Shown here: piece after piece, positions 1 to 39,138 of the stretch | Position numbering within the stretch: position 1 is the first letter of the stretch | Layout: the number at the start of each line of letters is the position of its first letter | Virus genome (UHGV): UHGV-0198113 | From: a virus | Length of the DNA stretch: 39,138 nt | Strand: one strand, 5' to 3' | Program-made: the position numbers and the translations under genes | Notes under the pieces: model-generated | The model's database searches: none | Seen by the model: the letters and a program-made list of their open reading frames with translations, nothing else | What the model was told of the DNA's origin: nothing

Positions 1-3000
1 TGCCAGAACTGATCAGCAACGTTTTCATACGCGACGCGTGAAACGCTCTTATACCCCGCATAAGTTTCCTGGATTGGGATACCTGGCTTATATGCCAGCG
101 CAGAAAGTGAATTCCACTTCTGTGCATCAACATAACCAGAACCTTTTACCGTAGATGCCGCAGGAGCTTTCAACGGTTGGTTAACCAGCGTCTGTAGTGG
201 TCCTGTTTTTCGATCAAACGCCGCCGCTACGTCGTGTTGATCAACCACAGCGGCATGTTCTTCCAGTTCACGAACACGACCAAGACGTTTCACCTTATCG
301 ATATTGATATCAACGATACGTTTGCTGTCCGTTGTGACTGTTCCAACGAACAGCCGAGTCGCATTATCAGGAAGCTGCTCCAGACCTATCTGATACTGTG
401 CAGTTGAGCCTACAACTTCGCCGTGGACGTAGAAGGTTTGATTGGCGTGGTTAGATGGAAATTGATTACTTAAATCTACCGACCACGTTGGAAGCGTATA
501 ACTACTGCTACCAAAATCCAATTTAACTTCTTCCGTTAAATACAGAATCCAACCTTCCGCCGTTTCCACACCGGAAATAATGACCGCTTGACCGCCTGTT
601 GAGAATGTTGTGTCGTTAACAAACTCTGCGGCAGTGTACGCATTACCCGAGCAGAATACACGGTCAGCCTTGGAATAAATCAATGCCATCTTATCCCAAC
701 TGCCCGCGCCCATGTAACACCCGGATTCTGGGTTATGGGCAGGAGCCATCTGACGCAACTGAGACTTACCAGGAACACGAGTCCAACCCGACCCAGGGTC
801 GTAAGTATATTTCGCGGCGTAGCCTAATGCGTTCAAATCACCGATATTCCGAATCGTCAACGTATACGGTAACCAAATACCGAAGTTAACACCATCCGCA
901 GAAGCAAAGATAGGCTGACCCACACGTCGTGTTTTATTACCCGCTTCTTCATTCAAGGACTGATAACTTAAACCGTAGTCCTTATCTAAGAACCAGTCGA
1001 CCAGCTTAAAGGTTGCGGAGTTAAAACGTAGATAACCATTCTCTTTAGATGGGCTCACCATGAAGTAATAGATATCGAGAATACGACGCCCATTATCTAA
1101 GGTTTTCATGCACGAAACTTGTAATAAGTCAAACTCGCACACGGTGTTAATACCCAACATCCAAAGAGCAAATAACGCATTGCCTGTTTGGTGTGCTGCG
1201 CTAATACGTTCATTCGCATAGCCATTAGCTTCGCCTGACGGCGCACCATCGACAATCATTCGAATCATCTTCTGGCGATCAGCTTCTTCTAACGTCAAGC
1301 GTTCTGAAGACAACGCAAAATTACCGTAGATATTCCGGTATGGGAAAGTCTCTGCTTTTGTTAGATACCAACCGTTAAGTTGGCCGTGGCGCTCCTCTGG
1401 CGTCATACACGCAGCCATACAGCTCAACTGCTCGTAAAGTGTAGGATCAACCTCGCGACGGTTGTTATTTGGACCGTATCCGCTGTAACCAGGTACATTG
1501 TACGGCGTGTTCGGGTCAACCTCAACTTCGATTGTGTAACGGTTACGTGGATTAGACAACCAGACTTTGTTCGAGCCTCCAATACCGACAGGGTGAGAAA
1601 GACCGATGGTATAAATAGAACCGCGTCCTTTATCCCATGTAAAAGTCCCTTCACCTGAAGTATTGTTCGGGTTATCGTAACGCAGATAATCGAAAAGCTC
1701 TTTGCCTTGCGTTCCTTTAATAGAAACGTTCGGCATTTGGTCTGCGTCGTTAACTTGCCAGCAGGAAAGCATCATTCCCGTACCGTTAGGTTTTGCAAAC
1801 GTTGCAAAACAACGATTGTTTGCCTGACCACCACCCCACTTGCGACTAGTTTCTACAGTTGAACCGTCCGCGAACGAGAGTGTAGTAGCATCAGCCTTGA
1901 TGGGGAAGCGTTCGGCACCTTCTAACGTAACTTTGCCCGTCAACGTATCGATCGTAAAACTTGTTGCCCATTGACGAAAGTTAATTTGTGAGCCATCAGC
2001 CGCCGCAAACCATACCGTGGGCATATGGTTCACGCGGATCACGCTGTCACGCACCGCGCAAGCATGGTTGCATTCCGGCCCGTGAACAAAGTTATGTCCG
2101 TTAGTCCATTTAGCGCGTGCTTCTGGTGTAAAATACGTAAAGAACTGCCCAGACTGAGACTCCTCAGTTTTTTGACCGATTCGTAAACAGAGGTTATCTC
2201 CGTATTGACCCATTTCGCCTGTTAATGTTACGCGTTCAAATTCTAACGTGGTGCTGGTATACAAATCAGCTTTACGCAAACGCCAAGCCGCCACTGCATA
2301 AGCAGAGTTATTCACCGTAGAACGGAGAAGATAGACGTAATCATCAACCAGCACAACATCGTCGGCTTCTGGCCACGGATTCCAAGTTTGTTCAACGGTT
2401 CCGCTAGGGTTACCGTTACGATAGACAGGCATCGTCACACGACAAACCACGGTGTGTTTGGCGTGGTCCATCGAACCGTTAAACAGCACCAAATACCGGT
2501 TATTGTCGGAGCCCAGGCAAATGATCGCTTCCTGACCACCAATCAAAATCGCTTTTAAAGTTACACCAGGATACTTACTCAGTCCAACAGGATGGTATTT
2601 CACCGAGGTCTGTTGTGGATTTTCAAACGCATTTGACGAGTTGATATCCGCATAACCGTAATAAATAGCTTCTGTACCCGGCACGCCATTAGAAGCATTA
2701 CGTAGCGAGTAGACCTTCCCTTGCTGATAACCAACAACCCCTTTTTGGTAAGACTGGTTCTTTGTAAAGCCTGAATAGTTACCAAGTGCCGGAATTGGTA
2801 GAAAGTTTTTGTTACCAAACTTCGCACCACCTACGGTCCAAGCCGGTAAAATAGTGTTCAGTTTGTCAGTAACTTTCTTGATCTCTTTCGCAAATAACCA
2901 CCCTTGACGCGAAGTGACCGCTTTATCATTAGTAGTGTCTATAGCATCCCACAACTGTAATAAGCCGTCTACCGTCGCACTACCGATCGGTACATTATCC

Positions 3001-4472
3001 AAATCGCCAAACACGTGGGTGTGGTTAGACAATGCTTTGTTCTTTAAAACATTTGTCAGTGCTTTTGTTACTGGTTTGTTAGCCGGACTGGTATTGTCCA
3101 TTTTATCGATGCCGAAATCCGTTTTCGTTAACGTCAATACCATGTTCTCACCGGTCTTAACAAATCCTTTACCGTTAATGGTGTAATCATCATCGACGTA
3201 CAAGTCTAACCGGTCTTTTAATTCAGTAACGGCTTTTTGGGATATTGCTGTACCCAACGCAGCTGATGTTGCGATATTCGTAATAGAGAACAATCCGTAA
3301 ACCGACTCAGACGCCGTAGGGATATTTGCATTTAACGTCAATGGGTTGGATTGTTTCGATGTACCGTACGCTTTCACTGTGTCTGAAGACGAGAAGTACG
3401 CATTAGCTTCCAGCAACGTCACCGATGTTAAGTACATGTTCACCATGTCTGGTGTAACCAGATACACGGAGTTATACACTGGCGCTAAAACATCTTGCTC
3501 GGAGCCAGAGTGTACCCAAAGGGTGTTCAACCCAGCGCTGAACTCAACGGCTAAGCCTGATTCATTGTTGTCCTGGTCAGCTTTAATCACTAATGGTTGT
3601 GGTGACGTAATCAACCACTTATCATTTCGGATACTGATTACATGACCGCCTGCGGTTTTGAACGCCAGTTCTTTACCGTTTGAAGCACGCCAACGACCAT
3701 AAACCGTGCCGAGTGTACGGCCCATCAACTGGTCTACGTCCGACTGCTCAATTCCCGCAGAACCCATCAACGTTGCGAGTTCATCTAACGTTCTGTTGAA
3801 AGCTTTTGTCGCATCTACGGCACGCCCCAACACAGGCAGTGCACCAATGTCTTCAGTCGTGTAGTTGTGAACATTAGGGTTCAAATGGTGCTGATAAAGC
3901 TCTTCGTCAAAAACCTTCTTACCGTTTTCGTAAATCAGATTCGTAACTTCGCTAAAAGCAGCATCCAGTTCAGTGGAACGTTTGATAATCTTTTTACGAA
4001 TATCATCTAATGCTTTTACTACTTCGTCCCTGAGTAGGGCTTCTTCTAAGTTAGCAGGCGGGTCAATAGGCTGTATGACAGGAGCATACGCCATTAATTC
4101 GGACCAATCCACGTTACGCGGATCTTTTAAATCGGTACGAACTAGATACTTGCCAATTTCCGATTGTGGGATACGGTACTGGCGCGCTACACCCAGAATT
4201 TCGTATTCCACCTCAGTGGCAGTCAGTAACATGAACCCGCCGTAAATTTGGTCTTGTTCTGCCTCAGCGAGCTCTTTAAAGTAATAACCTAAATAGTAGT
4301 CCAGACCTTCTATTAAGGTACGACGGCCACCGGCGGCGGACTCGTCAGCAACAGTGAGCTTTAATCCGATACGATAAAAGGGGCCTTCCGGCGGGATGAC
4401 CACGTTAAATCGGTTAGGGTACGTTGACGTATTTAACGTACCGTTAAACAGCGCCGCGTCTTCTCTCGGCAT
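1..4472 (-). CDS. large tail-fibre/tailspike-like structural protein, partial (N-terminal ~1490 codons; C-terminus lies beyond window start)
   Basis: ATG at 4472-4470 preceded by AGGAG (MPREDAALFNG...). Frame spot-checked stop-free at the window start; the only minus-strand track ORFs in this span (1424-1654, 2600-2830) are in another frame. Absent from the ORF track because it has no stop in the window. N-terminus shares the PF(F/Y)...L.V...G.DY motif with the next two genes. Confidence 0.6.
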   Translation of the reverse strand, partial: MPREDAALFNGTLNTSTYPNRFNVVIPPEGPFYRIGLKLTVADESAAGGRRTLIEGLDYYLGYYFKELAEAEQDQIYGGFMLLTATEVEYEILGVARQYRIPQSEIGKYLVRTDLKDPRNVDWSELMAYAPVIQPIDPPANLEEALLRDEVVKALDDIRKKIIKRSTELDAAFSEVTNLIYENGKKVFDEELYQHHLNPNVHNYTTEDIGALPVLGRAVDATKAFNRTLDELATLMGSAGIEQSDVDQLMGRTLGTVYGRWRASNGKELAFKTAGGHVISIRNDKWLITSPQPLVIKADQDNNESGLAVEFSAGLNTLWVHSGSEQDVLAPVYNSVYLVTPDMVNMYLTSVTLLEANAYFSSSDTVKAYGTSKQSNPLTLNANIPTASESVYGLFSITNIATSAALGTAISQKAVTELKDRLDLYVDDDYTINGKGFVKTGENMVLTLTKTDFGIDKMDNTSPANKPVTKALTNVLKNKALSNHTHVFGDLDNVPIGSATVDGLLQLWDAIDTTNDKAVTSRQGWLFAKEIKKVTDKLNTILPAWTVGGAKFGNKNFLPIPALGNYSGFTKNQSYQKGVVGYQQGKVYSLRNASNGVPGTEAIYYGYADINSSNAFENPQQTSVKYHPVGLSKYPGVTLKAILIGGQEAIICLGSDNNRYLVLFNGSMDHAKHTVVCRVTMPVYRNGNPSGTVEQTWNPWPEADDVVLVDDYVYLLRSTVNNSAYAVAAWRLRKADLYTSTTLEFERVTLTGEMGQYGDNLCLRIGQKTEESQSGQFFTYFTPEARAKWTNGHNFVHGPECNHACAVRDSVIRVNHMPTVWFAAADGSQINFRQWATSFTIDTLTGKVTLEGAERFPIKADATTLSFADGSTVETSRKWGGGQANNRCFATFAKPNGTGMMLSCWQVNDADQMPNVSIKGTQGKELFDYLRYDNPNNTSGEGTFTWDKGRGSIYTIGLSHPVGIGGSNKVWLSNPRNRYTIEVEVDPNTPYNVPGYSGYGPNNNRREVDPTLYEQLSCMAACMTPEERHGQLNGWYLTKAETFPYRNIYGNFALSSERLTLEEADRQKMIRMIVDGAPSGEANGYANERISAAHQTGNALFALWMLGINTVCEFDLLQVSCMKTLDNGRRILDIYYFMVSPSKENGYLRFNSATFKLVDWFLDKDYGLSYQSLNEEAGNKTRRVGQPIFASADGVNFGIWLPYTLTIRNIGDLNALGYAAKYTYDPGSGWTRVPGKSQLRQMAPAHNPESGCYMGAGSWDKMALIYSKADRVFCSGNAYTAAEFVNDTTFSTGGQAVIISGVETAEGWILYLTEEVKLDFGSSSYTLPTWSVDLSNQFPSNHANQTFYVHGEVVGSTAQYQIGLEQLPDNATRLFVGTVTTDSKRIVDINIDKVKRLGRVRELEEHAAVVDQHDVAAAFDRKTGPLQTLVNQPLKAPAASTVKGSGYVDAQKWNSLSALAYKPGIPIQETYAGYKSVSRVAYENVADQFW

Positions 4473-4504
4473 CGTAAAGACTCCTACTTTTAAATAAAAT
4501 GGAT

Positions 4505-4530
4505 ACCCCTCCCTTTTTACAGGGAGGGGT
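4505..4530 (-). terminator. stem-loop (10-bp stem ACCCCTCCCT/AGGGAGGGGT) between two minus-strand giant genes; terminator or attenuator
   Basis: Perfect inverted repeat with 6-nt loop; T-rich tract follows on the minus strand (complement of 4480-4504). Confidence 0.4.
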
Positions 4531-4567
4531 TACCTACGGACACATTACTGCCCGCAGGCAGTCTGTC

Positions 4568-7500
4568 CTAAGTGCGATCCCCTAACTGTTTACCGTTAAG
4601 TTCACGTTTCAGTACAGCTAAAATCCATTTCCACGCTTTGCTCGTGATATGGTACGGATTACGCTTTGTTATCATCACTTGTTCATCGCCGGAACGAACT
4701 TCAAAACTTTGCACGTTCAGTTGATCTTGACGAGTATTGGTTTCATCAAAGATTTCTAAATTGCAGCTGAAGTTCAACTCATACCCCTCTGGGTTGTCGC
4801 CCGGCAACTCAAGGACGATATAAAGGTCTTGGCCTGCCCGTAGATCCACGGGAGTTAAGCTTATTGCTTTACCCACATCAGAAGATGTCGACAAAGCAAA
4901 TTCGACGATGTCAGTTGCAGATAAGAAAGCATCTTTCTGTGCATCACCGATAATCACTTTCCCTGGCCAGTTGCTTTTAATCGTTCCCGACACACGCGCG
5001 ATGCGATAATGTGCTTTACTAACGCCCTGTGCGAATCGCAAGATCAAATTTCCACGATGTTTATCTGATGCAGGCGACGTGGTACTCCACGCGTTATTCC
5101 ACGTAGAGTTCTGAGAAACCAAAGCACCGCGAGCTAACTTACGATCGTAGAACTGCGCAGGTAGTTGACCTTCATGCGACAAAGAAGCAACACCTTGTCC
5201 CAGAGGTAAACCTATTGCTTCGGTAAAACGGAACTCAGATTTAATCTCGTACGATGCGGGGTCTATTGCGGTCTGGGCATAATCGGCATCACGAGCATCC
5301 GAAAGCTGACCGATAGAACTATCTACGTACGATTCAAACAAGCCACGCAAGTAATGATACTTATCAATGTCAATATTAGATGTAACCGGGTCTATTAAAC
5401 CATGGCTAATCGTCAAACGACACTTCTCGCTGAGTTCACTAAACGCCAGCCCAACGCCATCGCCAGCAAAATAATCTACCAAATCAAACGGAAGTTGGAA
5501 CTCTACTTGGCGTTGTTTAACCGCTGTTGTGTTAAACTGCGAGAAAGAAAGTGCTAATCGTAAGACACGAGTTTGAACATTATAACGGTAACGTATCATT
5601 CCCCTTGGGGCGTGAACAGGAGAAATCTTATCCTTGCTTACACCCCAACCTAAAAGGTCAAGAATTGCTGGATTAGTTTCATCGCCATTAAATAACACGT
5701 CTTTGGTAGTTGCAGAAACAGCGGTCTCATTTGCTGTTTCCATCAACATCACCCCATCGTTTGTTTCAAACGTTTTGTACCACGTCTCATTAGTACGCAC
5801 CGTACCAACACCCACTTTGCAGGTCTTATCCGTAAGATTAAAACGAACGTATCGACGTCCTACAGAACTACCTTGTGAACTAGCACAGAGTATAAGATCT
5901 GGAGCTGCTGTGAGTGCTTTTGTCCCGCCAACATCATCAACATCAAAAACAAACGACCCTTCGAATGTGGGGGCACTATTTTCTTTAGGGTTGAATGGTG
6001 TAAACCAACAATACGGCGTTGCACCTTCGGTCGAGAAAATTAGCTGTAAAGCAGTTTTAACATTTAGCCCATGCGAATAAGTAAGCAAACCGCGACTCAA
6101 GCTTACAGCAGTCCCGCCACTTCCCGCCGTTAGCATCTTACGATAAACCAACGCACGTGGTTCGGGAATAGCGCGGTTCAATAACGGTAATCTGGGGTTA
6201 TCTGTCAGCGACCAGTCGACCACTTTTAACCCGTGGGCGTTTCGCGTGGTCACATGGTTGCCAATTTCTGCACTTGTACCAAAGTCGAAAGTGGTGTCGA
6301 AAGTTACCGTCTTATTCGCGTAATTTTCGCCTGCGTAAACATCTACGTATCCGATAAAACCGCGCTCAGGATCAACCTGGTTTGATTCGATCGGCTCAGC
6401 ACGAGAATACAGAGAACCTGTGAGCATGTTAACGTAAAGATAATGACGAATCCCAACATGTGTTGTGACGAAATCGGCTAACAACTCTACGTGTGTTTCG
6501 GGACCACTGAAATATACAGGGTAATCACCGTCATATATCTCAAACTGCACCGCAGCTGATTTTGCCGTGTCGCTACATTCCGCTTTTATTGCAACAACAT
6601 AGTTCTCGACGTTTGGTGAAGTTTCGTAAACAGTTAATAATGGCGATTCACCGGAGGCAACTTGCACACCGTTAATGTACACGGTTACGGGGCCACCACC
6701 GGCAGCATAAACCCATAGCTTAGACTGGTACGCTTTGACCCGAGCTTTAGCAAGAACAGTAATTACAGACTGATCACCCATTTGTGTTGCTGTCTTTCCA
6801 ACAGGCACAGAGTGATAGCCCATTAACGGTGGTTCATCAATACCGTCCCAAGTAATTCCTGTTCCTTTGCTAACTTTTGCTTCCGGCCAGGTAGTTTCAA
6901 GCTGGTTATTTGGCGAAAACCAGTTGAACATTGGCGTTGTCTGAAGATCAATTGCACCGGTCAGGGTAGCTTCGTCTTTGTTACCATCAAACAAATAAAA
7001 GACTTTCAGATCCTGTACGGTTAAAGCAGTACCTTGACTATTAAACCGCCACTGCGCACCTTGTACCGCAGCAAAATCTGTTACCGTACCTTCTTTCGCA
7101 TTTGCAATCGCTGCGGCAACAACTTCAAGCCTTGCAGAAAGTTCTTTGAGAATATTAGGCACTACAGCCCGTCCCTCGACTAAGCCATTTTGGTTAGTCG
7201 CATAACGACCTATACCGTAAATGGATTGAGAAGCCTTATAAATGCCTAATTCTGACCACTCGTGATGGTGGTTCTTTTCCGCAAGTCCTTCAACTGCCGT
7301 ACTTAGAGCCGAGGACAGCGGTTTATCAACATCGGCGGTATTGTCAGCATGTTCCAATCCTAACTCTGCTTTGGTAATCTGGCGAGAACCGTCGTTCATC
7401 GCCTTACCGTTTAGCAGCGTCGTTTTCGGCACATACCCGGACAAGTCCGTTGAGTACGGTGTCAGTGACCCCGGTGTTGCTGCAACGCCCGTTGTTTCCG

Positions 7501-8758
7501 TTCCTTTACCGGTTTTCAGTTTAGCGACGCCTTTTTCAGTCAGAGTCGCTTTTTGAGGGTCGATAACCCCTACGATAGGGTCAGCGCGTGAACCTTTACC
7601 CGTAAAGCTAATTCCGTTGCGACCCTCGATATACACTTTAGTGTCATCAGGGTCATTACCACCTGTCCCTTCGTCAGGGTCTTGTTGGTATTCCATTAGT
7701 GCAGTCGTTGTAAGCAACGGGTTGCCGTTTAAGGTGAGTTTATTCATCCCTAAGGCATCGCCTGTTGATTCAATACGCAACGTGTTCTTACCTGCACGCC
7801 ACTGTATGTAACGACCCGCACCTGTTCCTTCCAAGTGCCCGACCGCCAACACAACTGAACCGTTTGACTTCAACGTAAAACCATCGTTCGCAAAAATGAT
7901 TTCAGATTCACCATTTTTAGAACTGAATTGTGCACGGTTTCCTGACACCGTACAGTTGAAATTCCCATAGACCTCATCAGAAATCCAATGAGAAATATAG
8001 GTGTCAACTACCGATTGTGGTAAACGGAATGCTTTTAGTTCTTCCGTTAACGCTTTCAGACGTAAACCGTAAGCCATAAAGGTATCCGGCGTTTTGAGAT
8101 TCACCGGATGAGCTTCGATTTGTGCTACGGTTGTTTCATGAGGATTCTTTGCCGCGATATGTGCTGGGTAATTAAATGCTTGAATTTCTTTACCCAGAGC
8201 AACAACGAGTGCTTTAACCTCGGCCAGTTTATCTTTAATCAGTTGGTTTGCATCATCGGTTTTTAATTCGATATCATGAACCGCAGACGCAAGATATTTT
8301 TTATTCAGCAAATCTGCCCAAGACGTTGCAGCAGGTGTTGCTGGATAAAGCGACGGACGACCTTCTAATAACAACCAATCCGCACTAGTCGGGTTATTGA
8401 GATGTTTTACAAGCTCATCCAGAATTTCTACAAACGGATCGTAAAACGTTCCACCGAGCATTTGTCCTTCAAAAGTAACTAAACCTTTGATGGATGGGTT
8501 GATAAGGTGTACCCCACAATACACGTTGGCTGCTACCGAGTCATCCAGTTCCGTCAGCTGATATTGCAGTTCGTAATCTACCCCACGGCTCAGTGGGGTA
8601 GTTGAACCCGGCTGCTTAACGACCAGATTTTCAAAGAACGGGCGATGATCCAAAATCACCACCCGATCGTTGTTGTTTTCTGACCCGATGATACGCTCCT
8701 CTAAGAAGTGATTCTCGGCTTTCGTCCCCCGAGGATCGTAAGGATACGCTTTCATCAA
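4568..8758 (-). CDS. giant structural protein (1396 aa), tail-fibre/tailspike-like
   Basis: Track ORF; AAGGAGA RBS 8 nt upstream inside the end of the preceding gene; N-terminal 'HRPFFENLVVKQPG...GVDYELQY' motif shared with neighbours; Gly/Thr/Asn-rich composition typical of fibres. Confidence 0.8.
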   Translation of the reverse strand: MMKAYPYDPRGTKAENHFLEERIIGSENNNDRVVILDHRPFFENLVVKQPGSTTPLSRGVDYELQYQLTELDDSVAANVYCGVHLINPSIKGLVTFEGQMLGGTFYDPFVEILDELVKHLNNPTSADWLLLEGRPSLYPATPAATSWADLLNKKYLASAVHDIELKTDDANQLIKDKLAEVKALVVALGKEIQAFNYPAHIAAKNPHETTVAQIEAHPVNLKTPDTFMAYGLRLKALTEELKAFRLPQSVVDTYISHWISDEVYGNFNCTVSGNRAQFSSKNGESEIIFANDGFTLKSNGSVVLAVGHLEGTGAGRYIQWRAGKNTLRIESTGDALGMNKLTLNGNPLLTTTALMEYQQDPDEGTGGNDPDDTKVYIEGRNGISFTGKGSRADPIVGVIDPQKATLTEKGVAKLKTGKGTETTGVAATPGSLTPYSTDLSGYVPKTTLLNGKAMNDGSRQITKAELGLEHADNTADVDKPLSSALSTAVEGLAEKNHHHEWSELGIYKASQSIYGIGRYATNQNGLVEGRAVVPNILKELSARLEVVAAAIANAKEGTVTDFAAVQGAQWRFNSQGTALTVQDLKVFYLFDGNKDEATLTGAIDLQTTPMFNWFSPNNQLETTWPEAKVSKGTGITWDGIDEPPLMGYHSVPVGKTATQMGDQSVITVLAKARVKAYQSKLWVYAAGGGPVTVYINGVQVASGESPLLTVYETSPNVENYVVAIKAECSDTAKSAAVQFEIYDGDYPVYFSGPETHVELLADFVTTHVGIRHYLYVNMLTGSLYSRAEPIESNQVDPERGFIGYVDVYAGENYANKTVTFDTTFDFGTSAEIGNHVTTRNAHGLKVVDWSLTDNPRLPLLNRAIPEPRALVYRKMLTAGSGGTAVSLSRGLLTYSHGLNVKTALQLIFSTEGATPYCWFTPFNPKENSAPTFEGSFVFDVDDVGGTKALTAAPDLILCASSQGSSVGRRYVRFNLTDKTCKVGVGTVRTNETWYKTFETNDGVMLMETANETAVSATTKDVLFNGDETNPAILDLLGWGVSKDKISPVHAPRGMIRYRYNVQTRVLRLALSFSQFNTTAVKQRQVEFQLPFDLVDYFAGDGVGLAFSELSEKCRLTISHGLIDPVTSNIDIDKYHYLRGLFESYVDSSIGQLSDARDADYAQTAIDPASYEIKSEFRFTEAIGLPLGQGVASLSHEGQLPAQFYDRKLARGALVSQNSTWNNAWSTTSPASDKHRGNLILRFAQGVSKAHYRIARVSGTIKSNWPGKVIIGDAQKDAFLSATDIVEFALSTSSDVGKAISLTPVDLRAGQDLYIVLELPGDNPEGYELNFSCNLEIFDETNTRQDQLNVQSFEVRSGDEQVMITKRNPYHITSKAWKWILAVLKRELNGKQLGDRT

Positions 8759-8768
8759 AAAATTCTCC

Positions 8769-11700
8769 TTAATCGCGAATAATCACCGCGTTGAGTTTAT
8801 TGTTTTCACCCAAGAACGACATGACACGCTCCTTGTTCAGATAAGGAGGGATCGGTAACGCGTTATAATCGGCTAAATTATCATCAAACTCTTTTGCTAC
8901 CAGCGCGTTTAGCGTCTCAGGATCTGAGCTTGGGCCAGCTGTCTCAATGAGGCGTGCGCGGTTTAATGCAGAATAGTTAGCGATATAATCCAATAGCGTT
9001 CCGTACGATTTATTTGCTGTTATGCTATCAGCAGTGGTACGGAGGTTGGCGCGTACCTCGTCGTCATAAAGTCCCCCTAAACCGTAATAGATAGGGGTAT
9101 AAGGATCGTTAACAATGGGTGAAATATCTAACTCACCTAGACGATCAGTTAACGAAATTTTCTGAGTTGTTCCGCCCGCTGCGGTGCAGCTTACGTATTT
9201 ATCTACATCTGACAAATACACAACGATGGTATAAACCGTTCCTGCTAGTGTTAACGTCGCATTAAACGTCACATCGTTGTTCGCGCCGCGTCTGTGGGTA
9301 AATGTGATATCGGGTTGTAATGTACTCCAAGGGGCAGGTGTAACACGCTTCGTTGGTGTAAAACCAAGAACAACCGATTTCCCATTAGCGAAGTTTAACC
9401 CGAAACCTGCGTAACAATATTCGCCCTTACTGTCAGTTAAGCGGTAGCCCCTTGTCACTAAAAGAGACAAGCGAACAAACTCATTGGCATTATTCCGCCA
9501 ACAACCTAAAATCGTTTCAAGCACTGTGCCCGTTTTTGCGTTACTCTCCGTTTCCCAAGTTACACGAACACCTGCGTTCGAGAACAGCGGGAAAAGATTG
9601 TGAATAAATCCATGAACATTATCACTAACTCCCTTTGGATCAAATATCCACTTCGAAGCTAAGGAATCGTATTTTACGCCGTCGAGTGCTTTATACGTAT
9701 TCCCCATCGCAAATCGCCAATCAGCCTCACCACGTGTTACTGCTTGTAAGCCTGAAGCCCAGCAGGGCGCACCCACTGTTAAATTGCGCAAACCTAGAGC
9801 TGCACGTGGCGCACTTCTCTGAATATGCGCATTGTCGTTAGCAATATGTTCTGACAATTCCCGGAAATCACCTAAACGGGTCACGTTACGCAACTCGGTT
9901 AAGTACACTTCTGAGATATCGTTGACGCCAATCATCCCCACACGGGTCATGGTATCCGTTTCGGCTTGACTGTAACTATCGTGAATAACATAAGTCGCCC
10001 GGTTATCGACAATATCAACAAACACCCCAGCAACAATTTCCGTATTCAGTTTTGGAAAGCGCTCAGCAGTGTTTACTGTCATTAACGGCACTTGATACGT
10101 TTCCCCACCAATGAAATACGTTGTGGCGGGTAACGTAACCAGTATCTTGTCTTTTACCGTAACTTCGATTAAGTCGTTCCCAGTTTCACCGTAACGGATG
10201 ATGTCAATTCGGGCACCCGAATCTACGTTACCTACTGTTGCTTCCAGCTTCTCAATTCGAGCTGTCTGATCCATCACCACACTAGCGTCTAAAGCCAGCG
10301 TTGCATCATCGACGGCTAATCCGAATTTAATTAACCCGCGTTTATCCGTTGTTGCGTTTTCCACTCCAAACGCTGTTGACGGGTGGCGGTGAACCTTCGG
10401 TGAATATTTATCCAACTCTGTTTGTTGTGCAACAGAAATAGGTAAATCGACGTCAGGTGTGTTTGCAACGTTACCTAGGTTAAAGGTGATTTTGTCGATG
10501 GTAATAGAGCTGGTTAACGGCATGTCGTTAATGTACGATTTTACCGCGACCAATTTACCCGTAAACTCAGCATCGAGTTTTGTAATCAACGCAGGCGTCG
10601 CTGCCAGATTTTCCGCAGTACCGAACTCATCGGTTAACTGCCATCCGGCTAAGGACGTCGTATCCGTTGCGGTAGGGAGGACAAACGTTGCCACAAACGG
10701 TGACGCTTTTATTCCGTTACCTGTAATGGTTACCGTTGCTGTCGAGTTTGCGTAGAATAATCCTGTTCCACCCGCGGTATTACCTGGTAGGTAAGGCCCT
10801 ACTGTGGTGGGGTCTAAAAGTTTCTTACCACGCCACTGCAAGCCACGATCGTCAGCGTACAATACCAGCTGATTAGTCCCTGCCTGGAAAGTTACGGGGT
10901 TATTCCCTGCATTAACTTCGGTTGAACCTTGGCCAATAAACTTAATGGATTTCGGGTCAACGGCAAACTGAGCACCTAAACGGGTCTCGTCAACAACATC
11001 CGGCGCTTTCTTAATGGTAACCGTGTTACCTTTGTTTTGCGAGATAATGCTGACACTATCAGCAACGTTGTTAATCAACGTTTTAAAGTGATGTTGGTTC
11101 TCTAACGCTTCTAGCGCAGCATCCATGTTAACGAAGTTGACACGAGCGCTGTACGTCTTACCATTCACGGTAACAACGATATCAAATACGTTCCCCGTAC
11201 GTTTTAATTGGAAACGTAACGTAAAATCATCGTCAGGTATTGCAGGATCGGCGATTTGAGAAACATATTGGACTTCCGGCTGCGGATTAGCATAACCGTT
11301 CAGTTGTAAACCGATACTGACTCGACCTGACAGAACTTCACCGGTAAGTTGAATGAATTTGCCAGAGTTACTACCAGGATTTTCATAGAAGCGTAAACCA
11401 ACCATACCGACTGCTTCATTACCTGACGCTGTTTTACGTCCGGTGACAATGAAGTCAATATCTTGCAGGTTGGCAGGTACTCCATTAAAATAAGTACCAA
11501 ATCCATTCTTCGTTCCCGTATAACGAAGTGCGCCATGATACGTGTAACCATTGCTAACATAGCTTTCGCTAAAATAAGGGTTCACGTACTTAGACATCGA
11601 CACCGGATCAACTTCCGTCGTAAAGGACGTAAAGCCTGGCAGTGTTCTGATAGTTCCGTCAACCGTTTTGTTAGCTGCGGTGCGTAGCAGTTTATTCTGC

Positions 11701-13091
11701 GCTGTCAGTGTTGCCTGCGTCGGGTATTTACTGTTAACGTAATCCGTTAACTGTTGTTTCGTTTTCCCGTAAGCCAAAGCAGCATCTGACGCGATACCGT
11801 TTAACTCTAACGCACGAATCGGTCCCCACGTATCGACGTGTGGGTTATCTTTACGGGTAACGTGCTCGTGAGCTGGTGCGTTGCGGTAAAGCTGTTCCAC
11901 CAACTGATGGTATTTGACAATCAGCTGATAAACGTCATTGCTTACGTCGGCGTCTGGCGCACCAGGTAACGCAAGGAATTGTGCATAATCGTTTTCAGCC
12001 GCCCACCAGTTTAGATTAACGTTGGTTTTATATTTCAACCATTTCGCAACATCTGTTTTGCTATAACCTGCTGAGAATTCGGATGGTGGGTTATCAACGT
12101 TGAACGTGTAGTCCATCGTCTGTTTGTTAGTCGTCACCTCGATAACATACACACCGTTACCAGGCTGACGAACAACACTAAACGTTAACTCACCTTTCAA
12201 TTCGCTGTCGGTCAGTCCGTTGATTAGCGTATAGTCGTAATCGGTTGAGCCGCTTCCTAACGCTACGGTCAGGCGCAAAGAGATTTTACGCTGCTTTAAT
12301 TGAAGACGAAGGATACTTGCACCGCCATTCGCGTAGCACAACATCCAATCGATTTGTTCATTTGGGTTAATGCTTCCCATGTTCGGGAAAATACCAGGAA
12401 TACGGTATTTCATCGACAGGGAGTAGTCATTTAACGTCGTGGTTTTGTACGTAACGGCAAAACGGCGTTTTGTAGTGTTGTACGTATAACCGCCTTTGTT
12501 ATCGTACGTTGCATACTGTTCTGACGTGATAACCGTGCCGTTAGCACGATGCTCAATATCTAACGTGTTACGTGCAATCGGGTCTAACCGATTTACAACG
12601 TTACCTAAGGAGTCGCCTAAGCCTGCGATGGCTTGCATTAACTCCAGTTCACCTTTCCAGTTTTCCCAATCGAACTGAATGTCAACGGGTGGAAAGTAAA
12701 CGTCCCCGATAACGGTGTCCCATTGACACGTAGACGGGTATTTATCTTTATTTAACTCACGCTCTGCGCTAATCTGCTGCTGTGTGGCTTCACCACAACC
12801 AACGGCATGATAATCCACAGTAAAATTCGACTTGTATTTGTCGTTAACAATCCAAATCATCCCGTGAATGAGATAGGCTGTGCGCAACATACCTGTCTCG
12901 TACGGGTGTGTAATTACGTAATCGTCGCCTAAGGTCAGTGTTTTGCCGCCGCTCTTGACCACCAGGGACGTGGTGAAAAAAGGGGCGTGGGCAGGTACCA
13001 ACATTCGGTACTTCGTACCAATGACGGCGACCGCTTCACCGGTTATTTTATTCCCCGGTTCTTTGAAGTGTGGGTCTAGGACGACAGCCAT
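8769..13091 (-). CDS. giant structural protein (1440 aa), tail-fibre/tailspike-like
   Basis: Track ORF; AGGAG RBS; N-terminal 'HAPFFTTSLVVKSGG...GDDYVITH' motif; stops 10 nt before the next gene starts (operon). Confidence 0.8.
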   Translation of the reverse strand: MAVVLDPHFKEPGNKITGEAVAVIGTKYRMLVPAHAPFFTTSLVVKSGGKTLTLGDDYVITHPYETGMLRTAYLIHGMIWIVNDKYKSNFTVDYHAVGCGEATQQQISAERELNKDKYPSTCQWDTVIGDVYFPPVDIQFDWENWKGELELMQAIAGLGDSLGNVVNRLDPIARNTLDIEHRANGTVITSEQYATYDNKGGYTYNTTKRRFAVTYKTTTLNDYSLSMKYRIPGIFPNMGSINPNEQIDWMLCYANGGASILRLQLKQRKISLRLTVALGSGSTDYDYTLINGLTDSELKGELTFSVVRQPGNGVYVIEVTTNKQTMDYTFNVDNPPSEFSAGYSKTDVAKWLKYKTNVNLNWWAAENDYAQFLALPGAPDADVSNDVYQLIVKYHQLVEQLYRNAPAHEHVTRKDNPHVDTWGPIRALELNGIASDAALAYGKTKQQLTDYVNSKYPTQATLTAQNKLLRTAANKTVDGTIRTLPGFTSFTTEVDPVSMSKYVNPYFSESYVSNGYTYHGALRYTGTKNGFGTYFNGVPANLQDIDFIVTGRKTASGNEAVGMVGLRFYENPGSNSGKFIQLTGEVLSGRVSIGLQLNGYANPQPEVQYVSQIADPAIPDDDFTLRFQLKRTGNVFDIVVTVNGKTYSARVNFVNMDAALEALENQHHFKTLINNVADSVSIISQNKGNTVTIKKAPDVVDETRLGAQFAVDPKSIKFIGQGSTEVNAGNNPVTFQAGTNQLVLYADDRGLQWRGKKLLDPTTVGPYLPGNTAGGTGLFYANSTATVTITGNGIKASPFVATFVLPTATDTTSLAGWQLTDEFGTAENLAATPALITKLDAEFTGKLVAVKSYINDMPLTSSITIDKITFNLGNVANTPDVDLPISVAQQTELDKYSPKVHRHPSTAFGVENATTDKRGLIKFGLAVDDATLALDASVVMDQTARIEKLEATVGNVDSGARIDIIRYGETGNDLIEVTVKDKILVTLPATTYFIGGETYQVPLMTVNTAERFPKLNTEIVAGVFVDIVDNRATYVIHDSYSQAETDTMTRVGMIGVNDISEVYLTELRNVTRLGDFRELSEHIANDNAHIQRSAPRAALGLRNLTVGAPCWASGLQAVTRGEADWRFAMGNTYKALDGVKYDSLASKWIFDPKGVSDNVHGFIHNLFPLFSNAGVRVTWETESNAKTGTVLETILGCWRNNANEFVRLSLLVTRGYRLTDSKGEYCYAGFGLNFANGKSVVLGFTPTKRVTPAPWSTLQPDITFTHRRGANNDVTFNATLTLAGTVYTIVVYLSDVDKYVSCTAAGGTTQKISLTDRLGELDISPIVNDPYTPIYYGLGGLYDDEVRANLRTTADSITANKSYGTLLDYIANYSALNRARLIETAGPSSDPETLNALVAKEFDDNLADYNALPIPPYLNKERVMSFLGENNKLNAVIIRD

Positions 13092-13158
13092 TATCTACTC
13101 CTATAATCCGTGGGCGTCGAGTTCATACTATGACTTGAATCTATAGAGGAAAAGAGCT

Positions 13159-14421
13159 GTGACTACTGCTTATCAAGTGCGGCCCGACAGCGCTTTTGGC
13201 TTCTCTCGAGAGTCCCGTACCTGGGGAGCCATCGATGTCACGCAACCTTTAGCTACACTGTGTTCGGATTACCACACCTTTGAGGTCGGCCTGAGTGCGC
13301 TTGGTAAAGACTATACGTTAGTCAGCCAGTATCACCTTGCTGAATTACAAAACCGAACCGATACTTTACAAGACTGGTTGAATGAAAAAGCCGGTGTGGT
13401 TATTCCTACCTTAAAAGCAGGATTACCGAAACTGGAATTCAGCTGGGCGCATTACCAATCGATTAACGCAGACGTACCCGTTGAGTCTTACCTGTGCCCT
13501 GCGGGTTATCATTACAGTCAGGATTTCAGTCTGGATGATGCGACAGATGTGGTGATAGTCTGTGAAGACAAATGGAAAGACAAATACCGTAACGGGGTGC
13601 TATACAACATCAACGGGCAATGGGTGCCGCATCAATCTGATTCTGTTGGTGTACGATTACCTGGTGCTGGGAATATCGTTAGACGTGCAGGTACACCAGA
13701 TATCGGTTGCATGGTTTTTGATGCGCTCGGTGCGGTGAAAACATACCCGATTGCTAATCTTACCTTAAACAAACTCGACACCACGCGCGATTACTATTCA
13801 ACGTTAATGATTTCGTTGCCCGAATCCATAACCGGTAAAACCGTAGGGTTCGTTATTGGTGGGATGTTACGTTGGCTGCCTGCGAACGGTTATTTCTCCG
13901 ATCGTGCGATTATGATTTCTTTACCGAATTTCGATCTTGCGCGCACGGTGTTAGAAACACGGCGTTACTACGATTGGGATGCTATCGGTGTAGGGGATTT
14001 ATCTTCACCTGCTAACGTTCAACGAATTCGCAACCCAGAAACATTAAAAGCGCTCTTACTTCACGAATCTTCGTTTATTTTTACGGTGGATAATCCGTAT
14101 TTAGAAGAAGAGATTGTGGGCGTATCGCATAACGCGATTTGGGGACGTTGTTATCTCAAAGACCCTAACGATCCTGATTCTGAAAAACCGTTAGGCTATT
14201 TAAATAACCGATTCGGAAAGACGGTAGGTTATTGGCCTACGTGGGAAGAAGGTGAGTGGGTATTTAACACCACCGAGTTCGACAGTCAAAACTACGTATT
14301 TCGTGAAGCTCGCTGGTATAACCAGAAGAAGATTAACGATGCGCAAGCGATAGTCGGGCCCTTCGGCCCCTGGGAAAAAGTGTATTTAGAAATGCATCGT
14401 TTTCGTGCACGAAAAAAATAA
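13159..14421 (+). CDS. hypothetical protein (420 aa), GTG start
   Basis: Track ORF; GAGGA RBS upstream of GTG; followed by a strong terminator. No motif recognised. Confidence 0.6.
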   Translation: MTTAYQVRPDSAFGFSRESRTWGAIDVTQPLATLCSDYHTFEVGLSALGKDYTLVSQYHLAELQNRTDTLQDWLNEKAGVVIPTLKAGLPKLEFSWAHYQSINADVPVESYLCPAGYHYSQDFSLDDATDVVIVCEDKWKDKYRNGVLYNINGQWVPHQSDSVGVRLPGAGNIVRRAGTPDIGCMVFDALGAVKTYPIANLTLNKLDTTRDYYSTLMISLPESITGKTVGFVIGGMLRWLPANGYFSDRAIMISLPNFDLARTVLETRRYYDWDAIGVGDLSSPANVQRIRNPETLKALLLHESSFIFTVDNPYLEEEIVGVSHNAIWGRCYLKDPNDPDSEKPLGYLNNRFGKTVGYWPTWEEGEWVFNTTEFDSQNYVFREARWYNQKKINDAQAIVGPFGPWEKVYLEMHRFRARKK

Positions 14422-14427
14422 AGTAAC

Positions 14428-14470
14428 CTCCTACCCTCTTAGAGGGTAGGAGTAGCACGTTTTTTTTTTC
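14428..14470. terminator. bidirectional rho-independent terminator
   Basis: 11-bp perfect stem CTCCTACCCTC/GAGGGTAGGAG with TTA loop (14428-14452), T11 run on plus (14460-14470) and T-rich tract on minus; sits between convergent genes. Confidence 0.75.
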
Positions 14471-14472
14471 GC

Positions 14473-14682
14473 TTAGTCTTTTTTGTAGACGATCGCGTTG
14501 CCGTGCAGTTTGTTGTTACCAGAGATACCGATAACTTTAAATGCGTCACCACCGATTTTCTCGGCTTCAGCAGCCAGTTTACCGGTTACGTGGTCAACGG
14601 TATCACCAAAGGCACTAACGTTACCAATTTTCTTAAACTCTTCTGGGATATGCTCAGCAGAAGAGAACTCTTTAATAGACAT
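14473..14682 (-). CDS. DUF1471 (BhsA/YdgH/McbA-like) small protein, no signal peptide
   Basis: Track ORF; GGAGAG RBS; 'KIGNVSA...AEKIGGDAFKVIGISGNNKLHGNAIVYKK' matches the BhsA-family core as I recall it; in-frame stop 11 codons upstream rules out an N-terminal extension. Confidence 0.65.
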   Translation of the reverse strand: MSIKEFSSAEHIPEEFKKIGNVSAFGDTVDHVTGKLAAEAEKIGGDAFKVIGISGNNKLHGNAIVYKKD

Positions 14683-14753
14683 AACAGCTCTCCATTTCAG
14701 AAAAGGAATACGGGTCTAAGACCGTAGTGTGTTACAACCAAAGCATAAGATAA

Positions 14754-14773
14754 CTCCTCCCCGAAGGGAGGAG
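14754..14773 (-). terminator. C(UUCG)G tetraloop hairpin terminator for the 321-aa minus-strand gene
   Basis: 8-bp stem CTCCTCCC/GGGAGGAG; loop reads UUCG on the minus strand; T-rich tract follows in the minus direction. Confidence 0.55.
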
Positions 14774-14891
14774 AAGAGTGCGCGAAAAGAAGTGGCCTGC
14801 TTAACTAAACGATGGGTTTAAGAAAAGTGTTGATAAGAAGCTTACCAACGTCAGGTCACAATATATAAACGCAACGTAAGAAAAAGGGGAA

Positions 14892-15857
14892 TTACCGTGG
14901 ACCCGAAGTAGGACCGTGTACACCGTCGTGGATGTGTACGCTGAAAGTAATGCCCGCAATAACCGCATCTTTAACCGTAAAGATACCCACACCTTCCCCA
15001 GTACCGCCGTACTTGAAGTTTTTAGCCACTTCAAGATTACCGGTGAATTGTGCTTCATTCCCTTCTTGTTTAAAGTTCGGCGTTTTAAAGGTGGTCGAAC
15101 TCCCCGCTTCCGTTAACCAGGTTTGTGTTTTAAAGGTAACGGATTTCGATGCTTCTGTATTGCGAACTTCGCATTTCTCATTAATCGTTTTTGTTTCCAG
15201 GTTAATAGAACGCTTTGAATAAATGAACGCATCTTCTTTGTTGATGTTCACTTTTGATAGCATCGCATTCTCAAACCCGAGATCATCTTCGACCGAGTTA
15301 ATGTAATACTTGTTCCCTTTATGGTCAACGCATTGCCACGATCCGTTTGCGTTGTCAAACTGGAATAACCACGCCGCTTTCTCGCCATTCACCATACATG
15401 TTCTTAGCGTGATATGTTTGTCAATCGTCGAGACATTCAACACATACGCATTGGACAGGTCATCCGCCATTTGGTTTTCGGGGTCAGCCGACCACGCATA
15501 AACCGCATCTTCTAATCGCTTAACGTTAGCGAAATTCAAATCAATCCAAAAATAAATATCGGTTTTCCCCAAACGTAACAAGATAACGTAGTCTTCTCGT
15601 TTAACGTCAGGGGAATTAATTCGGTTGGAGTTAAACTTCCACCACTTTGCTGTTATCGTGTTACCCGTCTTAATGGTTAGGTTATCTGTTGCACCAGACG
15701 TTTCATGCGTCTTTTCAGTTGCTGAAGAAACAGATTGCACCACAGTAGGGTTAGCAAAGTTGGTTTCAATTGGTATCACTTTTACCCGATCTGTACCACG
15801 GGGTTTGTCTTCCGCGACGATACCAATTGAGAAAAAATCAACACTGGATTTCTCCAT
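14892..15857 (-). CDS. hypothetical protein (321 aa)
   Basis: Track ORF; AAGGAA RBS 7 nt upstream on minus strand. No motif recognised. Confidence 0.7.
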   Translation of the reverse strand: MEKSSVDFFSIGIVAEDKPRGTDRVKVIPIETNFANPTVVQSVSSATEKTHETSGATDNLTIKTGNTITAKWWKFNSNRINSPDVKREDYVILLRLGKTDIYFWIDLNFANVKRLEDAVYAWSADPENQMADDLSNAYVLNVSTIDKHITLRTCMVNGEKAAWLFQFDNANGSWQCVDHKGNKYYINSVEDDLGFENAMLSKVNINKEDAFIYSKRSINLETKTINEKCEVRNTEASKSVTFKTQTWLTEAGSSTTFKTPNFKQEGNEAQFTGNLEVAKNFKYGGTGEGVGIFTVKDAVIAGITFSVHIHDGVHGPTSGPR

Positions 15858-15883
15858 CGGGACGTTCCTTAGATCGGAATTGG

Positions 15884-15908
15884 TTTCAGATATATTTTAC
15901 TTAGGTGA
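15884..15908 (+). promoter_or_regulatory. conserved 25-nt motif TTTCAGATATATTTTACTTAGGTGA (copy 1), candidate phage promoter or regulatory site
   Basis: Near-identical second copy at 20208-20232 (one mismatch); both intergenic and upstream of plus-strand gene blocks. Confidence 0.4.
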
Positions 15909-16243
15909 ATAGGGACTGAAGTGCGAGTTCAGTCCCTACGGACACGTTTCTTTCGAAACGGAGTTACCACGTTATTAGGAAACAGACCAATGTCTACTGA
16001 GAAGAAAGGCGGATTGGACGAAGTCATCGAACAGTTCAAACGCTACAACCCAGCTATTCCTCGGTAATCATAGTATTACTTAAAATTTACAGATTGTCCC
16101 TTTATTCTGCTACTCGGGATACCGGTAGGGGGTAGGGGGCATTATGTATACGGATATAAATAGCGGAGGTATACGTAGTATACCGACATACTCTTCCCAG
16201 AGGAACGTAGTGACTTCCTTATTCCTTTTTAGGAGAATAATCC

Positions 16244-16996
16244 ATGCTGACAGCAGAAGTTTTTGTTAACCAATACTTAGATGAACTCTTTGCTAAGACC
16301 TATTTAGAGATCGCCTCTCCTATCGTTGAAGATTTAGTAGGTTCAAAATACCCTGCTAAATTAGTCGAAATCAAAACGGTTAAGCCTGAAAACGTTCCTA
16401 CTGACGAACCAGAGGATAAATATCGGATTACCGCTTATGCTAATAGCGTATTCAGTATTCTTAACAGCGAAACTGGTGTGATGCTTATTTACAGTATCAT
16501 TACCGAAAGCGATTTTAATTCAGTACGCTACGCTATCGAAAATCTGGCTAACATTGGACCGCTTAGCCATGACCCGACCATTATAACAGAACAGTGGGCA
16601 TTAATGTCTGTATTTGCCCACTTCCCTTTATTCCGCCACGGAATTGCATTAATTCATCGTGAATTTGAAGTACCTTACAATGCGGAACTAACGTTACTGG
16701 GTCCTGGTTTTAATCTCTACCCGTTAAGGGACGATAACGATAAGTTATACGGCGTCCATATCTACTTTAAATGCTTCGAGGAGCTGTACGTTCTTGAGTT
16801 AATTGCTTCGGATATAGTAAAAGAAATCCCAGAAGTAGAAACGATTTCCAGAAATACTCACGTGATCGAAATCAATCCCAACGATCCGATGTTGAAATAC
16901 CGTGATGAAGTCGATATACTTAGCATCGCTACTGTTAGAGGCTGGGGCGCTGCTGAAATTACCAATAACCGCTTGTTATTGTTAAAACACGCGTAA
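16244..16996 (+). CDS. hypothetical protein (250 aa); paralog-family member 1
   Basis: Track ORF; AGGAGA RBS; C-terminus '...VRGWGAAEITNNRLLLLKHA' is a diverged copy of the GW...G(K)QLLF module. Confidence 0.7.
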   Translation: MLTAEVFVNQYLDELFAKTYLEIASPIVEDLVGSKYPAKLVEIKTVKPENVPTDEPEDKYRITAYANSVFSILNSETGVMLIYSIITESDFNSVRYAIENLANIGPLSHDPTIITEQWALMSVFAHFPLFRHGIALIHREFEVPYNAELTLLGPGFNLYPLRDDNDKLYGVHIYFKCFEELYVLELIASDIVKEIPEVETISRNTHVIEINPNDPMLKYRDEVDILSIATVRGWGAAEITNNRLLLLKHA

Positions 16997-17023
16997 GTAA
17001 AAAAACCGAAAAGGAGAATAATC

Positions 17024-17578
17024 ATGTATCACGCTAAATTGAAAAATGAAATCGTTCAATCTCTTGAAAAGGGTGTTGGTGAACACTACTTTACTTGTCC
17101 TTATACCGTACTGACTAATACCATTATCTCACCGGACGTGATGGTAGTGGGTGTAACCGTACAAGCGGTGGGAGAAACACCGATGTTCCGCAGAATTCCA
17201 CGTAACACGGATATCTCTTTCAGAAGTGGGTTTACGTCTTACCTTCGAAGCTTACTGGGAGATACCGCTTGGAAAACAGGCAGTTTCTTCCACGAAGGGA
17301 AAACATCTGTGTTGGTTTATAAGGAAGGTGTTAAGTATTCGGTTGATTTTCTCTTAGCGCGTCTGTATAGCTTCTTTCCAAGCCCTACTGATTGCACGCC
17401 AGACAATCCGGGTAAGCTGTTAAATCAAGACGAAGCTGAAGCGTTGTTTGAACAACTTCGGAAAGAACATTGTAATGCTGACGACTGGGAAACCCTCATC
17501 GCTGTCGCTAAAGCGCATGGCTGGTATACCGTGCGTAAAGTAGGTAAACAATTGTTGTTCTTAGCTTATAATGTTTAA
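17024..17578 (+). CDS. hypothetical protein (184 aa); paralog-family member 2
   Basis: Track ORF; AAGGAGA RBS; C-terminus 'AHGWYTVRKVGKQLLFLAYNV'; internal related copy 'AWKTGSFFHEGKTSVLVYK'. Confidence 0.75.
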   Translation: MYHAKLKNEIVQSLEKGVGEHYFTCPYTVLTNTIISPDVMVVGVTVQAVGETPMFRRIPRNTDISFRSGFTSYLRSLLGDTAWKTGSFFHEGKTSVLVYKEGVKYSVDFLLARLYSFFPSPTDCTPDNPGKLLNQDEAEALFEQLRKEHCNADDWETLIAVAKAHGWYTVRKVGKQLLFLAYNV

Positions 17579-17589
17579 GGGATGATATC

Positions 17590-18717
17590 ATGCATATCTA
17601 CAATAACTCACCGTCGCATAGACTCTATCTTGAATTACTTTTCGAAGATTACAAGAAAGGTGTACCGAAAATACTACTCAATATCCCGTGTGCTACGCAA
17701 AATGATTTGTTCGGGCGCGTTTTTGGTTGCACCGTTAACGCTTTGCCAGAACCAATCTGTGCACCCGTGGATATTTGTGTTTTCGACGAACGCATTGAGG
17801 ATTTTCAATTCACTCTATACGCAAATGAGTCGTTACCCTACGACAAACTTTACGTCCGTGAGTTAAAATCAAATCAACGTTTAATGTATCGTGTTTACCC
17901 ATCGGAGAAATTCTCATTACTGGAGTATAAAATCAGGCGGCTGCCTTACGAGGGTGTGAAATTACTCGACCAGCAGGATATGACTTTTCTGGAAGAACTC
18001 TGTGGATTTGAAATTGAGAAGATTCACGTAATTCAAGAAATATCCCAAAACGTACCTACACGCCGCACCCCTAACGGTGGGTTTCCGTACGAGTTCATCG
18101 ACACAGGACTAAGGCTCGTAACCGAATTTAACGACGTAATGTATTACGCAGTGTGTATTGAACGTAAAGTAGTGGAGAAAGAAATGACAAGTACATTGAA
18201 AGAAGAATTAGCACAATTCATTCGTGACGTCGAAGAGAAAAGCAAGAGCGATCACATTTTCTCACAACGCTATCCTGAACTTATTGACGAAACCACCGAT
18301 AGTGTCGTCGACGGTATACGCATTTTCCCAAGTGGTCTTGCAATTTACCGACTGCCTAGCGTTAACCAGCTTAAAGTCATGGAAATGCTAAAAGACGTTT
18401 TAGCAGAAGCGGGTTGGGAATATCGTTTCGATTGCAATTTCGAAGGGATGGCGTTATTCCTTACAAAGAAAAATTATACGTTGTCAATCGATCTACCCAA
18501 AAGTCAATATTACAGTTTCTTCCCGAAAGCGGATGATCGCACTGAAAAAGAACCTGCGTTGTTACTTGATGCGGCAGAATCCAATACGCTAATGATGCAA
18601 TTGCGGTCGATTGACAAAAAGTTAAATACCGGTCATTTAACGACGATCGGTAAAGATTACGGTTGGAAATCTGTCGAATCGTACGGCAGTCAGCTGTTGT
18701 TTGTTGCTGACCTTTAA
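17590..18717 (+). CDS. hypothetical protein (375 aa); paralog-family member 3
   Basis: Track ORF; C-terminus 'DYGWKSVESYGSQLLFVADL'; internal copy 'AGWEYRFDCNFEGMALFLTK'. Confidence 0.75.
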   Translation: MHIYNNSPSHRLYLELLFEDYKKGVPKILLNIPCATQNDLFGRVFGCTVNALPEPICAPVDICVFDERIEDFQFTLYANESLPYDKLYVRELKSNQRLMYRVYPSEKFSLLEYKIRRLPYEGVKLLDQQDMTFLEELCGFEIEKIHVIQEISQNVPTRRTPNGGFPYEFIDTGLRLVTEFNDVMYYAVCIERKVVEKEMTSTLKEELAQFIRDVEEKSKSDHIFSQRYPELIDETTDSVVDGIRIFPSGLAIYRLPSVNQLKVMEMLKDVLAEAGWEYRFDCNFEGMALFLTKKNYTLSIDLPKSQYYSFFPKADDRTEKEPALLLDAAESNTLMMQLRSIDKKLNTGHLTTIGKDYGWKSVESYGSQLLFVADL

Positions 18718-18784
18718 TAAACGAAAATACACTTTCTCTAACTGCCGCGCTTTAGTCGCGGCTTTTGTTAAGAAGGAAATAGAA

Positions 18785-19558
18785 ATGAAAATCCATTTAG
18801 ATGCACTTTTTGAATCAGAACACTACGTGATTAATGGCTCGCTGGCCTCGTTGTTGCTGGACGATAAATATAATCGAACACTCCAATTGCGGTCCGTCGA
18901 ATCCGCACCAACAGAAGACGTAGGTCTTTACCAACGTGTCAATCATACCCGTGGGGAATATCGCCGATATAAACCCGACTCACTCAGCGTTAAGCTCTGG
19001 CAACTAAGTACAGGCAAAGTATTAAGTTACCACACGGTTGGCCTGTATTACGTTGAACGTGCACATCTGTGGTTAGAAGAAGTTAAAGAGATGGATTATG
19101 ATCTCTTAAGCAAAAGACTGCGCGATAACAATAACAGCTTACCGATACGTAATTATTTCTCCACAGTCGAAAATAGTCGTTGTTTCGTTTCCCGTAAATC
19201 CATGATATTGCCTGGGGTCGAAGTTCAGACGACATTAAAAGACGCGGTCGTGAAGAAAATCTTTCATGAGTCTAAACATGTCGGTTTTCGTATTTATCTA
19301 ACGCACAAAAGGCCATTTACCGTGATTAGTGTTGTTAACGTACCTGAAGGATCATCAATCATTCAAGAACTCCCTGACGCCCGTGACCGTTGCCCTAATG
19401 AGCCGCTCTACTTAATGTCAGGAACAAAATCAGCCTCGTTGATCTCTCGTTACAGCATGATAGATGTTGTTGACGCTGCTATGAAGCTAGGTTGGAAAGA
19501 AGTGCAGCAACATGGTAAACAGTTGCTGTTTATTGCAGATGTAAAACTTAATCAATAG
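18785..19558 (+). CDS. hypothetical protein (~257 aa); paralog-family member 4
   Basis: Track ORF 18701-19558 trimmed to the first ATG with an AAGGA RBS (track start is a TTG inside the previous gene); C-terminus 'KLGWKEVQQHGKQLLFIADVKLNQ'; internal copy 'LWQLSTGKVLSYH'. Confidence 0.7.
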   Translation: MKIHLDALFESEHYVINGSLASLLLDDKYNRTLQLRSVESAPTEDVGLYQRVNHTRGEYRRYKPDSLSVKLWQLSTGKVLSYHTVGLYYVERAHLWLEEVKEMDYDLLSKRLRDNNNSLPIRNYFSTVENSRCFVSRKSMILPGVEVQTTLKDAVVKKIFHESKHVGFRIYLTHKRPFTVISVVNVPEGSSIIQELPDARDRCPNEPLYLMSGTKSASLISRYSMIDVVDAAMKLGWKEVQQHGKQLLFIADVKLNQ

Positions 19559-19570
19559 TGAGGTGGTACC

Positions 19571-20152
19571 GTGTACCGATTAATAGAAATGCGAAAAGAC
19601 GTATGGTTGGAAAACCTCGTCAATGGGGAGCTAGAAGGAATTGAGCTTTCCTTACCCGAAAAGGCGGACACGGTACTGGCCTTTCTGGTAAAACAGAAAA
19701 GTAGTCTGGACCCGATAGGTATCTTTGCTGTAGAACACACCGATCCTCGTGGCCCTACGCTACGTTGTATCTGCTGCGCTATGGATAAGATTCCTGCATC
19801 GCCGTTTGTGCAATACGCACGACGTAAAGCACCAGCGGGTGGACTTTTGTGGGTATCGTTACTGCCTGACGTAAGGATCATTCGGGACGACTACTCGGCG
19901 TTTGTACAAGCCAGTAAAATCAACCTGTATAATCCGAGTGCTGAACGTACGGATATGCCCTTCAGTATTACGTTAGACGACGACGGAACGCAGGAGGGTA
20001 TCGAGTCCATTACGGAATTGGTTAACTCCTATCCAGTTGCCACTATCGAGTTAGAAAACCCGAAGCGTTTACCGCTCGGAGACTTACTCGAGTGGATAGA
20101 ACTGAACACCGAGTTTCTGGTAGGTTCTCGTTTGTATCGGTTCGATGTTTGA
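19571..20152 (+). CDS. hypothetical protein (193 aa), GTG start; possible diverged paralog
   Basis: Track ORF; GAGGTGG RBS 7 nt before GTG; C-terminus 'LEWIELNTEFLVGSRLYRFDV' loosely resembles the module. Confidence 0.6.
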   Translation: MYRLIEMRKDVWLENLVNGELEGIELSLPEKADTVLAFLVKQKSSLDPIGIFAVEHTDPRGPTLRCICCAMDKIPASPFVQYARRKAPAGGLLWVSLLPDVRIIRDDYSAFVQASKINLYNPSAERTDMPFSITLDDDGTQEGIESITELVNSYPVATIELENPKRLPLGDLLEWIELNTEFLVGSRLYRFDV

Positions 20153-20157
20153 ACGCA

Positions 20158-20188
20158 GTGGGAGCATTGCTCCCACTTTCTTTTTTGT
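20158..20188 (+). terminator. rho-independent terminator closing the paralog operon
   Basis: 8-bp stem GTGGGAGC/GCTCCCAC with 3-nt loop, followed by TTTCTTTTTT. Confidence 0.7.
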
Positions 20189-20207
20189 TCAGTACGATTA
20201 GAAATAA

Positions 20208-20232
20208 TTTCAGATATATATTACTTAGGTGA
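20208..20232 (+). promoter_or_regulatory. conserved 25-nt motif TTTCAGATATATATTACTTAGGTGA (copy 2)
   Basis: Identical to copy 1 except for one A/T; lies between a terminator and the secreted-protein cassette, about 48 nt upstream of the ATG at 20281. Confidence 0.4.
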
Positions 20233-20280
20233 GAGTTACGATTAACTCTTTTAACCTGTTAACCTTTAAGGAGTATTTCA

Positions 20281-20736
20281 ATGAAAACTTTTATCGCATT
20301 CTTAGTAACCCTTTTAACTTTCGGTCTCAATAACGCTTACGCCGCAATCGGAAGCTGGGAAGGACTTCAAAGTCCGGGAAATGCTGTTTACGAAATCGAA
20401 GACGAAAATGGGAACAGCTTGTCTATCAACTGCGATACCGCAACGGCTAATCGTAAGTTTTACGGTCGCATGGTTTGGTATTACGGTGAACCGGTCGGTT
20501 CAACTAATGCCGAAGACAACGAAATGAGTATTGTCGTAAACGGCAAAAACTATATCATTCCCACTATTGACGGCAGCGACAAAGCAGAAAAAGCTTGGGT
20601 TGCCTTCGCTAATGCTATCGCTAATGCAAAAAGCTTCGGTGTGGCTATCAACGGTAACGAAGCCGCTAACTTTATTGTAGATGGTGAGCGTCTGCCCGAA
20701 ACTTTCTTTAAGAACTGTGGACATAGCCGTCCTTGA
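20281..20736 (+). CDS. small exported protein with signal peptide (151 aa)
   Basis: Track ORF; AAGGAG RBS; N-terminal hydrophobic signal 'MKTFIAFLVTLLTFGLNNAYAA'; two Cys; paralog of the next gene. Confidence 0.8.
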   Translation: MKTFIAFLVTLLTFGLNNAYAAIGSWEGLQSPGNAVYEIEDENGNSLSINCDTATANRKFYGRMVWYYGEPVGSTNAEDNEMSIVVNGKNYIIPTIDGSDKAEKAWVAFANAIANAKSFGVAINGNEAANFIVDGERLPETFFKNCGHSRP

Positions 20737-20773
20737 TAAATAACTTAATTTTTAAACTAAAAGGAATATAACC

Positions 20774-21244
20774 ATGAAACTGTCTAACATCTTCTTAGCT
20801 ATCGTTTTAACTGTAAGCGCCACTGCTGCACAGGCCATTCCGAACATGTGGGGTAGTGGCTTTGCAATGGGTGAAACCGAGTATGGTATCGATAACGGTG
20901 GATGGGGTATTACCATTAGCTGTACCGGTAATCCAGATGAAAACAACATTTTACCACACAAGATCTTTATCTCTAAAGATGGTAATGTGGTGGCCAACTC
21001 GGAAGATAACGACATTAGTTTCGTTATCGATGGTGAAGAGTTCTGGGGTGTAGTTCCTGACGGCACACGTAATACCGACAATACTTGGGTTAGTTTTGTA
21101 AAAGCAATCTCTACAGCAACTGAGTTTGACTTATACCTCGACCAGAAAAAGGTTGCTACCTTTAACCCATCAGCCAAAAACGTTAAGAAAGTGATGGACG
21201 GTAACTTCCTCGAATCTTGCTGGAACACCGAATACGAACAATAA
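20774..21244 (+). CDS. small exported protein with signal peptide (156 aa), paralog of 20281-20736
   Basis: Track ORF; signal 'MKLSNIFLAIVLTVSATAAQA'; shared segments (I-x-C, SEDN/AEDN, VVNG/VIDG, WV[AS]F, C near the C-terminus). Confidence 0.8.
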   Translation: MKLSNIFLAIVLTVSATAAQAIPNMWGSGFAMGETEYGIDNGGWGITISCTGNPDENNILPHKIFISKDGNVVANSEDNDISFVIDGEEFWGVVPDGTRNTDNTWVSFVKAISTATEFDLYLDQKKVATFNPSAKNVKKVMDGNFLESCWNTEYEQ

Positions 21245-21251
21245 TTACAGG

Positions 21252-21267
21252 AAAAAAAGGGGGGGGG
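21252..21267. repeat. homopolymer tract A7G9 in an intergenic region
   Basis: Direct reading: A run 21252-21258, G run 21259-21267, overlapping a weak hairpin (GGGGAC/GTCCCC) and about 25 nt upstream of the RBS of the next gene. Confidence 0.8.
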
Positions 21268-21304
21268 ACTTCGTGGTCCCCGTTCTATTTAAGGAGTGCG
21301 TGAA

Positions 21305-21691
21305 ATGAATATTAAAACTATACTTTATACTATCATTATTTTCTGCGCTATCGGTATTACCGGTACGTACGCTTTCGGTGAATCGGATATCCGCTACTAC
21401 GACCCAGCACCAGATTCCCCAATTATTAATCCTGATGAAACACCAACACTAATGCGGAGCTTCGGTAAACTAGAGGTGTACCGCCTGATGCGTGACAGTA
21501 CATGCACCGGACTAATCATTGCCGATAACGGCGCACGTGTCTATCAACGTCTAACTGATATTGCTTGCGAACAACCAAAAGTCATGTCGGTTAGTATTCA
21601 CCCGTTATCAGTTGGTAATTATACCGCTGTAGATTTCTTTCATAATGCCGAATTAATCGGTCGTGTTACTTTAAATCGCCCTGCTGAATAA
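21305..21691 (+). CDS. small exported protein with signal peptide (~128 aa)
   Basis: Track ORF 21296-21691 trimmed to the ATG 8 nt after AAGGAG; hydrophobic N-terminus 'MNIKTILYTIIIFCAIGITGTYAFG'; Cys-containing. Confidence 0.7.
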   Translation: MNIKTILYTIIIFCAIGITGTYAFGESDIRYYDPAPDSPIINPDETPTLMRSFGKLEVYRLMRDSTCTGLIIADNGARVYQRLTDIACEQPKVMSVSIHPLSVGNYTAVDFFHNAELIGRVTLNRPAE

Positions 21692-21709
21692 TCTAAAGGA
21701 GTAGTTACG

Positions 21710-22195
21710 ATGAAACGTTTACACACACTGATGTTCTTTCTGGCTTTCATGTTTATCGGTGTTACACCAACTGTTGATGCAGCATCAGTGAAAGATGCGC
21801 TTACATGCGACACCAACGCATGGGACGGACAACCTAACGCGTGTCCAAACATCAACGACGTGTACGATACCGATAAGTCATTTAAAGCGGTTGTTGATAA
21901 AACACTGGACCCGGTAGGATTGAATGGTATGTTCGGTGCTAAAGGTTACATGGATGGCCCCGGCGGTGCGATGTACCCGGTAAACATTAATAACAAAATC
22001 TGGATTGAAAGTGGTGGCTGTAAAGCTAACGCTTGTGGCTGGGAATATATCGTAACGTTATACAACCCACAAACCAACGAACTCGTCGGTTATTACTACA
22101 ACATCGACCCCGGTTACCTGATTTGGTTCGGTGATATCGGTGTTGCTGAATTCGCTTATCTGGTTAAGAAATACGCGGAACAATCTAAATACTAA
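21710..22195 (+). CDS. exported Cys-containing protein (161 aa); possible Ivy-like periplasmic inhibitor
   Basis: Track ORF; AAGGAG RBS; signal 'MKRLHTLMFFLAFMFIGVTPTVDAA'; 'GGCKANACGWEY' is a CKxxxCG loop like the Ivy CKPHDCG motif (from memory). Confidence 0.75.
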   Translation: MKRLHTLMFFLAFMFIGVTPTVDAASVKDALTCDTNAWDGQPNACPNINDVYDTDKSFKAVVDKTLDPVGLNGMFGAKGYMDGPGGAMYPVNINNKIWIESGGCKANACGWEYIVTLYNPQTNELVGYYYNIDPGYLIWFGDIGVAEFAYLVKKYAEQSKY

Positions 22196-22206
22196 GGACG
22201 TTTATC

Positions 22207-22617
22207 ATGAAAAATATCATCAACACGCTTCTCGTTGCGATCGCTGTTCTCTTCACTGCTAACGTGACAGCAAAAACAATAAAATTACCGGATGGTATCA
22301 AATACGTCAACAGTACCGATGATTTCTACTGTACAGAAATCGATGGTTTGTACTGCCAGACGAAGAATCTGTTTAAATACAAAGGTAACAGATACGTATT
22401 CGTTGTTGAGCAAGGCGGTGCCTGGTGCTACGACAGCCCTATGTCGGTACTTAACCTCGAAACGTGGAAAGCCCAACGTCTCGAATACAACGACAAGCGT
22501 CTGTGCTCTGGAAATAACAAACCGTTCTTCCAAGTCGTAGATGGTGTGCCGTGGGTAGGGATATTAGACACCTCTGAAAAATCTATCGTTGTGGCTATGG
22601 ATAAACTTAAAATTTAA
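22207..22617 (+). CDS. small exported protein with signal peptide (136 aa), 4 Cys
   Basis: Track ORF; signal 'MKNIINTLLVAIAVLFTANVTA'; Cys spacing similar to the next gene product. Confidence 0.75.
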   Translation: MKNIINTLLVAIAVLFTANVTAKTIKLPDGIKYVNSTDDFYCTEIDGLYCQTKNLFKYKGNRYVFVVEQGGAWCYDSPMSVLNLETWKAQRLEYNDKRLCSGNNKPFFQVVDGVPWVGILDTSEKSIVVAMDKLKI

Positions 22618-22627
22618 GGAGTAACTC

Positions 22628-23017
22628 ATGCGTTTCATTTGCGCTTTAGCATTCTTCTTCTCTCTGAGCGTAACTGCTTCTACCCAGGTTAACGATTTAC
22701 TGCTGACAGCAAACAACAACGACGATTATCAGTACAATCCACCCAGTTTTGAAGTCTGTGAGAATGGAGAAACAACCTGTCAAGAAGTCGGCGCAGATGG
22801 GCGCTACATTCTGGTGAAAGCCGACGGGGGCGCGATGTGCCCAGCCGGTTACTATTTCCTACTTGATTCTGTCGCAAAAGAGGTTCTTCCTATCACTACG
22901 AAAACGTGCGACCCTACTGTTGTCTTATCGCTTGCTAAAAGCAAATCTCGCGACCGTTACTTAATCGTTATCGAAGAACGCGGTGAGATGGCAGGCGCTA
23001 TCGAATTAGATTACTGA
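22628..23017 (+). CDS. small exported protein with signal peptide (129 aa), 4 Cys
   Basis: Track ORF; AAGGAG RBS; signal 'MRFICALAFFFSLSVTAS'; Cys pattern C-x6-C...C...C. Confidence 0.75.
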   Translation: MRFICALAFFFSLSVTASTQVNDLLLTANNNDDYQYNPPSFEVCENGETTCQEVGADGRYILVKADGGAMCPAGYYFLLDSVAKEVLPITTKTCDPTVVLSLAKSKSRDRYLIVIEERGEMAGAIELDY

Positions 23018-23029
23018 GTGTAGTCTTGG

Positions 23030-23065
23030 CCCCGGTACGTTCCGATTCGTCCGGGGTCCTTTTTA
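23030..23065 (+). terminator. rho-independent terminator (bulged GC-rich stem + T tract)
   Basis: CCCCGG...CCGGGG stem followed by TCCTTTTTA, directly after the stop at 23017. Confidence 0.5.
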
Positions 23066-23094
23066 CGACTTGTTATACCTAAAGGAGAATTATC

Positions 23095-23571
23095 ATGCAA
23101 CTGTCTAACGTCTACCAAGCAGCACAATTTCATCATGACCTGTCCGCCAAACCTGAACAGATTCGCCACAACCTGACAGTGGCTTGGAAACTATTACGTA
23201 TTGCAGAAGCTGCTCGTATAGGCGACCAGTCAACAATCATCGACACAGTACGTACATTACATCCTGTCGACCTGGAAACAATTTGGACGTTCGATTTAAC
23301 CCGAATTTATCACCGCCGATTTAATGCAGCCGTTGACGCAATTCGTCCTTATTTCCATTACTTACGGACAACGCGAGAAAGCGATACTGCACTCGAATGG
23401 GTATTGGTACAAAGTGTATGGAGCGACTACATTTATCTCCTTTCTTTAGAGACGGGTGAATGTATCGTTGCTAACGAAGTCTTTTCAAGTAACGCGGAAA
23501 TGTACCGCTCCTACGCAACGATTAAAGGTGAATCCCAGCCTATTTTATCACTCACGCACTTAGGGCTCTAA
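23095..23571 (+). CDS. hypothetical protein (158 aa)
   Basis: Track ORF; AAGGAGA RBS; single-gene unit flanked by terminators. Confidence 0.7.
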   Translation: MQLSNVYQAAQFHHDLSAKPEQIRHNLTVAWKLLRIAEAARIGDQSTIIDTVRTLHPVDLETIWTFDLTRIYHRRFNAAVDAIRPYFHYLRTTRESDTALEWVLVQSVWSDYIYLLSLETGECIVANEVFSSNAEMYRSYATIKGESQPILSLTHLGL

Positions 23572-23580
23572 TTAGCCCGG

Positions 23581-23608
23581 CCCCGACCACGTTCGGGGTT
23601 TCTTTTTT
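23581..23608 (+). terminator. rho-independent terminator
   Basis: CCCCGA/TCGGGG stem followed by TTTCTTTTTT. Confidence 0.55.
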
Positions 23609-23628
23609 GATTTAAAAGGAAATGCCAG

Positions 23629-24237
23629 ATGAACGAAATCACACTAGTTCGTTTTCTTGAAGCCATGTTGAACGCAGAGCAGCATCCACACACCCCGTTA
23701 TTCATCGATCTGATGGAAGAAGAAGTTGAAGGGTTCTTAGCTTACCCGCGTTTACGGGAATACTTTAAGCGTAAAACACCGGTGGCGTATGACAAACTGG
23801 TTTACGCGCTCGAGAACAGTACGACTTTACTGACAACGCCGTTCAAAGCAATGGAAGCTCTCGACCCAGCGGGTACTGTCAGTATTCCGCAACGTGTTGT
23901 GTTCTATTACGTGGACAACGGTCGTATTAAAGCAGACGTTGTTAACTGGATCTCTGAAGGCGAAGTTCCTGAAACCCGTACCTTTAACTTGTGTCCGGTA
24001 GAAGAAGGTTGGATGGTCGGTAGCCATTATTCTTATCCGTACCAAAGCATTAAATCCCCGTATCTCTATCCGGTTTATCTGGATGGCGTAACGCCAGGGA
24101 AATGTGCGGCAGTAACCAATCTGATTTGCACACTAACAATGGAGATGATGGCTTCTGAAGCAGGTCGGGTTTGGGTAGAAAACTCAAAGAACATTGATGA
24201 CTGGATTTCAATGGGATATCAACCGTATACCAAATAA
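23629..24237 (+). CDS. hypothetical protein (202 aa)
   Basis: Track ORF; AAAGGAAA RBS; no metallophosphatase (Mre11-type) motifs seen. Confidence 0.7.
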   Translation: MNEITLVRFLEAMLNAEQHPHTPLFIDLMEEEVEGFLAYPRLREYFKRKTPVAYDKLVYALENSTTLLTTPFKAMEALDPAGTVSIPQRVVFYYVDNGRIKADVVNWISEGEVPETRTFNLCPVEEGWMVGSHYSYPYQSIKSPYLYPVYLDGVTPGKCAAVTNLICTLTMEMMASEAGRVWVENSKNIDDWISMGYQPYTK

Positions 24238-24241
24238 CACT

Positions 24242-24290
24242 TGGGAGAACCTTCGGGTTCTCCCATTCGTTTTTATTTTTTTTTCTTTTT
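24242..24290 (+). terminator. rho-independent terminator with C(UUCG)G tetraloop
   Basis: Stem GGGAGAACC/GGTTCTCCC with TTCG loop, followed by a long T-rich tract (TTTTTATTTTTTTTTTCTTTTT). Confidence 0.8.
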
Positions 24291-24320
24291 ACACCACACT
24301 CCGTGATTATGGAGGTGGGT

Positions 24321-26825
24321 ATGCTAAAAGTTGAACGTATTGTACTCAAAGGTTTTACGGGGATGGGATTGCACGAAATTGAAACGTTCGATTTCACTAT
24401 CCAGTCACCGACAACGATTATCCTGGGTGGGAACGGTTGTGGGAAGACCAGTTTACTGTCCGTATTTTTGCCCTTAGCTCCGGCTAAAACAGAATTCAGG
24501 GATGGGGGTTCTTACACGAATTATTGTTTAGTCGGCGATCAACGTTACCGTTTCAAAGTTGCCCGTAAAGGCAACTCGTTGGTTTGCGATATTGAGAATC
24601 TCACTACGGGAACGAAGATTGTCGAGCAAGGTAACGCAAAGGTTTACAATTCACGCGTTGAAGAAATCACTGGTATTACGAAAGAAATTAAAGAATTGTT
24701 AAACGGTGAGGTGTTGTTAACGGACGCGGGAACGGAATTACGTCGTAAATGGTTTTACCGTTTAAGTACCTCTGACCTTACTTACGCGCTAGGGTTCTAT
24801 CAGAGATTGCGGAAAAACCTCACCGTCTTAAACGGTGGCATTGAAATTACCAGTCGTAAGATCGCAGAGTTACGAACACGTGTTATTGAAAATGAAGAAG
24901 AACGTCAACAGTTAGCGGTAAGATTAAAAGGCTTGGAATCGGATTTACGCGAACTGAACCGACAAATCGAACAGCTACCGGGTTTAAATCGTGGCGTTAC
25001 TATCGAATCAATCCAGGCGTTATTAAACGGCTTAGGTCCAACTATCGACGCAATATTACAACATCGTGGTGGTTTGCCTACCGACGAACAGATACTGAAC
25101 GCACGACACAATGAAGCCACAGCACGCGAAGCTGTCGTTTCAGCAGAAACGGAAGTATCAATGTTGAATAAAGATCTGTCGTTATTGATGGACGAGTCAA
25201 CGCGACAGGATTACCTGATGCGCAATCACGAGGGTCTCAAGAACACTCTCGCACGTTTACGTGAAGTGCTTACCAAATGGGACACCGAGCATCTCTTTCC
25301 TGGACTGTTTAGTGAGAGTGCGAATTTAGACCAGCTACGTGCTGCAACCGATGCACGCGTTTGGGGCCAACGACTGGGAACAACACTGGACGCCATTCAT
25401 TCAACCGAAAAGCTCAACGTTTTGGAAGAACGTCTACTGGTGATGGATCAGAAGACCGCAGGATTGCGAGATAGACTCCAGCGCGTAGAGAATGTTTTAC
25501 AAAACTTGAACCACGAACGAAATCACTATCTGGAAACAGCAGAAGTAGATTGCCCGCAATGTCGGTTTAAATTTCGACCTGGGGTTACGCGTTCTTTGTC
25601 TGAACTTGAAACCTCGATTAGAGGCCAACAGCAACAACGTACGGAGCTTCAAACACAGTTAGACAGTATATTACGCGATCGTGTCGAACTGGAATCTGAT
25701 GTAACGTATATGCGTCAGGTTCGTGAAATCGTGTTGACGTACTCAAAGGACCCGGTTTTAAGCATGTTCTTTAAGTGTCTACAAGAACGTAATGTCTTTA
25801 CAGAATCACGCGAACAGTTCGGAAGTCTCTGCGCGGCTTTTGACAGTGAGCTGTATTCTGCTATTGAATATCATGAAACCCGTCAACGGTTAGTGAAGGC
25901 AGAAAAAGAATGGCAAGATGCGGTAGCTGCTGTGGGTAACGTCGATGGTGCTTTACAACAGAAAATTGCTTTCCAACAATCGCGTTTAGGTAAAGCCACA
26001 GAAACGCTCTCAGTGCGTCGTAGAGAGCACGAGTTAGCTAATACGACACTTACCTATCTAGAGAGCGTTAAACGTGCTATAGACGATTTTAGCGCGTTAT
26101 TCGAACGGTTAGAGAATGACGTTAAGGTTACTTTGACAAACACAGTTGTCGAAGAACTCTTACGGGCACGAGAAGGGAAACTGGATGCGTTTACGACAGC
26201 ACGTGAGCGTTATCGTCAAATGGAAAGTGAACTGAATCAGCTCAATACGTTGGAACGCGAACTTGCGGATTTACAAGCCCAGCAGTTTAATAACAAATTG
26301 ATGATTCAGGCGTTCTCGCCAGAAAAAGGTGTACTCAGAAAGTATTTTTACAATGCTATCGTCAGAATCACAGAGTTAATGACGCGCTATATCGAACAAG
26401 TCTGGACGTACCCCATGCGAGTTATGCCTTGTGATCTCACCGACGGTGATTTGGATTATACTTTTCCTGTCCAACTAAAAACACATCCTGAACCCGTTCC
26501 TGATGTGCGTAAAGGGTCTAAGGCACAACGTGCTATATTCAATCTGATGTTCAGACTGACTGCGTATAAAGCGTTGAAATTACATCAGTTTCCTTTGCTA
26601 TTGGATGAACCCTCAGAGGGTATGGACGAAGAACACCGTAATAACCTGGTTGGTTTTATTAAAACGTTAGCAAACTCAGGGGAGTTCTCGCAGTTACTGG
26701 TGGTCTCCCACGAAGCTGAAGTCCATTCTAAACTTAACGAAGCATCGTACTGTGTCATTGAACCGGAAGGGGTGACATTACCTGCGGTGTATAACGAGGG
26801 AGTAAAAATTGTTTATGCAAACTGA
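24321..26825 (+). CDS. Rad50/SbcC-like SMC-family ATPase with coiled coil and CxxC zinc hook (~834 aa)
   Basis: Track ORF 24303-26825 trimmed to the ATG 5 nt after GGAGG. Walker A 'GGNGCGKTSLL'; mid-protein 'CPQC' hook within predicted coiled coil; C-terminal Walker B/D-loop 'LLLDEPSEGMDEE' and 'LLVVSHE'. Confidence 0.8.
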   Translation: MLKVERIVLKGFTGMGLHEIETFDFTIQSPTTIILGGNGCGKTSLLSVFLPLAPAKTEFRDGGSYTNYCLVGDQRYRFKVARKGNSLVCDIENLTTGTKIVEQGNAKVYNSRVEEITGITKEIKELLNGEVLLTDAGTELRRKWFYRLSTSDLTYALGFYQRLRKNLTVLNGGIEITSRKIAELRTRVIENEEERQQLAVRLKGLESDLRELNRQIEQLPGLNRGVTIESIQALLNGLGPTIDAILQHRGGLPTDEQILNARHNEATAREAVVSAETEVSMLNKDLSLLMDESTRQDYLMRNHEGLKNTLARLREVLTKWDTEHLFPGLFSESANLDQLRAATDARVWGQRLGTTLDAIHSTEKLNVLEERLLVMDQKTAGLRDRLQRVENVLQNLNHERNHYLETAEVDCPQCRFKFRPGVTRSLSELETSIRGQQQQRTELQTQLDSILRDRVELESDVTYMRQVREIVLTYSKDPVLSMFFKCLQERNVFTESREQFGSLCAAFDSELYSAIEYHETRQRLVKAEKEWQDAVAAVGNVDGALQQKIAFQQSRLGKATETLSVRRREHELANTTLTYLESVKRAIDDFSALFERLENDVKVTLTNTVVEELLRAREGKLDAFTTARERYRQMESELNQLNTLERELADLQAQQFNNKLMIQAFSPEKGVLRKYFYNAIVRITELMTRYIEQVWTYPMRVMPCDLTDGDLDYTFPVQLKTHPEPVPDVRKGSKAQRAIFNLMFRLTAYKALKLHQFPLLLDEPSEGMDEEHRNNLVGFIKTLANSGEFSQLLVVSHEAEVHSKLNEASYCVIEPEGVTLPAVYNEGVKIVYAN

Positions 26826-26994
26826 TTGGTTCCGTCGTTCGATGAGCGCGGCGGGATTTGGCTTTATGGTCATTTTGGCAATACTTTACGTCATGTTTTG
26901 CGTGGTAATGATTTTATGGGTAGTTTCATCGTATTCGATTAAACTATTCTGGGGTTCGATTTGGCGTCAACGCGAATGCGAGTGGCGGAATTAG
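26815..26994 (+). CDS. small hydrophobic membrane peptide (~59 aa)
   Basis: Track ORF 26809-26994 trimmed to first ATG; TM segment 'FGFMVILAILYVMFCVVMILWVV'; overlaps the end of the ATPase gene (possible coupling); weak RBS. Confidence 0.4.
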   Translation: MQTDWFRRSMSAAGFGFMVILAILYVMFCVVMILWVVSSYSIKLFWGSIWRQRECEWRN

Positions 26995-27005
26995 GAGAGG
27001 GAATT

Positions 27006-27116
27006 ATGATTGAAGGGGTTCTGCTAACGCTAGGTGCGTTGTGGTTGATCGGTAAAGGTTTAAACTGGTTAATTAAACGACACGGCTGGGCGTTCGAAGG
27101 TTCGACATTCAAATAA
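27006..27116 (+). CDS. small membrane peptide (36 aa)
   Basis: Not in track (under 60 aa). AGGAGAGGG RBS 6 nt upstream; 'MIEGVLLTLGALWLIGKGLNWLIKRHGWAFEGSTFK'; followed by hairpin GTACCCTC/GAGGGTAC. Confidence 0.4.
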   Translation: MIEGVLLTLGALWLIGKGLNWLIKRHGWAFEGSTFK

Positions 27117-27163
27117 TCCAGAACGTACCCTCTGTAAGGAGGGTACTAACAGGAACAGAAAAG

Positions 27164-27292
27164 ATGACCTCGATAAATACTACGAATGCGGCGATCTCTG
27201 CATTATACGATGCGGAGCTTACATGGGGCGGGATGCTAATTACCGCCGCCATATTAGCCGCCGCAGCATTCGTCATTGCGCGTTGGTTTTAA
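27164..27292 (+). CDS. small membrane peptide (42 aa)
   Basis: Not in track. 'MTSINTTNAAISALYDAELTWGGMLITAAILAAAAFVIARWF' has a C-terminal TM helix; weak RBS; followed by a T-rich tract. Confidence 0.35.
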   Translation: MTSINTTNAAISALYDAELTWGGMLITAAILAAAAFVIARWF

Positions 27293-27325
27293 CTTTTTAC
27301 TTTTTTGCGTCTCTAAGGTTTGCAA

Positions 27326-27769
27326 ATGGAAATTTATTTATTGAACGCATCCTCTAAAGTCGGTGAGCAACAAGCAAGTGACTTACTTAAATTACACTAC
27401 CGTTACTTAGACCACCAAGCTACGTTACTAAAAATCAAAATGGCCGTGCCGAAGTTAAATGCACGGCAGCTGATCGAGGGTAACTGCGTAGTTCTGGTGT
27501 ATCTGGACGGTGTGGCAGTAGGTTATTGCAGTTACCGGAATCGTAATGGTTCCCTCAAGATACGTTCACTGTATGTGTTGCCGGATTATCGACAGCGTGG
27601 CGTAATGAAAGAGATTTTTAAAGCAATCGCAGCCGATGAAGCTTTCAGCGAGATCGTTGTTGGCATGTATGCGAAGTGCAAAGAAGCAAAAGAATATTTC
27701 ATCCGACGCGGTTATCAAGCGGTTTACTCACGCGATCGTGAGTGGGTCGATTTTAGCAAATCATTCTAA
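27326..27769 (+). CDS. GNAT-family N-acetyltransferase (~147 aa)
   Basis: Track ORF 27320-27769 trimmed to ATG; motif A-like 'VLPDYRQRGVMKEIF' (Q/R-x-x-G-x-G/A). Confidence 0.7.
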   Translation: MEIYLLNASSKVGEQQASDLLKLHYRYLDHQATLLKIKMAVPKLNARQLIEGNCVVLVYLDGVAVGYCSYRNRNGSLKIRSLYVLPDYRQRGVMKEIFKAIAADEAFSEIVVGMYAKCKEAKEYFIRRGYQAVYSRDREWVDFSKSF

Positions 27770-27835
27770 AATAATAAAAGCTCTCTTGGCGTTCCTCACT
27801 ATGAGTGTGAGAAATTTACGTCAGGAGAGCTATTT

Positions 27836-28081
27836 ATGTTAAAATCGTACGGAGTGGGTGGTTTGGATACGAGTATTTGTTGGAAAGAATACGAACGCGC
27901 CAAAGCGTTCTTACAACATCCCAACGTAGGAACAATCGGTAAGGTTTGTTTTGGTAAACCTTCACTGACAGCTTCTATCCAAGGGGCTTTAGGAACGTTG
28001 CCACCCGAAACACATTTCGAGCCTGAGGAGAATATGAATGTTCACAGAGAATCCGTCAGTTTACGGTCTACCACTGGATGA
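27836..28081 (+). CDS. hypothetical protein (81 aa)
   Basis: Track ORF; AGGAGAG RBS 6 nt upstream. Confidence 0.55.
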   Translation: MLKSYGVGGLDTSICWKEYERAKAFLQHPNVGTIGKVCFGKPSLTASIQGALGTLPPETHFEPEENMNVHRESVSLRSTTG

Positions 28082-28406
28082 GTTTGACATTCTACAAATT
28101 TGTTATCAATGCGGCGATTTTGGTAACACACAAGTCACACGTTTAGTTAAGATGTTGGGCTACTTACCTGAAATCGAACTACCTTTTGTTAAACCCAGCT
28201 TAGTTCGTCGTGCATCATGTCGTGAAGCTTATCTGCTTTGGAAGCACAATATTGCTGTAGAGAAAGTCTGGGACCGCATGAACGATCATCAGTTCCGTGA
28301 ACAGGTTGTTCATACACTCAACTTAGCGTTGGCTATGCAACGCCTGGGTCTACAGCACGAAGGTTTAGAAACGGCAGTCAAACAGTGGATTAAGAAAAAT
28401 CAATGA
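28038..28406 (+). CDS. hypothetical protein (122 aa)
   Basis: Track ORF; GAGGAG RBS 8 nt upstream; start lies within the 3' end of the previous ORF in another frame. Confidence 0.6.
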   Translation: MFTENPSVYGLPLDEFDILQICYQCGDFGNTQVTRLVKMLGYLPEIELPFVKPSLVRRASCREAYLLWKHNIAVEKVWDRMNDHQFREQVVHTLNLALAMQRLGLQHEGLETAVKQWIKKNQ

Positions 28407-28493
28407 TGGGTAAAACATATATCGCCATACTCGTTGAGTTGTCGATCGGTGGTACACGTTTTAACACCGTCCATCAACTTCGAGTGAATCGTT

Positions 28494-28991
28494 ATGCTAA
28501 CGATACGTAAAGAATCTGAGATCGGCGGCGACCTTTTTAATGCACCTGAAGCTTATAAGGTCGTTACCATTAACTGCGTGGGCGCAATGGGTCGCGGTAT
28601 TGCTTTAGCCTGTCGAGAACGCTACCCTACGCTTTATCAGGATTATCGTAAACGTTGTCGCGAAAACGAAATCAGGATTGGAAATGTCTACGTTTATCCT
28701 GACGAAAAGTGTATCCTGCTCCCCACAAAAACACACTGGCGTCTAAAGTCCCAAGTTTCTTATGTTACTGCGGGTATTACCGCATTAGCAGATTGTGTTG
28801 AAAACCTGGACACCTCTGTTGCTATCCCTCCACTGGGAATGGCCAATGGTTGGTTACGTCCTTGGGAAAGACAAGAAATCTTTTTGTGGCTTTACGACAA
28901 ACTTGAAACAAGGAGACAACATCACACGTTATATCTACCCGATGCATTGTACCAAGAAGCTCGGTCTTTAATTCCAAACTCTTTTAAATAG
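28494..28991 (+). CDS. macrodomain protein, TARG1/OARD1/DarG-like (165 aa)
   Basis: Track ORF; 'GDLFNAPEAYKVVTINCVGAMGRGIALACRERYP' matches the TARG1-type macrodomain N-terminal signature (GDLF...H/NC...MGAGIA) as I recall it; downstream 'PTKTHW' and 'PPLGMANGWL' align with the Lys and G-x-G-x-D regions. Confidence 0.7.
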   Translation: MLTIRKESEIGGDLFNAPEAYKVVTINCVGAMGRGIALACRERYPTLYQDYRKRCRENEIRIGNVYVYPDEKCILLPTKTHWRLKSQVSYVTAGITALADCVENLDTSVAIPPLGMANGWLRPWERQEIFLWLYDKLETRRQHHTLYLPDALYQEARSLIPNSFK

Positions 28992-29091
28992 ATATTATCA
29001 TTAGGGCACACAACAAAGGAGTATTAGCTGTCCGCGCCGTCATTTCGTCTTACGGAATACGGAAATGTATAAATCCAACTGGAGAAGCAAA

Positions 29092-29790
29092 ATGTTTCGT
29101 ATCTTCTTTCTTTTACTGGTAACACTTTTCGCGTTTAACGCACAGGCGTCAACGTCAACGCCACAATCTAAGCATCATCGTGAGTTTGCACAAATCCAAC
29201 ATCGATTCGAAAAGGTCAGTCCTTTAATTGTGGAAATCTCCCGAAAGCAAGGCGTTGATCCTAAATTGATGGTTACGCTGATTTACCGTGAATCGCGTTT
29301 TGATCCTAAAGCTTACAATAAAAGCTCAAGAGCACACAGCCTGGTACAGATGGTTCCGAGTACCAAACGTAATTTGCTAAAGCTTTACGGAAAAGAATTA
29401 GGTCTTAGTCAGAACGCCGATTTGTACAATCCGCGTAATGCTGTTTTGCTGGCTGCCGCGTATATTAAGCATCTTGAAAAGGGGTTAACTAAACGACTCA
29501 AACGCAAGCCCACCATGGCTGAAGTTGCGTTAGCTTACCACTGGGGTGAAAGTGGTGCACACGCACGAATCAAAAGCAAATCTCGAGCAGCACAACGAGA
29601 AATGGCAGGGTTTATGAAAGACGCAGCATTTTACAGTGCGAAAATCGATGTACCTGCTGCTGTGGGCTCGGCTCCACGTCAGCTTGCGTTTGCGAAGAAG
29701 TCACCACGTCAGATTCAATTGGCGGAAGTCAGTAGAATTTGGGATACGATAAACACGAGTTTTCCAATCAATAGAGGAGTTGCCCTTTGA
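29092..29790 (+). CDS. exported lytic transglycosylase (SLT domain) with Sec signal peptide
   Basis: Track ORF 29065-29790; start moved to the ATG with GGAG RBS at -7 (29065 is an alternative). Signal 'MFRIFFLLLVTLFAFNAQA'; SLT signature 'RESRFDPKAYNKSSRAHSLVQMVPST' (catalytic E-S, Q-M/LMQ-type motif). Confidence 0.75.
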   Translation: MFRIFFLLLVTLFAFNAQASTSTPQSKHHREFAQIQHRFEKVSPLIVEISRKQGVDPKLMVTLIYRESRFDPKAYNKSSRAHSLVQMVPSTKRNLLKLYGKELGLSQNADLYNPRNAVLLAAAYIKHLEKGLTKRLKRKPTMAEVALAYHWGESGAHARIKSKSRAAQREMAGFMKDAAFYSAKIDVPAAVGSAPRQLAFAKKSPRQIQLAEVSRIWDTINTSFPINRGVAL

Positions 29791-30296
29791 GCATCGTTGT
29801 AACCGATTGGTATAAAGGCATTACAAAAGCCGCACAACTAACCGCGAAAGACGTTTACGCTATCGTCCGAAGCAGTATCGAAGACGAGATTAAATCGGAT
29901 GAAGATTTCGCTGAGAAGCACGAATTTTACGATGCTTTGCCTACTGCCTTCGGCGATGATCCCGAGAATGAGCAAGAGTTTGATTGGAACGTAAACTTAG
30001 CACTGCTCTGGATTTGTGGTCTACGGCCAACGGTAAAAGAAACCGAAGAAGGTAAAGTGTTGCTCTGGAACTATACGGGTCAGTATAACCGTGGGTTGGT
30101 CTTTAAGCAAGCGTATATGGATGCTACTGTAGAACTTCAGAATCTGTTACTTGGCGAAAACACCTACTGCCAACGTAGCTTCTTAACGATTCTGGAAAAA
30201 CTCGTAGCAACACACAAAGTCTGGCGTAAAACTGACGCCCCTGAACACATGTTCATTCTGGAATACGCGGTTATTCCAAACCAACCGTTCTTCTAA
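29787..30296 (+). CDS. hypothetical protein (169 aa), TTG start
   Basis: Track ORF; AGAGGAG RBS 9 nt upstream of TTG; overlaps the previous stop by 4 nt; start codon uncertain. Confidence 0.55.
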   Translation: MSIVVTDWYKGITKAAQLTAKDVYAIVRSSIEDEIKSDEDFAEKHEFYDALPTAFGDDPENEQEFDWNVNLALLWICGLRPTVKETEEGKVLLWNYTGQYNRGLVFKQAYMDATVELQNLLLGENTYCQRSFLTILEKLVATHKVWRKTDAPEHMFILEYAVIPNQPFF

Positions 30297-30300
30297 TCCC

Positions 30301-30340
30301 TACCCCTACTCTTAACGGAGTAGGGGTACTTTTATTTTCA
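30301..30340 (+). terminator. rho-independent terminator
   Basis: 11-bp perfect stem TACCCCTACTC/GAGTAGGGGTA, 6-nt loop, followed by CTTTTATTTTCATTT. Confidence 0.8.
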
Positions 30341-30360
30341 TTTCCTAAAGGAGCAAAAGC

Positions 30361-30840
30361 ATGATAAAATTTATTTGGCGTTATCCAACACGTTTTTGGT
30401 TTGTGGTACTTGAGTTGTTTATGATTCTTGCGGCGGTTACTTTCGTTAATGCGCCTGCTTCGCAGTTAACTATATTCTGTTTATTCGTAGCAATCCCTGT
30501 ATGGGTTATCGCAAAGATTATTAAGTTCTTCATGATTAGTTGGGCGAATTATACGTGCCCGTATAAACCTAAAGAAATCATGAACTGGTTAATGTACATT
30601 GAAGATCGCTTACCAGCGCAGCATAAAAGCCTGGGCTGGGAGTCGATGTTAGATATTGCGTTAGAAACTAATGCGAAATTCCCCGGTTCGAAGAATCCGT
30701 ATTTGTTACTGGCGGTTATTGTTGCGCAACAGAAACGTGCAGGCGATCGATGGTTGCCGGAAGAAGCAAAAGAGTATATCCGTAAACACCCAAAAGCTTT
30801 CTATTCAATAGGACAATGGCGTAATCTGCCACTATTTTAA
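30361..30840 (+). CDS. membrane protein with two N-terminal TM helices (159 aa); holin-like candidate
   Basis: Track ORF; AAGGAG RBS; TM segments 'FWFVVLELFMILAAVTFV' and 'LTIFCLFVAIPVWVIAKIIKFF'. Confidence 0.7.
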   Translation: MIKFIWRYPTRFWFVVLELFMILAAVTFVNAPASQLTIFCLFVAIPVWVIAKIIKFFMISWANYTCPYKPKEIMNWLMYIEDRLPAQHKSLGWESMLDIALETNAKFPGSKNPYLLLAVIVAQQKRAGDRWLPEEAKEYIRKHPKAFYSIGQWRNLPLF

Positions 30841-30893
30841 CTTTTTACAGAACCCTTAGTTGATTTGAATAAACCTAAAAGAGGACTATTAAA

Positions 30894-31829
30894 ATGACTT
30901 TTCCATCTGAAGTAATCTACGAACTGGCTAACACTCTGCGTCGTCACTATAATGGACATATGCTGCAATCCTGCATAGGTGAAACTGCTGACTTCCTGCG
31001 TGGCCATCTCCTGGGTAACAACCCGTCTTCGATTACACAGGAGACGGTTTTCCATATTGATCGTGCCACCAAAATTCTTCCAATTAGCGACGCCGTCGCA
31101 GTTCAAGAGGGCTATACATTCAACTTCTCTATGGGGATGCGTCATTCCTCTATTGCTATTAATCCCGTCTCGGGAAATGAACCGTCCTTCATGCTCAATC
31201 CGTTTCCTGCGAAGCACGGTAACTGGTTCGTTGTGGTAGAACAAGGCGTGAATCAGTACGAGGTTGTTGCGGCTCGCGACGAGTCGTTCTTTGACTTAGG
31301 GCAGATTTCTCGCCGCCAAGAAATTGCTCTTGACCTTCGTCAGGGCAATATCGGATTAAGTGGAAGCGTGGTCTATTTCATTCTGAGCAGTTGGGCACAT
31401 GTAAGTTATATCCTGAGTAAAGCTGATGTAACGTTCCACCCAATAGAGGTAGATTACCGCGCCGCGAAGAATGACGATCATGACGAAGAAGAACCGGTAC
31501 CTGGTGCAGAAGTTGCGGTTTGTGAAGACTACGACGATCTAAAATCCGTGTTTGTTAAACGTGACATCTTCGAATCTCTTAACCTGGATTTCCCTGGTGA
31601 CGAGAAAGAAATATCTGTCGCAGACCTGGTAGAAGCCCTGTGCCAGAAAGACCAGTCTAATGAAATCAGTGATGAAGAAGCTGAACTCTTCCAGGTTCAA
31701 CAACTTATCAGTAAAGTTATAGGTGGTCAAGAAATCGCCGACACCCTTATGGCTCTACCGCCGAAGAAACGTACGCAGAAATATATCCGCGAACTGGTTC
31801 TTAAAGCGCTAGGTCAAAAAGCAAAATAA
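30894..31829 (+). CDS. hypothetical protein (311 aa), acidic C-terminal half
   Basis: Track ORF; AGAGGA RBS. No motif recognised. Confidence 0.7.
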   Translation: MTFPSEVIYELANTLRRHYNGHMLQSCIGETADFLRGHLLGNNPSSITQETVFHIDRATKILPISDAVAVQEGYTFNFSMGMRHSSIAINPVSGNEPSFMLNPFPAKHGNWFVVVEQGVNQYEVVAARDESFFDLGQISRRQEIALDLRQGNIGLSGSVVYFILSSWAHVSYILSKADVTFHPIEVDYRAAKNDDHDEEEPVPGAEVAVCEDYDDLKSVFVKRDIFESLNLDFPGDEKEISVADLVEALCQKDQSNEISDEEAELFQVQQLISKVIGGQEIADTLMALPPKKRTQKYIRELVLKALGQKAK

Positions 31830-31832
31830 AAG

Positions 31833-31870
31833 TTACCCTACTCCTTCGGGAGTAGGGTAATTCTTTTTTT
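31833..31870. terminator. bidirectional rho-independent terminator with C(UUCG)G tetraloop
   Basis: 12-bp stem TTACCCTACTCC/GGAGTAGGGTAA, TTCG loop, T8 on plus and T-rich on minus; between convergent genes. Confidence 0.85.
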
Positions 31871-32492
31871 AGTTAACTAACCCGTTAGCTTTAAGAATCT
31901 CTAACATTTGGTTGTTTAACTCTTTTAATTTTTTGTTTTCTTCCGTTAATGCAGTCACCTGTTCACCTAATGGAATCGATTCACGAATTTTATTCTTTCG
32001 TGCCGCTTCCATCTGTAGGTGTTGTTCTTCCGTCACTTTCCCTTCATACTCGAGCGTCGTGACCTCAACTTTCGGATCAATCCCCAGTGTGTGGGTAAGT
32101 ATATCCGAAACGTCTTTGGTCATCGCCGACACATTCACGTAGTCTGGTACAAGCGCCAGATCAATCACCATCACGTTCCGCTGATACGTAATCCCAGACA
32201 GACCAGGATATGACTCCAGGTAAGTGTCGGGTATATACGCAACCTGTCCGTCGCGAGACTTAAACGTCAGAATGGATGCACTGACATTCGCATCTGCTAA
32301 ATATTCTTCACGACTCAGGCCGACTGGCTGGTAATACTCGTTATAAACGTCAATATTCTGACGTACTAAATCTGGGAAGGTACGTGACGCTTCTACTGTA
32401 TAAATGACCGTTTCGGATAAAGTAAAAGGTGTCTTTACTTTAAAAAGCCCTGTAGTGTTAACAGGGACCTGTAGTGGTAAGCGCGTGGCCAT
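31869..32492 (-). CDS. hypothetical protein (207 aa), C-terminal coiled-coil-like segment
   Basis: Track ORF; immediately downstream (3-nt gap) of the 457-aa gene on the minus strand. Confidence 0.7.
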   Translation of the reverse strand: MATRLPLQVPVNTTGLFKVKTPFTLSETVIYTVEASRTFPDLVRQNIDVYNEYYQPVGLSREEYLADANVSASILTFKSRDGQVAYIPDTYLESYPGLSGITYQRNVMVIDLALVPDYVNVSAMTKDVSDILTHTLGIDPKVEVTTLEYEGKVTEEQHLQMEAARKNKIRESIPLGEQVTALTEENKKLKELNNQMLEILKANGLVN

Positions 32493-32495
32493 TTA

Positions 32496-33869
32496 TTACT
32501 CCTCGTCTAACTCGGTGTACCATTTCGCTTTCCGAGACAGGATACGGTATTCTACGTTGTCGTATTCAAACACCCAGAAGTAGTTATCAGGGTCAGCTTC
32601 ATCGACCAATTTTACCACATCCAAACTAGTCTGATACGGATGGTACTCTTCTGCGGCAATTAACGCTTGGAAGAATAATGCCAACCATTCAGTCGTGGTT
32701 TTCGACATACGGGCAATATCCGGGTTAGTCGTCGCAATTAACGCATAATCCGGGATAGTTTCATGCAACGTTGCTTTACGCGTGTCATTCTCAGGACCAC
32801 TAATGACGACACAGTTTAGTGATTTATAAACCGTCGGTAGATCGGTTACATCCGTTGTAGGTTTACTAATTGTATTAGTATTTCTTTCTGTCACCGTCTG
32901 ATCTGACCATTCCCCAAACCGTGTAATGGCTTTGACCCAGAAATCATATGGAAGGATGGGGGAATAAAGTGCCGCCACATCTTCCTCATTGGGTATTCCA
33001 CGAATTTTCCACCCAGGAACAATTGTAAATTTCGTCGTGGTGAAAATTTCAGGAAATACTTTTACCCCAATCGGAACGGTAAAACTGGAGTTAGCGAGAA
33101 TGTGTTCTCGCAATGCCTGTTTTATTTTCGTTGGGTTTTTTCCTGCGCGTCCGTAGATAATAACCGACATTGGAACTACCAGCGTGGACTCGTAGTTTTC
33201 TTGATCGTGCCAAGTATAGTAGTTAGTTTGAATGGCGGTATATGGAAAACCCGCCATTAACTCGTTGATTTTCTTATGGTGTTCGGTAAGGTTAAACCCT
33301 TCCATTGCCTTTTCAACGACGGACTTGGTCGATAAGAATGTGTCGATTGGTGAAATCGGCATTTGTACCTCGATTTCAAAACCTGTGTAGTCTTGGTCGA
33401 AGTCTTCATCCGAGAACCAAACGATGATTTGGTTATTTACATCAGTTGCATCTTGTACTTGTTCTGCTGTTGCTTCAAACTTCCAGCTAACCCAACGTGG
33501 GAACCAGTTTCCGTTAGTCTGGATCATTGCACCAGATTGAACACCGGAAATGGTTGATTGGAATTGGCCTAATAACAGGCGCTGGAATTCAAGCTCGTCA
33601 TTTCTCAGATTCCCCAAGATCGCTTGCTGGTAAATCCATTGAGAAACGGTTAGAATATGATCAGAAAACTCGGCTGGTACAACAACCGTCTGTTTTTCTC
33701 GTTTAGACGTAAATGTCACCAATTGCACTTGCAAGTTGGCTTTAGTAAACGTCTGTTTACTCTTCGCGTACGAGAGGGTCAAATCAGACAGCTCGCCCAC
33801 CGGAGCGGTGACGCCGTCCTGATTGTCAAACAGAGCCGGTATCTGAATAAAACCTTGTAAGTCTAACAT
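32496..33869 (-). CDS. hypothetical protein (457 aa)
   Basis: Track ORF; start is 25 bp from the divergent plus-strand gene at 33895. Confidence 0.7.
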   Translation of the reverse strand: MLDLQGFIQIPALFDNQDGVTAPVGELSDLTLSYAKSKQTFTKANLQVQLVTFTSKREKQTVVVPAEFSDHILTVSQWIYQQAILGNLRNDELEFQRLLLGQFQSTISGVQSGAMIQTNGNWFPRWVSWKFEATAEQVQDATDVNNQIIVWFSDEDFDQDYTGFEIEVQMPISPIDTFLSTKSVVEKAMEGFNLTEHHKKINELMAGFPYTAIQTNYYTWHDQENYESTLVVPMSVIIYGRAGKNPTKIKQALREHILANSSFTVPIGVKVFPEIFTTTKFTIVPGWKIRGIPNEEDVAALYSPILPYDFWVKAITRFGEWSDQTVTERNTNTISKPTTDVTDLPTVYKSLNCVVISGPENDTRKATLHETIPDYALIATTNPDIARMSKTTTEWLALFFQALIAAEEYHPYQTSLDVVKLVDEADPDNYFWVFEYDNVEYRILSRKAKWYTELDEE

Positions 33870-33894
33870 AATTAAAAATACTCCGAGGTGAGCA

Positions 33895-34398
33895 ATGGGT
33901 TCATTTCTTAAAGTGCTTCCGTTCTTCCTTCAGATGTTAATGGAAGCATTTAAACCAGGAGAAGGAGAAAACGTATCAAGAGCAAGCAAGATAATGACTT
34001 TAATCATCACGATCTTGTTATCATATTCGGGCTTCGTCTCCTACGCGTATGTGCAACAATTTCACGCACTCGTTTCGGTGCAGTCTCATGACGCATATAT
34101 GACGCAGTCTTATCAAGAGATGAAACAAGATCGTGATAAGCTGAAAGAAGATAATGGCAAGTTATACGACAGACTCTTCGTTTGTCTCGGCCAGAAACCG
34201 CCATATGAAAGCACGTTCAACCCATCGAAAGAGAGCGGTTCGACGAAGGATCTGACGCCAACAAAACCAGAAACTCCTGTTAGTCCGGCTTCAACACCAG
34301 AACAACGCAAAGAAGCATCGGCGAGACCTGTGGGTAGTTTAGATGCAAACAGTTTTCGACAGGAGATTATAAAGACGCTAACGTCTGCTAAGGAGTGA
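33895..34398 (+). CDS. membrane-anchored protein with periplasmic coiled-coil-like and Pro/Thr-rich region (167 aa); i-spanin-like architecture
   Basis: Track ORF; GAGGTG RBS; single TM 'IMTLIITILLSYSGFVSYAYV' (res ~33-53) then 'SYQEMKQDRDKLKEDNGKLYDRL'. Confidence 0.65.
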   Translation: MGSFLKVLPFFLQMLMEAFKPGEGENVSRASKIMTLIITILLSYSGFVSYAYVQQFHALVSVQSHDAYMTQSYQEMKQDRDKLKEDNGKLYDRLFVCLGQKPPYESTFNPSKESGSTKDLTPTKPETPVSPASTPEQRKEASARPVGSLDANSFRQEIIKTLTSAKE

Positions 34399-34401
34399 TT
34401 G

Positions 34402-34857
34402 ATGAAAACGCTGTTATTCATCATGGTTGTATTCATGGGTTTGGTGAGTAATAGCTACGGCGAAGAGGTCAGACGGGCAGCTTATCGTCCATTGGAACCT
34501 CCTCCGACACCACCCATCATGGTGAATTGGAAAATTGACAAAGATGCAATGCGTGAGTATGTTGCAGACGTCAACACCTATGCTTATTACGTTTATGTCT
34601 ACACACGAAATTTAAATCAGCAAGCCGCTAAACGTGGCTGGAGCCCTCCGATGTTGGCTCCACTCTGCGAACGTTATGAGTTACCGAAATTACATGTTGT
34701 GCCTGAACGTTTATCACTCGATGAAAGTTCCTTAACGCCGCAAGAAATTAGTCGGGACTTATCACGAAAACTTAACAGTTTGTTGTGGAATTACCGTTCT
34801 GACCGTCAGACCTTACTCGATTCGTACAATCAATACTTGACGACGTGTTTGTACTGA
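34402..34857 (+). CDS. exported Pro-rich protein (~151 aa)
   Basis: Track ORF 34399-34857 trimmed to ATG 6 nt after AAGGAG; signal-like 'MKTLLFIMVVFMGLVSNSYG'; 'PLEPPPTPP'; no lipobox Cys. Confidence 0.65.
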   Translation: MKTLLFIMVVFMGLVSNSYGEEVRRAAYRPLEPPPTPPIMVNWKIDKDAMREYVADVNTYAYYVYVYTRNLNQQAAKRGWSPPMLAPLCERYELPKLHVVPERLSLDESSLTPQEISRDLSRKLNSLLWNYRSDRQTLLDSYNQYLTTCLY

Positions 34858-34861
34858 CACT

Positions 34862-34902
34862 CCCTCCTGTATCCTTCGGGATACAGGAGGGTCTTTCTTT
34901 TT
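34862..34902 (+). terminator. rho-independent terminator with C(UUCG)G tetraloop
   Basis: 13-bp stem CCCTCCTGTATCC/GGATACAGGAGGG, TTCG loop, followed by TCTTTCTTTTT. Confidence 0.85.
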
Positions 34903-34946
34903 AACGTTTACCGCTATTTTAATGTATACTGACAGGAGACTTTAAC

Positions 34947-35681
34947 ATGACTTATCCAAAAATCGTTCAGCCGTATACCCCAACTCTGGTTATTGGTGCT
35001 GATGCAGAAACCAAATCATTACGTCCTGATGCTTATTTGTTAAGCGCGGGATTAGTGGCTTTTGACGTCCCTACGTTGAAAATGGTGGGGTCCTCGTATA
35101 TTCGTATCGACCCTAACGATCCTAAAGCAAAAGCAATTTTCCACGAAGACCCGCAAACTGTTGGATGGTGGGAAGGTAAAGGTGAACCAGAATACGCACC
35201 GTCTCGTGAAGCGTATGAAGAAGCCTGGGGTGGGACGACAGCGTTGCCTGATGCGTTGTGGGCAATGCAGAAGTGGCTCGGAGAAATCACCGCAAAACAC
35301 GAATTTGTTATTACCATGCGCGGCCCTGATTTCGATGCGCCGATTTTCATGAACGCGTTTGCACAATGCGATATTCCACCAGGGAAATTCCGTAAGTTCA
35401 GTGCACTGGATAGCGATCGTACCGCAGAACGTTTAGCATTTGCGTTTGGTTTCGAGCCTGATTTAACCGTAGAGCAAGTTTACTGGACACGCGGTAAACC
35501 GGCTTTTGAACACCACGCTATGTGGGATGCGGCAAAAGAAGCCTACACCACGGCACGTATTTATCACCTCGCTTTGGTCACCCGTGAATACGGGTTTGAA
35601 CGTGCCAAAGCCTGTCACGAAGAACTGAAAACCGGCGAGTATATTGCGCCACAGATTCGTGATCAATTAACCAGGGATTAA
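34947..35681 (+). CDS. DEDDh-type (DnaQ-like) 3'-5' exonuclease (244 aa)
   Basis: Track ORF; GGAG RBS; Exo I 'LVIGADAET', Exo II 'RGPDFDAPIF', Exo III 'EHHAMWDAAKEAY' (H-x4-D). Confidence 0.7.
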   Translation: MTYPKIVQPYTPTLVIGADAETKSLRPDAYLLSAGLVAFDVPTLKMVGSSYIRIDPNDPKAKAIFHEDPQTVGWWEGKGEPEYAPSREAYEEAWGGTTALPDALWAMQKWLGEITAKHEFVITMRGPDFDAPIFMNAFAQCDIPPGKFRKFSALDSDRTAERLAFAFGFEPDLTVEQVYWTRGKPAFEHHAMWDAAKEAYTTARIYHLALVTREYGFERAKACHEELKTGEYIAPQIRDQLTRD

Positions 35682-35683
35682 GA

Positions 35684-37204
35684 ATGAAGAATGTTGATGT
35701 TGCTGTAATTTACACGGACGGTAGCCATTTGACTTCCCCGCTCGGTACAGGAGCGGGGATTCATGGGTACTTATTTAATCGTGAAGTGATTGAGGATGGT
35801 CGGGTTTACCGCCATCCCTCTATTCCCGAGGGGATTACGACGTCGGGATACCGCCAGATAAACAAGGATGAAAAACTCCCTCCTTTGCCAGAAACCGTGG
35901 AGTTTATTGACGGCGTTGTTCCTGTACCAAAAATGTCACATTCTGACGTTGCAGAACTCGTGGCTTTTCTAACTGTTTTCGAACACGCGCCCTTCGTTGC
36001 GAAAAACTATGTTATCTATATCGACGCTTCTTACGTTGTTAACACGTATAACGATTGGATTGATGGTTGGGCAGCACGAGGATGGCGTCGTGCAGACGGT
36101 ACACCCATTGCGAACTTGGAACTAATCCAACGGATGTGGGAAGTCAAACAGCGGTTAAAGAAAGAAGGGAAGGGTATCCGTGTCCTTAAAATTAAAGGTC
36201 ACTCAGGTCGTTATGGAAATGAACGTGCAGACGAACTAGCACGGAAAGGTTCAAGTATCTCTGCGCGTGGCGAAGGGTTAGACTATACACCGTATTGGTC
36301 AAAAGACGAGATGCCTGAAGAAGATCAGCAACCGGAAGTTGTTGGTGAAGGCGTCAATTTATCTGCATTCCCTGAAATCTGCGTCACGAAGTTTTGTTAC
36401 CCGATGGTAAATGAACCACACCCCACGGTTACTGTAAACGGTGAGAAACTGTATTACATGTTTGGCGGGAACCACGCAAAACAGAAAGACGATATTGTCT
36501 TCGTCGGGAAATACATCCCTGATGCGCAGTTCTGCGTGATGTTTACCAAAGAACCGTGGACTAACGTATACGAGTTAGTAAACACCCACTCTGCAAAAGC
36601 ATGGGAAGGTGTACCACGTTTACGTCAGTTTGATCCCATCGCAGTGGTTTTTAACTTATTCGTAAAACGTAAGAAGTTTGCAGAAGCCGCAGGTAACGGT
36701 ATCCCTATCGACAGAATGCACTTTAGCGAAGACAAAAACTTGTGGATGTTTGAAGATCTTTCGATTACACGAATTCTTCGTCCTGCGTTATTGTCTTATC
36801 GCTGCATTGCAATTCGTGATGAACTTGCAGGTTGGTTACGTGATGCAATGGAGCAGAAAAACTCGGTAGTGTTAAACGATATTACCGACATGCTTTACGA
36901 TGAGAAAGGTAAACCGAAGAAAGACTTTTATCGTAACGTAGATAAAGGTTTTGATGTAACTATCCATATCCCTGGAAGCAAAAACAAGGTTAAAGCCATC
37001 CTTACTCGTGGTATCGATGTTCCAACACGTACGGAAATTAACCGCTTAAAAGAACCCGAAGGTCGTTTTTACGTGGCTGTCCGTCGTCCAGAACGTCAGT
37101 ATATCGAGTATGCATTGGTTTATATCGGGGAAAAATATCATGGATTGTGGTGCGGTTATTATTCAAACAAACGAATATTGACAGATAAGGAGCTTGAATG
37201 CTAG
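35684..37204 (+). CDS. RNase HI-like domain (N-terminal ~195 aa) fused to a ~310-aa C-terminal domain of unknown function
   Basis: Track ORF; motifs in order matching E. coli RNase HI catalytic residues: 'VIYTDGS' (D), 'VAELVAF' (E), 'YIDASYV' (D), 'KGHSGRYGNERADELAR' (H, D). Confidence 0.8.
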   Translation: MKNVDVAVIYTDGSHLTSPLGTGAGIHGYLFNREVIEDGRVYRHPSIPEGITTSGYRQINKDEKLPPLPETVEFIDGVVPVPKMSHSDVAELVAFLTVFEHAPFVAKNYVIYIDASYVVNTYNDWIDGWAARGWRRADGTPIANLELIQRMWEVKQRLKKEGKGIRVLKIKGHSGRYGNERADELARKGSSISARGEGLDYTPYWSKDEMPEEDQQPEVVGEGVNLSAFPEICVTKFCYPMVNEPHPTVTVNGEKLYYMFGGNHAKQKDDIVFVGKYIPDAQFCVMFTKEPWTNVYELVNTHSAKAWEGVPRLRQFDPIAVVFNLFVKRKKFAEAAGNGIPIDRMHFSEDKNLWMFEDLSITRILRPALLSYRCIAIRDELAGWLRDAMEQKNSVVLNDITDMLYDEKGKPKKDFYRNVDKGFDVTIHIPGSKNKVKAILTRGIDVPTRTEINRLKEPEGRFYVAVRRPERQYIEYALVYIGEKYHGLWCGYYSNKRILTDKELEC

Positions 37205-37854
37205 TTGTTTATAGCGAAGTCATGACAAAAGCCCCTCGGTACCTTCAACAACGTTTCTTAGAAACGGCTAATCGTAAATGGGGCTTTCGCGCCCCTTATT
37301 CCGACGAAACTCTAGAGTTGGAGCAGCTTGCTTTAGGCTTCTCCTTACAAGCGCTATGGGGTGTGATAGGTTTACGTAATGCGGGGTGCGATCCACTGGA
37401 TGATTATTTCTCAGTAGCACGGATACGTAGTGTTAATCCTGAACGTCTCCACGCCCCGCTTACTGAAGAATGTATCGGATATGTAGAAGGAACACCAGAG
37501 CTACGAAAGGACTTTAATACCGCTTGCTGCAAGCTGTGGTCGGAACTCGACCGTTATCCCGGCGAAATCGTTTGGTTAGATCGTCGTACGTGCTTAACGG
37601 AAATAGGGATAAATTATCCTGTGCGTTTGGTTTCATTAAACGTAAATGACCTGACCGCAGTAAGAACCTCCGCGCCAGAAGAAATCACCCCTTCCCCTTT
37701 GCGCTATTCGTTATTTAAACAAGGTGATGCGTGGATACTTCCACCTGACCTAAACCAATACCTTCTAATGTCCGACCAGATTCATTCTGGGTACGACGCA
37801 ACAGTTACGGAGTATGCCCTCGATTTCGACTTCGCTAAAAAGTTTCTTAGATAG
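37198..37854 (+). CDS. hypothetical protein (218 aa)
   Basis: Track ORF; start overlaps the stop of the previous gene (ATGCTAG), suggesting translational coupling. Confidence 0.65.
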   Translation: MLVVYSEVMTKAPRYLQQRFLETANRKWGFRAPYSDETLELEQLALGFSLQALWGVIGLRNAGCDPLDDYFSVARIRSVNPERLHAPLTEECIGYVEGTPELRKDFNTACCKLWSELDRYPGEIVWLDRRTCLTEIGINYPVRLVSLNVNDLTAVRTSAPEEITPSPLRYSLFKQGDAWILPPDLNQYLLMSDQIHSGYDATVTEYALDFDFAKKFLR

Positions 37855-37890
37855 ATATTATCCAGGTGTAACACCATTGGAGTTATTAAA

Positions 37891-38631
37891 ATGCTAAAAG
37901 TTTATGTCCCTCAGTTACAACGCATCAATCCCTCGTTGTTCGAGGGAATCTTTTATAAAATTTGGCCGCGATACTTCAATGAGCGTTTGAAGGACCCAAG
38001 ATGGTCAACTGTTCAAGGAGAGTTCTTTTATACCGCACAATCCGCCTGCACAAGTATCTTTACTCAGTTTATCGCTGAAATTATCAACGCCATTAACACT
38101 AACCGAACTGTCGACCTACGTGACGTTACAGTAGACCTCTCTGCAATCTACGATAACTACGATTGTGATGATGCTGTGTTCGAACACTTCGCTTCCGAAG
38201 ACGTCTGGGAAGCTATTTGTCACTGGTTAGAATATTACGTGAGTTACCTACTCTCCCCAGAGATGCTAGAAACCTTCAACAAAGCACTCTCTCCGATTTA
38301 TAACGACTTACTCAACGTTAAACAAACAAAGAACCTGGTTGGATTCTGGTACTCGACCTACGACGCCGAATGTAAGTTATGGGAAAAAGAAATGGTTGCT
38401 TACGGGATAGAACGGGGAGACTATGTTGAGCTTCACTGCGGTTACTGGCCATTCAGTCACTACGAGAATGCACGACTTGGTGACTCACGATTGTGGTCGT
38501 TTTATCTCTGCGAAGCTACAGGTGTTATTTACCTTGAAGACACCGGCGTACAAATCCCTAACGGTACTGTTGTAACTTACTGCCAGATTCGAGAAGATCG
38601 GGGCCGGGCAATTTATCAGGAATACGTATAA
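37891..38631 (+). CDS. hypothetical protein (246 aa)
   Basis: Track ORF; GGAG RBS upstream. No motif recognised. Confidence 0.7.
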   Translation: MLKVYVPQLQRINPSLFEGIFYKIWPRYFNERLKDPRWSTVQGEFFYTAQSACTSIFTQFIAEIINAINTNRTVDLRDVTVDLSAIYDNYDCDDAVFEHFASEDVWEAICHWLEYYVSYLLSPEMLETFNKALSPIYNDLLNVKQTKNLVGFWYSTYDAECKLWEKEMVAYGIERGDYVELHCGYWPFSHYENARLGDSRLWSFYLCEATGVIYLEDTGVQIPNGTVVTYCQIREDRGRAIYQEYV

Positions 38632-39138
38632 TGAAAATACTTATCGATTTCTCACTCAGCGAGTCACGGGGTAAATTAAACAAACTGTTAAGTGAGATGC
38701 GTAGTCGAATTGCGCTTGAGTTGCACGACGCGATTGCTGTGCATGAGAATAAGATTTCTGAAGAACACGGTGGGGCTGAAATCGCTATCCTGGATTCAGA
38801 AGCGATGGTGAACAACCTTGTTGAGCAGTTGGAACGAAAAATCCATGCGGTCATGGAACACCCACATTTAGTCCAGGTAACTGATCCCGATACGGATATA
38901 CAACTGATTCTTGAGAAAGCCTTTCTACATGCCGCGCATTACTTACAGAACAATGCCCCGGATACGCTCGACGAAGTGTATGTCGCCATATTGCAGCGCC
39001 AACCTTCATTAACGGATATAATAGACACAACGTGTTGGAGTGATATTCTTACCAACGAAACGATGTCCCGTATCCGAGATATTTTCCTCGAGACACTCGG
39101 GTTAGTTGAGAAAGTTTGTCGTGCTGAACTCATCTACC
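38631..39138 (+). CDS. hypothetical protein, partial (3' end beyond window)
   Basis: ATG overlaps the previous stop (TAATG); frame appears open to the window end (MKILIDFSLSESRGKLNKLL...); not in track because no stop is present. Confidence 0.5.
   Translation, partial: MKILIDFSLSESRGKLNKLLSEMRSRIALELHDAIAVHENKISEEHGGAEIAILDSEAMVNNLVEQLERKIHAVMEHPHLVQVTDPDTDIQLILEKAFLHAAHYLQNNAPDTLDEVYVAILQRQPSLTDIIDTTCWSDILTNETMSRIRDIFLETLGLVEKVCRAELIY

Follow-up and report, generated by a model that had tools for sequence, protein, structure and literature searches.

A divergent Ivy-family protein with a non-canonical CKANACG loop in an exported-protein cluster of a jumbo phage

The stretch of DNA analysed here (the window; 39,138 nucleotides of UHGV virus genome UHGV-0198113) comes from a jumbo phage with a distant relationship to the SPN3US/phiEaH2 group. 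Among its products are virion proteins of 1,400 aa, a baseplate protein and proteins resembling SbcC/SMC and RNase H, and neighbouring proteins in it are 31-35% identical to SPN3US and Erwinia jumbo-phage proteins. Six consecutive small genes (20281-23017) were found whose products all have signal-like N-termini. This 'secretome' cluster comprises two YfjT-like paralogues, a gp180-like protein, an Ivy-like protein and two four-Cys paralogues (136 and 129 aa), and at least three of its families (YfjT, Ivy-like and 136-aa) are also cargo of E. coli CP4-type islands.

The cluster opens with two tandem exported YfjT-like paralogues (phrog_3429) on the + strand (20281..21244; 20281-20736 and 20774-21244), whose orthologues in the related phages L006 and L012 carry precomputed PF27224 YfjT matches. 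A tight four-gene unit containing the Ivy-like gene follows on the same strand (21305-23017), with gaps of 18, 11 and 10 nt between its genes. Its first gene (21305..21691, +) encodes an exported 128-aa protein (phrog_9424) homologous to SPN3US gp180; the likely start is the ATG at 21305, which has AAGGAG 8 nt before it, and not the GTG at 21296, and the gene calls in L006 and L012 likewise give 128 aa for the gp180 homologue. Downstream of the Ivy-like gene (21710..22195, +) lies, in conserved adjacency, the gene for a 136-aa exported four-Cys partner (22207..22617, +; phrog_8968; SPN3US gp182 homologue), for which no family or structure match and no relative among solved-structure sequences was found. 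The fourth gene (22628..23017, +) encodes an exported 129-aa four-Cys protein (phrog_5248; SPN3US gp183 homologue), which is a distant paralogue of the 136-aa protein.

In SPN3US (L009, JN641803), the flanking gp180, gp182 and gp183 are kept and an unrelated gene, gp181 (4475-4966), occupies the slot of the Ivy-like gene. Its product is a 163-aa exported or membrane-anchored Cys-rich protein. We considered gp181 as a divergent Ivy-like orthologue and rejected this on a BLASTP E-value of 2.6 and a different cysteine pattern. It looks like a cassette replacement, in a slot that appears to exchange cassettes.

A phiKZ-type early-promoter-like motif, TTTCAGATATATATTACTTAGGTGA (20208..20232, +), heads the exported-protein cluster, 50 nt upstream of its first gene. 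A second exact-core copy is present at 15884-15908, at the head of a + strand block, with 0 matches expected by chance in the window; the repeated form is TTTCAGATATAT(A/T)TTACTTAGGTGA. The surrounding 108-nt element (20178-20285) recurs at 286 places in 59 SPN3US/Erwinia jumbo-phage records, about 5-6 per genome and mostly unannotated. Megablast matches at 20200-20285 were considered as a tRNA and rejected, as ARAGORN finds none there and the element is the repeated early-promoter-like motif. The motif matches published early-promoter motifs of 201phi2-1 (WTTTRARR_BTATATTACDWHDGTG) and phiKZ (TATATTAC) (PMC7058600 Table 2), and such motifs are held to be recognised by virion RNA polymerase (PMC7598289). 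Judged from its sequence, the motif at 20208-20232 would act as a promoter. Sigma-70-like sites are no more frequent than chance in the window.

Terminator-like hairpins, predicted by consensus scan only, bracket the four-gene unit: one (21264..21281, +) lies between the YfjT-like genes and the unit, and a weak one (23039..23057, +) lies after it, with a stronger one at 23579-23600. Early expression of the cluster is plausible. Because the hairpin at 21264-21281 separates the motif from the Ivy-like gene, and may attenuate read-through, early expression of that gene is not assured. A homopolymer tract of A7 then G9 (AAAAAAAGGGGGGGGG) at 21252-21267, intergenic and shortly before the four-gene unit, supplies part of the 5' arm of the same hairpin and could be prone to slippage.

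The Ivy-like gene was delimited by the ORF listing, homology, fold and dN/dS. It starts with an ATG at 21710, 8 nt after a Shine-Dalgarno AAGGAG (21696..21701, +), and its stop codon, included in the coordinates, ends at 22195; the translation equals the reported sequence of 161 aa, signal peptide included. The exported 161-aa protein recorded here in the initial annotation is thus exact as an ORF, and a signal-peptide-like N-terminus can be read from it. A Sec signal peptide is predicted at residues 1-24 (21710..21781, +), with cleavage after VDA: in the N-terminus, MKRLHTLMFFLAFMFIGVTPTVDA followed by AS, a basic n-region, a hydrophobic core of 12 residues and the cleavage motif V-D-A can be recognised. 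The hydrophobic N-terminal segment is present in all homologues, and both structure models have a low-pLDDT helix at the N-terminus. By this heuristic reading, the protein is predicted to be periplasmic, as in the Ivy family.

Two cysteine pairs are conserved in the protein. C33 and C45 (C-x11-C-P; 21806..21844, +) lie in an N-terminal helical segment and are kept throughout the new subfamily: no close-clade sequence departs from them, and in a 35-sequence family alignment their conservation is 90% or more; a disulfide between them is probable. Canonical Ivy is without this pair, its only conserved cysteines in the alignment being those of the loop. C104 and C109, the second pair, are likewise unchanged across the close clade and kept in 90% or more of the family, and are aligned on the Ivy loop cysteines (C57-C62), so that a disulfide would close the six-residue loop CKANAC.

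The loop C104-K-A-N-A-C109-G110 (22019..22039, +) is the equivalent of the Ivy CKPHDCG loop by in-register alignment and secondary structure. It lies within residues 100-113, ESGGCKANACGWEY, and forms the tip of the beta-hairpin made by strands 96-104 and 112-119, with a pLDDT of 92 for residues 101-110 in the model. The bare pattern is weak evidence, with two occurrences of CKxxxCG and 56 of C-x4-C when the window is translated in all six frames, and the case rests on the homology tests. The loop resemblance is nevertheless beyond chance, since the spacing is invariant across homologues and the register with the Ivy loop was the same in every method used. The C-K-x3-C-G spacing first noticed in the initial annotation therefore holds at the level of alignment.

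Its second point, the replacement of the key histidine by asparagine, was also borne out. Among the canonical Ivys retrieved, all 119 with a loop have CKPH[DN]C, and in the window protein P, H and D, three of the four non-cysteine residues of CKPHDC, are replaced. The close clade has the consensus CK[AS][NHD][AT]CG, where the His position is taken by N 11 times, by H three times and by D once; Lys at loop position 2 and C-x4-C-G are strictly kept, and some 64%-identical homologues retain His (CKAHACG). In the wider subfamily His is mostly kept, N and G also occurring at this position, and the loops include CEAHNCG, CEPHNCG, CKPHACP and CKPHQCD. The loop His itself reportedly has a specific role in inhibition by Ivy, as described by Abergel et al. 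in 2007.

Searches with the single window protein gave nothing above a curated cut-off. The Pfam scan had no match at E<=1, and the PADLOC and NCBIfam scans returned nothing above any cut-off; the sole match among 18,950 NCBIfam models was the Ivy equivalog NF007443, at 16.7 bits against a cut-off of 180. The sole PHROG match was phrog_13619 (E 0.006), and phmmer against PDB sequences found E. coli Ivy (1gpq/1xs0) at E 0.8 with the loops in register. A 64%-identical homologue (P0003) reached 16.8 bits against a PF08816 cut-off of 21. As a separate observation, phrog_13619, labelled 'unknown function', is canonical E. coli Ivy, which (P0074) matches it at 1.3e-95 over all 157 positions.

Since these direct scans stayed below the cut-offs, homology was established via profiles and structure. 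An alignment of 16 close homologues (A1; 56-89% identical), used in a full HMMER scan of 1.84 billion representatives, retrieved 58 proteins, exported proteins among them. The profile of the 35-sequence family alignment (A2) matched all four distinct Ivy PDB sequences (1gpq/1xs0 at 1.9e-12; 1uuz and 4ps6 at ~2e-9) and no non-Ivy PDB sequence below E 0.4, and 30 of the 35 members match PF08816 individually. The wider subfamily, with CE[AP]HNCG and similar loops, links the window protein to PF08816; the bridging proteins P0025-P0027 score ~1e-21 to the close-clade profile and 22-27 bits to PF08816 (cut-off 21). The bridges were not used in a third alignment (A3), made of 18 proteins named Ivy or C-lysozyme inhibitor by their sources. 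Comparison of A1 with A3 by hhalign gave 93.8% probability and E 1.8e-7 over 88 columns, with CKANACG placed on CKPHDCG. When the seven loop columns were deleted from both alignments, the register was kept at E 2.3e-4 (reversed control, 0.21), so the link to Ivy is not the loop alone. In addition, tblastn of the window protein against plasmids reached genes of Klebsiella for which RefSeq gives the name 'Ivy family c-type lysozyme inhibitor' (E 1e-11; 98% coverage at 29% identity).

Predicted structure and fold searches gave the Ivy fold, an antiparallel beta-sheet flanked by helices, with 13-17% identity to Ivy in the structural alignment; the AF2 model was built from a deep alignment and is hence not fully independent of the sequence homology. 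The homology to Ivy suspected in the initial annotation is thus found by both profile-profile and structure comparison, which supports that reading. A chance motif in an unrelated small secreted protein would fit the missing Pfam match, the single-sequence E-values to Ivy of only 0.005-0.8 and the abundance of C-x4-C in the six frames. Profile-profile, transitive profile, direct BLAST and fold evidence nevertheless converge on Ivy and nothing else scores comparably, by which the chance reading, now exceedingly improbable, is effectively refuted. These data indicate that the window protein is a divergent member of the Ivy family (PF08816). Since the single sequence fails the curated Pfam and NCBIfam cut-offs, it is an outlying subfamily member and not an Ivy orthologue (equivalog).

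The gene order around the Ivy-like gene is kept in two further metagenomic phage lineages, L006 and L012-L014, as YfjT-like, 128 aa, Ivy-like, 136, 129, 158 and 202 aa, SMC and GNAT, onward to an SLT-domain gene (see below). The Ivy-like protein of L006 is 89% identical to that of the window, and those of L012-L014 are 64-66% identical. The gene also resides among the cargo of E. coli CP4-type islands, beside DUF932, antirestriction, RadC and CbeA/CbtA genes and with a dynamin-like GTPase/YjcZ/patatin block upstream; it is also found on some enterobacterial plasmids. The 136-aa gene follows the Ivy-like gene at a distance of 11-16 nt in the window (pair at 21710-22617), L006, L012-L014 and the E. 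coli islands L015-L017 (L015:7001-7912; L016/L017:4942-5853), the islands having an 80%-identical 136-aa homologue 16 nt after the Ivy-like gene. Because phages and L015-L017 carry the same adjacent pair, the two genes are a module common to phages and islands. In islands L001-L005 the Ivy-like gene occurs by itself, and no remnant of a partner could be detected.

Across lineages, the partner is 78-82% identical and the Ivy-like protein, the faster-evolving of the two, 63-67%. For both genes, pairwise dN/dS ranges from 0.10 to 0.22, and dS is near saturation between lineages, values that indicate an old divergence under purifying selection. An identical 15-nt spacer in L012 and L015 was considered as a sign of recent transfer and rejected, as dS values of 1.4-2.2 mark old lineages. 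Among 50,697 deposited phage records, tblastn with the window protein found no homologue, and three tblastn queries together found a single Ivy-family gene, in Escherichia phage PHB10. Foldseek against the BFVD viral structures found nothing similar (best E 0.16, TM<=0.29).

Some relatives of 280-316 aa (P0025, P0026 and P0067; L010:3998-4936 on Klebsiella plasmid NZ_CP017451, WP_228706714) have two domains, an Ivy-like domain joined by a linker to a four-Cys domain of ~135 aa with a weak DUF7908 match, and loops without His (CEQGNCG, CEANNCG) occur in some of them. We asked whether this C-terminal domain is homologous to the 136/129-aa proteins, as a 'Rosetta stone' fusion, and rejected the idea: the cysteines align, but hmmsearch was not significant, and the hhalign value of 9.7% fell to 2.7% once the alignment was deepened. 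When the profile of the neighbour was run against the database, neither a fusion nor a match bearing PF08816 came up.

The closest known system is Ivy (E. coli YkfE, PDB 1GPQ/1XS0; P. aeruginosa Ivyp1, PDB 1UUZ/4PS6; PF08816; NF007443), from which the window protein differs by its CKANAC loop in place of CKPHDC and by its extra N-terminal Cys-pair segment. Ivy is a lone chromosomal gene of the Rcs regulon, whereas phages and mobile elements carry the window clade, together with its conserved partner, the 136-aa gene. According to the account in PMC4262234, the disulfide-closed CKPHDC loop of Ivy is essential for inhibition, and family members with a 'CExxDxC' loop are mentioned there. Ivy-family proteins with non-canonical loops, such as P. 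aeruginosa Ivyp2 and the plasmid protein WP_228706714, which RefSeq names an Ivy-family protein and which bears CEQGNCG, resemble the window protein in being without canonical CKPHDC; the window clade is set apart from them by its own loop consensus and by 24-31% identity. The PHB10 Ivy (MK524177, QBJ00744.1; L011 3950-4363, 137 aa, annotated as hypothetical) is phage-borne like the window protein, but is of the canonical type, being 37.5% identical to E. coli Ivy, scoring 117 bits to NF007443 and having the loop CKPHSCP. It lies in the lambdoid moron slot of a temperate phage, between the holin-endolysin-Rz cassette and terminase, and has no similarity to the window protein detectable by tblastn.

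T4 Spackle (gp61.3) is an early, signal-peptide-bearing, disulfide-containing periplasmic inhibitor of the tail lysozyme gp5 and acts in superinfection exclusion (PMC7677548, PMC7650644). As a phage-encoded small periplasmic protein shielding the peptidoglycan of the infected cell, it is, by analogy, our favoured functional model for the window protein. Spackle is a 75-aa alpha-helical bundle with allosteric or 'wall' blocking, whereas the window protein has a beta-rich Ivy-like fold for which loop insertion is proposed; the two share no sequence similarity, and Spackle was not matched in PDB, PHROG or fold searches. MliC/PliC, PliG, PliI and the T6SS immunity protein Tgi2 are periplasmic or membrane-anchored and engage the substrate cleft of peptidoglycan glycosidases directly (PMC7677548, PMC7650644). 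Their folds and families differ from the window protein, and none of them was found in sequence or fold searches with it.

We propose that the window protein is a Sec-exported divergent Ivy and, by analogy with this family, most likely an inhibitor of glycan-strand-cleaving enzymes that would protect the wall, probably with its 136-aa partner; taken as a whole, we consider this reading probable. The CKANAC loop, disulfide-closed and displayed at the beta-hairpin tip of the Ivy fold, would insert into the active-site cleft of a lysozyme-type muramidase or lytic transglycosylase and inhibit it stoichiometrically, as Ivy does. Such inhibition would protect the sacculus of the infected cell and, with early expression, could lead to exclusion of superinfecting phages or resistance to lysis from without, the co-inherited exported partner probably working with it. 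Early expression and a wall-protecting role comparable to that of Spackle are favoured, with modest confidence, because the cluster is headed by the early-promoter-like motif. The analysis shows the ORF, its export-signal features, the homology to Ivy, the predicted fold, the register of the loop, purifying selection and the conserved pair; that the disulfide forms, that the protein inhibits, which enzyme it acts on, when it is expressed and what the partner does are inferences.

As to the target, the replaced loop His makes one that differs from or is broader than C-type lysozyme the best-supported reading. Loss of classical lysozyme inhibition is quite possible, since the His is absent and a RefSeq-named Ivy-family relative has even Gly in its place. 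According to PMC10139938, P. aeruginosa Ivyp1 and Ivyp2 inhibit MltB in vitro, and E. coli Ivy and MliC inhibit MltA/B only weakly, which tells against lytic transglycosylases as the target. A bolder proposal, which we put forward tentatively and regard as rather doubtful, is that the Ivy-like and 136-aa genes form a mobile two-gene 'cell-wall shield', an early periplasmic superinfection-exclusion or anti-phage module directed at the virion-associated lytic transglycosylases or lysozymes of incoming phages. It would be common to the jumbo-phage clade and the P4-like (CP4-type) E. coli islands, and the N/H/D residue of the loop would track the enemy enzymes.

One candidate target is encoded in the window itself. 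The exported lytic transglycosylase mentioned in the initial annotation is real: an SLT-domain protein (29065..29790, +) matches Pfam SLT PF01464 at 57.2 bits, phrog_4067 at 2e-48 and an MltC/EmtA-like NCBIfam model, and the alternative start at 29092 gives a signal peptide directly, with the signal-like N-terminus MFRIFFLLLVTLFAFNAQA. The gene is conserved in L006 and L012. That the Ivy-like protein is a dedicated inhibitor of this enzyme, keeping it in check until lysis and so setting lysis timing as suggested in the initial annotation, would agree with the predicted periplasmic location of both proteins, with the conservation of both genes together in three related phage lineages and with the ability of Ivy-family proteins to inhibit lytic transglycosylases in vitro. 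The two genes are, however, 7 kb apart with several terminator-like hairpins between them, the E. coli islands carry the Ivy-like gene and its 136-aa partner with no SLT gene nearby, and SPN3US-type phages keep the flanking cluster genes with an unrelated gene in the Ivy slot. The pairing is therefore possible but improbable, and nothing links the two genes specifically. Against the inhibitor reading as a whole, no peptidoglycan hydrolase gene is adjacent to the Ivy-like gene in the phages and islands examined.

Two further explanations bear on whether the protein inhibits such enzymes at all, and for whose benefit. The Ivy-fold protein may no longer inhibit any peptidoglycan-cleaving enzyme, its scaffold being reused for periplasmic binding (of the 136-aa partner, an envelope protein or a toxin) or persisting as a neutral passenger. 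In favour of this are the substitution of the loop His, by N in the window protein and by N, D or G in relatives, the loss of P and D from CKPHDC, the additional N-terminal Cys-pair segment absent from canonical Ivy, a conserved neighbour that is an uncharacterised exported protein and not a hydrolase, and the fusion of some relatives to an unrelated C-terminal four-Cys domain. Against this, the loop geometry (C-x4-C-G and Lys at position 2) is strict in the close clade under purifying selection, His is kept in CKAHACG-bearing homologues and most of the wider subfamily, and Asn could, by general chemistry, still donate hydrogen bonds to catalytic carboxylates; we judge loss of inhibition unlikely, though a serious possibility. 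If instead the protein protected its bacterial carrier from animal C-type lysozyme, as chromosomal Ivy does, it would be host-fitness cargo picked up by the phage. Its closest homologues are indeed cargo genes, found in CP4-type islands of E. coli and on plasmids of enterobacteria of gut or clinical origin, and temperate PHB10 carries its canonical-type Ivy in a moron slot after the lysis cassette. Yet the phage copy lacks the His that is considered crucial to inhibit C-type lysozyme, and purifying selection has conserved the gene in no fewer than three lineages of jumbo phages akin to lytic SPN3US/phiKZ-type ones, for which a long-term host benefit is less obvious; we give this explanation little credence.

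What is new here is an Ivy subfamily that is divergent and mobile, comes with a partner gene, has a non-canonical loop and has a stable home in a clade of jumbo phages; no description of a phage-encoded Ivy was found in the searchable literature, which is a part of the whole. Ivy has so far been studied as a Gram-negative chromosomal defence against animal lysozyme, and possibly as a regulator of the cell's own lytic transglycosylases. With a conserved, selected and probably early-expressed relative in jumbo phages, the reach of the Ivy family would widen to conflicts between virus and host and among viruses, and the same two-gene module in E. coli mobile islands points to a conflict role too. 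As a wall-protecting inhibitor, the protein would join T4 Spackle, so far the sole periplasmic lysin inhibitor characterised in a phage, as a second and structurally unrelated example. Where canonical Ivy has its loop His, the natural variation between N, H and D is a ready-made series for the question of target specificity. Pfam, NCBIfam and PHROG annotation misses the Ivy-like subfamily or gives 'unknown function', and the label of phrog_13619 could be updated to Ivy.

Several minor observations concern the homologues and the genes nearby. In five E. coli homologues of 213-227 aa (P0008, P0009, P0011, P0012 and P0015), the calls start ~65 codons further upstream (MKLPVKLLMSLISLVSVIARAG...); the extension is in frame with the MKRLH start and has a hydrophobic N-terminus of its own, and results either from a start called too far upstream or from the fusion of a small upstream ORF through loss of a stop codon. 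The Logan entries P0013 and P0014 are chimeras with dynamin-like or YjcZ sequence. The SLT protein of the window is stand-alone, 232-241 aa long, with a cleavable-looking signal peptide and an E-S catalytic motif (YRESRFDP). It may be an exported endolysin. The best-matching PHROG profile, phrog_4067, is 980 positions long, with the SLT domain at 635-848; owing to this length, the SLT domain of other phages is part of a large protein that is probably virion-associated. Between the SbcC/SMC-like and SLT genes lie genes for a GNAT acetyltransferase (27320-27769) and a Macro-domain protein (28494-28991), both conserved in L006 and L012, which may serve host takeover or anti-defence.

Follow-up and report, generated by a model that had tools for sequence, protein, structure and literature searches.

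The DNA analysed here (the window) is a single strand of 39,138 nt from the viral genome UHGV-0198113. Between positions 24,242 and 27,292, it carries an ORF for an 834-aa ATPase, followed by three micro-ORFs (A, B and C) and accompanied by two hairpins. The features of this locus are the following:

24242..24265, plus strand: terminator-like hairpin with a 10-bp stem, a TTCG loop and a T-rich tail, located between the upstream gene and the ATPase ORF
24311..24315, plus strand: Shine-Dalgarno sequence GGAGG, 5 nt upstream of the ATPase ATG
24321..26825, plus strand: SbcC/Rad50-like ABC ATPase ORF, 834 aa (phrog_77, E=1.7e-90; AF2 model; Foldseek)
24426..24449, plus strand: Walker A/P-loop GGNGCGKT, residues 36-43 (GGNGCGKTS, residues 36-44)
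25551..25562, plus strand: CPQC zinc-hook motif, residues 411-414
26514..26528, plus strand: variant ABC signature motif GSKAQ, residues 732-736
26595..26609, plus strand: Walker B motif LLLDE, residues 759-763 (LLLDEP, residues 759-764)
26706..26711, plus strand: H-loop Ser-His, residues 796-797 (within VVSHE, residues 794-798)
26809..26994, plus strand: micro-ORF A, small membrane protein of 61 aa when read from a conserved TTG
27006..27116, plus strand: micro-ORF B, membrane or amphipathic peptide of 36 aa (phrog_13448, E=1.5e-13)
27125..27146, plus strand: conserved 9-bp hairpin lacking a U-tract, between ORF B and ORF C
27164..27292, plus strand: micro-ORF C, 42-aa peptide with a C-terminal transmembrane segment, homologous to a 43-aa ORF of SPN3US (ACQ60_gp077)

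A GTG at position 24303 was rejected as the start codon of the ATPase because every homologue begins with MLKVERI. The Walker A, CPQC, LLLDEP and VVSHE motifs, which an earlier note had read from the letters of the sequence, were all recovered where it had placed them. Residues G36, N38, G39, G41 and K42 of Walker A are invariant among 15 close and 5 distant homologues, as are D762 and E763 of Walker B and S796 and H797 of the H-loop in the homologues compared. CPQC is the sole CxxC motif in the protein; its cysteines (C411 and C414), which are predicted to form a zinc hook, are retained in homologues with as little as 21% identity. In place of the canonical SGGQ/E, the signature motif reads SKAQ; in Chaetomium thermophilum Rad50, it is aligned to CSAGQ, and its serine (S733) is invariant across the whole family. 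A Q-loop glutamine was not identified in the protein. Walker A, the CxxC motif, the signature serine, Walker B and the H-loop are all preserved as far out as phiKZ gp165 and the homologues in Goslar, PCH45 and RSL2. A chance origin of the motifs was dismissed because Walker A, CxxC, Walker B and the H-loop remain invariant down to 21% identity. The hairpin at 24242..24265 is probably the boundary at which a new transcription unit begins. A scan for sigma-70 promoters was uninformative (7 sites, with 8.2 expected); nucleus-forming jumbo phages transcribe their genes with their own RNA polymerases.

Both subunits of the putative complex discussed below were identified using PHROGs, conserved motifs and fold prediction, since Pfam barely recognises either of them: for the 834-aa protein, it returned SMC_N at 34.6 bits, below the cut-off of 40. 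The protein matches phrog_77 ('SbcC-like'), and its top sequence matches in the PDB are the Rad50 heads 5da9 and 3qkt. In the AF2 model (pLDDT 82.6), N- and C-terminal head lobes are connected by two long helical arms (residues 154-405 and 426-694, with short breaks), which are predicted to form a long antiparallel coiled coil. CPQC lies at its apex, in a loop (residues 406-425) joining the predicted helices 365-405 and 426-474. The top Foldseek match in the PDB is full-length C. thermophilum Rad50 (7zr1, E=1.6e-19). The protein thus combines a bipartite ABC head, whose key residues are invariant in 20 homologues and whose signature is a variant one, with a predicted coiled coil and a CxxC apex, and this apex is a loop of ~20 residues rather than the globular hinge domain of SMC proteins proper. 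The adjacent sbcD-sbcC operon that is typical of Rad50/SbcC, albeit not strictly defining, is absent here. Motifs and the predicted fold therefore support the assignment made in the earlier note, a Rad50/SbcC-type ATPase with a predicted zinc hook, and the protein is referred to as SbcC in the following.

Megablast searches of phage and plasmid sequences with this region gave no match, which made searches at the protein level necessary; viral_contigs, scanned for exact 41-mers, gave none either. The window is syntenic with gp188-gp228 of Erwinia phage Asesino, and its SbcC is 70.9% identical to Asesino gp207. An identical SbcC is encoded on the NCBI contig ABDPLV010000003.1 of GCA_020703495.1 (223,321 bp). 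When SbcC was used as a tblastn query, matches with 100% coverage were obtained in Erskinevirus, Seoulvirus and Machinavirus, and matches were still detectable in phiKZ, Goslar, PCH45 and RSL2. Judged by these similarities, the window belongs to a jumbo phage of the Chimalliviridae (phiKZ-like, nucleus-forming), and its SbcC is orthologous to SPN3US gp186, phiKZ gp165 and Asesino gp207. The gene shows the full-length orthology and conserved neighbourhood of a core gene of this family, which is present in every nucleus-forming jumbo phage, and, according to the literature on its homologues, is essential in SPN3US and phiKZ. SPN3US gp186 was named the SbcC subunit and found to be essential by amber mutation (Thomas et al. 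2016, PMC5105663). For phiKZ orf165, core-gene status and a knock-down phenotype have been reported (PMC12571901), and no transposon insertions were recovered (PMC12676376).

The earlier note had found no Mre11/SbcD gene near the ATPase, and this proved correct for the whole window: the best tblastn hit with SPN3US SbcD had an E-value of 20, and the GD.. plus GNH-type motif pair was absent from every stop-to-stop frame of at least 80 aa. The genes flanking SbcC encode a phrog_9964 protein (function unassigned in PHROGs) and an acetyltransferase. A 244-aa 'endodeoxyribonuclease' (34947-35681) was considered as a hidden partner and rejected, being an Rv2179c-like 3'-5' exonuclease of the DEDD type and not a metallophosphoesterase. 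In the relatives, SbcD-like genes are found at a distance. Searches with SbcC matched 289 phage records and searches with SbcD 290, with the same distribution over genera, and the two genes lie apart in all Chimalliviridae examined. They are separated by ~148 kb in Asesino and ~147 kb in SPN3US, whose gp27 was named SbcD and whose SbcC and SbcD genes were described as 'drastically separated' (PMC5105663). On two IMG/VR contigs encoding a 96% identical SbcC, an SbcD-like gene is located on the same contig at 87-131 kb, and SbcC and an SbcD-like gene also share a contig where SbcC is 87% identical. The identification of the SbcD-like proteins follows from PHROGs (phrog_100, E=1e-64 to 1e-69) and from phosphoesterase motifs that are invariant among the relatives, with motif III reading GTPSHD rather than GNHD/E; Pfam Metallophos scored 15-18.5 bits (cut-off 21.5) on the proteins of this clade, and a PDB sequence search with one of them gave no match. 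Distances of 87-148 kb on the same genome in relatives argue for the possibility, raised in the earlier note, that the partner is encoded elsewhere. The SbcC of this phage would thus only look orphaned, because its relatives carry the partner nuclease gene about 90-150 kb away, and those with a 96% identical SbcC suggest that an SbcD gene is also present on its own genome.

The three micro-ORFs of 59, 36 and 42 aa described in the earlier note were confirmed, including the overlap of the first with the SbcC stop codon. ORF A can start at an ATG (26815-26994, 59 aa) or at the TTG that is conserved in relatives; its start falls within the final 17 nt of SbcC. Each micro-ORF contains a hydrophobic stretch, consistent with the transmembrane character proposed for it, with maximal 19-residue Kyte-Doolittle means of 3.09 (ORF A), 1.61 (ORF B) and 2.12 (ORF C). 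ORF A is a homologue of SPN3US 'gp187' with a weak match to phrog_16515, and it shares a conserved Y-x-x-F-C motif and a C-terminal C-E-W-R. It was found in 8/8 phages compared, representing three genera, and in two metagenomic relatives, in all of which its start overlaps or abuts the SbcC stop codon. SbcC and ORF A are transcribed together, and the translation of ORF A is probably coupled to that of SbcC. ORF B follows a GGAG-type ribosome-binding site, and tblastn recovered it in 36 phage records, ~180 nt downstream of SbcC. Homologues of ORF C were identified in SPN3US, SPAsTU and pEa_SNUABM_29. In-frame dN/dS values were 0.16-0.26 for ORF A, 0.18-0.38 for ORF B (where computable) and 0.08-0.20 for ORF C, compared with about 0.6-5.7 in shifted frames, and five of the six shifted-frame readings contain stops. 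From their conservation, the micro-ORFs are judged to be genuine small membrane-protein genes. They belong to a cassette that is specific to the Erskinevirus/Seoulvirus/Machinavirus clade and varies in composition, with at most five families of small membrane proteins; families D and E are absent from the window, and family C is absent from Asesino. A co-directional small transmembrane ORF downstream of SbcC is missing in phiKZ, Goslar, PCH45, RSL2 and Vibrio phage pVp-JHP1101, where the proteins neighbouring SbcC are not hydrophobic. The genomic context highlighted in the earlier note therefore holds in that these genes are real and conserved, but their connection with the ATPase is confined to a single clade.

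Taken as a whole, the locus is very probably explained by an SbcC subunit of a phage SbcCD complex, a distant SbcD gene and accessory micro-ORFs. SbcC would supply the Rad50-type ATPase of an Mre11-Rad50-like complex encoded by the phage itself, and the gene for SbcD, the Mre11-type phosphoesterase, would lie far off on the same ~220-250 kb genome because Chimalliviridae scatter functionally linked genes. By analogy to T4 gp46/gp47 and E. coli SbcCD, SbcC may dimerise via the CxxC zinc hook and via heads that engage each other in an ATP-driven manner; with a dimer of SbcD, this pair would bind DNA at ends or hairpins and resect it. The resected DNA could provide substrates for the phage UvsX recombinase, and the complex would in this way serve recombination-dependent replication as well as repair of the genome. 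That the two proteins form a complex, that it has nuclease activity and that it acts in recombination are all modelled on these systems; a literature search returned no published assay of any Chimalliviridae SbcCD.

A Rad50-like ATPase that truly lacks an Mre11-type nuclease and acts, for instance, in organising the genome as SMC proteins do or in a conflict system of the Lamassu/Wadjet kind could account for the lack of such a nuclease gene in the 39 kb of the window, for the sub-threshold SMC_N match and for lower-ranking Foldseek matches to Smc5/6, condensin, MukB, LmuB and JetC (1e-18 to 1e-9). This reading is extremely improbable: an SbcD-like gene accompanies SbcC in essentially every relative (289/290 genomes), on the same contigs in the closest ones, Rad50 is the top-ranked match in sequence as well as in fold, the apex carries a CxxC hook instead of an SMC hinge, and SbcC is an essential core gene rather than an accessory one. 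The 'orphan' label of the earlier note is hence not supported, nor is its alternative that the ATPase works in a different context, and the premise that SbcC must adjoin SbcD does not apply to Chimalliviridae, as published in 2016 (PMC5105663). It is very unlikely that the micro-ORFs arose as spurious open frames in a spacer between genes. Gene callers do often skip them, leaving ORF B out of the Asesino and SPN3US records and all three ORFs uncalled on contigs with an identical SbcC, but the purifying selection on their reading frames, the ribosome-binding site of ORF B, the PHROG families of ORFs A and B and protein-level homologues in phages whose SbcC is just 52-60% identical all speak against it.

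With the micro-ORFs accepted as genes, they could be SbcC partners, chiefly ORF A, that tether or regulate SbcCD at a membrane, an idea raised by Thomas et al. (PMC5105663), who described the small transmembrane protein gene immediately downstream of SPN3US SbcC, and reminiscent of T4 gp47.1, for which such a role with gp46/47 was once proposed. The constant junction of ORF A with SbcC and the fixed distance of ORF B would fit a partnership, yet this proposal is unlikely to be correct, given the variable composition of the cassette and the phages that possess SbcC without it. Phage DNA in Chimalliviridae replicates within a protein shell, apart from membranes, which also weighs against a tether, and a literature search found neither expression data nor any experimental follow-up on SPN3US gp187. 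An obligatory functional link of the cassette to SbcC is unlikely because the cassette is missing from phiKZ, Goslar, PCH45, RSL2 and the Vibrio relative; the micro-ORFs are most likely accessory genes and not obligatory SbcC partners. The narrower proposal that ORF A, perhaps with ORF B, recruits or regulates SbcCD at the membrane within the Erskinevirus/Seoulvirus/Machinavirus clade is distinctly doubtful. Candidates for this membrane are the cell envelope and the early lipid vesicle enclosing the injected genome, and such a tether would couple the processing of DNA ends to a membrane-associated step in the life cycle of these nucleus-forming phages.

Among the closest known systems is that of SPN3US: its gp186 is 58.5% identical over 834 aa, with about equal length, its SbcD is similarly remote, and ORFs A, B and C follow SbcC. 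It differs by two extra small membrane ORFs, a 2-TM family (D) and an '...ALTQGWF' family (E). phiKZ gp165 shares the architecture, the invariant Walker A, CxxC, Walker B and H-loop motifs and a non-adjacent SbcD, whereas its identity to SbcC is ~23-25% and its gene is neighboured by a hydrophilic 58-aa ORF on the opposite strand instead of small transmembrane ORFs. T4 gp46/gp47 form the same kind of complex, presumably with the same role in recombination-dependent replication, and have small ORFs nearby, including that for the transmembrane protein gp47.1 (as cited in PMC5105663). Unlike in the phage family considered here, the T4 genes are clustered; gp46 is a much shorter protein (63.6 kDa), with a coiled coil ~300 residues shorter, and shows no BLASTP-detectable similarity to the SPN3US orthologue (PMC5105663). 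E. coli SbcCD and the archaeal and eukaryotic Mre11-Rad50 complexes have the same bipartite ABC head, antiparallel coiled coil and CxxC zinc hook, and among PDB entries Rad50 matches SbcC best in both sequence and fold. The cellular genes differ in forming an sbcDC operon; the phage protein has the signature SKAQ and a sequence identity of ~10-13%, and motif III of the SbcD-like proteins of its relatives reads GTPSHD in place of GNHD/E.

The split of SbcC and SbcD, the essentiality of SbcC and the downstream small transmembrane gene are known from the 2016 study of SPN3US (PMC5105663), and later work confirmed that phiKZ orf165 is a core gene (PMC12571901). The value of the locus as a discovery is accordingly small, the arrangement having been described before in close relatives. 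It offers a lesson for annotation, in that a missing neighbouring partner gene in Chimalliviridae is not evidence of orphan function. Two modest additions are the recognition of the downstream small ORFs as a conserved, variable cassette under purifying selection and the finding that several of its members, notably ORF B, are absent from reference annotations.

A run of A residues just before the TTG of ORF A was considered as a site of programmed +1 frameshifting that would fuse SbcC to ORF A. This was rejected because the ORF A frame contains a stop two codons upstream of the TTG, because SPN3US and Huxley do not preserve the slippery run and because each ORF A homologue has its own start codon. 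The hairpin between ORF B and ORF C has a free energy of -17.7 kcal/mol (z=-4.7), and its stem is maintained in relatives by paired changes.

The ATPase gene (SbcC, Rad50/SbcC-like), its motifs and the three micro-ORFs that follow it (ORF A, B and C) were located as follows.

24311-24315, Shine-Dalgarno-type GGAGG, 5 nt before the SbcC ATG
24321-26825, + strand, SbcC ORF, 834 aa
SbcC residues 36-44, Walker A motif GGNGCGKTS
SbcC residues 411-414, CPQC, the sole CxxC of the protein
SbcC residues 759-764, LLLDEP
SbcC residues 794-798, VVSHE
26809/26815-26994, + strand, ORF A, 61 or 59 aa, overlapping the SbcC stop
27006-27116, + strand, ORF B, 36 aa
27164-27292, + strand, ORF C, 42 aa

The GTG at 24303 is not the SbcC start, because GGAGG precedes the ATG and the aligned homologues all begin with MLKVERI. 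The Walker A, CPQC, LLLDEP and VVSHE motifs that the earlier note had claimed for the 834-aa protein were all found in place. Residues G36, N38, G39, G41 and K42 of the Walker A motif, C411, C414, S733, D762, E763, S796 and H797 were invariant in 15 SbcC homologues (30-96% identity) and also in the proteins of phiKZ, Goslar, PCH45, RSL2 and a Vibrio phage (21-33% identity). The ABC signature (residues 732-736) reads SKAQ, as opposed to the usual SGGQ/E, with the serine alone invariant family-wide. No obvious Q-loop glutamine aligned in the N-lobe (residues about 130-145), a region in which (L/F)T is conserved and R141 invariant. These departures may represent family-specific variation of the ATPase site.

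SbcC was assigned to phrog_77 ('SbcC-like subunit of palindrome specific endonuclease', E=1.7e-90) in PHROGs, and a Pfam search returned nothing beyond a sub-threshold SMC_N match. Among solved structures, its best sequence matches were the Rad50 heads of C. thermophilum (5da9) and P. furiosus (3qkt), with the phage GSKAQ aligning onto the CSAGQ signature motif of Rad50. An AlphaFold2 model generated with 15 homologues as input (mean pLDDT 82.6) comprised an N-terminal lobe (1-150), two helical segments (154-405 and 426-694) and a C-terminal lobe, with CPQC in a short apex loop (406-425). A Foldseek search of the PDB with this model gave C. thermophilum Rad50 (7zr1) as the top match (E=1.6e-19), with Smc5/6, condensin, MukB, Lamassu LmuB and Wadjet JetC ranked lower. 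Instead of an SMC hinge, the apex has the form of a hook.

Megablast of the window against GenBank phages gave no match. At the protein level, SbcC matched 289 phage genomes, every one a phiKZ-like jumbo phage; Erwinia phage Asesino gp207 came closest (70.9%), SPN3US-like Salmonella phages ranked next (about 58%), and weaker matches extended to phiKZ PHIKZ165, Goslar, PCH45, RSL2, PhiPA3 and 201phi2-1. Asesino gp188-gp228 is collinear with the window, both sharing the order of acetyltransferase, macro-domain protein, transglycosylase endolysin, exonuclease and RNase H-domain genes. The window is a fragment of a Chimalliviridae genome.

The earlier note's statement that no Mre11/SbcD gene lies near the ATPase held throughout the 39-kb window: tblastn with SPN3US SbcD (gp27) gave a best E-value of 20, and the phosphoesterase motif pair occurred on no long ORF of the window. 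A 244-aa nuclease at 34947-35681, considered as the Mre11-type partner, was ruled out as an Rv2179c-like exonuclease. The note had left open whether the partner is encoded elsewhere or the ATPase acts in a different context; genomes of relatives bear out the former and speak against an orphan ATPase. SbcD and SbcC lie at 21.0-22.2 kb and 168.9-171.4 kb in SPN3US, and at 21.7-22.9 kb (gp44) and 170.9-173.4 kb (gp207) in Asesino. These SbcD-like proteins match phrog_100 ('SbcD-like', E=1e-64 to 1e-69), with sub-threshold Pfam Metallophos scores only. Tblastn with SbcD identified 290 phage records whose genus distribution equals that of the 289 SbcC records. The strongest evidence for a distant partner comes from two IMG/VR contigs with a 96%-identical SbcC that also carry SbcD: UViG_3300045988_113438 (220,786 bp; SbcC at about 151-153 kb, SbcD at about 19-20 kb) and UViG_3300029126_000001 (225,000 bp; SbcC at about 54-56 kb, SbcD at about 143-144 kb). 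A relative with an 87%-identical SbcC likewise has both genes on one contig. The SbcD proteins of these IMG/VR relatives share invariant D-x-H, GDLFxD, GTPSHD, FMHG and HDH motifs. The earlier note's interpretation is partly borne out: the partner is very probably encoded elsewhere in the genome, so that SbcC is not an orphan.

As previously noted, the ATPase is followed by three tiny ORFs, the first overlapping its stop, and each encodes a hydrophobic segment. Comparison of eight phages (window, Asesino, phiEaH2, SPN3US, SPAsTU, pEa_SNUABM_29, Huxley and pSal-SNUABM-04) revealed, in the stretch separating SbcC from the acetyltransferase gene, a cassette of variable content that encodes as many as five families of small membrane proteins.

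Small membrane-protein families between SbcC and the acetyltransferase gene
Family A: 57-66 aa; start within or abutting the SbcC stop; 8/8 phages
Family B: 35-36 aa; membrane or amphipathic peptide; 8/8 phages
Family C: 42-43 aa; 'MTxxNxxNA...W(L)F'; window, SPN3US, SPAsTU, pEa_SNUABM_29
Family D: about 70 aa; two TM segments; not in the window
Family E: 35-39 aa; '...ALTQGWF'; not in the window

ORF B matched phrog_13448 (E=1.5e-13), with homologues about 180 nt 3' of SbcC in 36 phage records. The homologue is annotated in phiEaH2, Huxley, SPAsTU and pEa_SNUABM_29. It is unannotated in Asesino (KX397364.2, 173590-173700; 22695-22805 of locus L001) and SPN3US (NC_027402.1, about 171588-171692), where the next ORF, overlapping its 3' end in another frame, is annotated instead. 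In comparisons with metagenomic relatives whose SbcC is 96% and 87% identical, dN/dS of ORF A-C was 0.08-0.38 in frame and about 0.6-5.7 in shifted frames, with stops in five of the six shifted-frame readings. Conservation places the ORF A start at TTG (26809), 5 nt 3' of GGAG, the ATG at 26815 being missing in several relatives; this arrangement fits translational coupling to SbcC. ORF A, B and C are real genes. No such small ORFs follow SbcC in phiKZ, Goslar, PCH45, RSL2 or Vibrio phage pVp-JHP1101. The linkage is a trait of one clade and not required by SbcC, and a genuine functional connection between SbcC and the membrane is very improbable.

SPN3US gp186 was named an SbcC subunit by Thomas et al. 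2016 and shown to be essential by amber mutation; the gene directly 3' of it encodes gp187, a predicted transmembrane protein of 63 aa that was likened to T4 gp47.1 (PMC5105663). In phiKZ, orf165 is listed in the core genome as an 'SbcC-like nuclease', shows a phenotype on knock-down (PMC12571901) and lacks transposon insertions (PMC12676376). The finding in the window therefore restates a feature described for Chimalliviridae, the split SbcC/SbcD arrangement being already known for close relatives. The motifs, predicted fold, orthology, SbcD co-occurrence and micro-ORF selection come from the present analysis, and the steps of the mechanism are inferred from what is established for Mre11-Rad50, E. 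coli SbcCD and T4 gp46/47. By analogy, SbcC would undergo ATP-driven head engagement and zinc-hook dimerisation and, together with an SbcD dimer, form a nuclease processing DNA ends or hairpins. SbcCD would most plausibly feed recombination-dependent replication and repair in a phage that encodes a UvsX of its own (gp238 in the relative Asesino), which would explain why SbcC is essential.

Strong terminator-like hairpins lie upstream of SbcC at 24242-24265 (both strands; 10-bp stem, TTCG loop, T-rich tails on both strands) and at 23579-23600 (+), after a gene ending at 23571, and suggest that SbcC begins its own transcription unit. Another hairpin (27125-27146, +; 9 bp, GTACCCTCT-GTAA-GGAGGGTAC; -17.7 kcal/mol, z=-4.7) separates ORF B and C and is kept in two relatives via paired changes at the stem ends (locus L016, about 5803-5826; locus L015, about 5806-5827). 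Lacking a U-tract, it does not qualify as a classical intrinsic terminator and may serve as a signal for RNA processing, stability or phage-RNAP termination.

An identical SbcC protein is encoded on a 223,321-bp contig (ABDPLV010000003.1) of NCBI assembly GCA_020703495.1. The matching SbcD cluster (P0052) has 248 members; those with NCBI names belong to assemblies of Salmonella enterica, E. coli and Shigella isolates, where their contigs reach 222-228 kb. This jumbo-phage lineage apparently travels with enterobacterial surveillance isolates, perhaps through pseudolysogeny or a carrier state. The E. coli strain 98232 'plasmid' NZ_CP173450.1 (221,873 bp) shows 74.8% nucleotide identity to the SbcC region at 219693-221739; this RefSeq replicon, classed as a plasmid, probably represents the genome of a related jumbo phage.

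Just 5' of the SbcC unit, six consecutive small genes (20281-23017, +; 129-161 aa) have Asesino counterparts annotated as hypothetical only. Five of them encode a signal-peptide-like N-terminus (e.g. MKTFIAFLVTLLTFGLNNAYA, MKLSNIFLAIVLTVSATAAQA), and in the sixth (21296-21691) a hydrophobic stretch begins after residue 8; from these N-termini, the block looks like one of secreted or periplasmic proteins. At 35684-37204 (+), a 506-aa RNase H-domain protein (phrog_3265, E=1e-169; Pfam RNase_H) resembles, by annotation, phiKZ 155 ('RNase HI domain protein'), which gave one of the strongest knock-down phenotypes of an antisense screen (PMC12571901).

Follow-up and report, generated by a model that had tools for sequence, protein, structure and literature searches.

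This locus raises the question of whether a short phage gene encoding a macrodomain, with no toxin gene beside it, serves to counter an ADP-ribosylating defence of the bacterial host, and if so which one. It was examined within a window of 39,138 nucleotides, that is, the whole stretch of DNA analysed here (UHGV virus genome UHGV-0198113). A first-pass annotation made from the letters alone had called the product a TARG1/DarG-like macrodomain and a candidate counter-defence ADP-ribose hydrolase, and had pointed to a GNAT acetyltransferase, two small genes and an overlapping 35-codon ORF just upstream, all of which were confirmed. The gene, here termed adfM-like, and these neighbours are arranged as follows.

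27320..27769, GNAT acetyltransferase (Pfam Acetyltransf_1, E=2.4e-08), just upstream of the adfM-like gene
27836..28081 and 28038..28406, two small uncharacterised genes, just upstream of the adfM-like gene
28403..28510, plus strand, small conserved gene of 35 aa with the hydrophobic core YIAILVELSIGG; its 3' end overlaps the adfM start
28494..28991, plus strand, adfM-like gene, an ATG-initiated ORF for a stand-alone DarG-type macrodomain of 165 aa (Pfam Macro, PADLOC DarG, fold, orthology)

Unlike the named AdfM genes of chimalliviruses, the gene comes from an uncultured phage, and a megablast comparison of positions 27300-30300 with a collection of 50,697 phage records gave no DNA-level match. 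Because the phage could thus be seen at the protein level only, tblastn was used, and 260 phage records were found to match the adfM-like protein. In a library of 1.84 billion proteins, 5205 cluster representatives were matched at E<=0.001. A comparison with a 75%-identical relative (L008) gave a dN/dS of approximately 0.10. The ORF is a genuine gene under strong purifying selection, well beyond what chance would give. The overlapping 35-aa gene was called in six near-identical contigs and is present, though uncalled, in L008, with a dN/dS of approximately 0.08 in its own frame and greater than 1 in both other frames. Judged by this pattern of substitution it is a genuine conserved small gene, and its translation is probably coupled to that of adfM.

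Both profile and structure comparison were run, and both placed the adfM-like protein inside the macrodomain fold. Pfam PF01661 (Macro) was matched over residues 25-116 with 26.7 bits (E=5.8e-06), above the gathering score of 22, and an AF2 model (pLDDT 94.3, pTM 0.90) had the three-layer alpha/beta/alpha macro fold and matched solved macrodomains. Foldseek analysis of this model returned 195 PDB matches at E<=0.001, the best 50 of the 195 being macrodomains or designed enzymes of similar fold; the best three were DarG macrodomain entries, with a TM of 0.80/0.86 and an rmsd of 1.7 A for 5m3e, and TARG1 followed as the next-best structural class (TM approximately 0.70). The PADLOC DarG model was matched with 125 bits (E=9.4e-37), as compared with 133 bits for the AdfM of PhiKZ and 36 bits for Tk.4 of T4. 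A phmmer search of the PDB with the protein found 5m3i (4.9e-25) and 5m31 (2e-21), and a profile of the family run against the PDB matched Mtb DarG at 5.8e-46, Taq DarG at 3.2e-41, T. africanus DarTG at 5.5e-28 and TARG1 at 1.2e-07. DarG (Taq 5m31/5m3e, Mtb 5m3i) is therefore the best match by sequence, profile and modelled fold, and on these three lines the adfM-like protein is a macrodomain of the type seen in DarG, the DarTG2 antitoxin, with TARG1 and all other classes trailing by a wide margin. The first-pass placement in the TARG1/DarG branch was accordingly borne out, and could be made more exact. In a neighbour-joining tree without support values, which was used for clustering only and not for the direction of transfer, the protein grouped with those of Asesino and SPN3US. 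The macrodomain makes up the entire 165-aa protein, with no additional domain. The DarG model and Foldseek alignments reach approximately residue 155, and the AF2 model has a terminal strand and helix; the idea that the C-terminal 40 or so residues form an additional domain or a tag for import was rejected, as they belong to the macro fold.

The labels carried by related proteins suggest something else. PHROG 335, which is matched by the adfM-like protein, is labelled 'phosphatase', GenBank relatives bear the annotation 'Appr-1-p processing', and 6lft, an ADP-ribose 1''-phosphate phosphatase of the yeast type, was matched weakly and in part (E=0.022; E=1.2e-06 over residues 8-58 only), all of which would suit a housekeeping enzyme, either an ADP-ribose-1''-phosphate phosphatase or an O-acetyl-ADP-ribose deacetylase. 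We regard such a role as very unlikely, since the labels are inherited generic macrodomain names, the family profile matched the MacroD, viral and Poa1p-type classes at E-values of at least 1e-06, 20-40 orders of magnitude more weakly than DarG, and for homologs both a DNA substrate and a defence phenotype have been demonstrated. In MacroD-type enzymes, moreover, the first glycine loop is followed by a G-G-[VLI]-D motif that contains the catalytic Asp; this Asp is absent here, where the sequence reads G33-R-G-I-A37, with I-A after G35 and not the MacroD-type G-[VLI]-D.

The motifs on which the first-pass annotation had relied are present where it had placed them, with GDLF at residues 12-15, INCVGAMGRGIA at residues 26-37 and GMANG at residues 115-119. 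Four elements make up the predicted active site.

28572..28574, plus strand, codon of N27, the equivalent by alignment of Taq DarG N22 and PhiKZ AdfM N23, predicted to position ADP-ribosyl-thymidine
28581..28598, plus strand, first glycine-rich ADP-ribose-binding loop, G30-A-M-G-R-G35, then I-A (alignment A1)
28725..28742, plus strand, T78-K79-T-H81-W82-R motif (alignment A1 and mapping to Taq DarG, PhiKZ and TARG1)
28827..28853, plus strand, second, substrate-clamping loop, P112-P-L-G-M-A-N-G-W120 (family alignment and motif census)

Conservation of these elements was observed directly. N27 is conserved in at least 90% of the family alignment, and replacement of its counterpart lowers activity both in Taq DarG (N22A; PMC5179494) and in PhiKZ AdfM (N23A; PMC13309987). 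Alignment A1 shows no variation at G30, M32, G33 or G35 of the first loop, and R34 aligns with Taq DarG K29, a conservative change at a residue where K29E is inhibitory (PMC5179494). K79, which sits in PTKTHW, an instance of the P-T-K-x-x-W motif of DarG, is the predicted catalytic lysine and aligns with K80 of Taq DarG, K78 of PhiKZ and K84 of TARG1; together with T78 it is invariant in the 27 family members of alignment A1, and K80A inactivates Taq DarG (PMC5179494). H81 aligns with Taq DarG H82, and W82, which is F in some relatives, with W83, the residue proposed to stack on thymine, so that N22, K80, H82 and W83 of Taq DarG are all kept.

TARG1/OARD1 (4j5q/4j5r/4j5s) belongs to the same macrodomain branch, with approximately 18-21% identity to the adfM-like protein, and its main activity is the hydrolysis of Glu-ADPr on proteins; it can act on DNA-ADPr as well. 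In an alignment whose TARG1 sequence was identical to the PDB chains, the column of TARG1 D125 holds G119, with N118 adjacent. The earlier remark that an Asn stands opposite the TARG1 catalytic Asp was thus right in that there is no Asp at this place, and near in that N118 is next to it. The suggestion that the chemistry may therefore differ was misleading: the Asn is no sign of different chemistry, because an Asn in this loop is the DarG consensus (GxGNGG), with GCGNGG in cellular DarG, and K79 keeps the catalytic Lys that is shared. This same Lys, and the standing of TARG1 as the next-best structural class, could be taken to favour another ADP-ribosylation target, be it Glu/Asp-linked mono-ADP-ribose on protein, marks put on RNA by toxin ARTs, or marks made by an ART of the phage itself; in Streptomyces and Arthrobacter phages some distant homologs are part of genes that carry an ADP-ribosyltransferase annotation, and the loop bearing W120 could alter the choice of substrate. 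Another target nevertheless appears quite improbable, as the DarG match is approximately 38 orders of magnitude better than that to TARG1, an equivalent of D125 is absent, W82 is kept, the window has no ART gene, and the Asesino ortholog was found in the DNA-containing phage nucleus.

The second loop is where the adfM-like protein departs from cellular DarG. P112, P113, L114, G115 and G119 are invariant, and the loop reads GMANGW as compared with GCGNGG in DarG, with N118 and G119 kept, A117 in the place of DarG G119, and W120 in the place of G122, so that in the alignment the second Gly of the DarG GNGG gives way to a bulky Trp. The corresponding loop of PhiKZ AdfM is GCANGG, in which the Ala matches A117; G119E impairs Taq DarG (PMC5179494), and Ala at that site is tolerated in PhiKZ AdfM. 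PhiKZ AdfM also has an insertion of approximately 9 residues before the PPLG loop which is absent here. GMANGW is as in other enterobacterial members. A motif census found that 49 of the 53 proteins with the W-loop are stand-alone, at 151-174 aa, and that DarG-like proteins of approximately 330-390 aa have GCGNGG. By this census GM(A/V)NGW is the signature loop of an enterobacterial chimallivirus sub-clade that includes the adfM-like protein, SPN3US gp196, Asesino gp217 and approximately 50 cluster representatives. A joint reading of these peculiarities would be that the GM(A/V)NGW loop changes or broadens the substrate range, or forms a surface for nuclear import, or that the 35-aa peptide is a functional partner; we put this forward tentatively and consider it unlikely. 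A range changed or broadened by this loop could take in divergent enterobacterial DarT2 sequence contexts, ADP-ribose linked to guanine, or DNA that is double-stranded or packaged.

The adfM-like protein is an orphan. It covers positions 6-151 of the 329-position PADLOC DarG model, and as the match stops at position 151 the C-terminal DarT-binding domain of DarG is absent; full-length DarG relatives (e.g. P0078) cover profile positions 1-320. A search of the 38 window ORFs with Pfam and PADLOC models found no DarT, other ART or NADAR. DarG is encoded in a bacterial toxin-antitoxin operon with darT, whereas the gene here is phage-borne with no adjoining darT. The Taq DarG macrodomain alone suffices as an antitoxin (Jankevicius et al. 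2016, PMC5179494).

Stand-alone macrodomains of this kind have been named AdfM (anti-DarT factor macro) for Asesino gp217, PhiKZ gp104, PhiPA3 gp108 and Goslar gp83 (Morgan et al., Cell Rep 2026, PMC13309987). The adfM-like protein is 61% identical to gp217 of Erwinia phage Asesino over 164 aa, which is its full length, and the two are syntenic orthologs; identity to PhiKZ gp104 is 38%. It has in common with the chimallivirus AdfM proteins a stand-alone DarG2-like macrodomain of approximately 160 aa, a phiKZ-like jumbo phage as source, and the catalytic N and K. PhiKZ AdfM strips the ADP-ribose added by DarT2 from an oligonucleotide and protects cells against the toxicity of DarT2, deletion of adfM sensitises both PhiKZ and PhiPA3 to DarTG2, and all three of the AdfM proteins tested (Asesino, PhiKZ and PhiPA3) localised to the nucleus (PMC13309987). 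The catalysis data in this work are for PhiKZ AdfM only, and those for Asesino gp217 are of localisation only. Tk.4 of T4, also an AdfM, is required for growth on DarTG2 hosts (bioRxiv 10.1101/2025.11.20.689424). Removal of DarT-type DNA ADP-ribosylation as a means of counter-defence, which the first-pass annotation had proposed, has accordingly been shown for the homologs PhiKZ gp104, PhiPA3 gp108 and T4 Tk.4.

By analogy with these homologs, DNA de-ADP-ribosylation, an anti-DarTG2 phenotype and nuclear localisation may be expected of the protein studied here. We consider it likely that the gene encodes an AdfM-type 'orphan antitoxin', a presumed copy of the macrodomain half of a bacterial DarG2, which is imported into the phage nucleus and removes the ADP-ribose placed by DarT2 on phage DNA. 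Infection would trigger the DarTG2 of the host, and DarT2 would ADP-ribosylate single-stranded phage DNA at N3 of the thymidine within TNTC motifs, so that replication and packaging would be blocked. The two glycine-rich loops of the phage enzyme would enclose the ADP-ribose, and K79, aided by N27 and W82, would hydrolyse the ribose-thymine bond, which would restore the DNA. Lacking the DarT-binding domain, the enzyme would act catalytically on the product, without sequestration of the toxin. It would probably be imported into the nucleus, where the DNA substrate is, as judged by the Asesino ortholog. Weighing against the AdfM reading, the second loop differs from those of DarG and PhiKZ at two positions (A117 and W120).

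The first-pass annotation had also offered the processing of ADP-ribose-derived signalling products, for which no support was found. Macrodomains do bind ADP-ribose derivatives, and an enzyme of this fold might degrade or sequester immune signals such as those of the Thoeris gcADPR type; this is the most improbable of the readings, as no homolog is known to act so, the active site has the residues of a glycohydrolase whose substrate is base-linked ADP-ribose, and the Asesino ortholog accumulates in the nucleus, not in the cytoplasm where such signals act.

The close relatives are without exception from genera of the Chimalliviridae (Seoulvirus, Erskinevirus, Machinavirus and others), and the structural genes are 77-81% identical to those of SPN3US and phiEaH2. 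By relatedness the source is probably a lytic jumbo phage of the Chimalliviridae, in the SPN3US/Asesino lineage; it would form a nucleus and import proteins as its relatives do, the chimallin and PicA genes lying outside the window. A 420-aa ORF at 13159..14421 was considered as the import factor PicA and rejected, being a conserved virion structural protein. Salmonella assemblies carry proteins 96-98% identical to the adfM-like protein; from this we infer that the host is probably Salmonella, which would carry DarTG2.

Asesino and SPN3US share with the window the order of genes around the macrodomain (SMC/SbcC-like, GNAT, small genes, macrodomain, SLT transglycosylase), and throughout the SPN3US/Asesino/Machina group the GNAT genes are syntenic orthologs of one another. 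In Serratia phage Totoro an unrelated GNAT directly adjoins the macrodomain gene. A functional pairing of GNAT and macrodomain was considered and rejected, since the two GNATs are alike in fold only and PhiKZ gp104 is without an adjoining GNAT. The neighbouring accessory genes evolve faster than the adfM-like gene.

Other anti-DarT factors are more distant. Tk.4 of T4 is likewise a stand-alone phage macrodomain matching the DarG model, but it is remote from the adfM-like protein (BLASTP 22 bits, E=0.002, over 43 residues; approximately 19% identity in alignment) and fell outside the DarG-plus-chimallivirus cluster of the neighbour-joining tree without support values. At 22 bits it was rejected as a close relative and is better described as a functional analog and remote homolog; its gene seems to have been acquired independently or a very long time ago. 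AdfN (the NADAR protein 30.3 of T4) and AdfA/AdfB share with the adfM-like protein the character of an orphan antitoxin-like or inhibitory protein that neutralises a DarT toxin, but have unrelated folds. AdfN acts on guanine-ADPr made by DarT1, and AdfB likely inhibits DarT through direct binding (PMC11825919, PMC11481870).

As the AdfM family was already described experimentally in 2025-2026, the gene is an additional member, and the scientific gain beyond those papers is small. It extends the family to an uncultured jumbo phage lineage, probably one infecting Salmonella. SPN3US-type jumbo phages are candidate agents of phage therapy and of biocontrol, and carriage of AdfM predicts resistance to DarTG2-bearing hosts. 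The case also indicates that a reader given only the sequence is able to spot a phage counter-defence enzyme correctly. Scans of the window for tRNA genes and Rfam families found nothing. An ORF on the minus strand, at least 1509 aa long, takes up the first 4.5 kb of the window and runs off the window start.

The adfM gene of the window has its ATG at 28494 and a stop codon ending at 28991, and encodes a 165-residue protein. This ORF is present exactly as described in the first-pass annotation, and the motifs quoted there, GDLF (residues 12-15), INCVGAMGRGIA (26-37) and GMANG (115-119), were all found in its translation. Also confirmed were a 35-codon ORF overlapping the adfM start and, upstream, a GNAT gene with two small genes that have no assigned function.

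Features around adfM in the window
24303..26825, plus strand: SMC/SbcC-like ATPase, 840 aa (PHROG 77 'SbcC-like subunit of palindrome specific endonuclease', E=4e-91; Pfam SMC_N)
27320..27769, plus strand: GNAT acetyltransferase (Pfam Acetyltransf_1, E=2.4e-08)
27836..28081, plus strand: small gene, 81 aa, matching only PHROGs 28329/12626 (unknown function)
28038..28406, plus strand: small gene, 122 aa, matching only PHROG 11720 (unknown function)
28403..28510, plus strand: 35-codon ORF overlapping the start of adfM
28494..28991, plus strand: adfM, 165 aa
28827..28853, plus strand: substrate-clamping loop PPLGMANGW of adfM, residues 112-120
29065..29790, plus strand: SLT-domain transglycosylase, downstream of adfM

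The GNAT, small, adfM and transglycosylase genes all lie on the plus strand, within a co-directional block running from approximately 24303 to 31829, and the two small genes between GNAT and adfM overlap each other by 44 nt. adfM is a real gene. Identical or near-identical proteins are carried by 22 metagenomic contigs, homologs were found by tblastn in 260 phage records, and searching all 1.84 billion cluster representatives with HMMER recovered 5205 relatives at E<=0.001 (1918 at E<=1e-10). Selection on the gene is evident from comparison with a 75%-identical relative (L008), which gave a dN/dS of approximately 0.10, with synonymous sites near saturation.

The product matched the Pfam macrodomain (E=5.8e-06; 26.7 bits vs a gathering threshold of 22), and a PADLOC DarG match (E=9.4e-37) covered only positions 6-151 of the 329 in that model, which are its macrodomain half. 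A single-sequence search of all PDB sequences gave the Mycobacterium tuberculosis DarG macrodomain (5m3i, E=4.9e-25) as the best match, with Thermus aquaticus (Taq) DarG (5m31/5m3e, E=2e-21) next and then a DarTG fusion from Thermosipho africanus (7omu, E=2.4e-11); TARG1 was undetected in this search. With a 27-member family profile in place of the single sequence, the gap between DarG and TARG1 was wider: 5.8e-46 and 3.2e-41 for DarG, 5.5e-28 for DarTG and 1.2e-07 for TARG1. Macrodomains of other kinds, among them the alphavirus and Poa1p types, scored 1e-06 or weaker. The AlphaFold2 model obtained from the 27-member alignment is confident (pLDDT 94.3, pTM 0.90) and had as its top Foldseek match in the PDB Taq DarG with ADP-ribose (TM 0.80/0.86, rmsd 1.7 Å, 157 columns), followed by the other Taq DarG entry and M. 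tuberculosis DarG, Thermosipho DarTG, and TARG1 (TM ~0.70). The full 165 residues make up the macro fold. An additional domain at the C-terminal strand and helix (residues 144-159) was considered and rejected, since the DarG model, the AlphaFold2 model and Foldseek show these to be the elements with which a macro fold normally ends. Pfam, the model and Foldseek bear out the macrodomain fold proposed earlier, and the PADLOC, PDB, profile and Foldseek results bear out the proposed TARG1/DarG clade, with DarG by far the closer.

The active site is conserved. Among the Taq DarG residues tested by Jankevicius et al. 2016 (PMC5179494), K80A abolished activity and N22A came second in severity; K29E and G119E were also inhibitory. 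H82A and W83A had little effect, W83 having been proposed to stack on thymine.

Residues of Taq DarG and the window protein residues aligned with them
N22: N27
K29: R34
K80: K79
H82: H81
W83: W82
G119: A117
N120: N118
G121: G119
G122: W120

T78, K79, G30, M32, G33, G35, P112, P113, L114, G115 and G119 are invariant in the family alignment, where N27 reaches at least 90% conservation. Ala is also found at the Taq G119 position in PhiKZ AdfM (GCANGG), which is active in vitro. The first-pass annotation had read an Asn in place of the catalytic Asp of TARG1 and suggested that the chemistry may differ. There is indeed no Asp at this position, but TARG1 D125 aligns opposite G119, with N118 adjacent (the TARG1 sequence used was checked to be identical to the PDB chains). 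Because GCGNGG is the commonest loop in DarG-like proteins of ~330-390 aa, absence of the Asp is the normal DarG state, and the suggested difference reduces to a DarG-like rather than a TARG1-like chemistry. Inherited database labels imply a generic Appr-1''-p phosphatase or OAADPr deacetylase; the first Gly loop is GRGIA, lacking the MacroD-type Asp, and such an activity is highly improbable.

[quoted passage not shown] PhiKZ AdfM removed ADP-ribose from a DarT2-modified TNTC oligonucleotide, an N23A mutant being impaired, and relieved DarT2 toxicity in E. coli; fused to GFP, the AdfM proteins of Asesino, PhiKZ and PhiPA3 localised to the phage nucleus (PMC13309987). When adfM was deleted, titres of both PhiKZ and PhiPA3 on DarTG2 hosts fell by several logs, DNA ADP-ribosylation in infected cells rose, and replication and packaging were blocked (PMC13309987). 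The macrodomain gene tk.4 of T4, independently also named adfM, is conditionally essential on DarTG2 hosts (2025 preprint 10.1101/2025.11.20.689424). Asesino gp217 is 61% identical to the window protein over 164 residues without gaps and occupies the same genomic position, and for these reasons the two were treated as orthologs. PhiKZ gp104 is 38% identical, whereas T4 Tk.4 shows marginal similarity (22 bits); scores against the DarG model were 125 bits for the window protein, 133 for PhiKZ AdfM, 115 for Asesino gp217 and 36 for T4 Tk.4. Since the AdfM family was characterised experimentally in 2025-2026, and its closest named member, Asesino gp217, is a direct ortholog, the window protein is a further member of a known family.

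The Trp at residue 120 of the substrate-clamping loop is unusual. Among 198 sequences collected, 49 of the 53 cases of the GM(A/V)NGW loop (G(M/L)(A/V)NGW) were in stand-alone proteins of 151-174 aa; the Asesino loop is GMAHGW, with His replacing Asn. In a neighbour-joining tree, built without support values, a W-loop clade that holds the window protein, Asesino and SPN3US branches inside the DarG radiation; the AdfM proteins of PhiKZ and Totoro are close to it, and T4 Tk.4 and TARG1 fall outside. The loop marks the enterobacterial chimallivirus sub-clade; that it might also confer a different substrate range or import behaviour there is doubtful.

DarTG2 consists of the thymidine-specific DarT2 and a macrodomain antitoxin, and DarTG1 of the guanine-specific DarT1 and NADAR (PMC11543638); the DarG macrodomain by itself is sufficient as an antitoxin (PMC5179494). 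The window protein is an orphan: comparison of 38 substantial window ORFs with Pfam and PADLOC gave no DarT, other ADP-ribosyltransferase or NADAR. It is a DarG2-type macrodomain that likely reverses modification of phage DNA by host DarT2. The counter-defence role proposed earlier is supported; the activity and phenotype of the protein would be those of its homologs. Host DarT2 would modify single-stranded phage DNA through a ribose-N3-thymine bond, which the window protein most likely hydrolyses using K79, with N27 and W82 assisting. As it lacks a DarT-binding domain, it would act by reversal only, and like its Asesino ortholog it probably accumulates in the phage nucleus. That it acts instead on another ADP-ribosylated target, for instance protein or RNA, is unlikely, and a role in breaking down ADP-ribose-derived immune signals is scarcely to be expected. 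The only other PADLOC matches (LmuB, AriA, JetC and similar) all came from the SMC/SbcC-like ATPase, and probably reflect generic ABC-ATPase similarity.

No megablast-level DNA match was found among 50,697 phage records. The best protein-level tblastn matches were Salmonella phages of the SPN3US group (62-63%), followed by Erwinia phages of the Asesino and Machina groups (58-61%) and many phiKZ-like jumbo phages, including PhiKZ gp104 (37%). The window, Asesino and SPN3US share a gene order of SMC/SbcC-like ATPase, small genes, GNAT, small genes, macrodomain and transglycosylase, and the window structural genes have 77-81% protein identity to those of SPN3US and phiEaH2. The Chimalliviridae, jumbo phages that form a nucleus, include the genera Seoulvirus, Erskinevirus and Machinavirus. 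From these matches, gene order, structural genes and genera, the window probably belongs to an uncultured chimallivirus resembling SPN3US and Asesino; it does not contain the chimallin gene. The host is probably Salmonella, since proteins 96-98% identical to the window AdfM are found on 79-kb and 226-kb contigs of NCBI Salmonella enterica isolate assemblies, which suggests that an unrecognised jumbo phage was carried in those cultures.

Divergence from SPN3US is uneven: adfM (62% identity), and especially GNAT (40% identity), are more diverged at the protein level than the structural genes. The small-gene set between GNAT and adfM differs among the window phage, SPN3US and Asesino, suggesting a variable accessory-gene island around adfM. 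GNAT lies ~0.7 kb upstream of adfM, a proximity shared throughout the SPN3US/Asesino/Machina group; in Totoro, a Serratia phage, a GNAT gene directly overlaps the macrodomain-gene start. A functional link was not accepted, as the Totoro GNAT is unrelated and PhiKZ has no GNAT beside its macrodomain gene, and the proximity may be coincidence. These GNAT observations cover 27320..27769 (plus strand) of the window and 2520..3011 of a further locus, L010.

The 35-codon ORF encodes 35 residues (MMGKTYIAILVELSIGGTRFNTVHQLRVNRYANDT) with a hydrophobic core, and is kept in L008 at 2900..3010 (MSKTYIAILVELAIGGTRF...), where it was missed by the gene caller. Compared with L008, its dN/dS is ~0.08 when read in its own frame and exceeds 1 in each of the other frames. 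It is absent from the corresponding position in Asesino. This small ORF is a real, conserved gene, and its translation is probably coupled to that of adfM.

Three consecutive giant genes occupy the start of the window.

Giant genes of the window
within 1..13091, minus strand: first of the three, at least 1509 aa, running off the window start
4568..8758, minus strand: 1396 aa, PHROG virion structural families
8769..13091, minus strand: 1440 aa, PHROG virion structural families

The 1396-aa and 1440-aa proteins are paralogs, since they match overlapping PHROG virion structural families (8078, 7557, 7449 and 2163). Paralogous giant virion proteins are typical of phiKZ-like phages, a pattern that these genes fit. 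Other domains recovered by the Pfam scan of the 38 ORFs were RNase H (E=7.9e-21), a 3'-5' exoribonuclease of the Rv2179c-like type (E=2.9e-11) and DUF7194 (E=1e-71), the last probably carried, by comparison with the locus L003, by a 207-aa ORF at 31869..32492 on the minus strand.

Follow-up and report, generated by a model that had tools for sequence, protein, structure and literature searches.

The stretch of DNA analysed here (the window, 39,138 nucleotides) carries at 29092–30840 a gene for an SLT-domain protein followed, two genes on, by a gene for a small membrane protein, and this arrangement raises the question of how the phage delivers its muralytic enzyme and what times lysis. The source is an SPN3US-like (phiKZ-related) jumbo phage of Salmonella/Shigella with a genome of about 225 kb, and its lineage is known from assemblies and metagenomes only; a near-identity DNA search of 27000–33000 against GenBank phages gave no match. 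Lysis by phiKZ-like jumbo phages was solved only recently and for phiKZ only (PMC12894885), and for the enteric relatives (SPN3US and the Erwinia, Serratia and Cronobacter phages) no holin is known so far, as stated for Serratia phage Moabite. Our analysis indicated that the locus is probably the endolysin gene of an SPN3US-like jumbo phage together with a conserved downstream partner (g2), with a Sec-exported enzyme, a membrane protein (g3) as an accessory, and a holin candidate of the gp86 family elsewhere in the genome.

The features of the locus, which lie where a first-pass annotation had placed the genes, are as follows.

29081..29085, plus strand: Shine-Dalgarno sequence GGAGA of the SLT gene, 7 nt 5' of the ATG at 29092
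29092..29790, plus strand: SLT-family lytic transglycosylase, probable exported endolysin, 232 aa, orthologue of SPN3US gp198
29092..29148, plus strand: signal peptide, aa 1–19, MFRIFFLLLVTLFAFNAQA, with a predicted signal peptidase I site AQA↓S
29787..30296, plus strand: g2, conserved acidic cytoplasmic protein, 169 aa, pI 4.7 (phrog_8114, E = 1e-72; SPN3US gp199)
30301..30338, plus strand: intrinsic-terminator-like hairpin (30301–30328; 12-bp stem with 6 GC pairs) and T-run between g2 and g3
30361..30840, plus strand: g3, 159-aa membrane protein with two transmembrane (TM) segments (phrog_20030, E = 1.6e-9; hydropathy)

A predicted lytic transglycosylase with a conserved signal peptide

The open reading frame that holds the SLT gene extends from 29065 to 29790, and the conserved start is the ATG at 29092, which is favoured over the in-frame upstream ATG at 29065 because of the GGAGA Shine-Dalgarno sequence. 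Two near-identical database proteins (P0001 and P0002) start at the equivalent Met, and M-[FLM]-[RK] is the N-terminus of all SLT homologues. The Pfam SLT profile (PF01464) matched the protein with E = 1.5e-15 and 57.2 bits against a cutoff of 21.3, covering profile positions 3–114 of 117, and the catalytic E-S motif E67-S68 (YRESRF, nt 29290–29295, with the catalytic Glu67 at nt 29290–29292) was invariant in alignment A1, which holds 17 SLT homologues of 38–93% identity; the presence of an SLT domain, as first annotated, was thereby confirmed. The best PDB match was the catalytic domain of phiKZ gp144 (3BKH, E = 8e-7), whose motif SIESAF aligns with the E67-S68 block, and a PSI-BLAST link between gp198 and gp144 is given in Table S1 of Thomas 2016. 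The protein is about 50% identical to the “putative endolysin” of SPN3US and Erwinia jumbo phages, and its mature form has a pI of 10.4 and zero cysteine. By profile and motif, it is a family-1 lytic transglycosylase with predicted activity.

The signal peptide was assigned by rule-based inspection and consists of the n-region MFR, a 12-residue h-region IFFLLLVTLFAF and the c-region NAQA↓S. The −3 and −1 residues are small, and a lipobox is absent. In alignment A1, F15, A19 and S20 were invariant and N16 nearly so, and all 17 homologues kept the tripartite design, as did four genera further away, where the signal sequences are unrelated but built in the same way: MKHLFLGLAILLTSLPALA↓S in Derbicusvirus, ...FPATA↓S in Moabitevirus, ...APALA↓S in Risingsunvirus and ...LVHA↓S in Agricanvirus. 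This recurrence of a signal design ending in A↓S appears to exceed chance, and the cleavable-looking signal peptide (...AFNAQA↓S) noticed in the first-pass annotation held up. We found no experiment on any member of the SLT family in the literature, so signal-peptide cleavage, export and a lytic role are what we infer here.

A conserved acidic partner, g2

The TTG start codon of g2 overlaps the stop codon of the SLT gene (TTGA) and is served by the Shine-Dalgarno sequence GAGGAG, and g2 is predicted to be translationally coupled to the SLT gene. It was found immediately 3' of the SLT gene in 10 of the 10 loci read, and homologues occur in 60 phage records, in most of which the match overlaps an endolysin annotation. 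Hydropathy analysis revealed no TM segment in g2. The AlphaFold2 (AF2) model of the protein had a pLDDT of 90, but a fold search with it gave no informative match, and BFVD returned one uncharacterised homologue only (R4II41). We also considered that g2 might be a homologue of the phiKZ lysis regulator gp143, and this was rejected (BLASTP E = 44, hhalign E = 0.73). Probably, g2 is a dedicated accessory factor, a regulator or chaperone of the pre-enzyme that is co-inherited with the SLT gene.

Absence from the virion and endolysin status

The possibility that the SLT protein is a virion component, raised in the first-pass annotation, was checked on its SPN3US orthologue. In the SPN3US particle proteome, gp198 was not among the 83 virion proteins, and gp198, gp199, gp200 and gp201 were all missing from the mass spectrometry data, in which the neighbours gp193, gp202 and gp203 were detected (PMC5105663 Table S4). 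This places gp198 among non-virion muralytic enzymes, and an exported protein would not be at hand for virion assembly in the cytoplasm. The SLT orthologue is the only lytic transglycosylase reported in a Seoulvirus genome, and no other endolysin-type genes are annotated in Seoulvirus genomes except large virion proteins. Our literature search found no mutant or knock-down data on the SLT family; such data exist only for phiKZ gp144, the knock-down of which protected the host from lysis. Very probably, the SLT protein is a muralytic enzyme that is directed to the periplasm, is not part of the virion and serves as the phage endolysin; its reading as an exported endolysin is well supported.

Spanin homologues downstream of the locus

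About 3 kb downstream of the SLT region, at 33895–34857, we found two homologues of spanin genes that the first-pass annotation had missed.

33895..34398, plus strand: i-spanin homologue, 167 aa (phrog_8719, E = 1e-59; equivalents SPN3US gp204 and CR5_183)
34402..34857, plus strand: o-spanin homologue, 151 aa (phrog_8165, E = 1e-42; SPN3US gp205 family)

The first protein has a TM segment at aa 33–53, then a coiled-coil-like segment with a weak DivIC-type coiled-coil match and a Pro/Ser/Thr-rich tail. It has the layout of an i-spanin, which sits in the inner membrane in type II orientation, has a helical or coiled-coil periplasmic domain and is encoded directly before its o-spanin; the supplement of Kongari 2018 lists CR5_183 among the separated i-spanins. 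The second gene starts 3 nt past the i-spanin stop codon, with an in-frame TGA just 5' of it. Together they are homologous to the two-component separated spanins formed by CR5_183 and the next gene (Kongari et al. 2018), but the o-spanin homologue of the window lacks the lipoylation cysteine that defines o-spanins. In this lineage the N-terminus reads MKTLLFIMVVFMGLVSNSYG↓EE with neither a lipobox nor its cysteine, and neither the window protein nor the seven aligned cluster members had a Cys ahead of residue 89. The o-spanin homologues of L020–L022 likewise had no lipobox cysteine; that of L022 has a Cys at position 11, within the hydrophobic core and outside any lipobox. Lipoboxes were found in the homologues of SPN3US, pEa_SNUABM_9 and EarlPhillipIV (LTGC, LVAC and VSSC, in the order listed; alignment A6). 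A lipobox scan of every open reading frame start in the window found no credible lipoprotein. Because of the spanin homologues about 3 kb downstream, the exported-endolysin reading gains further support.

The two-TM protein g3 and a holin candidate elsewhere

The first-pass annotation had regarded g3 as a plausible holin or pinholin, which means that the SLT gene and g3 would form a self-contained module of exported endolysin and holin or pinholin, with g3 timing lysis by depolarisation. The two closely spaced N-terminal TM helices that it reported are real (TM1, aa 12–30, nt 30394–30450, holding the invariant Glu18; TM2, aa 36–58, nt 30466–30534), and they are followed by a basic C-terminal domain of about 100 residues (pI 9.3), which is predicted to be cytoplasmic in an N-in/C-in topology. 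Two close TM segments, this topology and a charged C-terminal domain give g3 the layout of a class II holin, and its gene begins 64 nt past the SLT-g2 pair with a strong Shine-Dalgarno sequence. A membrane protein also occupies the same slot in SPN3US (gp200, an unrelated 86-aa protein with two TM segments), ChrisDB, Machina, Wellington and pEa_SNUABM_9, and the last three have two of them, which could be holin/antiholin pairs. Holins are typically highly diverse in sequence, which also speaks for such a role. However, being a small membrane protein with at least one TM segment and a charged C-terminus, as g3 is, is a permissive mark of holins and not a specific one.

The conservation of the slot gave a different picture. 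Across relatives that keep the SLT-g2 pair, the slot holds 0, 1 or 2 membrane proteins that are unrelated to each other, and it is empty in Asesino, phiEaH2 and EarlPhillipIV despite the same signal-peptide-bearing SLT protein and g2; in Kodama, RisingSun and Ea35-70 no TM protein adjoins the SLT gene. In these six phages, the conserved linkage to the endolysin gene expected of a holin is missing for g3. The position “two genes downstream” in the first-pass annotation needs correction: counting from the SLT gene, g3 comes second, and it lies past the terminator-like hairpin, which separates it from g2. The family of g3, phrog_20030, is of unknown function and was found by tblastn in only four Erwinia phage genomes, and homologues also occur in six near-relatives of this lineage in a metagenome protein database. 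The AF2 model of g3 was poor and uninformative (pLDDT 54, from seven near-identical sequences).

A better-conserved candidate was found elsewhere. Members of the SPN3US gp86 family, which have an N-terminal cytoplasmic domain and two TM segments, occur clade-wide in 72 phage records, and their gene always follows a RuvC-like homologue of phiKZ gp140, which is the position of the phiKZ holin gp142. The gene is also present on IMG/VR contigs that carry the SLT gene of the window, and on a related contig of this lineage it lies about 74 kb from the SLT gene. SPN3US gp86 showed no significant similarity to phiKZ gp142 (BLASTP E = 30, hhalign E = 0.078), nor did SPN3US gp87 to phiKZ gp143 (BLASTP E = 1.1, hhalign E = 0.5); a suggestive N-terminal match, LDVLIQAGTNKLS versus EDVLIEIDGNPLS, was all that these comparisons gave, and it does not establish homology. 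Synteny and architecture make the gp86-family protein a clade-wide holin candidate that is better conserved than g3.

With a variable slot, a terminator-like hairpin before g3 and a universally conserved candidate elsewhere, the pairing of g3 with the SLT protein as its holin or pinholin was not supported, and we consider the self-contained module unlikely. A holin role of g3 is weakly indicated. It is a lineage-variable accessory membrane protein and not an obligatory partner of the SLT enzyme; as a candidate holin or antiholin, it may have a modulating effect on lysis.

Cleavable signal peptide or membrane anchor

The N-terminal segment of the SLT protein could also be a signal-anchor-release (SAR) domain. 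Such a domain would hold the enzyme in the inner membrane in an inactive form, and only the loss of the proton motive force caused by a pinholin would end this state. SAR endolysins are the common exported type in Gram-negative phages (review PMC6116005), and this model would directly solve the timing of lysis. The SAR endolysin/pinholin systems of P1 (Lyz), phage 21 (R21/S21) and phiKMV have Sec-dependent export in common with the locus, and a nearby two-TM protein could act as the pinholin; however, the N-terminus of the SLT protein has signal-peptide features and the two-TM neighbour is not conserved. In the homologues, the hydrophobic core has 11–15 residues, with 12 in the SPN3US-like family. 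F/L/I/V are abundant in it, G/A/S/T make up a fraction of 0.17–0.43 (17% in the SLT h-region of the window), and a conserved A-x-A↓S follows. By contrast, SAR domains have about 20 residues, of which more than half are G/A/S/T in reference sequences (55–65% in P1 Lyz and R21), and no cleavage site. Twelve residues are too few to span a bilayer stably. The segment is predicted to be a cleavable Sec signal peptide, and a SAR domain seems very unlikely. When the first-pass annotation likened the protein to secreted or SAR-type endolysins, the secreted type agreed with the conserved AxA↓S and the SAR type did not fit the short core.

It is highly improbable that the SLT protein is instead a periplasmic factor for cell-wall remodelling or exclusion, akin to the specialised lytic transglycosylases with signal peptides that belong to secretion systems (VirB1, IpgF, EtgA), with lysis left to another enzyme. 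The phage does encode many small exported proteins (six consecutive signal-peptide genes at 20281–23017 and the gene at 34402–34857) and therefore clearly encodes non-lysis periplasmic functions, and with Tgl of Staphylococcus Kayvirus (PMC7150955) there is a phage precedent for an accessory lytic transglycosylase that is secreted; but Seoulvirus genomes offer no other annotated enzyme for lysis apart from the large virion proteins, the closest characterised relative, phiKZ gp144, is a true endolysin, and spanin genes are adjacent.

Proposed mechanism and comparison with known systems

In the exported-endolysin reading that we favour, a family-1 lytic transglycosylase would be synthesised with a cleavable Sec signal peptide, exported by the host Sec system and processed by signal peptidase I, and the very basic mature enzyme would build up in the periplasm without holin holes. 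Later depolarisation of the membrane by a holin or pinholin would unleash its activity, by analogy with Lys44 of phage fOg44, and disruption of the outer membrane would follow, brought about by the pair of i-spanin and o-spanin type that is encoded 3 kb downstream. A soluble muralytic enzyme that is exported throughout infection raises a timing problem in a Gram-negative host, which counts against this explanation; if the endolysin reaches the periplasm via Sec, lysis must be timed by other means.

The closest precedent for such export is Lys44 of the Oenococcus phage fOg44, one of the “e-endolysins” (PMC6116005), which has a typical cleavable Sec signal peptide as does the SLT protein. On an endolysin of this type, such a signal peptide means holin-independent export and control after export. 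However, Lys44 has been proven by experiment and its host is Gram-positive, whereas the SLT protein is a lytic transglycosylase of a phage with a Gram-negative host and is known from its sequence.

The comparison with phiKZ showed both likeness and difference. Its gp144 has the same catalytic fold and motif as the SLT protein, both proteins occur in phiKZ-related jumbo phages, and the two phages have spanin genes of the same kind. But gp144 carries a peptidoglycan-binding domain at its N-terminus, and in the SLT protein a Sec signal peptide, which gp144 lacks, stands in place of that domain; gp144 also depends on gp142, a class III holin. In phiKZ the lysis genes (gp141–144) form a tight five-gene cassette (for both points, Manohar et al., Sci Rep 2026, PMC12894885), whereas here they are dispersed: the SLT gene and the spanin genes lie at 29 kb and 34 kb of the window, and on the related contig about 74 kb separate the holin candidate from the SLT gene. 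In addition, gp144 is a structural “wedge” in the neck of the phiKZ particle (PMC13250141), whereas gp198, the SPN3US orthologue of the SLT protein, is not in the virion. The “putative endolysin” of SPN3US (gp198) and of Erwinia phages shares the signal peptide with the SLT protein, is likewise paired with g2 and lies in the same gene order between SbcC and the tail genes, but its annotation is by similarity only, and the literature searched made no mention of its signal peptide or of a test of its function.

A bolder and quite unlikely extension is that the enterobacterial phiKZ-like jumbo phages have rewired lysis as a whole. In place of the phiKZ endolysin, which is cytoplasmic, released by a holin and in part bound to the virion, there would be a Sec-exported, signal-peptidase-processed enzyme that is restrained after export, perhaps via g2 and lineage-specific two-TM proteins, and in the Salmonella/Shigella lineage the o-spanin homologue would also have lost its lipid anchor, so that the outer membrane would be disrupted without a lipoprotein o-spanin.

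The practical value of the result is modest: existing annotation calls the gene a putative endolysin, and the idea of exported endolysins is well established. If the enzyme is exported by Sec, its natural form would be the processed one from Ser20, which is relevant to antibacterial use.

Other genes around the locus

Two further plus-strand features were examined.

26815..27292, plus strand: three single-TM micro-ORFs after an SbcC-like gene (26815–26994; 26961/26976–27116; 27164–27292), equal to SPN3US gp187–189
30894..31829, plus strand: g4, conserved soluble protein, 311 aa (phrog_11818, SPN3US gp201 family), which closes the plus-strand block

The micro-ORFs had also been listed as membrane candidates for lysis. 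Each indeed encodes one TM segment, but their counterparts in SPN3US (gp187–189) and pEa_SNUABM_9 are conserved followers of the SbcC gene and not of the SLT gene, and gp187 is known as a TM protein adjoining SbcC (Thomas et al. 2016). As nothing supported them, they were rejected as holins. Inspection by eye recognised no shared promoter motif 5' of the plus-strand genes, and sigma-70-like sites were depleted in 24000–34000, where 5 were found and 17 expected.

A putative exported endolysin outside the virion

The SLT (lytic transglycosylase) ORF spans 29065-29790, and ATG 29092 was taken as the functional start because a GGAGA Shine-Dalgarno sequence lies 7 nt upstream, the near-identical database proteins P0001 and P0002 begin there, and every homologue opens with M-[F/L/M]-[R/K]. 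The 232-aa product matched the Pfam SLT domain (E=1.5e-15), its catalytic E67-S68 was invariant in a 17-sequence alignment, and its best solved relative was the catalytic domain of the phiKZ endolysin gp144 (E=8e-7, residues 42-160). The first-pass annotation had described a cleavable-looking signal peptide on this protein, and that description held up. Residues 1-19 read MFR / IFFLLLVTLFAF / NAQA and are followed by Ser20, which is a textbook n-h-c design with small residues at -3 and -1; F15, A19 and S20 were invariant and N16 nearly so in the same alignment. Unrelated N-terminal sequences built in this way, each with a final Ala before Ser, are found on the SLT proteins of Derbicusvirus, Moabitevirus, Risingsunvirus and Agricanvirus. 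SAR (signal-anchor-release) domains have about 20 residues, more than half of them G/A/S/T, whereas the hydrophobic run was 11-15 residues across the SLT proteins compared (12 in the SPN3US-like family) with a G/A/S/T fraction of 0.17-0.43, so the segment is probably a signal peptide that is cleaved off, and not a SAR anchor. Judged from its sequence, the protein would thus be exported by Sec and cleaved, and by analogy with Lys44 the exported enzyme would be activated on membrane depolarisation. In phiKZ gp144, a peptidoglycan-binding domain stands where the window protein has its signal peptide. Endolysins with signal peptides have been on record since 2000 (PMC6116005). The present SLT family already bears the annotation putative endolysin; we found no paper discussing its signal peptide in the literature searched.

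The window derives from a jumbo phage of the SPN3US type, related to phiKZ. No near-identical DNA match was found among GenBank phages; the window proteins share 40-60% identity with their counterparts in Salmonella phage SPN3US (Seoulvirus) and in Erwinia amylovora jumbo phages, and 24303-34857 is syntenic with SPN3US gp186 (SbcC) to gp205. A place in the virion without a role in lysis, which the first-pass annotation had named as refuting its lysis module, was checked for the SLT protein in SPN3US: the orthologue gp198 is not among the 83 proteins of the particle proteome (Thomas et al. 2016, Table S4; PMC5105663), nor are gp199, gp200 and gp201, and the neighbours gp193, gp202 and gp203 are present. 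In contrast, phiKZ gp144 doubles as endolysin and structural wedge in the particle neck (PMC13250141); homologues of the phiKZ neck ring were not identified in Goslar, a phiKZ-related E. coli phage. An exported enzyme cannot enter a particle assembled in the cytoplasm, and therefore the enteric lineage would carry a dedicated, non-structural enzyme, probably the endolysin.

The coupled gene and the variable membrane-protein slot

The TTG start codon of the next gene, g2 (29787-30296), shares bases with the stop codon of the SLT gene (TTGA) and has a GAGGAG Shine-Dalgarno sequence in front, and g2 lay directly behind the SLT gene in every locus read (SPN3US, pEa_SNUABM_9, ChrisDB, Wellington, Machina, Asesino, phiEaH2, EarlPhillipIV and three IMG/VR contigs of the lineage). 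Its product is acidic (pI 4.7) with no transmembrane (TM) segment, and homologues occur in 60 phage records, that of the distant Derbicusvirus EarlPhillipIV being 28% identical.

The following gene, g3 (30361-30840), had been proposed as the holin or pinholin partner of the SLT enzyme. Its two TM segments were recovered (aa 12-30 and aa 36-58, the first containing an invariant Glu18) before a basic C-terminal domain, and the positive-inside rule predicts an N-in/C-in topology, that of class II holins. Several findings speak against an obligatory partnership. A terminator-like hairpin separates g3 from g2, although the genome has many hairpins of this kind and transcription may read through. 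The g3 family (phrog_20030, function unknown) was found only in the window's lineage and a few Erwinia phages, and the slot after SLT-g2 holds no, one or two membrane proteins: none in Asesino, phiEaH2 and EarlPhillipIV, where the slot is empty, an unrelated 86-aa protein with two TM segments in SPN3US, one membrane protein of another family in ChrisDB, and two in Machina, Wellington and pEa_SNUABM_9. No TM protein adjoins the signal-peptide SLT in Kodama, RisingSun or Ea35-70. It is thus unlikely that g3 is the holin or pinholin of this enzyme; the pattern fits an accessory, fast-evolving membrane function, not an essential partner. As such, g3 may serve as a holin or antiholin, and a role akin to exclusion is just as conceivable.

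Three micro-ORFs (26815-27292), also listed earlier as membrane candidates, do encode real, conserved single-TM peptides, but they always follow the SbcC gene and nothing links them to lysis; as holin candidates they were rejected. Thomas et al. asked whether gp187, one of their SPN3US counterparts, bears on SbcCD complex interactions and cellular location.

A holin candidate elsewhere in the genome

The phiKZ cassette consists of gp140 (RuvC-like), gp141/141.1 (spanins), gp142 (holin, an N-terminal cytoplasmic domain plus a TM segment), gp143 (regulator) and gp144 (PMC12894885). In SPN3US, the gp140 homologue gp85 is immediately followed by gp86, with a soluble, cytoplasmic N-terminal domain of about 100 residues and then two TM segments, and by the cytoplasmic gp87.

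gp86/gp87, outside the window
SPN3US (JN641803): 84978-86286 (10979-12287 of locus L006)
Window's lineage (locus L027): 4001-5322

Across the whole clade, 72 phage records have a gp86-family gene, always directly behind the gp140 homologue, and IMG/VR contigs with the window SLT (94% identity) also encode it. Since no significant sequence similarity of gp86/gp87 to gp142/gp143 was found, synteny and architecture are what make the two proteins candidates for the holin and regulator of SPN3US-like phages; as a lead, gp86 is a stronger holin candidate than g3.

Spanin homologues and a missing lipobox

Two adjacent genes, which the first-pass annotation had not noted, are homologous to SPN3US gp204/gp205 and to the CR5_183 pair, catalogued as separated i-spanin/o-spanin (Kongari et al. 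2018), and would act as spanins.

33895-34398, +, i-spanin homologue: type II membrane protein; coiled-coil-like segment, then a tail rich in Pro, Ser and Thr
34402-34857, +, o-spanin homologue (SPN3US gp205 family), starting 3 nt past the i-spanin homologue's stop codon

These genes and that of the putative endolysin lie within 6 kb of each other, which supports viewing the region as a loose lysis neighbourhood; interrupting it are g4 (30894-31829) and two minus-strand tail genes (31869-33869), whose SPN3US counterparts gp202 and gp203 are virion proteins (PMC5105663).

The least expected observation of the analysis was that the window o-spanin homologue has no lipobox cysteine. It reads MKTLLFIMVVFMGLVSNSYG followed by EE, with no Cys before residue 89, and an N-terminal extension was ruled out because an in-frame TGA lies just upstream. 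In contrast, the homologues in SPN3US, pEa_SNUABM_9 and EarlPhillipIV carry LTGC, LVAC and VSSC, and every one of the 528 o-spanins in the Kongari survey has the lipoylation Cys. The lipobox-less form was also seen in the seven proteins aligned from a cluster of 61 and in two of three IMG/VR contigs; in the third, L022 (82% lineage), the sequence MKSLLFIMILCVGLVSNGYG does include a Cys, but this falls within the hydrophobic core and forms no lipobox.

o-spanin homologues on IMG/VR contigs
L020: 11922-12377
L021: 11926-12381
L022: 11911-12366

Transcription signals, distribution and regional layout

Terminator-like hairpins were about twice as frequent in 24000-34000 as in shuffled sequence (20 vs 9.7), and sigma-70-like promoter matches were depleted (5 vs 17), which fits transcription by phage RNA polymerases. 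By eye, two further hairpin-plus-T-run sequences were found in the 100 nt that precede the start codons at 23095 and 23629.

Clear terminator-like hairpins
24242-24265
30301-30328, with T-run, between g2 and g3
31831-31862, bidirectional

Proteins sharing 90-99% identity with the window's own were found on 221-228 kb contigs in numerous NCBI assemblies that bear the label Salmonella enterica (several serovars) or Shigella flexneri, as well as in IMG/VR, and one protein cluster member was present on 166 contigs. This uncultured jumbo phage therefore often accompanies sequenced isolates, which may point to pseudolysogeny or a carrier state.

A macro-domain (Appr-1-p processing) protein (28494-28991) and a GNAT acetyltransferase (27320-27769) are encoded shortly before the SLT gene, a position that both keep in all SPN3US-like relatives examined. 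Six consecutive plus-strand genes at 20281-23017 (151, 156, 131, 161, 136 and 129 aa) each open with a classical Sec signal peptide; no Pfam domains were found in them, and their PHROGs are of unknown function (phrog_3429 twice, 9424, 8968 and 5248, one without match). This looks like a block of small proteins predicted to be directed to the periplasm. In the closest IMG/VR relatives, g4 is followed by an additional gene for a 182-aa protein (L020 8799-9347, L021 8802-9350, L022 8785-9333) with no counterpart in the window, and its product's N-terminus resembles that of g4 (MFPSSEYLTHLAYGIRR vs MTFPSEVIYELANTLRR), which suggests local duplication and loss within the block.

Follow-up and report, generated by a model that had tools for sequence, protein, structure and literature searches.

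The hairpin at positions 31833-31860 of the DNA studied here, a stretch of 39,138 nucleotides from the virus genome UHGV-0198113 (hereafter the window), separates two convergent genes, 30894-31829 (+) and 31869-32492 (-), and raises the question of what such an element does for the phage that carries it and why hairpins with related stems are found at other gene ends. A first-pass annotation had placed it in one family of terminator hairpins, closed by C(UUCG)G tetraloops, built on a recurring stem and propagated as a cassette, and had set it against the background of T4-type phages. All of the sequences quoted in that annotation were found where it had placed them.

We propose that the hairpins of the window are very likely uni- and bidirectional intrinsic terminators of a phiEaH2/SPN3US-like phage, three of which belong to a clade-specific family with a conserved stem. 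Termination at these hairpins is something we infer, for which the mapping of termination sites in the phages phiKZ and 201phi2-1 serves as an analogy.

Origin of the window

By megablast the window matched phiEaH2 and Stratton only, with 76% identity across 1.4 kb. Its gene order is colinear with gp090-gp130 of phiEaH2, and its PHROG matches comprise giant virion structural proteins, a baseplate protein, an SbcC-like protein, a transglycosylase and an RNase. Judged by these matches, the window comes from a jumbo phage that is kin to Erwinia phage phiEaH2 (Erskinevirus) and Salmonella phage SPN3US, in the phiKZ-related group, and is not from a T4-type phage. The T4-type setting suggested for the UUCG hairpins is thus not the appropriate one; they are better compared with the terminator motif known from phiKZ and 201phi2-1. 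Split genes for RNA polymerase beta/beta' are present several times over in phiEaH2 and SPN3US, and among the products of the phage are SbcC/SbcD-like palindrome nuclease subunits. For comparison we used four metagenomic relatives, L126, L127, L128 and L129, with measured nucleotide identities to the window of ~85% for L126 and ~79% for L127; L129 is near L126 and L128 is near L127.

Terminator-like hairpins in the window

Against a null of 100 first-order Markov simulations, with loops of 3-9 nt, the window holds 12 perfect hairpins with stems of at least 9 bp where 1.17 +/- 1.14 are expected (maximum 5), and a terminator-like scan gave 32 against 18.8 and 35 against 20.1 expected. The strong hairpins have perfect stems of 8-13 bp and folding energies of -15 to -25 kcal/mol, and they lie 3-20 nt (most of them 3-8 nt) past the stop codons of ORFs with PHROG support. 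A T-run follows the stem directly at 20157, 23579, 24242, 30301, 31833 (on both strands) and 34862, and the T tail is weaker or displaced at 4505, 14428 (plus strand), 14754 and 21264, with the T-run beginning 5 nt past the stem at 4505 and 7 nt past it at 14428 on the plus strand. From their build and position, these hairpins are of the terminator type, at gene 3' ends and far above chance in number. Rfam families at the gathering threshold gave 0 matches across the whole window.

In four hairpins the loop, read on the transcribed strand, is a canonical C(UUCG)G, at 14773-14754 (minus), 24242-24265, 31833-31860 and 34862-34891, and all four stand on perfect stems. A fifth hairpin, at 21264-21281 (+), had also been counted as closed by CTTCGG, although its sequence, GGGGAC-TTCG-TGGTCCCC, folds as GGGGACU-UCGU-GGUCCCC, so that a U.G pair closes the loop and there is no canonical cUUCGg; it is a weak hairpin (-11.9 kcal/mol) with a G-run before it and a poor T tail, and is possibly a weak terminator or an attenuator ahead of the next gene's ribosome-binding site. 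The CTTCGG hexamer is itself barely enriched in the window (25 against 16.7 +/- 4.4 expected). On the transcribed strand, C(UUCG)G is found in four of the five perfect tetraloop hairpins with a stem of at least 8 bp, for which our own arithmetic, taking 2/256 per loop, gives a binomial P of ~2e-8. Among 25 tetraloop hairpins of phiEaH2 there are 11 TTCG loops and 1 CGAA loop.

The minus-strand candidate terminator at 14754-14773, CTCCTCCC-TTCG-GGGAGGAG followed by the interrupted tail TTATCTTATG (-15.2 kcal/mol), sits between the baseplate gene 14892-15857 (-) and the gene 14473-14682 (-), folds from 14773 to 14754 as CTCCTCC-C-TTCG-G-GGAGGAG, and its stem is kept in L126-L129. On the plus strand, the putative unidirectional terminator at 24242-24265, TGGGAGAACC-TTCG-GGTTCTCCCA with a long T-rich tail (-17.8 kcal/mol), starts 4 nt past the stop of 23629-24237 and has an orthologue in phiEaH2 at 92249, TGGAGACC-TTCG-GGTCTCCA. 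Window 24242 and phiEaH2 92249 exemplify a second, looser recurring class, found at unidirectional sites, in which a purine-rich 5' arm gives RGGAGACC-TTCG-GGTCTCCY and a U-tail; further examples are at 21271, 60733 and 86801 of phiEaH2. The putative unidirectional terminator at 34862-34891 (+), CCCTCCTGTATCC-TTCG-GGATACAGGAGGG and then TCTTTCTTTTT, has a perfect 13-bp stem (-25.2 kcal/mol) and starts 4 nt past the stop of 34399-34857; in the relatives its stem differs close to the loop.

Three other hairpins have neither this loop nor the shared stem. At 20157-20177 (+) a putative unidirectional terminator outside the stem family, AGTGGGAGC-ATT-GCTCCCACT followed by TTCTTTTTTG, starts 4 nt past the stop of 19571-20152, and its orthologues have other stems that are still paired (GGTGGGGG/CCCCCACC and GGTGGGGT/ACCCCACC), which is covariation. 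At 23579-23600 (+) another, GGCCCCGA-CCACGT-TCGGGGTT followed by TCTTTTTTG, starts 7 nt past the stop of 23095-23571. The minus-strand hairpin at 4505-4530, ACCCCTCCCT-GTAAAA-AGGGAGGGGT with the tail ATCCATTTTATTT (-20.9 kcal/mol), is flanked by two giant virion-protein genes; it has a C-rich 5' arm, lies outside the CYACTCC family and has an orthologue in phiEaH2 at 73125, ACCCCACCC-CGGA-GGGTGGGGT. Similarly built hairpins are also seen in 5' UTRs at 15910 and 27125, where a role in termination is impossible.

A stem shared by three hairpins

The core member of the stem family is the hairpin with which we began. Within the element 31825-31870 it reads AAATAAAAG-TTACCCTACTCC-TTCG-GGAGTAGGGTAA-TTCTTTTTTT, with a perfect 12-bp stem, T-runs on both strands and folding energies of -22.3 kcal/mol on the plus strand and -19.9 kcal/mol on the minus strand, which suggests a bidirectional terminator; its orthologues are found in L126-L129 and at 101485 of phiEaH2. 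A second member, apparently unidirectional (+), is at 30301-30338, where TACCCCTACTC(T)-TAAC-(G)GAGTAGGGGTA is followed by CTTTTATTTT (-19.6 kcal/mol) and the hairpin starts 4 nt past the stop of 29787-30296. The third is a peripheral member in the element 14418-14464, with its hairpin at 14428-14452, CTCCTACCCTC-TTA-GAGGGTAGGAG, and A/T tracts either side; its folding energy of -19.1 kcal/mol is the same on each strand, it separates the convergent genes 13159-14421 (+) and 14473-14682 (-), and it too would act in both directions.

Taken by itself, the window does not establish that these stems are related: among its 7 G+C-rich, T-tailed perfect hairpins there is one pair sharing at least 8 nt, a result equalled in 31 of 300 composition-preserving shuffles and thus not significant. 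Because of this, the stem family rests on data from outside the window. For a separate test of membership, a covariance model, R1, was built from 15 phiEaH2 copies only. In the window R1 matched 31825-31870 with 62.2 bits (E 1.4e-12) on the plus strand and 47.3 bits on the minus strand, 30301-30338 with 28.2 bits (E 3e-4) and 14418-14464 with 22.4 bits (E 0.009). Elsewhere in the window nothing was significant (4505, E 0.93; 34862, E 1.6; 21264, E 7.2), and 14754 and 24242 were absent among matches up to E 10. The three hairpins recovered by this phiEaH2-only model are exactly the three whose stems had been described as related. The UUCG loop and the shared stem had also been described as marks of one family; each set of hairpins is real, but the sets are distinct and overlap only at 31833.

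The stem family in phiEaH2 and across genomes

In the complete 243-kb genome of phiEaH2, the family stem (C)TACCYACTCC-loop-GGAGTRGGTA(G) is found at ~15 sites, with loops of 3 to 9 nt. Comparing hairpins across a whole genome had been proposed as the check that could undo the family, and on phiEaH2 the stem similarity became stronger and not weaker: 39 G+C-rich, T-tailed perfect hairpins yield 26 pairs sharing at least 8 nt, against 1.0 expected, and none of 300 composition-preserving shuffles reaches 26. Hairpins of the form CYACTCC...GGAGTRG number 10 against ~0.01 expected by our own arithmetic, with 0 in the inverse arm order, and the CYACTC core is present in 12 of the 39 strong phiEaH2 terminators, about a third. 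This excess, together with the recovery by R1, bears out the earlier suggestion that the GAGTAGGG-type stem forms a phage-specific recurring family. Outside hairpins, CYACTCC is found 15 times in phiEaH2 against ~13 expected, which is neither avoidance nor enrichment. Unpaired GGAGTRG close to start codons looks like a ribosome-binding site, for example at 13095-13101 (minus) before the ATG at 13091.

Beyond phiEaH2, R1 matches the orthologous sites in the four metagenomic relatives and gives 4 matches, with a drifted consensus, in the first 50 kb of SPN3US. When IMG/VR was scanned for CCCTACTC-N2-8-GGAGTAGGG, many contigs of 220-250 kb came back with several copies apiece. The stem is, by these comparisons, conserved in sequence as well as in structure and confined to the phiEaH2/SPN3US clade. 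A host-derived repeat was considered and rejected: 596 Gb of bacterial and archaeal genomes contain the 10+10 nt core 7 times, never in Enterobacterales, and those 7 matches are in unrelated taxa and at chance level.

The position of the copies is also informative. In phiEaH2 the CYACTC stem is carried by 9 of 15 hairpins at convergent junctions and by 3 of 24 elsewhere (Fisher P = 0.0035), and the 5' arms are pyrimidine-rich at convergent junctions (purine fraction 0.28, against 0.51 elsewhere; P = 0.0025). A hairpin with the build of a terminator is present at 15 of the 17 convergent junctions of that genome. Both convergent junctions of the window, at 14428 and 31833, hold family members between an A-tract and a T-tract, and the hairpins 14428-14452 and 31833-31860 use only Watson-Crick pairing, so that both strands fold, as is looked for in a bidirectional terminator. 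Since a perfect palindrome is alike on both strands, one element can terminate both transcripts. The family is thus mainly a feature of probable bidirectional terminators at convergent genes, a point that the first-pass annotation had not made. We also considered whether the type of tail (TTCTTTTTTT or CTTTTATTTT) is strictly linked to gene strand, and rejected this as inconsistent, for example between 4077 and 101485 of phiEaH2.

Conservation of pairing and the gene X site

Across the relatives, the family stems are unaltered at 14428, at 31833 and at an extra copy that flanks a gene termed here gene X. At 14428 the stem is identical in the four relatives and the loop flips between TTA and TAA. 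Compensatory double changes are seen at the orthologous sites of 30301, 20157, 24242 and 34862; at 30301 the stem becomes CCCCTAATCC/GGATTAGGGG in L127 and L128 and CCCCTACC/GGTAGGGG in phiEaH2. Such change is also seen between genera, where CTCCTACCCTC/GAGGGTAGGAG of the window at 14428 corresponds to CTCCTACTCCC-GTTTCG-GGGAGTAGGAG at the orthologous site of phiEaH2. Across the 15 phiEaH2 copies the five core pairs never vary and covariation is seen in the outer ones, with 95% of cells paired and changes on both sides in 30 cells against 10.4 in shuffles. The compensatory changes and the invariant core together imply that pairing is selected and that the core sequence is held too.

The surroundings of 31833 differ between the window and its relatives. 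All four relatives have a hairpin A, CCCTACTCC-TCCG-GGAGTAGGG, then gene X (~181 aa, plus strand) and then a hairpin B, TACCCTACTCC-loop-GGAGTAGGGTA, and the 9-bp stems of A and B are identical. The window has the single hairpin 31833 at this site, without gene X, and the sequences on its two sides align with those left of A and right of B. With 26% identity (E 1e-7) to the N-terminal part of the upstream gene 30894-31829, gene X is a weak paralogue of that part. This arrangement fits either a duplication of a gene with its terminator or a deletion through recombination in or near the twin hairpins. In relation to the propagated cassette that had been proposed, the twin hairpins that flank gene X in the relatives are the one direct piece of evidence in its favour and suggest that hairpins may have spread in this way. 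Around the family copies we saw no flanks conserved beyond the A/T tracts, no target-site duplications and no nearby transposase.

Discussion

In the mechanism that we propose, each terminator would consist of a perfect G+C-rich stem past the stop codon, a loop of high stability, which is often cUUCGg, and a U-rich tract. As the nascent RNA folds, the hairpin would push into the RNA exit channel, and the polymerase could then let go of a weak rU:dA hybrid, these steps being those of the standard mechanism of intrinsic termination. At the convergent junctions 14428 and 31833, one palindrome between an A-tract and a T-tract would act for both strands. These signals are most likely read by a multisubunit RNA polymerase of the phage itself, as homology suggests. 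In this clade the family would take the place that the conserved terminator motif has in phiKZ and 201phi2-1. It is probably kept up by two processes together, namely copying along with genes, through gene duplications and the gain and loss of cassettes, and selection on the stem or its homogenisation. Constraint on structure would not be sufficient, because structure alone gives no reason to expect the same stem at sites that are not orthologous.

The intrinsic terminators of phiKZ share the pattern BCCYCCCC-loop-GGGRRGG-TTAT, in full 5'-BCCYCCCCHWWDGGGRRGGBYTTATKYYGT-3' (Putzeys et al., 2024; PMC10914365). Motif A of 201phi2-1 is of the same kind, and eight terminators of that phage have been validated in vivo (PMC11512511); the motifs of both phages lie where termination has been mapped, and they act as terminators in reporter assays (PMC10914365; PMC11512511). 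The source of the window is similar to them in being a phiKZ-related jumbo phage with its own multisubunit RNA polymerases, in having many terminators per genome with a stem that is common in sequence, beyond structure, in the pyrimidine/C-rich 5' arm and purine/G-rich 3' arm, in T-rich tails that often include TTAT (CTTTTATTTT here) and in bidirectional terminators at convergent genes. Unlike phiKZ, the consensus here is TACCYACTCC/GGAGTRGGTA and not CCYCCCC/GGGRRGG, the loops are often cUUCGg where those of phiKZ are A/T-rich (HWWD), and the family has its copies mainly at convergent junctions, each in the form of one perfectly palindromic hairpin. Searching the window for the published phiKZ pattern with up to 3 mismatches gave 0 matches, and the parallel is therefore one of kind and not of sequence. 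By eye, the minus-strand hairpin at 14754 looks phiKZ-like, with the C-rich 5' arm CCTCCC, a GGGAGG arm and a tail containing TTAT; the published pattern does not fit it at up to 3 mismatches.

In their G+C-rich stem-loop, U-tract and position just past a stop codon, the hairpins are also like bacterial Rho-independent terminators, and the order of A-tract, hairpin and T-tract serving both strands at convergent genes is that of bacterial bidirectional terminators. However, bacterial terminators do not normally share stems within one genome, whereas about a third of the strong phiEaH2 terminators share CYACTC. C(UUCG)G hairpins have long been known from T4 intercistronic regions and from E. coli terminators, and those of the window have the same extra-stable tetraloop, C-G closing pair and intergenic position, and are strongly over-represented. 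T4 is nevertheless an unrelated phage, and the tetraloop is a general stability device that does not define the stem family: of the three members in the window, only 31833 carries it. REP/BIME or MITE-like palindromes are likewise short, intergenic and repeated within a genome, and can form hairpins at RNA 3' ends. Unlike those elements, only the ~26-nt hairpin and its A/T tracts are conserved here, target-site duplications, clustered arrays and a RAYT-type transposase are missing, and the copies stand at fixed, orthologous gene ends with a sequence that is essentially absent from bacterial genomes. A mobile palindrome of the REP/MITE type was rejected on the A/T-tract flanks, the chance-level bacterial matches and the lack of an adjoining transposase.

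Other roles for the hairpins have to be weighed against termination. They could stabilise RNA 3' ends or mark processing boundaries, if transcription read through them and 3'-to-5' exonucleases then trimmed the RNA back to a cUUCGg hairpin, as has been proposed for REP elements and for some T4 intercistronic hairpins. The extreme stability of the stems and tetraloops would suit such a role, as would the poor or displaced U-tract at 14754, 4505 and 14428 (plus strand) and the similar hairpins in the 5' UTRs at 15910 and 27125. Most of the hairpins nevertheless have a canonical T-run right after the stem, on both strands exactly where genes converge, and the motifs of homologous type in phiKZ and 201phi2-1 are mapped, reporter-proven terminators, and so we regard this explanation as improbable. 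Protection of 3' ends and termination are mutually compatible. Alternatively, the palindromes might act as DNA, as cruciforms, as inverted-repeat sites for a protein or as recombination hot-spots, with their likeness to terminators being secondary. Here one would point to palindromes that are perfect and conserved in sequence, to exact loop inversions between genomes that are 95% identical, which imply that the arms recombine or template-switch as DNA, to the gene X indel bounded by twin hairpins and to the encoded SbcC/SbcD-like palindrome nuclease subunits. Yet loops that vary from 3 to 9 nt are unfit for a dimeric site of fixed spacing, compensatory changes preserve pairing, oriented T-tracts right after stop codons suit a function in RNA, and the core 7-mer is at background outside hairpins (15 against ~13), all of which makes a role at the DNA level very improbable.

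It might also be held that there is no family, and that the stems resemble each other as a by-product of composition in C/T-rich 5' arms. The 31 of 300 shuffles that equal the window's pair sharing at least 8 nt are what this would predict, but it is refuted by the excess of pairs in phiEaH2 (26 against 1.0, reached in 0 of 300 shuffles), by the excess of paired cores (10 core hairpins against ~0.01) and by the recovery of the three window hairpins with R1; the multi-copy jumbo contigs and the near absence of the core in bacteria are further evidence against it, and we find it barely credible. A more speculative reading, which we think rather unlikely, sees in the conserved palindromic stem not just any strong hairpin but a specific recognition element, read by the phage RNA polymerase or by a co-evolving termination or RNA-binding protein, or else a dispersed recombination hot-spot. 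Recognition, if true, would account for homogeneity within the clade together with drift between genera. Because the copies are mutually direct and inverted repeats, a hot-spot could drive loop flip-flop, the gain and loss of cassettes and the inversion of blocks, and inversions of gene blocks would then create the very convergent junctions that host family copies.

We found no description of the terminators of SPN3US-like or Erskinevirus phages in the literature, and the clade-specific terminator family is previously undescribed but unsurprising. Confirmation of termination at these hairpins would provide an annotation rule for the ends of transcription units in phiEaH2/SPN3US-like jumbo phages, for which we found no transcript maps, and R1 finds family members in all three lineages searched, those of the window, of Erskinevirus phiEaH2 and of Seoulvirus SPN3US. 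It would also mean that sequence-conserved terminators, among giant phages that have RNA polymerases of their own, are not peculiar to the nucleus-forming phiKZ-like ones, and it frames a testable question, namely whether the stem sequence, besides its structure, is read by phage polymerases or by a phage factor. As compact, palindromic and bidirectional terminators, the hairpins could serve as parts in synthetic biology.

A search of the literature on loop inversions in phage terminators returned nothing specific. Between close relatives, with genomes 95% identical, the hairpin loops are often exactly inverted, and this flip-flop lets inverted-repeat recombination or template switching be read cleanly from natural phage genomes.

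Loop inversions at orthologous hairpins

Comparison of orthologous hairpins between the window and its four metagenomic relatives (L126-L129) showed that the loop can be exactly inverted while the stem is unchanged. At the site of the bidirectional terminator 14428 (loop at window 14439-14441) the loop is TTA in the window and in L127, and TAA in L126, L128 and L129. Most of the other cases are between L127 and L128, as exemplified by the orthologous positions 18159-18164 of L127 and 18161-18166 of L128. Specifically, the loop at the site of the bidirectional terminator 31833 (window 31845-31848) is CGAAAA in L127 and TTTTCG in L128, that of hairpin A, one of the twin hairpins bracketing gene X in the relatives, is TCCG and CGGA, respectively, and that of the family terminator 30301 is AATC and GATT. 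Outside the family, the loop of the 15910 hairpin (window 15921-15927) is GTGCGAG in the window and CTCGCAC in L127, with a near-exact flip between L127 and L128. L127 and L128 are 95.5% identical, and 4 of the approximately nine hairpins they have in common carry an exact loop flip; these flips imply that recombination or template switching between hairpin arms is frequent. Plastid genomes are known to undergo comparable inversions of this small size, and in the literature we found no report of loop inversions in phage terminators.

Tails and twin copies of the terminator hairpins

Bidirectional members of the terminator family, in the phiEaH2 genome (L121-L125) and in the window, tend to carry two distinct types of tail: one, TTCTTTTTTT, belongs to the strand whose loop reads TTCG, and the other, C(C/T)TTTATTTT, to its complement. 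The latter contains TTAT, an element reported 3' of the terminator hairpins of the giant phage phiKZ.

At window 31829-31870 there is a single hairpin and no gene X, whereas the corresponding locus of L129 (17533-18169), and likewise that of L126, L127 and L128, has this extra gene of 181 amino acids, flanked by two hairpins of identical CCCTACTCC stem. Gene X is weakly paralogous to residues ~3-187 of window ORF 30894-31829 (26% identity, E 1e-7).

A candidate promoter and hairpins without a T tail

An AT-rich motif, CAGATATAT(A/T)TTAC within TTTCAGATATATATTACTTA, is found on the plus strand at window 15887-15900, closely 5' of the 15910 hairpin, and at 20211-20224, closely 3' of the unidirectional terminator 20157. 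Both copies are kept in all four relatives and the motif, which is similar to the AT-rich early-promoter element of phiKZ, is a likely phage promoter. The window contains just these two copies, and their recurrence is not statistically beyond chance (11 of 100 shuffles).

Immediately after the first copy, in a divergent region, lies an 11-bp plus-strand hairpin (15910-15938; TAGGGACTGAA-GTGCGAG-TTCAGTCCCTA) that lacks a T tail and is retained in the relatives, where its arms have changed in a compensatory manner (GGGGTTGAA/TTCAACCCC and GGAGCTGAA/TTCAGCTCC). This hairpin probably forms a stem-loop in a 5' UTR and does not act as a terminator. Another plus-strand hairpin without a T tail, GTACCCTC-TGTAAG-GAGGGTAC at 27125-27146, shows covariation in the relatives, and its 3' arm includes GGAGGG, an SD-like sequence; the hairpin lies ~17 nt 5' of a small plus-strand ORF (27164-27292; 42 amino acids, hydrophobic C-terminus), which is below the usual ORF size cut-off.

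Other features of the window

The weak hairpin 21264 is led into by an A7 then G9 run (AAAAAAAGGGGGGGGG; 21250-21267, plus strand), a slippage-prone type of sequence.

Three giant minus-strand ORFs in tandem (window 3-13091) are colinear with phiEaH2 gp090-gp092. ORF 3-4529 is truncated by the window end at >1,500 amino acids, while ORFs 4568-8758 (1,396 amino acids) and 8769-13091 (1,440 amino acids) match the same PHROG virion-structural families (8078, 7557, 7449 and 2163) and are therefore paralogues.

Follow-up and report, generated by a model that had tools for sequence, protein, structure and literature searches.

Two adjacent genes, ORF1 and ORF2, of an SPN3US/phiEaH2-like chimallivirus—a nucleus-forming jumbo phage—encode what is probably a conserved chimallivirus envelope complex, its role probably lysis-related. 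They lie in a stretch of DNA 39,138 nucleotides long, which we refer to throughout as the window. Across the nucleus-forming jumbo phages the pair, which makes up the family of phiKZ gp156.1/gp156, has passed down by vertical descent at a single slot in the genome. Its architecture is spanin-like; canonical spanin membership fails, and the window pair cannot work through lipid-anchored membrane fusion. We give about an even chance to the reading that the proteins constitute an ORF1-centered envelope module, a two-protein periplasmic complex that is most likely not a canonical membrane-fusing spanin, because the lipid anchor is dispensable.

The recognition of spanins in genomes relies almost entirely on one signature, a gene for a type-II membrane protein followed by a gene for a lipoprotein, and the ORF1/ORF2 family carries that signature across the Chimalliviridae, which include phage-therapy candidates. 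What sets the family apart is that in phiKZ a different spanin, a validated one, exists alongside it, that its anchor has been lost twice under selection, and that ORF1 can occur partnerless. If the pair is something other than a spanin, then the signature over-calls spanins, and an unrecognized conserved envelope complex exists in nucleus-forming phages. If it is a spanin after all, then the outer membrane can be disrupted without lipid anchoring, and a spanin of that kind would be as novel as a separate trans-envelope device. At stake is the means by which SPN3US-like phages, for which there is no second spanin candidate, get through the outer membrane.

Table 1. Features of the ORF1/ORF2 locus, in window coordinates
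Feature	Coordinates	Strand	Evidence
ORF1, 167 aa, bitopic (N-in/C-out) inner-membrane protein, PHROG 8719	33895..34398	+	ORF list, PHROG match, AF2
ORF1 residues 2-19, cytoplasmic amphipathic helix LKVLPFFLQMLMEAF, then conserved KPGEGE loop	33898..33951	+	AF2 helix
ORF1 residues 33-53, transmembrane segment with invariant polar residues at its periplasmic end	33991..34053	+	hydropathy scan, AF2
ORF1 residues 54-99, periplasmic helical stalk ending at Cys97 (codon 34183-34185)	34054..34191	+	AF2 pLDDT 88-91
ORF1 residues 100-134, Pro/Thr/Ser-rich disordered linker	34192..34296	+	pLDDT <50 at 104-131
ORF1 residues 149-164, conserved C-terminal helix (N-FRQEIIKTL)	34339..34386	+	AF2
ORF2 Shine-Dalgarno AAGGAG, within ORF1 3' end	34390..34395	+	sequence; same layout in L004-L007
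ORF2, 151 aa, secreted periplasmic protein, PHROG 8165, lipobox-less	34402..34857	+	PHROG match, HMM search, AF2
ORF2 residues 1-20, Sec signal peptide	34402..34461	+	sequence, codon comparison with phiEaH2, L012, SPN3US
ORF2 residues 21-46, flexible Pro-rich N-terminal linker (RPLEPPPTPP)	34462..34539	+	no AF2 secondary structure
ORF2 residues 47-146, antiparallel helical hairpin	34540..34839	+	AF2 pLDDT 89-98
ORF2 Cys89 codon; putative disulfide partner Cys149 (codon 34846-34848)	34666..34668	+	alignment, model
Intrinsic terminator after ORF2: 13-bp stem, 8 GC pairs, TTCG tetraloop, T-run	34862..34901	+	terminator scan

Organization of ORF1

A preliminary description of this locus gave ORF1 an N-terminal transmembrane anchor followed by a coiled-coil-like, Pro/Thr-rich periplasmic region. 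The periplasmic part holds up, as a helical stalk that extends to residue 99 and a linker from 100 to 134; the anchor is single but sits at residues 33–53 rather than at the extreme N-terminus, behind an unusual, conserved cytoplasmic segment of 32 residues. It is the only hydrophobic segment of the protein, with positive charges (R29 and K32) on its N-side, and it gives ORF1 the type-II topology and single N-terminal TMD of an i-spanin.

The invariant residues of ORF1 concentrate in the cytoplasmic helix, the TMD and the juxtamembrane region: L8, P9, F19 and G24 are invariant among 28 homologs, as are V48, S49, Y50 and Y52, and then Q55 and H57, at the periplasmic end of the TMD. The N-terminal helix has a hydrophobic moment of 0.43, and its LP..FL motif recurs in phiKZ gp156.1 and Goslar gp247. 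A cytoplasmic helix and TMD as highly conserved as these are atypical for an i-spanin; among i-spanin families, no part is reported to be less conserved than the TMD (PMC6139136).

In the AF2 model (mean pLDDT 69) one uninterrupted helix, residues 29–99, spans both TMD and stalk, and the periplasmic helices, which give ORF1 the helical or coiled-coil periplasmic domain of an i-spanin, occupy 54–99, 135–142 and 149–164, with the disordered linker in between. C97 is conserved in at least 90% of homologs, and the stalk may form a disulfide-linked homodimeric coiled coil; it also gives a weak DivIC-like match, of the TM-plus-coiled-coil kind, that falls below the Pfam cut-off (E=0.021). The linker forms a variable block in the alignment, differing among relatives in length and sequence. 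Beyond it, the C-terminal motif RPVG...N.FRQEI..TL is invariant in the SPN3US-like group and reads ...I/L-x-x-I-N-G in distant members, and the C-terminal helix is a putative docking site for ORF2.

Organization of ORF2

The signal peptide and PLEPPPTPP stretch that the preliminary description assigned to ORF2 are both there, the former as a Sec signal. The protein begins MKTLLFIMVVFMGLVSNSYG and continues, after the predicted cleavage, with EEV...; the n-region is MK, the h-region TLLFIMVVFMGLV and the c-region SNSYG, and cleavage after Gly20 by signal peptidase I is predicted from the −3/−1 small-residue rule only. The Pro-rich linker that follows, with RPLEPPPTPP at residues 30–39, is shorter than in lipidated relatives: from the anchor to N58 of the family motif, D.N.Y..Y.F.Y....N.YA...GW.PP...P.C, there are 37 residues in ORF2 as against a median of 49 (range 27–97) in 37 members that have a lipobox.

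Far from being a short proline-rich peptide, ORF2 is confidently predicted to form, over the rest of its length, a disulfide-stapled helical hairpin (AF2 mean pLDDT 88.5), made up of a Tyr-rich helix 1 (47–77, YAYYVYVY), a 35-residue loop and a helix 2 (113–146). Cys89 and Cys149 are the only two invariant residues across 47 family members, and both align in register with phiKZ gp156. DSSP finds a bridge in the model between residues 88 and 150, and the two cysteines may well form a disulfide, apparently an intramolecular one. The GW.PP...P.C motif and the C-x-[YF] end are both present in the 47-member alignment, the window protein ending ...TTCLY. A fold search of the model against the PDB gave no match with E <1, and one against BFVD gave only jumbo-phage 'lipoprotein' or uncharacterized proteins; neither provided a functional lead.

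Loss of the lipid anchor

ORF2 is not a conventional lipoprotein, and the preliminary description was right to say so: no Cys occurs before residue 89, and the signal peptide has a signal-peptidase-I-type c-region, ending ...GLVSNSYG/E (the slash marks the cut). Six independent relatives, 78–92% identical (P0001, P0002, L004–L007), carry the same signal peptide, GLVSN[SG]YG/[ED], and the missing lipobox is therefore not a sequencing error. Nor can ORF2 be extended upstream in frame, because its frame opens at 34399; a lipobox hidden behind an upstream start or a frameshift is ruled out by this and by the agreement of the six relatives. Cys11 of L004, L005 and P0002 (MILC/V), where the window protein has Phe, is ruled out as a lipobox by the unacceptable Leu at −1. 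The lipidated Cys of relatives (TGT/TGC) corresponds to Ser16 (AGT, 34447–34449) in ORF2, a Cys-to-Ser change that requires a single transversion. A six-frame scan of the 39-kb window, which recovers the control lipoproteins of phiKZ, found no credible lipoprotein ORF.

The lipobox is present in 41 of the 44 ORF2-family lineages with intact N-termini, in none of them with Asp at +2, and these relatives should therefore be outer-membrane lipoproteins. The exceptions are the window clade and the unrelated P0052/L023, in which the lipobox has been replaced, twice independently, by a signal-peptidase-I site, in each case a good one of the AXA type (SYG/E and ASA/V, respectively). Both genes of the window clade are still under strong purifying selection, with dN/dS of 0.06–0.13 and dS from 0.3 up to saturation. 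The absence of a lipobox is thus real, as the preliminary description had it, but the pair does not stand by itself: ORF2 is a variant, derived member of a large lipoprotein family, the one to which phiKZ gp156.1/gp156 belongs.

The family and its genomic slot

Both proteins match PHROG families over their full length—ORF1 phrog_8719 (E=1.1e-59), ORF2 phrog_8165 (E=1.3e-42)—and both families are of unknown function; homologs of ORF1 occur in 62 phage records, every one annotated as hypothetical. The two genes are adjacent in 58–62 phages of the SPN3US, Erskine, Agrican and Derbicus types. An HMM search with the ORF2 family over 1.84 billion representatives returned 45 relatives. The 47-sequence alignment of the family is too diverse for pattern scans; scans with a sub-alignment found one locus in IMG/VR and none in metagenome contigs.

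The slot lies between a gp157-type virion protein (core gene cg46) and RNase H (cg47), in an order common to the window, phiEaH2, SPN3US, CR5, four metagenomic lineages and phiKZ. The window has 32496–33869 on the minus strand, then ORF1, ORF2, an exonuclease and RNase H (35684–37204); all of the distant metagenomic examples examined have an SMC-like gene, SLT, DUF7194, virion protein, ORF1, ORF2, exonuclease and RNase H. The chimallivirus core-genome table includes the flanking genes and lacks the pair, and we found no mention of phiKZ gp156 in the literature.

In phiKZ the pair (PHIKZ_p47/PHIKZ156) diverges from gp157 and lies upstream of RNase H, in the order gp156.1-gp156-gp155, and here, too, a bitopic protein with an N-terminal LP..FL amphipathic helix is followed by a signal-peptide protein. 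The latter, gp156, aligns with the C-terminal half of ORF2, including both cysteines (hhalign with the ORF2 family profile, 96.5%, E=9.7e-10), and is kept from phiKZ to PhiPA3 at 29–37% identity; it differs in possessing a lipobox (LISGC) and in lacking the Tyr-rich helix 1. Its partner, gp156.1, is only 96 aa long, without Cys or Pro/Thr linker. Profiles of the ORF1 family built with 12 and 45 sequences gave no significant hhalign alignment with gp156.1, and hhalign was likewise negative for ORF1 and Goslar gp247; homology of ORF1 to these two rests on synteny, architecture and the short motif. Goslar has its ORF1-type gene, gp247, at the slot; neither an ORF2 nor a lipoprotein gene occurs within 42 kb of it. 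The comparison with phiKZ gives the family of the window pair, not its role.

One role that comes to mind for a protein as small as ORF2—periplasmic, all-helical and, in the model, disulfide-stabilized—is that of an inhibitor. The pair might be a superinfection-exclusion or envelope-protection module, likened to T4 Spackle/Imm or to the lipoprotein Sie systems Llp and Cor, in which ORF2, free or tethered to the outer membrane, binds a factor of an incoming phage (a tail lysozyme or tape-measure protein, for example) and ORF1 keeps ORF2 at the inner membrane. A binder of this sort tolerates loss of its lipid anchor: the MliC/PliC lysozyme inhibitors comprise, in one periplasmic family, lipoproteins and soluble forms cleaved by signal peptidase I, their function unchanged. 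The phage's own SLT/lysozyme domains, Sec-exported and tail-borne, also favor the idea. We nevertheless consider it improbable. Genes for exclusion tend to be accessory, variable and mobile, whereas this pair is inherited vertically at a fixed core position, family-wide. TnSeq of phiKZ in plain laboratory growth, a setting in which exclusion could be done without, recovered zero disruptive insertions in gp156 and gp156.1, although a polar effect on RNase H could account for this. ORF2 has no fold match to Spackle or to any solved inhibitor; the MliC/PliC fold is a beta-sandwich, unrelated to the ORF2 hairpin, and homology is neither claimed nor found.

Spanin or not?

We scored the pair by the criteria of Kongari et al. 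2018, the source of SpaninDB (PMC6139136). The ORF2 gene lies immediately downstream of ORF1, one of the positions, along with embedded and overlapping, taken by o-spanin genes. An o-spanin is an outer-membrane lipoprotein with a signal-peptidase-II signal and a lipobox Cys, which ORF2 is not, and which its relatives are in 41 of 44 lineages. As for periplasmic cysteines, which in spanins form disulfides between molecules, C97 of ORF1 could link a homodimer, and C89 and C149 of ORF2 appear in the model to be paired within the molecule. Searches for spanin families gave none matching the pair in Pfam at E up to 10, and none in NCBIfam at E up to 1.

Set beside known two-component spanins—lambda Rz/Rz1, the 'separated' class T4 PseT.3/PseT.2, and phiKZ gp141/gp141.1—the pair shares a type-II protein of the inner membrane, its periplasmic domain helical and bearing Cys, and an immediate downstream gene whose product has an N-terminal export signal, a Pro-rich stretch and lipoprotein relatives destined for the outer membrane. 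It differs in that ORF2 lacks the lipobox and folds as a helical hairpin of 100 residues whose disulfide is apparently intramolecular, in that ORF1 has a conserved cytoplasmic helix and TMD, in the absence of sequence similarity to any spanin family, and in not being part of a lysis cassette. Of the marks of a spanin, then, the pair has the architecture and topology; it lacks the lipid anchor, the spanin-family sequence and an i-spanin-like pattern of conservation in ORF1. The hedge of the preliminary description, that this is either an atypical envelope-spanning pair or an unrelated periplasmic complex, framed the right alternatives.

In phiKZ the spanins are gp141/gp141.1, validated experimentally by complementation of lambda RzamRz1am, and the holin is gp142 (PMC12894885); gp156.1/gp156 coexists there with this different spanin pair. 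Searching the window and SPN3US with gp141 and gp141.1 by tblastn gave noise only, and the SPN3US genome has no detectable homologs of gp141, gp141.1, gp142 or gp143. The ORF1/ORF2 pair, in SPN3US ACQ60_gp062/gp061, is the only arrangement of TM protein plus lipoprotein that SPN3US has; its lone lipoprotein, ACQ60_gp107, has no C-terminal TMD and is ruled out as a unimolecular spanin. The window pair is not a unimolecular spanin of the T1 gp11 type, either; neither ORF combines an N-terminal lipobox with a C-terminal TMD. The searchable files of SpaninDB contain neither SPN3US nor phiEaH2 (PMC6139136).

Could the pair be a true two-component spanin all the same, ORF1 the i-spanin and ORF2 an o-spanin that works without a lipid anchor? 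We think this rather unlikely. ORF2 would have to reach the outer membrane, and disrupt it, by way of an exposed, Tyr/Trp-rich helix 1 or an outer-membrane partner, and the aromatics spread over several faces of helix 1 do outnumber those that a two-helix hairpin could bury. The possibility of outer-membrane anchors other than lipoproteins is expressly left open by Kongari et al. (PMC6139136). Gene architecture and topology are canonical, the stalk of ORF1 is helical with a Cys near its tip, resembling lambda Rz, and stalk, linkers and hairpin together would, by our estimate, be long enough to span the periplasm. The pair is the sole candidate in SPN3US, which infects Salmonella and should need a spanin, and in the window it lies 3–5 kb downstream of a homolog of an SLT endolysin and a candidate holin. 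Against this, lambda Rz1 requires lipoylation for its function, and here the lipobox has been lost twice, independently, with constraint undiminished. The phiKZ-like phages hold the pair on top of a validated spanin, Goslar does without the ORF2 partner, and no sequence relationship connects the pair to known spanin families. Nor would a role as mere anchor explain why ORF1 conserves its cytoplasmic helix and TMD.

The case against our preferred reading, that of an ORF1-centered complex, is that the lipidated relatives qualify operationally as a 'separated' two-component spanin: a rare phage lipoprotein gene directly follows the gene of a type-II membrane protein whose periplasmic domain is helical, and periplasmic cysteines are present. 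In phiKZ, gp156.1 is truncated to 96 aa and gp156 is devoid of helix 1, so that this copy may be left over from an ancestral spanin and put to a new use. Four features tip the scales from 'odd spanin' towards 'distinct conserved envelope complex': the lipoprotein ancestry shared with gp156, the coexisting spanin of phiKZ, the hairpin of ORF2, and the helix and TMD of ORF1. The evidence leans to the latter; neither is proven.

A model for the complex

In the ORF1-centered complex, ORF1 is predicted to insert N-in/C-out in the inner membrane, its short conserved cytoplasmic helix lying in-plane, and its single TMD to continue as a periplasmic helix of roughly 7 nm with Cys97 at its tip, followed by a flexible Pro/Thr linker of roughly 35 residues and the conserved C-terminal helix. 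ORF2 is predicted to be exported by Sec and to fold as a helical hairpin clamped by its two invariant cysteines. ORF1 may dimerize through stalk and Cys97 disulfide, and its C-terminal helix may capture the ORF2 hairpin. Where the captured ORF2 is lipidated, as in relatives, the complex would therefore bridge inner and outer membranes; in the window phage ORF2 would be a soluble cap, held solely by the inner-membrane stalk. ORF1 might then act in, or signal across, the inner membrane, in the control or timing of lysis, for example, alongside the Sec-exported SLT endolysin, with ORF2 as its periplasmic regulatory or sensing subunit.

A bolder version, less likely than not, makes the pair a trans-envelope device, chimallivirus-wide and distinct from spanins, with the helix and TMD of ORF1 as its business end and ORF2 as an interchangeable sensor cap. 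The cap would be lipidated in the outer membrane, soluble (the window phage) or absent (Goslar), and ORF1 would be membrane-active or a signaling protein, for instance one that senses lysis timing or lysis inhibition, or one that triggers the Sec-exported SLT endolysin.

A topological analogy, and a topological analogy only, can be drawn with the class III holin T of T4 and its antiholin RI. ORF1 is N-in/C-out with one TMD, preceded by a short N-terminal helix in the cytoplasm and followed by a periplasmic domain, and its partner is small, secreted, periplasmic and in no need of a lipid anchor. The pair has no sequence or fold similarity to T and RI (no Pfam match; no PDB match with E <1), ORF2 is an outer-membrane lipoprotein in most relatives, unlike RI, and phiKZ already has a holin, gp142. 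The T and RI genes of T4 are unlinked.

Operon and surroundings

ORF1 and ORF2 make up one two-gene operon with a strong terminator at its end. ORF1 starts with ATG, preceded by the ribosome-binding site GAGGTGA. The most likely start of ORF2 is the ATG at 34402, 6 nt past AAGGAG and, as the preliminary description stated, 3 nt past the ORF1 stop; the listed TTG at 34399 is a less likely alternative. To judge from its sequence, with the Shine-Dalgarno of ORF2 internal to ORF1, the operon is translationally coupled. That the genes are unrelated small ORFs side by side by chance, or that ORF2 is a pseudogene, a former lipoprotein in decay, is very improbable. Neither protein has an annotated function anywhere, which is what such a reading would lead one to expect. 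Adjacency, order and spacing, on the other hand, are kept in every lineage examined, from SPN3US to phiKZ; ORF2 is tied to the end of ORF1 through its ribosome-binding site, and the operon closes with a terminator of its own; dN/dS is low, and the AF2 model of ORF2 is confident. Conservation and selection already amount, effectively, to refutation.

A homolog of an SLT endolysin, Sec-exported, is encoded about 4 kb upstream of the pair, at 29065–29790; together with a candidate holin of 2 TMDs (30361–30840), it occupies the region 3–5 kb upstream. The window phage encodes tail-borne as well as Sec-exported SLT/lysozyme domains. In L023, a hairpin equivalent to the terminator follows the pair.

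Organization of the gene pair

A jumbo phage akin to Erwinia phage phiEaH2 and Salmonella phage SPN3US is the source of the window. At the DNA level identity is no higher than 77% and is restricted to the adjoining virion gene; protein identities are at most 60% for ORF1, the i-spanin-like membrane gene, and 50% for ORF2, its o-spanin-like secreted partner. The two are arranged head to tail, ORF1 first. The preliminary description began the second gene 3 nt after the ORF1 stop, and this is borne out with the ATG start, which is likelier than the TTG of the automated ORF listing; the ribosome-binding site, AAGGAG, lies within the final codons of ORF1. An Rv2179c-like exonuclease and RNase H are encoded downstream.

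Features of the window and of two other phages
Feature	Genome	Coordinates	Strand	Length	Remarks
ORF1	window	33895-34398	+	167 aa	
ORF2	window	34402-34857	+	151 aa	
Intrinsic terminator	window	34862-34891			strong; 3' of ORF2; 13-bp stem, TTCG loop, T-run
Virion structural gene	window	32496-33869	minus		divergent from ORF1-ORF2
SLT (lytic transglycosylase)	window	29065-29790			Pfam PF01464, E=1.5e-15
Two-TMD protein	window	30361-30840		159 aa	adjacent TMDs at residues 12-30 and 36-54; two genes 3' of SLT
Small ORFs	window	20281-23017		129-161 aa	six, consecutive
Hydrophobic small ORF	window	26809-26994		61 aa	overlaps end of 840-aa SMC-like gene
ACQ60_gp107	SPN3US (NC_027402)	137623-138114	minus	163 aa	solitary
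gp247	Goslar	39665-40216 (of L031)		183 aa	bitopic

ORF1 and ORF2 are members of PHROG 8719 and 8165, existing families of unknown function, and searchable database records and papers assign neither protein a role. Pfam and NCBIfam gave no significant match, and none to any spanin family.

Loss of the lipobox

ORF2 begins MKTLLFIMVVFMGLVSNSYG/EEV and is predicted to be exported via Sec, with a c-region of the signal-peptidase-I type. That no Cys follows its signal peptide, as noted earlier, withstood scrutiny: the first Cys is residue 89, and the same type of Cys-less signal peptide is found in six independent relatives, 78–92% identical (P0001, P0002, and those at loci L004-L007). An upstream in-frame extension concealing a lipobox is impossible in the window sequence. 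All of the next-closest homologs have textbook lipoboxes: LLVGC/N in phiEaH2 and Stratton, LLTGC/P in SPN3US, LLVGC/S in pEa_SNUABM_29, LLAGC/V in Wellington, LLTAC/S in Huxley, LLVAC/S in ChrisDB and MLTGC/S in CR5. Judged from these comparisons, the absence is real and derived.

An HMM run against 1.84 billion representative proteins recovered 45 members of the family. A lipobox is present in 41 of the 44 lineages with intact N-termini, never with Asp at +2, which implies sorting to the outer membrane. The only exceptions are the window clade and P0052, a distant member (MRYLIFLLAFSASA/VDL) on contig L023 that keeps the synteny and has a terminator of its own, and so, by its distribution in the family, the lipid anchor has been lost at least twice. 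Each loss left a good signal-peptidase-I site. Ser16-Asn17 of the window (AGT AAT) stands opposite Cys-Asn (TGT/TGC AAC) in phiEaH2 and the relative at L012, a Cys-to-Ser change of a single transversion, and the lipobox is the predicted ancestral state.

Within the lipobox-less clade, dN/dS is 0.06–0.08 for ORF2 and 0.11–0.13 for ORF1, while dS ranges from 0.3 to saturation; both genes thus remained functional long after the anchor was lost. The chance that the pair reflects accidental adjacency or decay is negligible. A six-frame scan that recovered phiKZ gp141.1 and gp156 as controls found no credible lipoprotein gene in the window.

Predicted structures

The ORF2 model (47 sequences, mean pLDDT 88.5) comprises a signal-peptide helix, a 26-residue Pro-rich flexible linker, a helix (47–77) bearing the Tyr-rich YAYYVYVY, a 35-residue loop that includes Cys89, and a second helix (113–146) followed by Cys149. 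The two cysteines, the sole invariant residues across the family, are adjacent in the model, where a bridge joins residues 88 and 150; an intramolecular disulfide probably staples the predicted helical hairpin.

The TM anchor first described as N-terminal in ORF1 is present, but at residues 33–53, after a 32-residue cytoplasmic segment; the predicted topology is N-in/C-out in the inner membrane. The model (28 sequences, mean pLDDT 69) has an amphipathic helix (2–19), a single continuous helix (29–99) that includes the TM and a 46-residue periplasmic stalk up to Cys97, a disordered stretch (100–134) and a C-terminal helix (149–164). The invariant positions (L8, P9, F19, G24, K32, L36, V48, S49, Y50, Y52, Q55, H57, Y68 and P128) cluster, P128 excepted, in the cytoplasmic helix, the TMD and the juxtamembrane region. 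Fold searches found no match in the PDB, and in BFVD only jumbo-phage ‘lipoprotein’ or uncharacterized proteins, from Kwan, Noxifer, RP12 and PA7.

ORF1 may dimerize through a disulfide into a stalk that holds the ORF2 hairpin by a flexible linker and an amphipathic C-terminal helix. In lipidated relatives such a complex would bridge both membranes; in the window phage, where the N-terminal tether of ORF2 is 37 residues long versus a median of 49 in lipidated relatives, ORF2 would cap an inner-membrane stalk as a soluble protein.

Counterparts in phiKZ and Goslar

Every member examined has the same block around the pair: an SMC-like gene, a few small genes, the SLT, DUF7194, a ~440-aa virion protein on the opposite strand, the ORF1- and ORF2-type genes, exonuclease and RNase H. 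PhiKZ is arranged likewise, with gp157 (virion protein) divergent from gp156.1, gp156 and gp155 (RNase H). From its true start, gp156 begins MSRKFFLILLPLISGC/V and has two later cysteines, one three residues before the C-terminus. The ORF2 family profile aligns with it by hhalign at 96.5% (E=9.7e-10, 66 columns, both cysteines in register), and at 75% when built from 7 sequences. Profile comparison found no homology between ORF1 and gp156.1 (96 aa; N-terminal IKALLFVWPFLK helix, TMD, short helix); their kinship rests on position, architecture and an LP..FL motif.

Escherichia phage Goslar has one gene in the slot, gp247, with an LKALPWLFPFL N-terminal helix, TMD, long coiled coil and two C-terminal cysteines; no ORF2-type or lipoprotein gene occurs within 42 kb of it. 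The published chimallivirus core-genome table includes gp157 (cg46) and gp155 (cg47), and the genes between them are absent from it. In the filtered phiKZ TnSeq table gp156 and gp156.1 have no disruptive insertions, and nor do gp154, gp155 and gp157. The two genes could be important, or insertions in them could act in a polar way on RNase H, since no clear terminator separates gp156 from gp155.

A spanin, or something else?

A functional spanin without a lipid is the second-ranked reading, and we consider it rather unlikely. In its favor, lipidated relatives of the pair fit the operational definition of Kongari et al. (PMC6139136). Whole-genome six-frame scans of SPN3US found two lipoprotein genes only, the ORF2 homolog and ACQ60_gp107 (MKRLFIVFAIINLLAGC/V), and no homolog of phiKZ gp141, gp141.1, gp142 or gp143 was detectable there. 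ACQ60_gp107, which has no membrane-protein partner, lies at a distance of 1.6 kb from gp110, the annotated endolysin; as a unimolecular spanin it was rejected for want of a C-terminal TMD. Also in favor are the SLT, homologous in its catalytic domain to phiKZ gp144, and the two-TMD protein, both encoded 3–5 kb upstream of the pair.

Against a spanin, the anchor was lost twice with no relaxation of selection, Goslar lacks the ORF2-type partner, and ORF2 is modeled as a folded hairpin whose disulfide is apparently intramolecular. In spanin families conservation is reported to be lowest in the TMD (PMC6139136), whereas in ORF1 the TMD is among the regions where invariant residues cluster. In phiKZ, moreover, the spanin role belongs to gp141/gp141.1: these two complement lambda RzamRz1am (PMC12894885; also SpaninDB). 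Beside them gp156 has been kept from phiKZ to PhiPA3, Phabio and Psa21 at 29–37% identity, which argues against a spanin role, as a redundant spanin is unlikely to persist so long.

The outer-membrane lipid anchor is mechanistically central to spanin-driven fusion. Because it is dispensable here, we favor, at about even confidence, a distinct ORF1-centered envelope module, possibly one that controls or senses lysis. Exclusion or protection, ranked third, seems improbable. The link to phiKZ gp156.1/gp156, the double loss of the lipobox and the contrast between this pair and the phiKZ spanins already validated all appear to be undescribed.

Neighboring genes and other observations

The SLT has a catalytic domain homologous to that of phiKZ gp144, an endolysin (tblastn E=1.5e-8). 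Where gp144 has a peptidoglycan-binding domain, the SLT has a cleavable signal peptide (...FAFNAQA/S), implying a holin-independent export route for this putative endolysin. Sec-exported SLTs occupy the matching position in SPN3US and on L023, L026 and L028. The two-TMD protein, a candidate holin or pinholin, has no family match; an 86-aa two-TMD protein, ACQ60_gp066, occupies the counterpart position in SPN3US.

The six small ORFs have signal peptides of the signal-peptidase-I type (e.g. MKTFIAFLVTLLTFGLNNAYA/A and MKNIINTLLVAIAVLFTANVTA/K), several with paired cysteines, and seem to form a group of proteins secreted to the periplasm. The TMD of the 61-aa ORF is very hydrophobic (mean Kyte-Doolittle 3.1), and a similar small gene, ACQ60_gp079, is annotated at the matching position in SPN3US.

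Seven proteins (P0008, P0027, P0031, P0059, P0084, P0085 and P0087) come from the GenBank Salmonella phages SPFM8, 10, 12, 14 and 20. In the three whose sequences were read (P0008, P0031 and P0059), the ORF1 and ORF2 homologs occur as ~20-residue (60-nt) blocks, scrambled and largely reversed; the others, long proteins with 10–16% of the query aligned, were grouped by match tables only. The scrambling looks like an artefact of the sequence records rather than biology.
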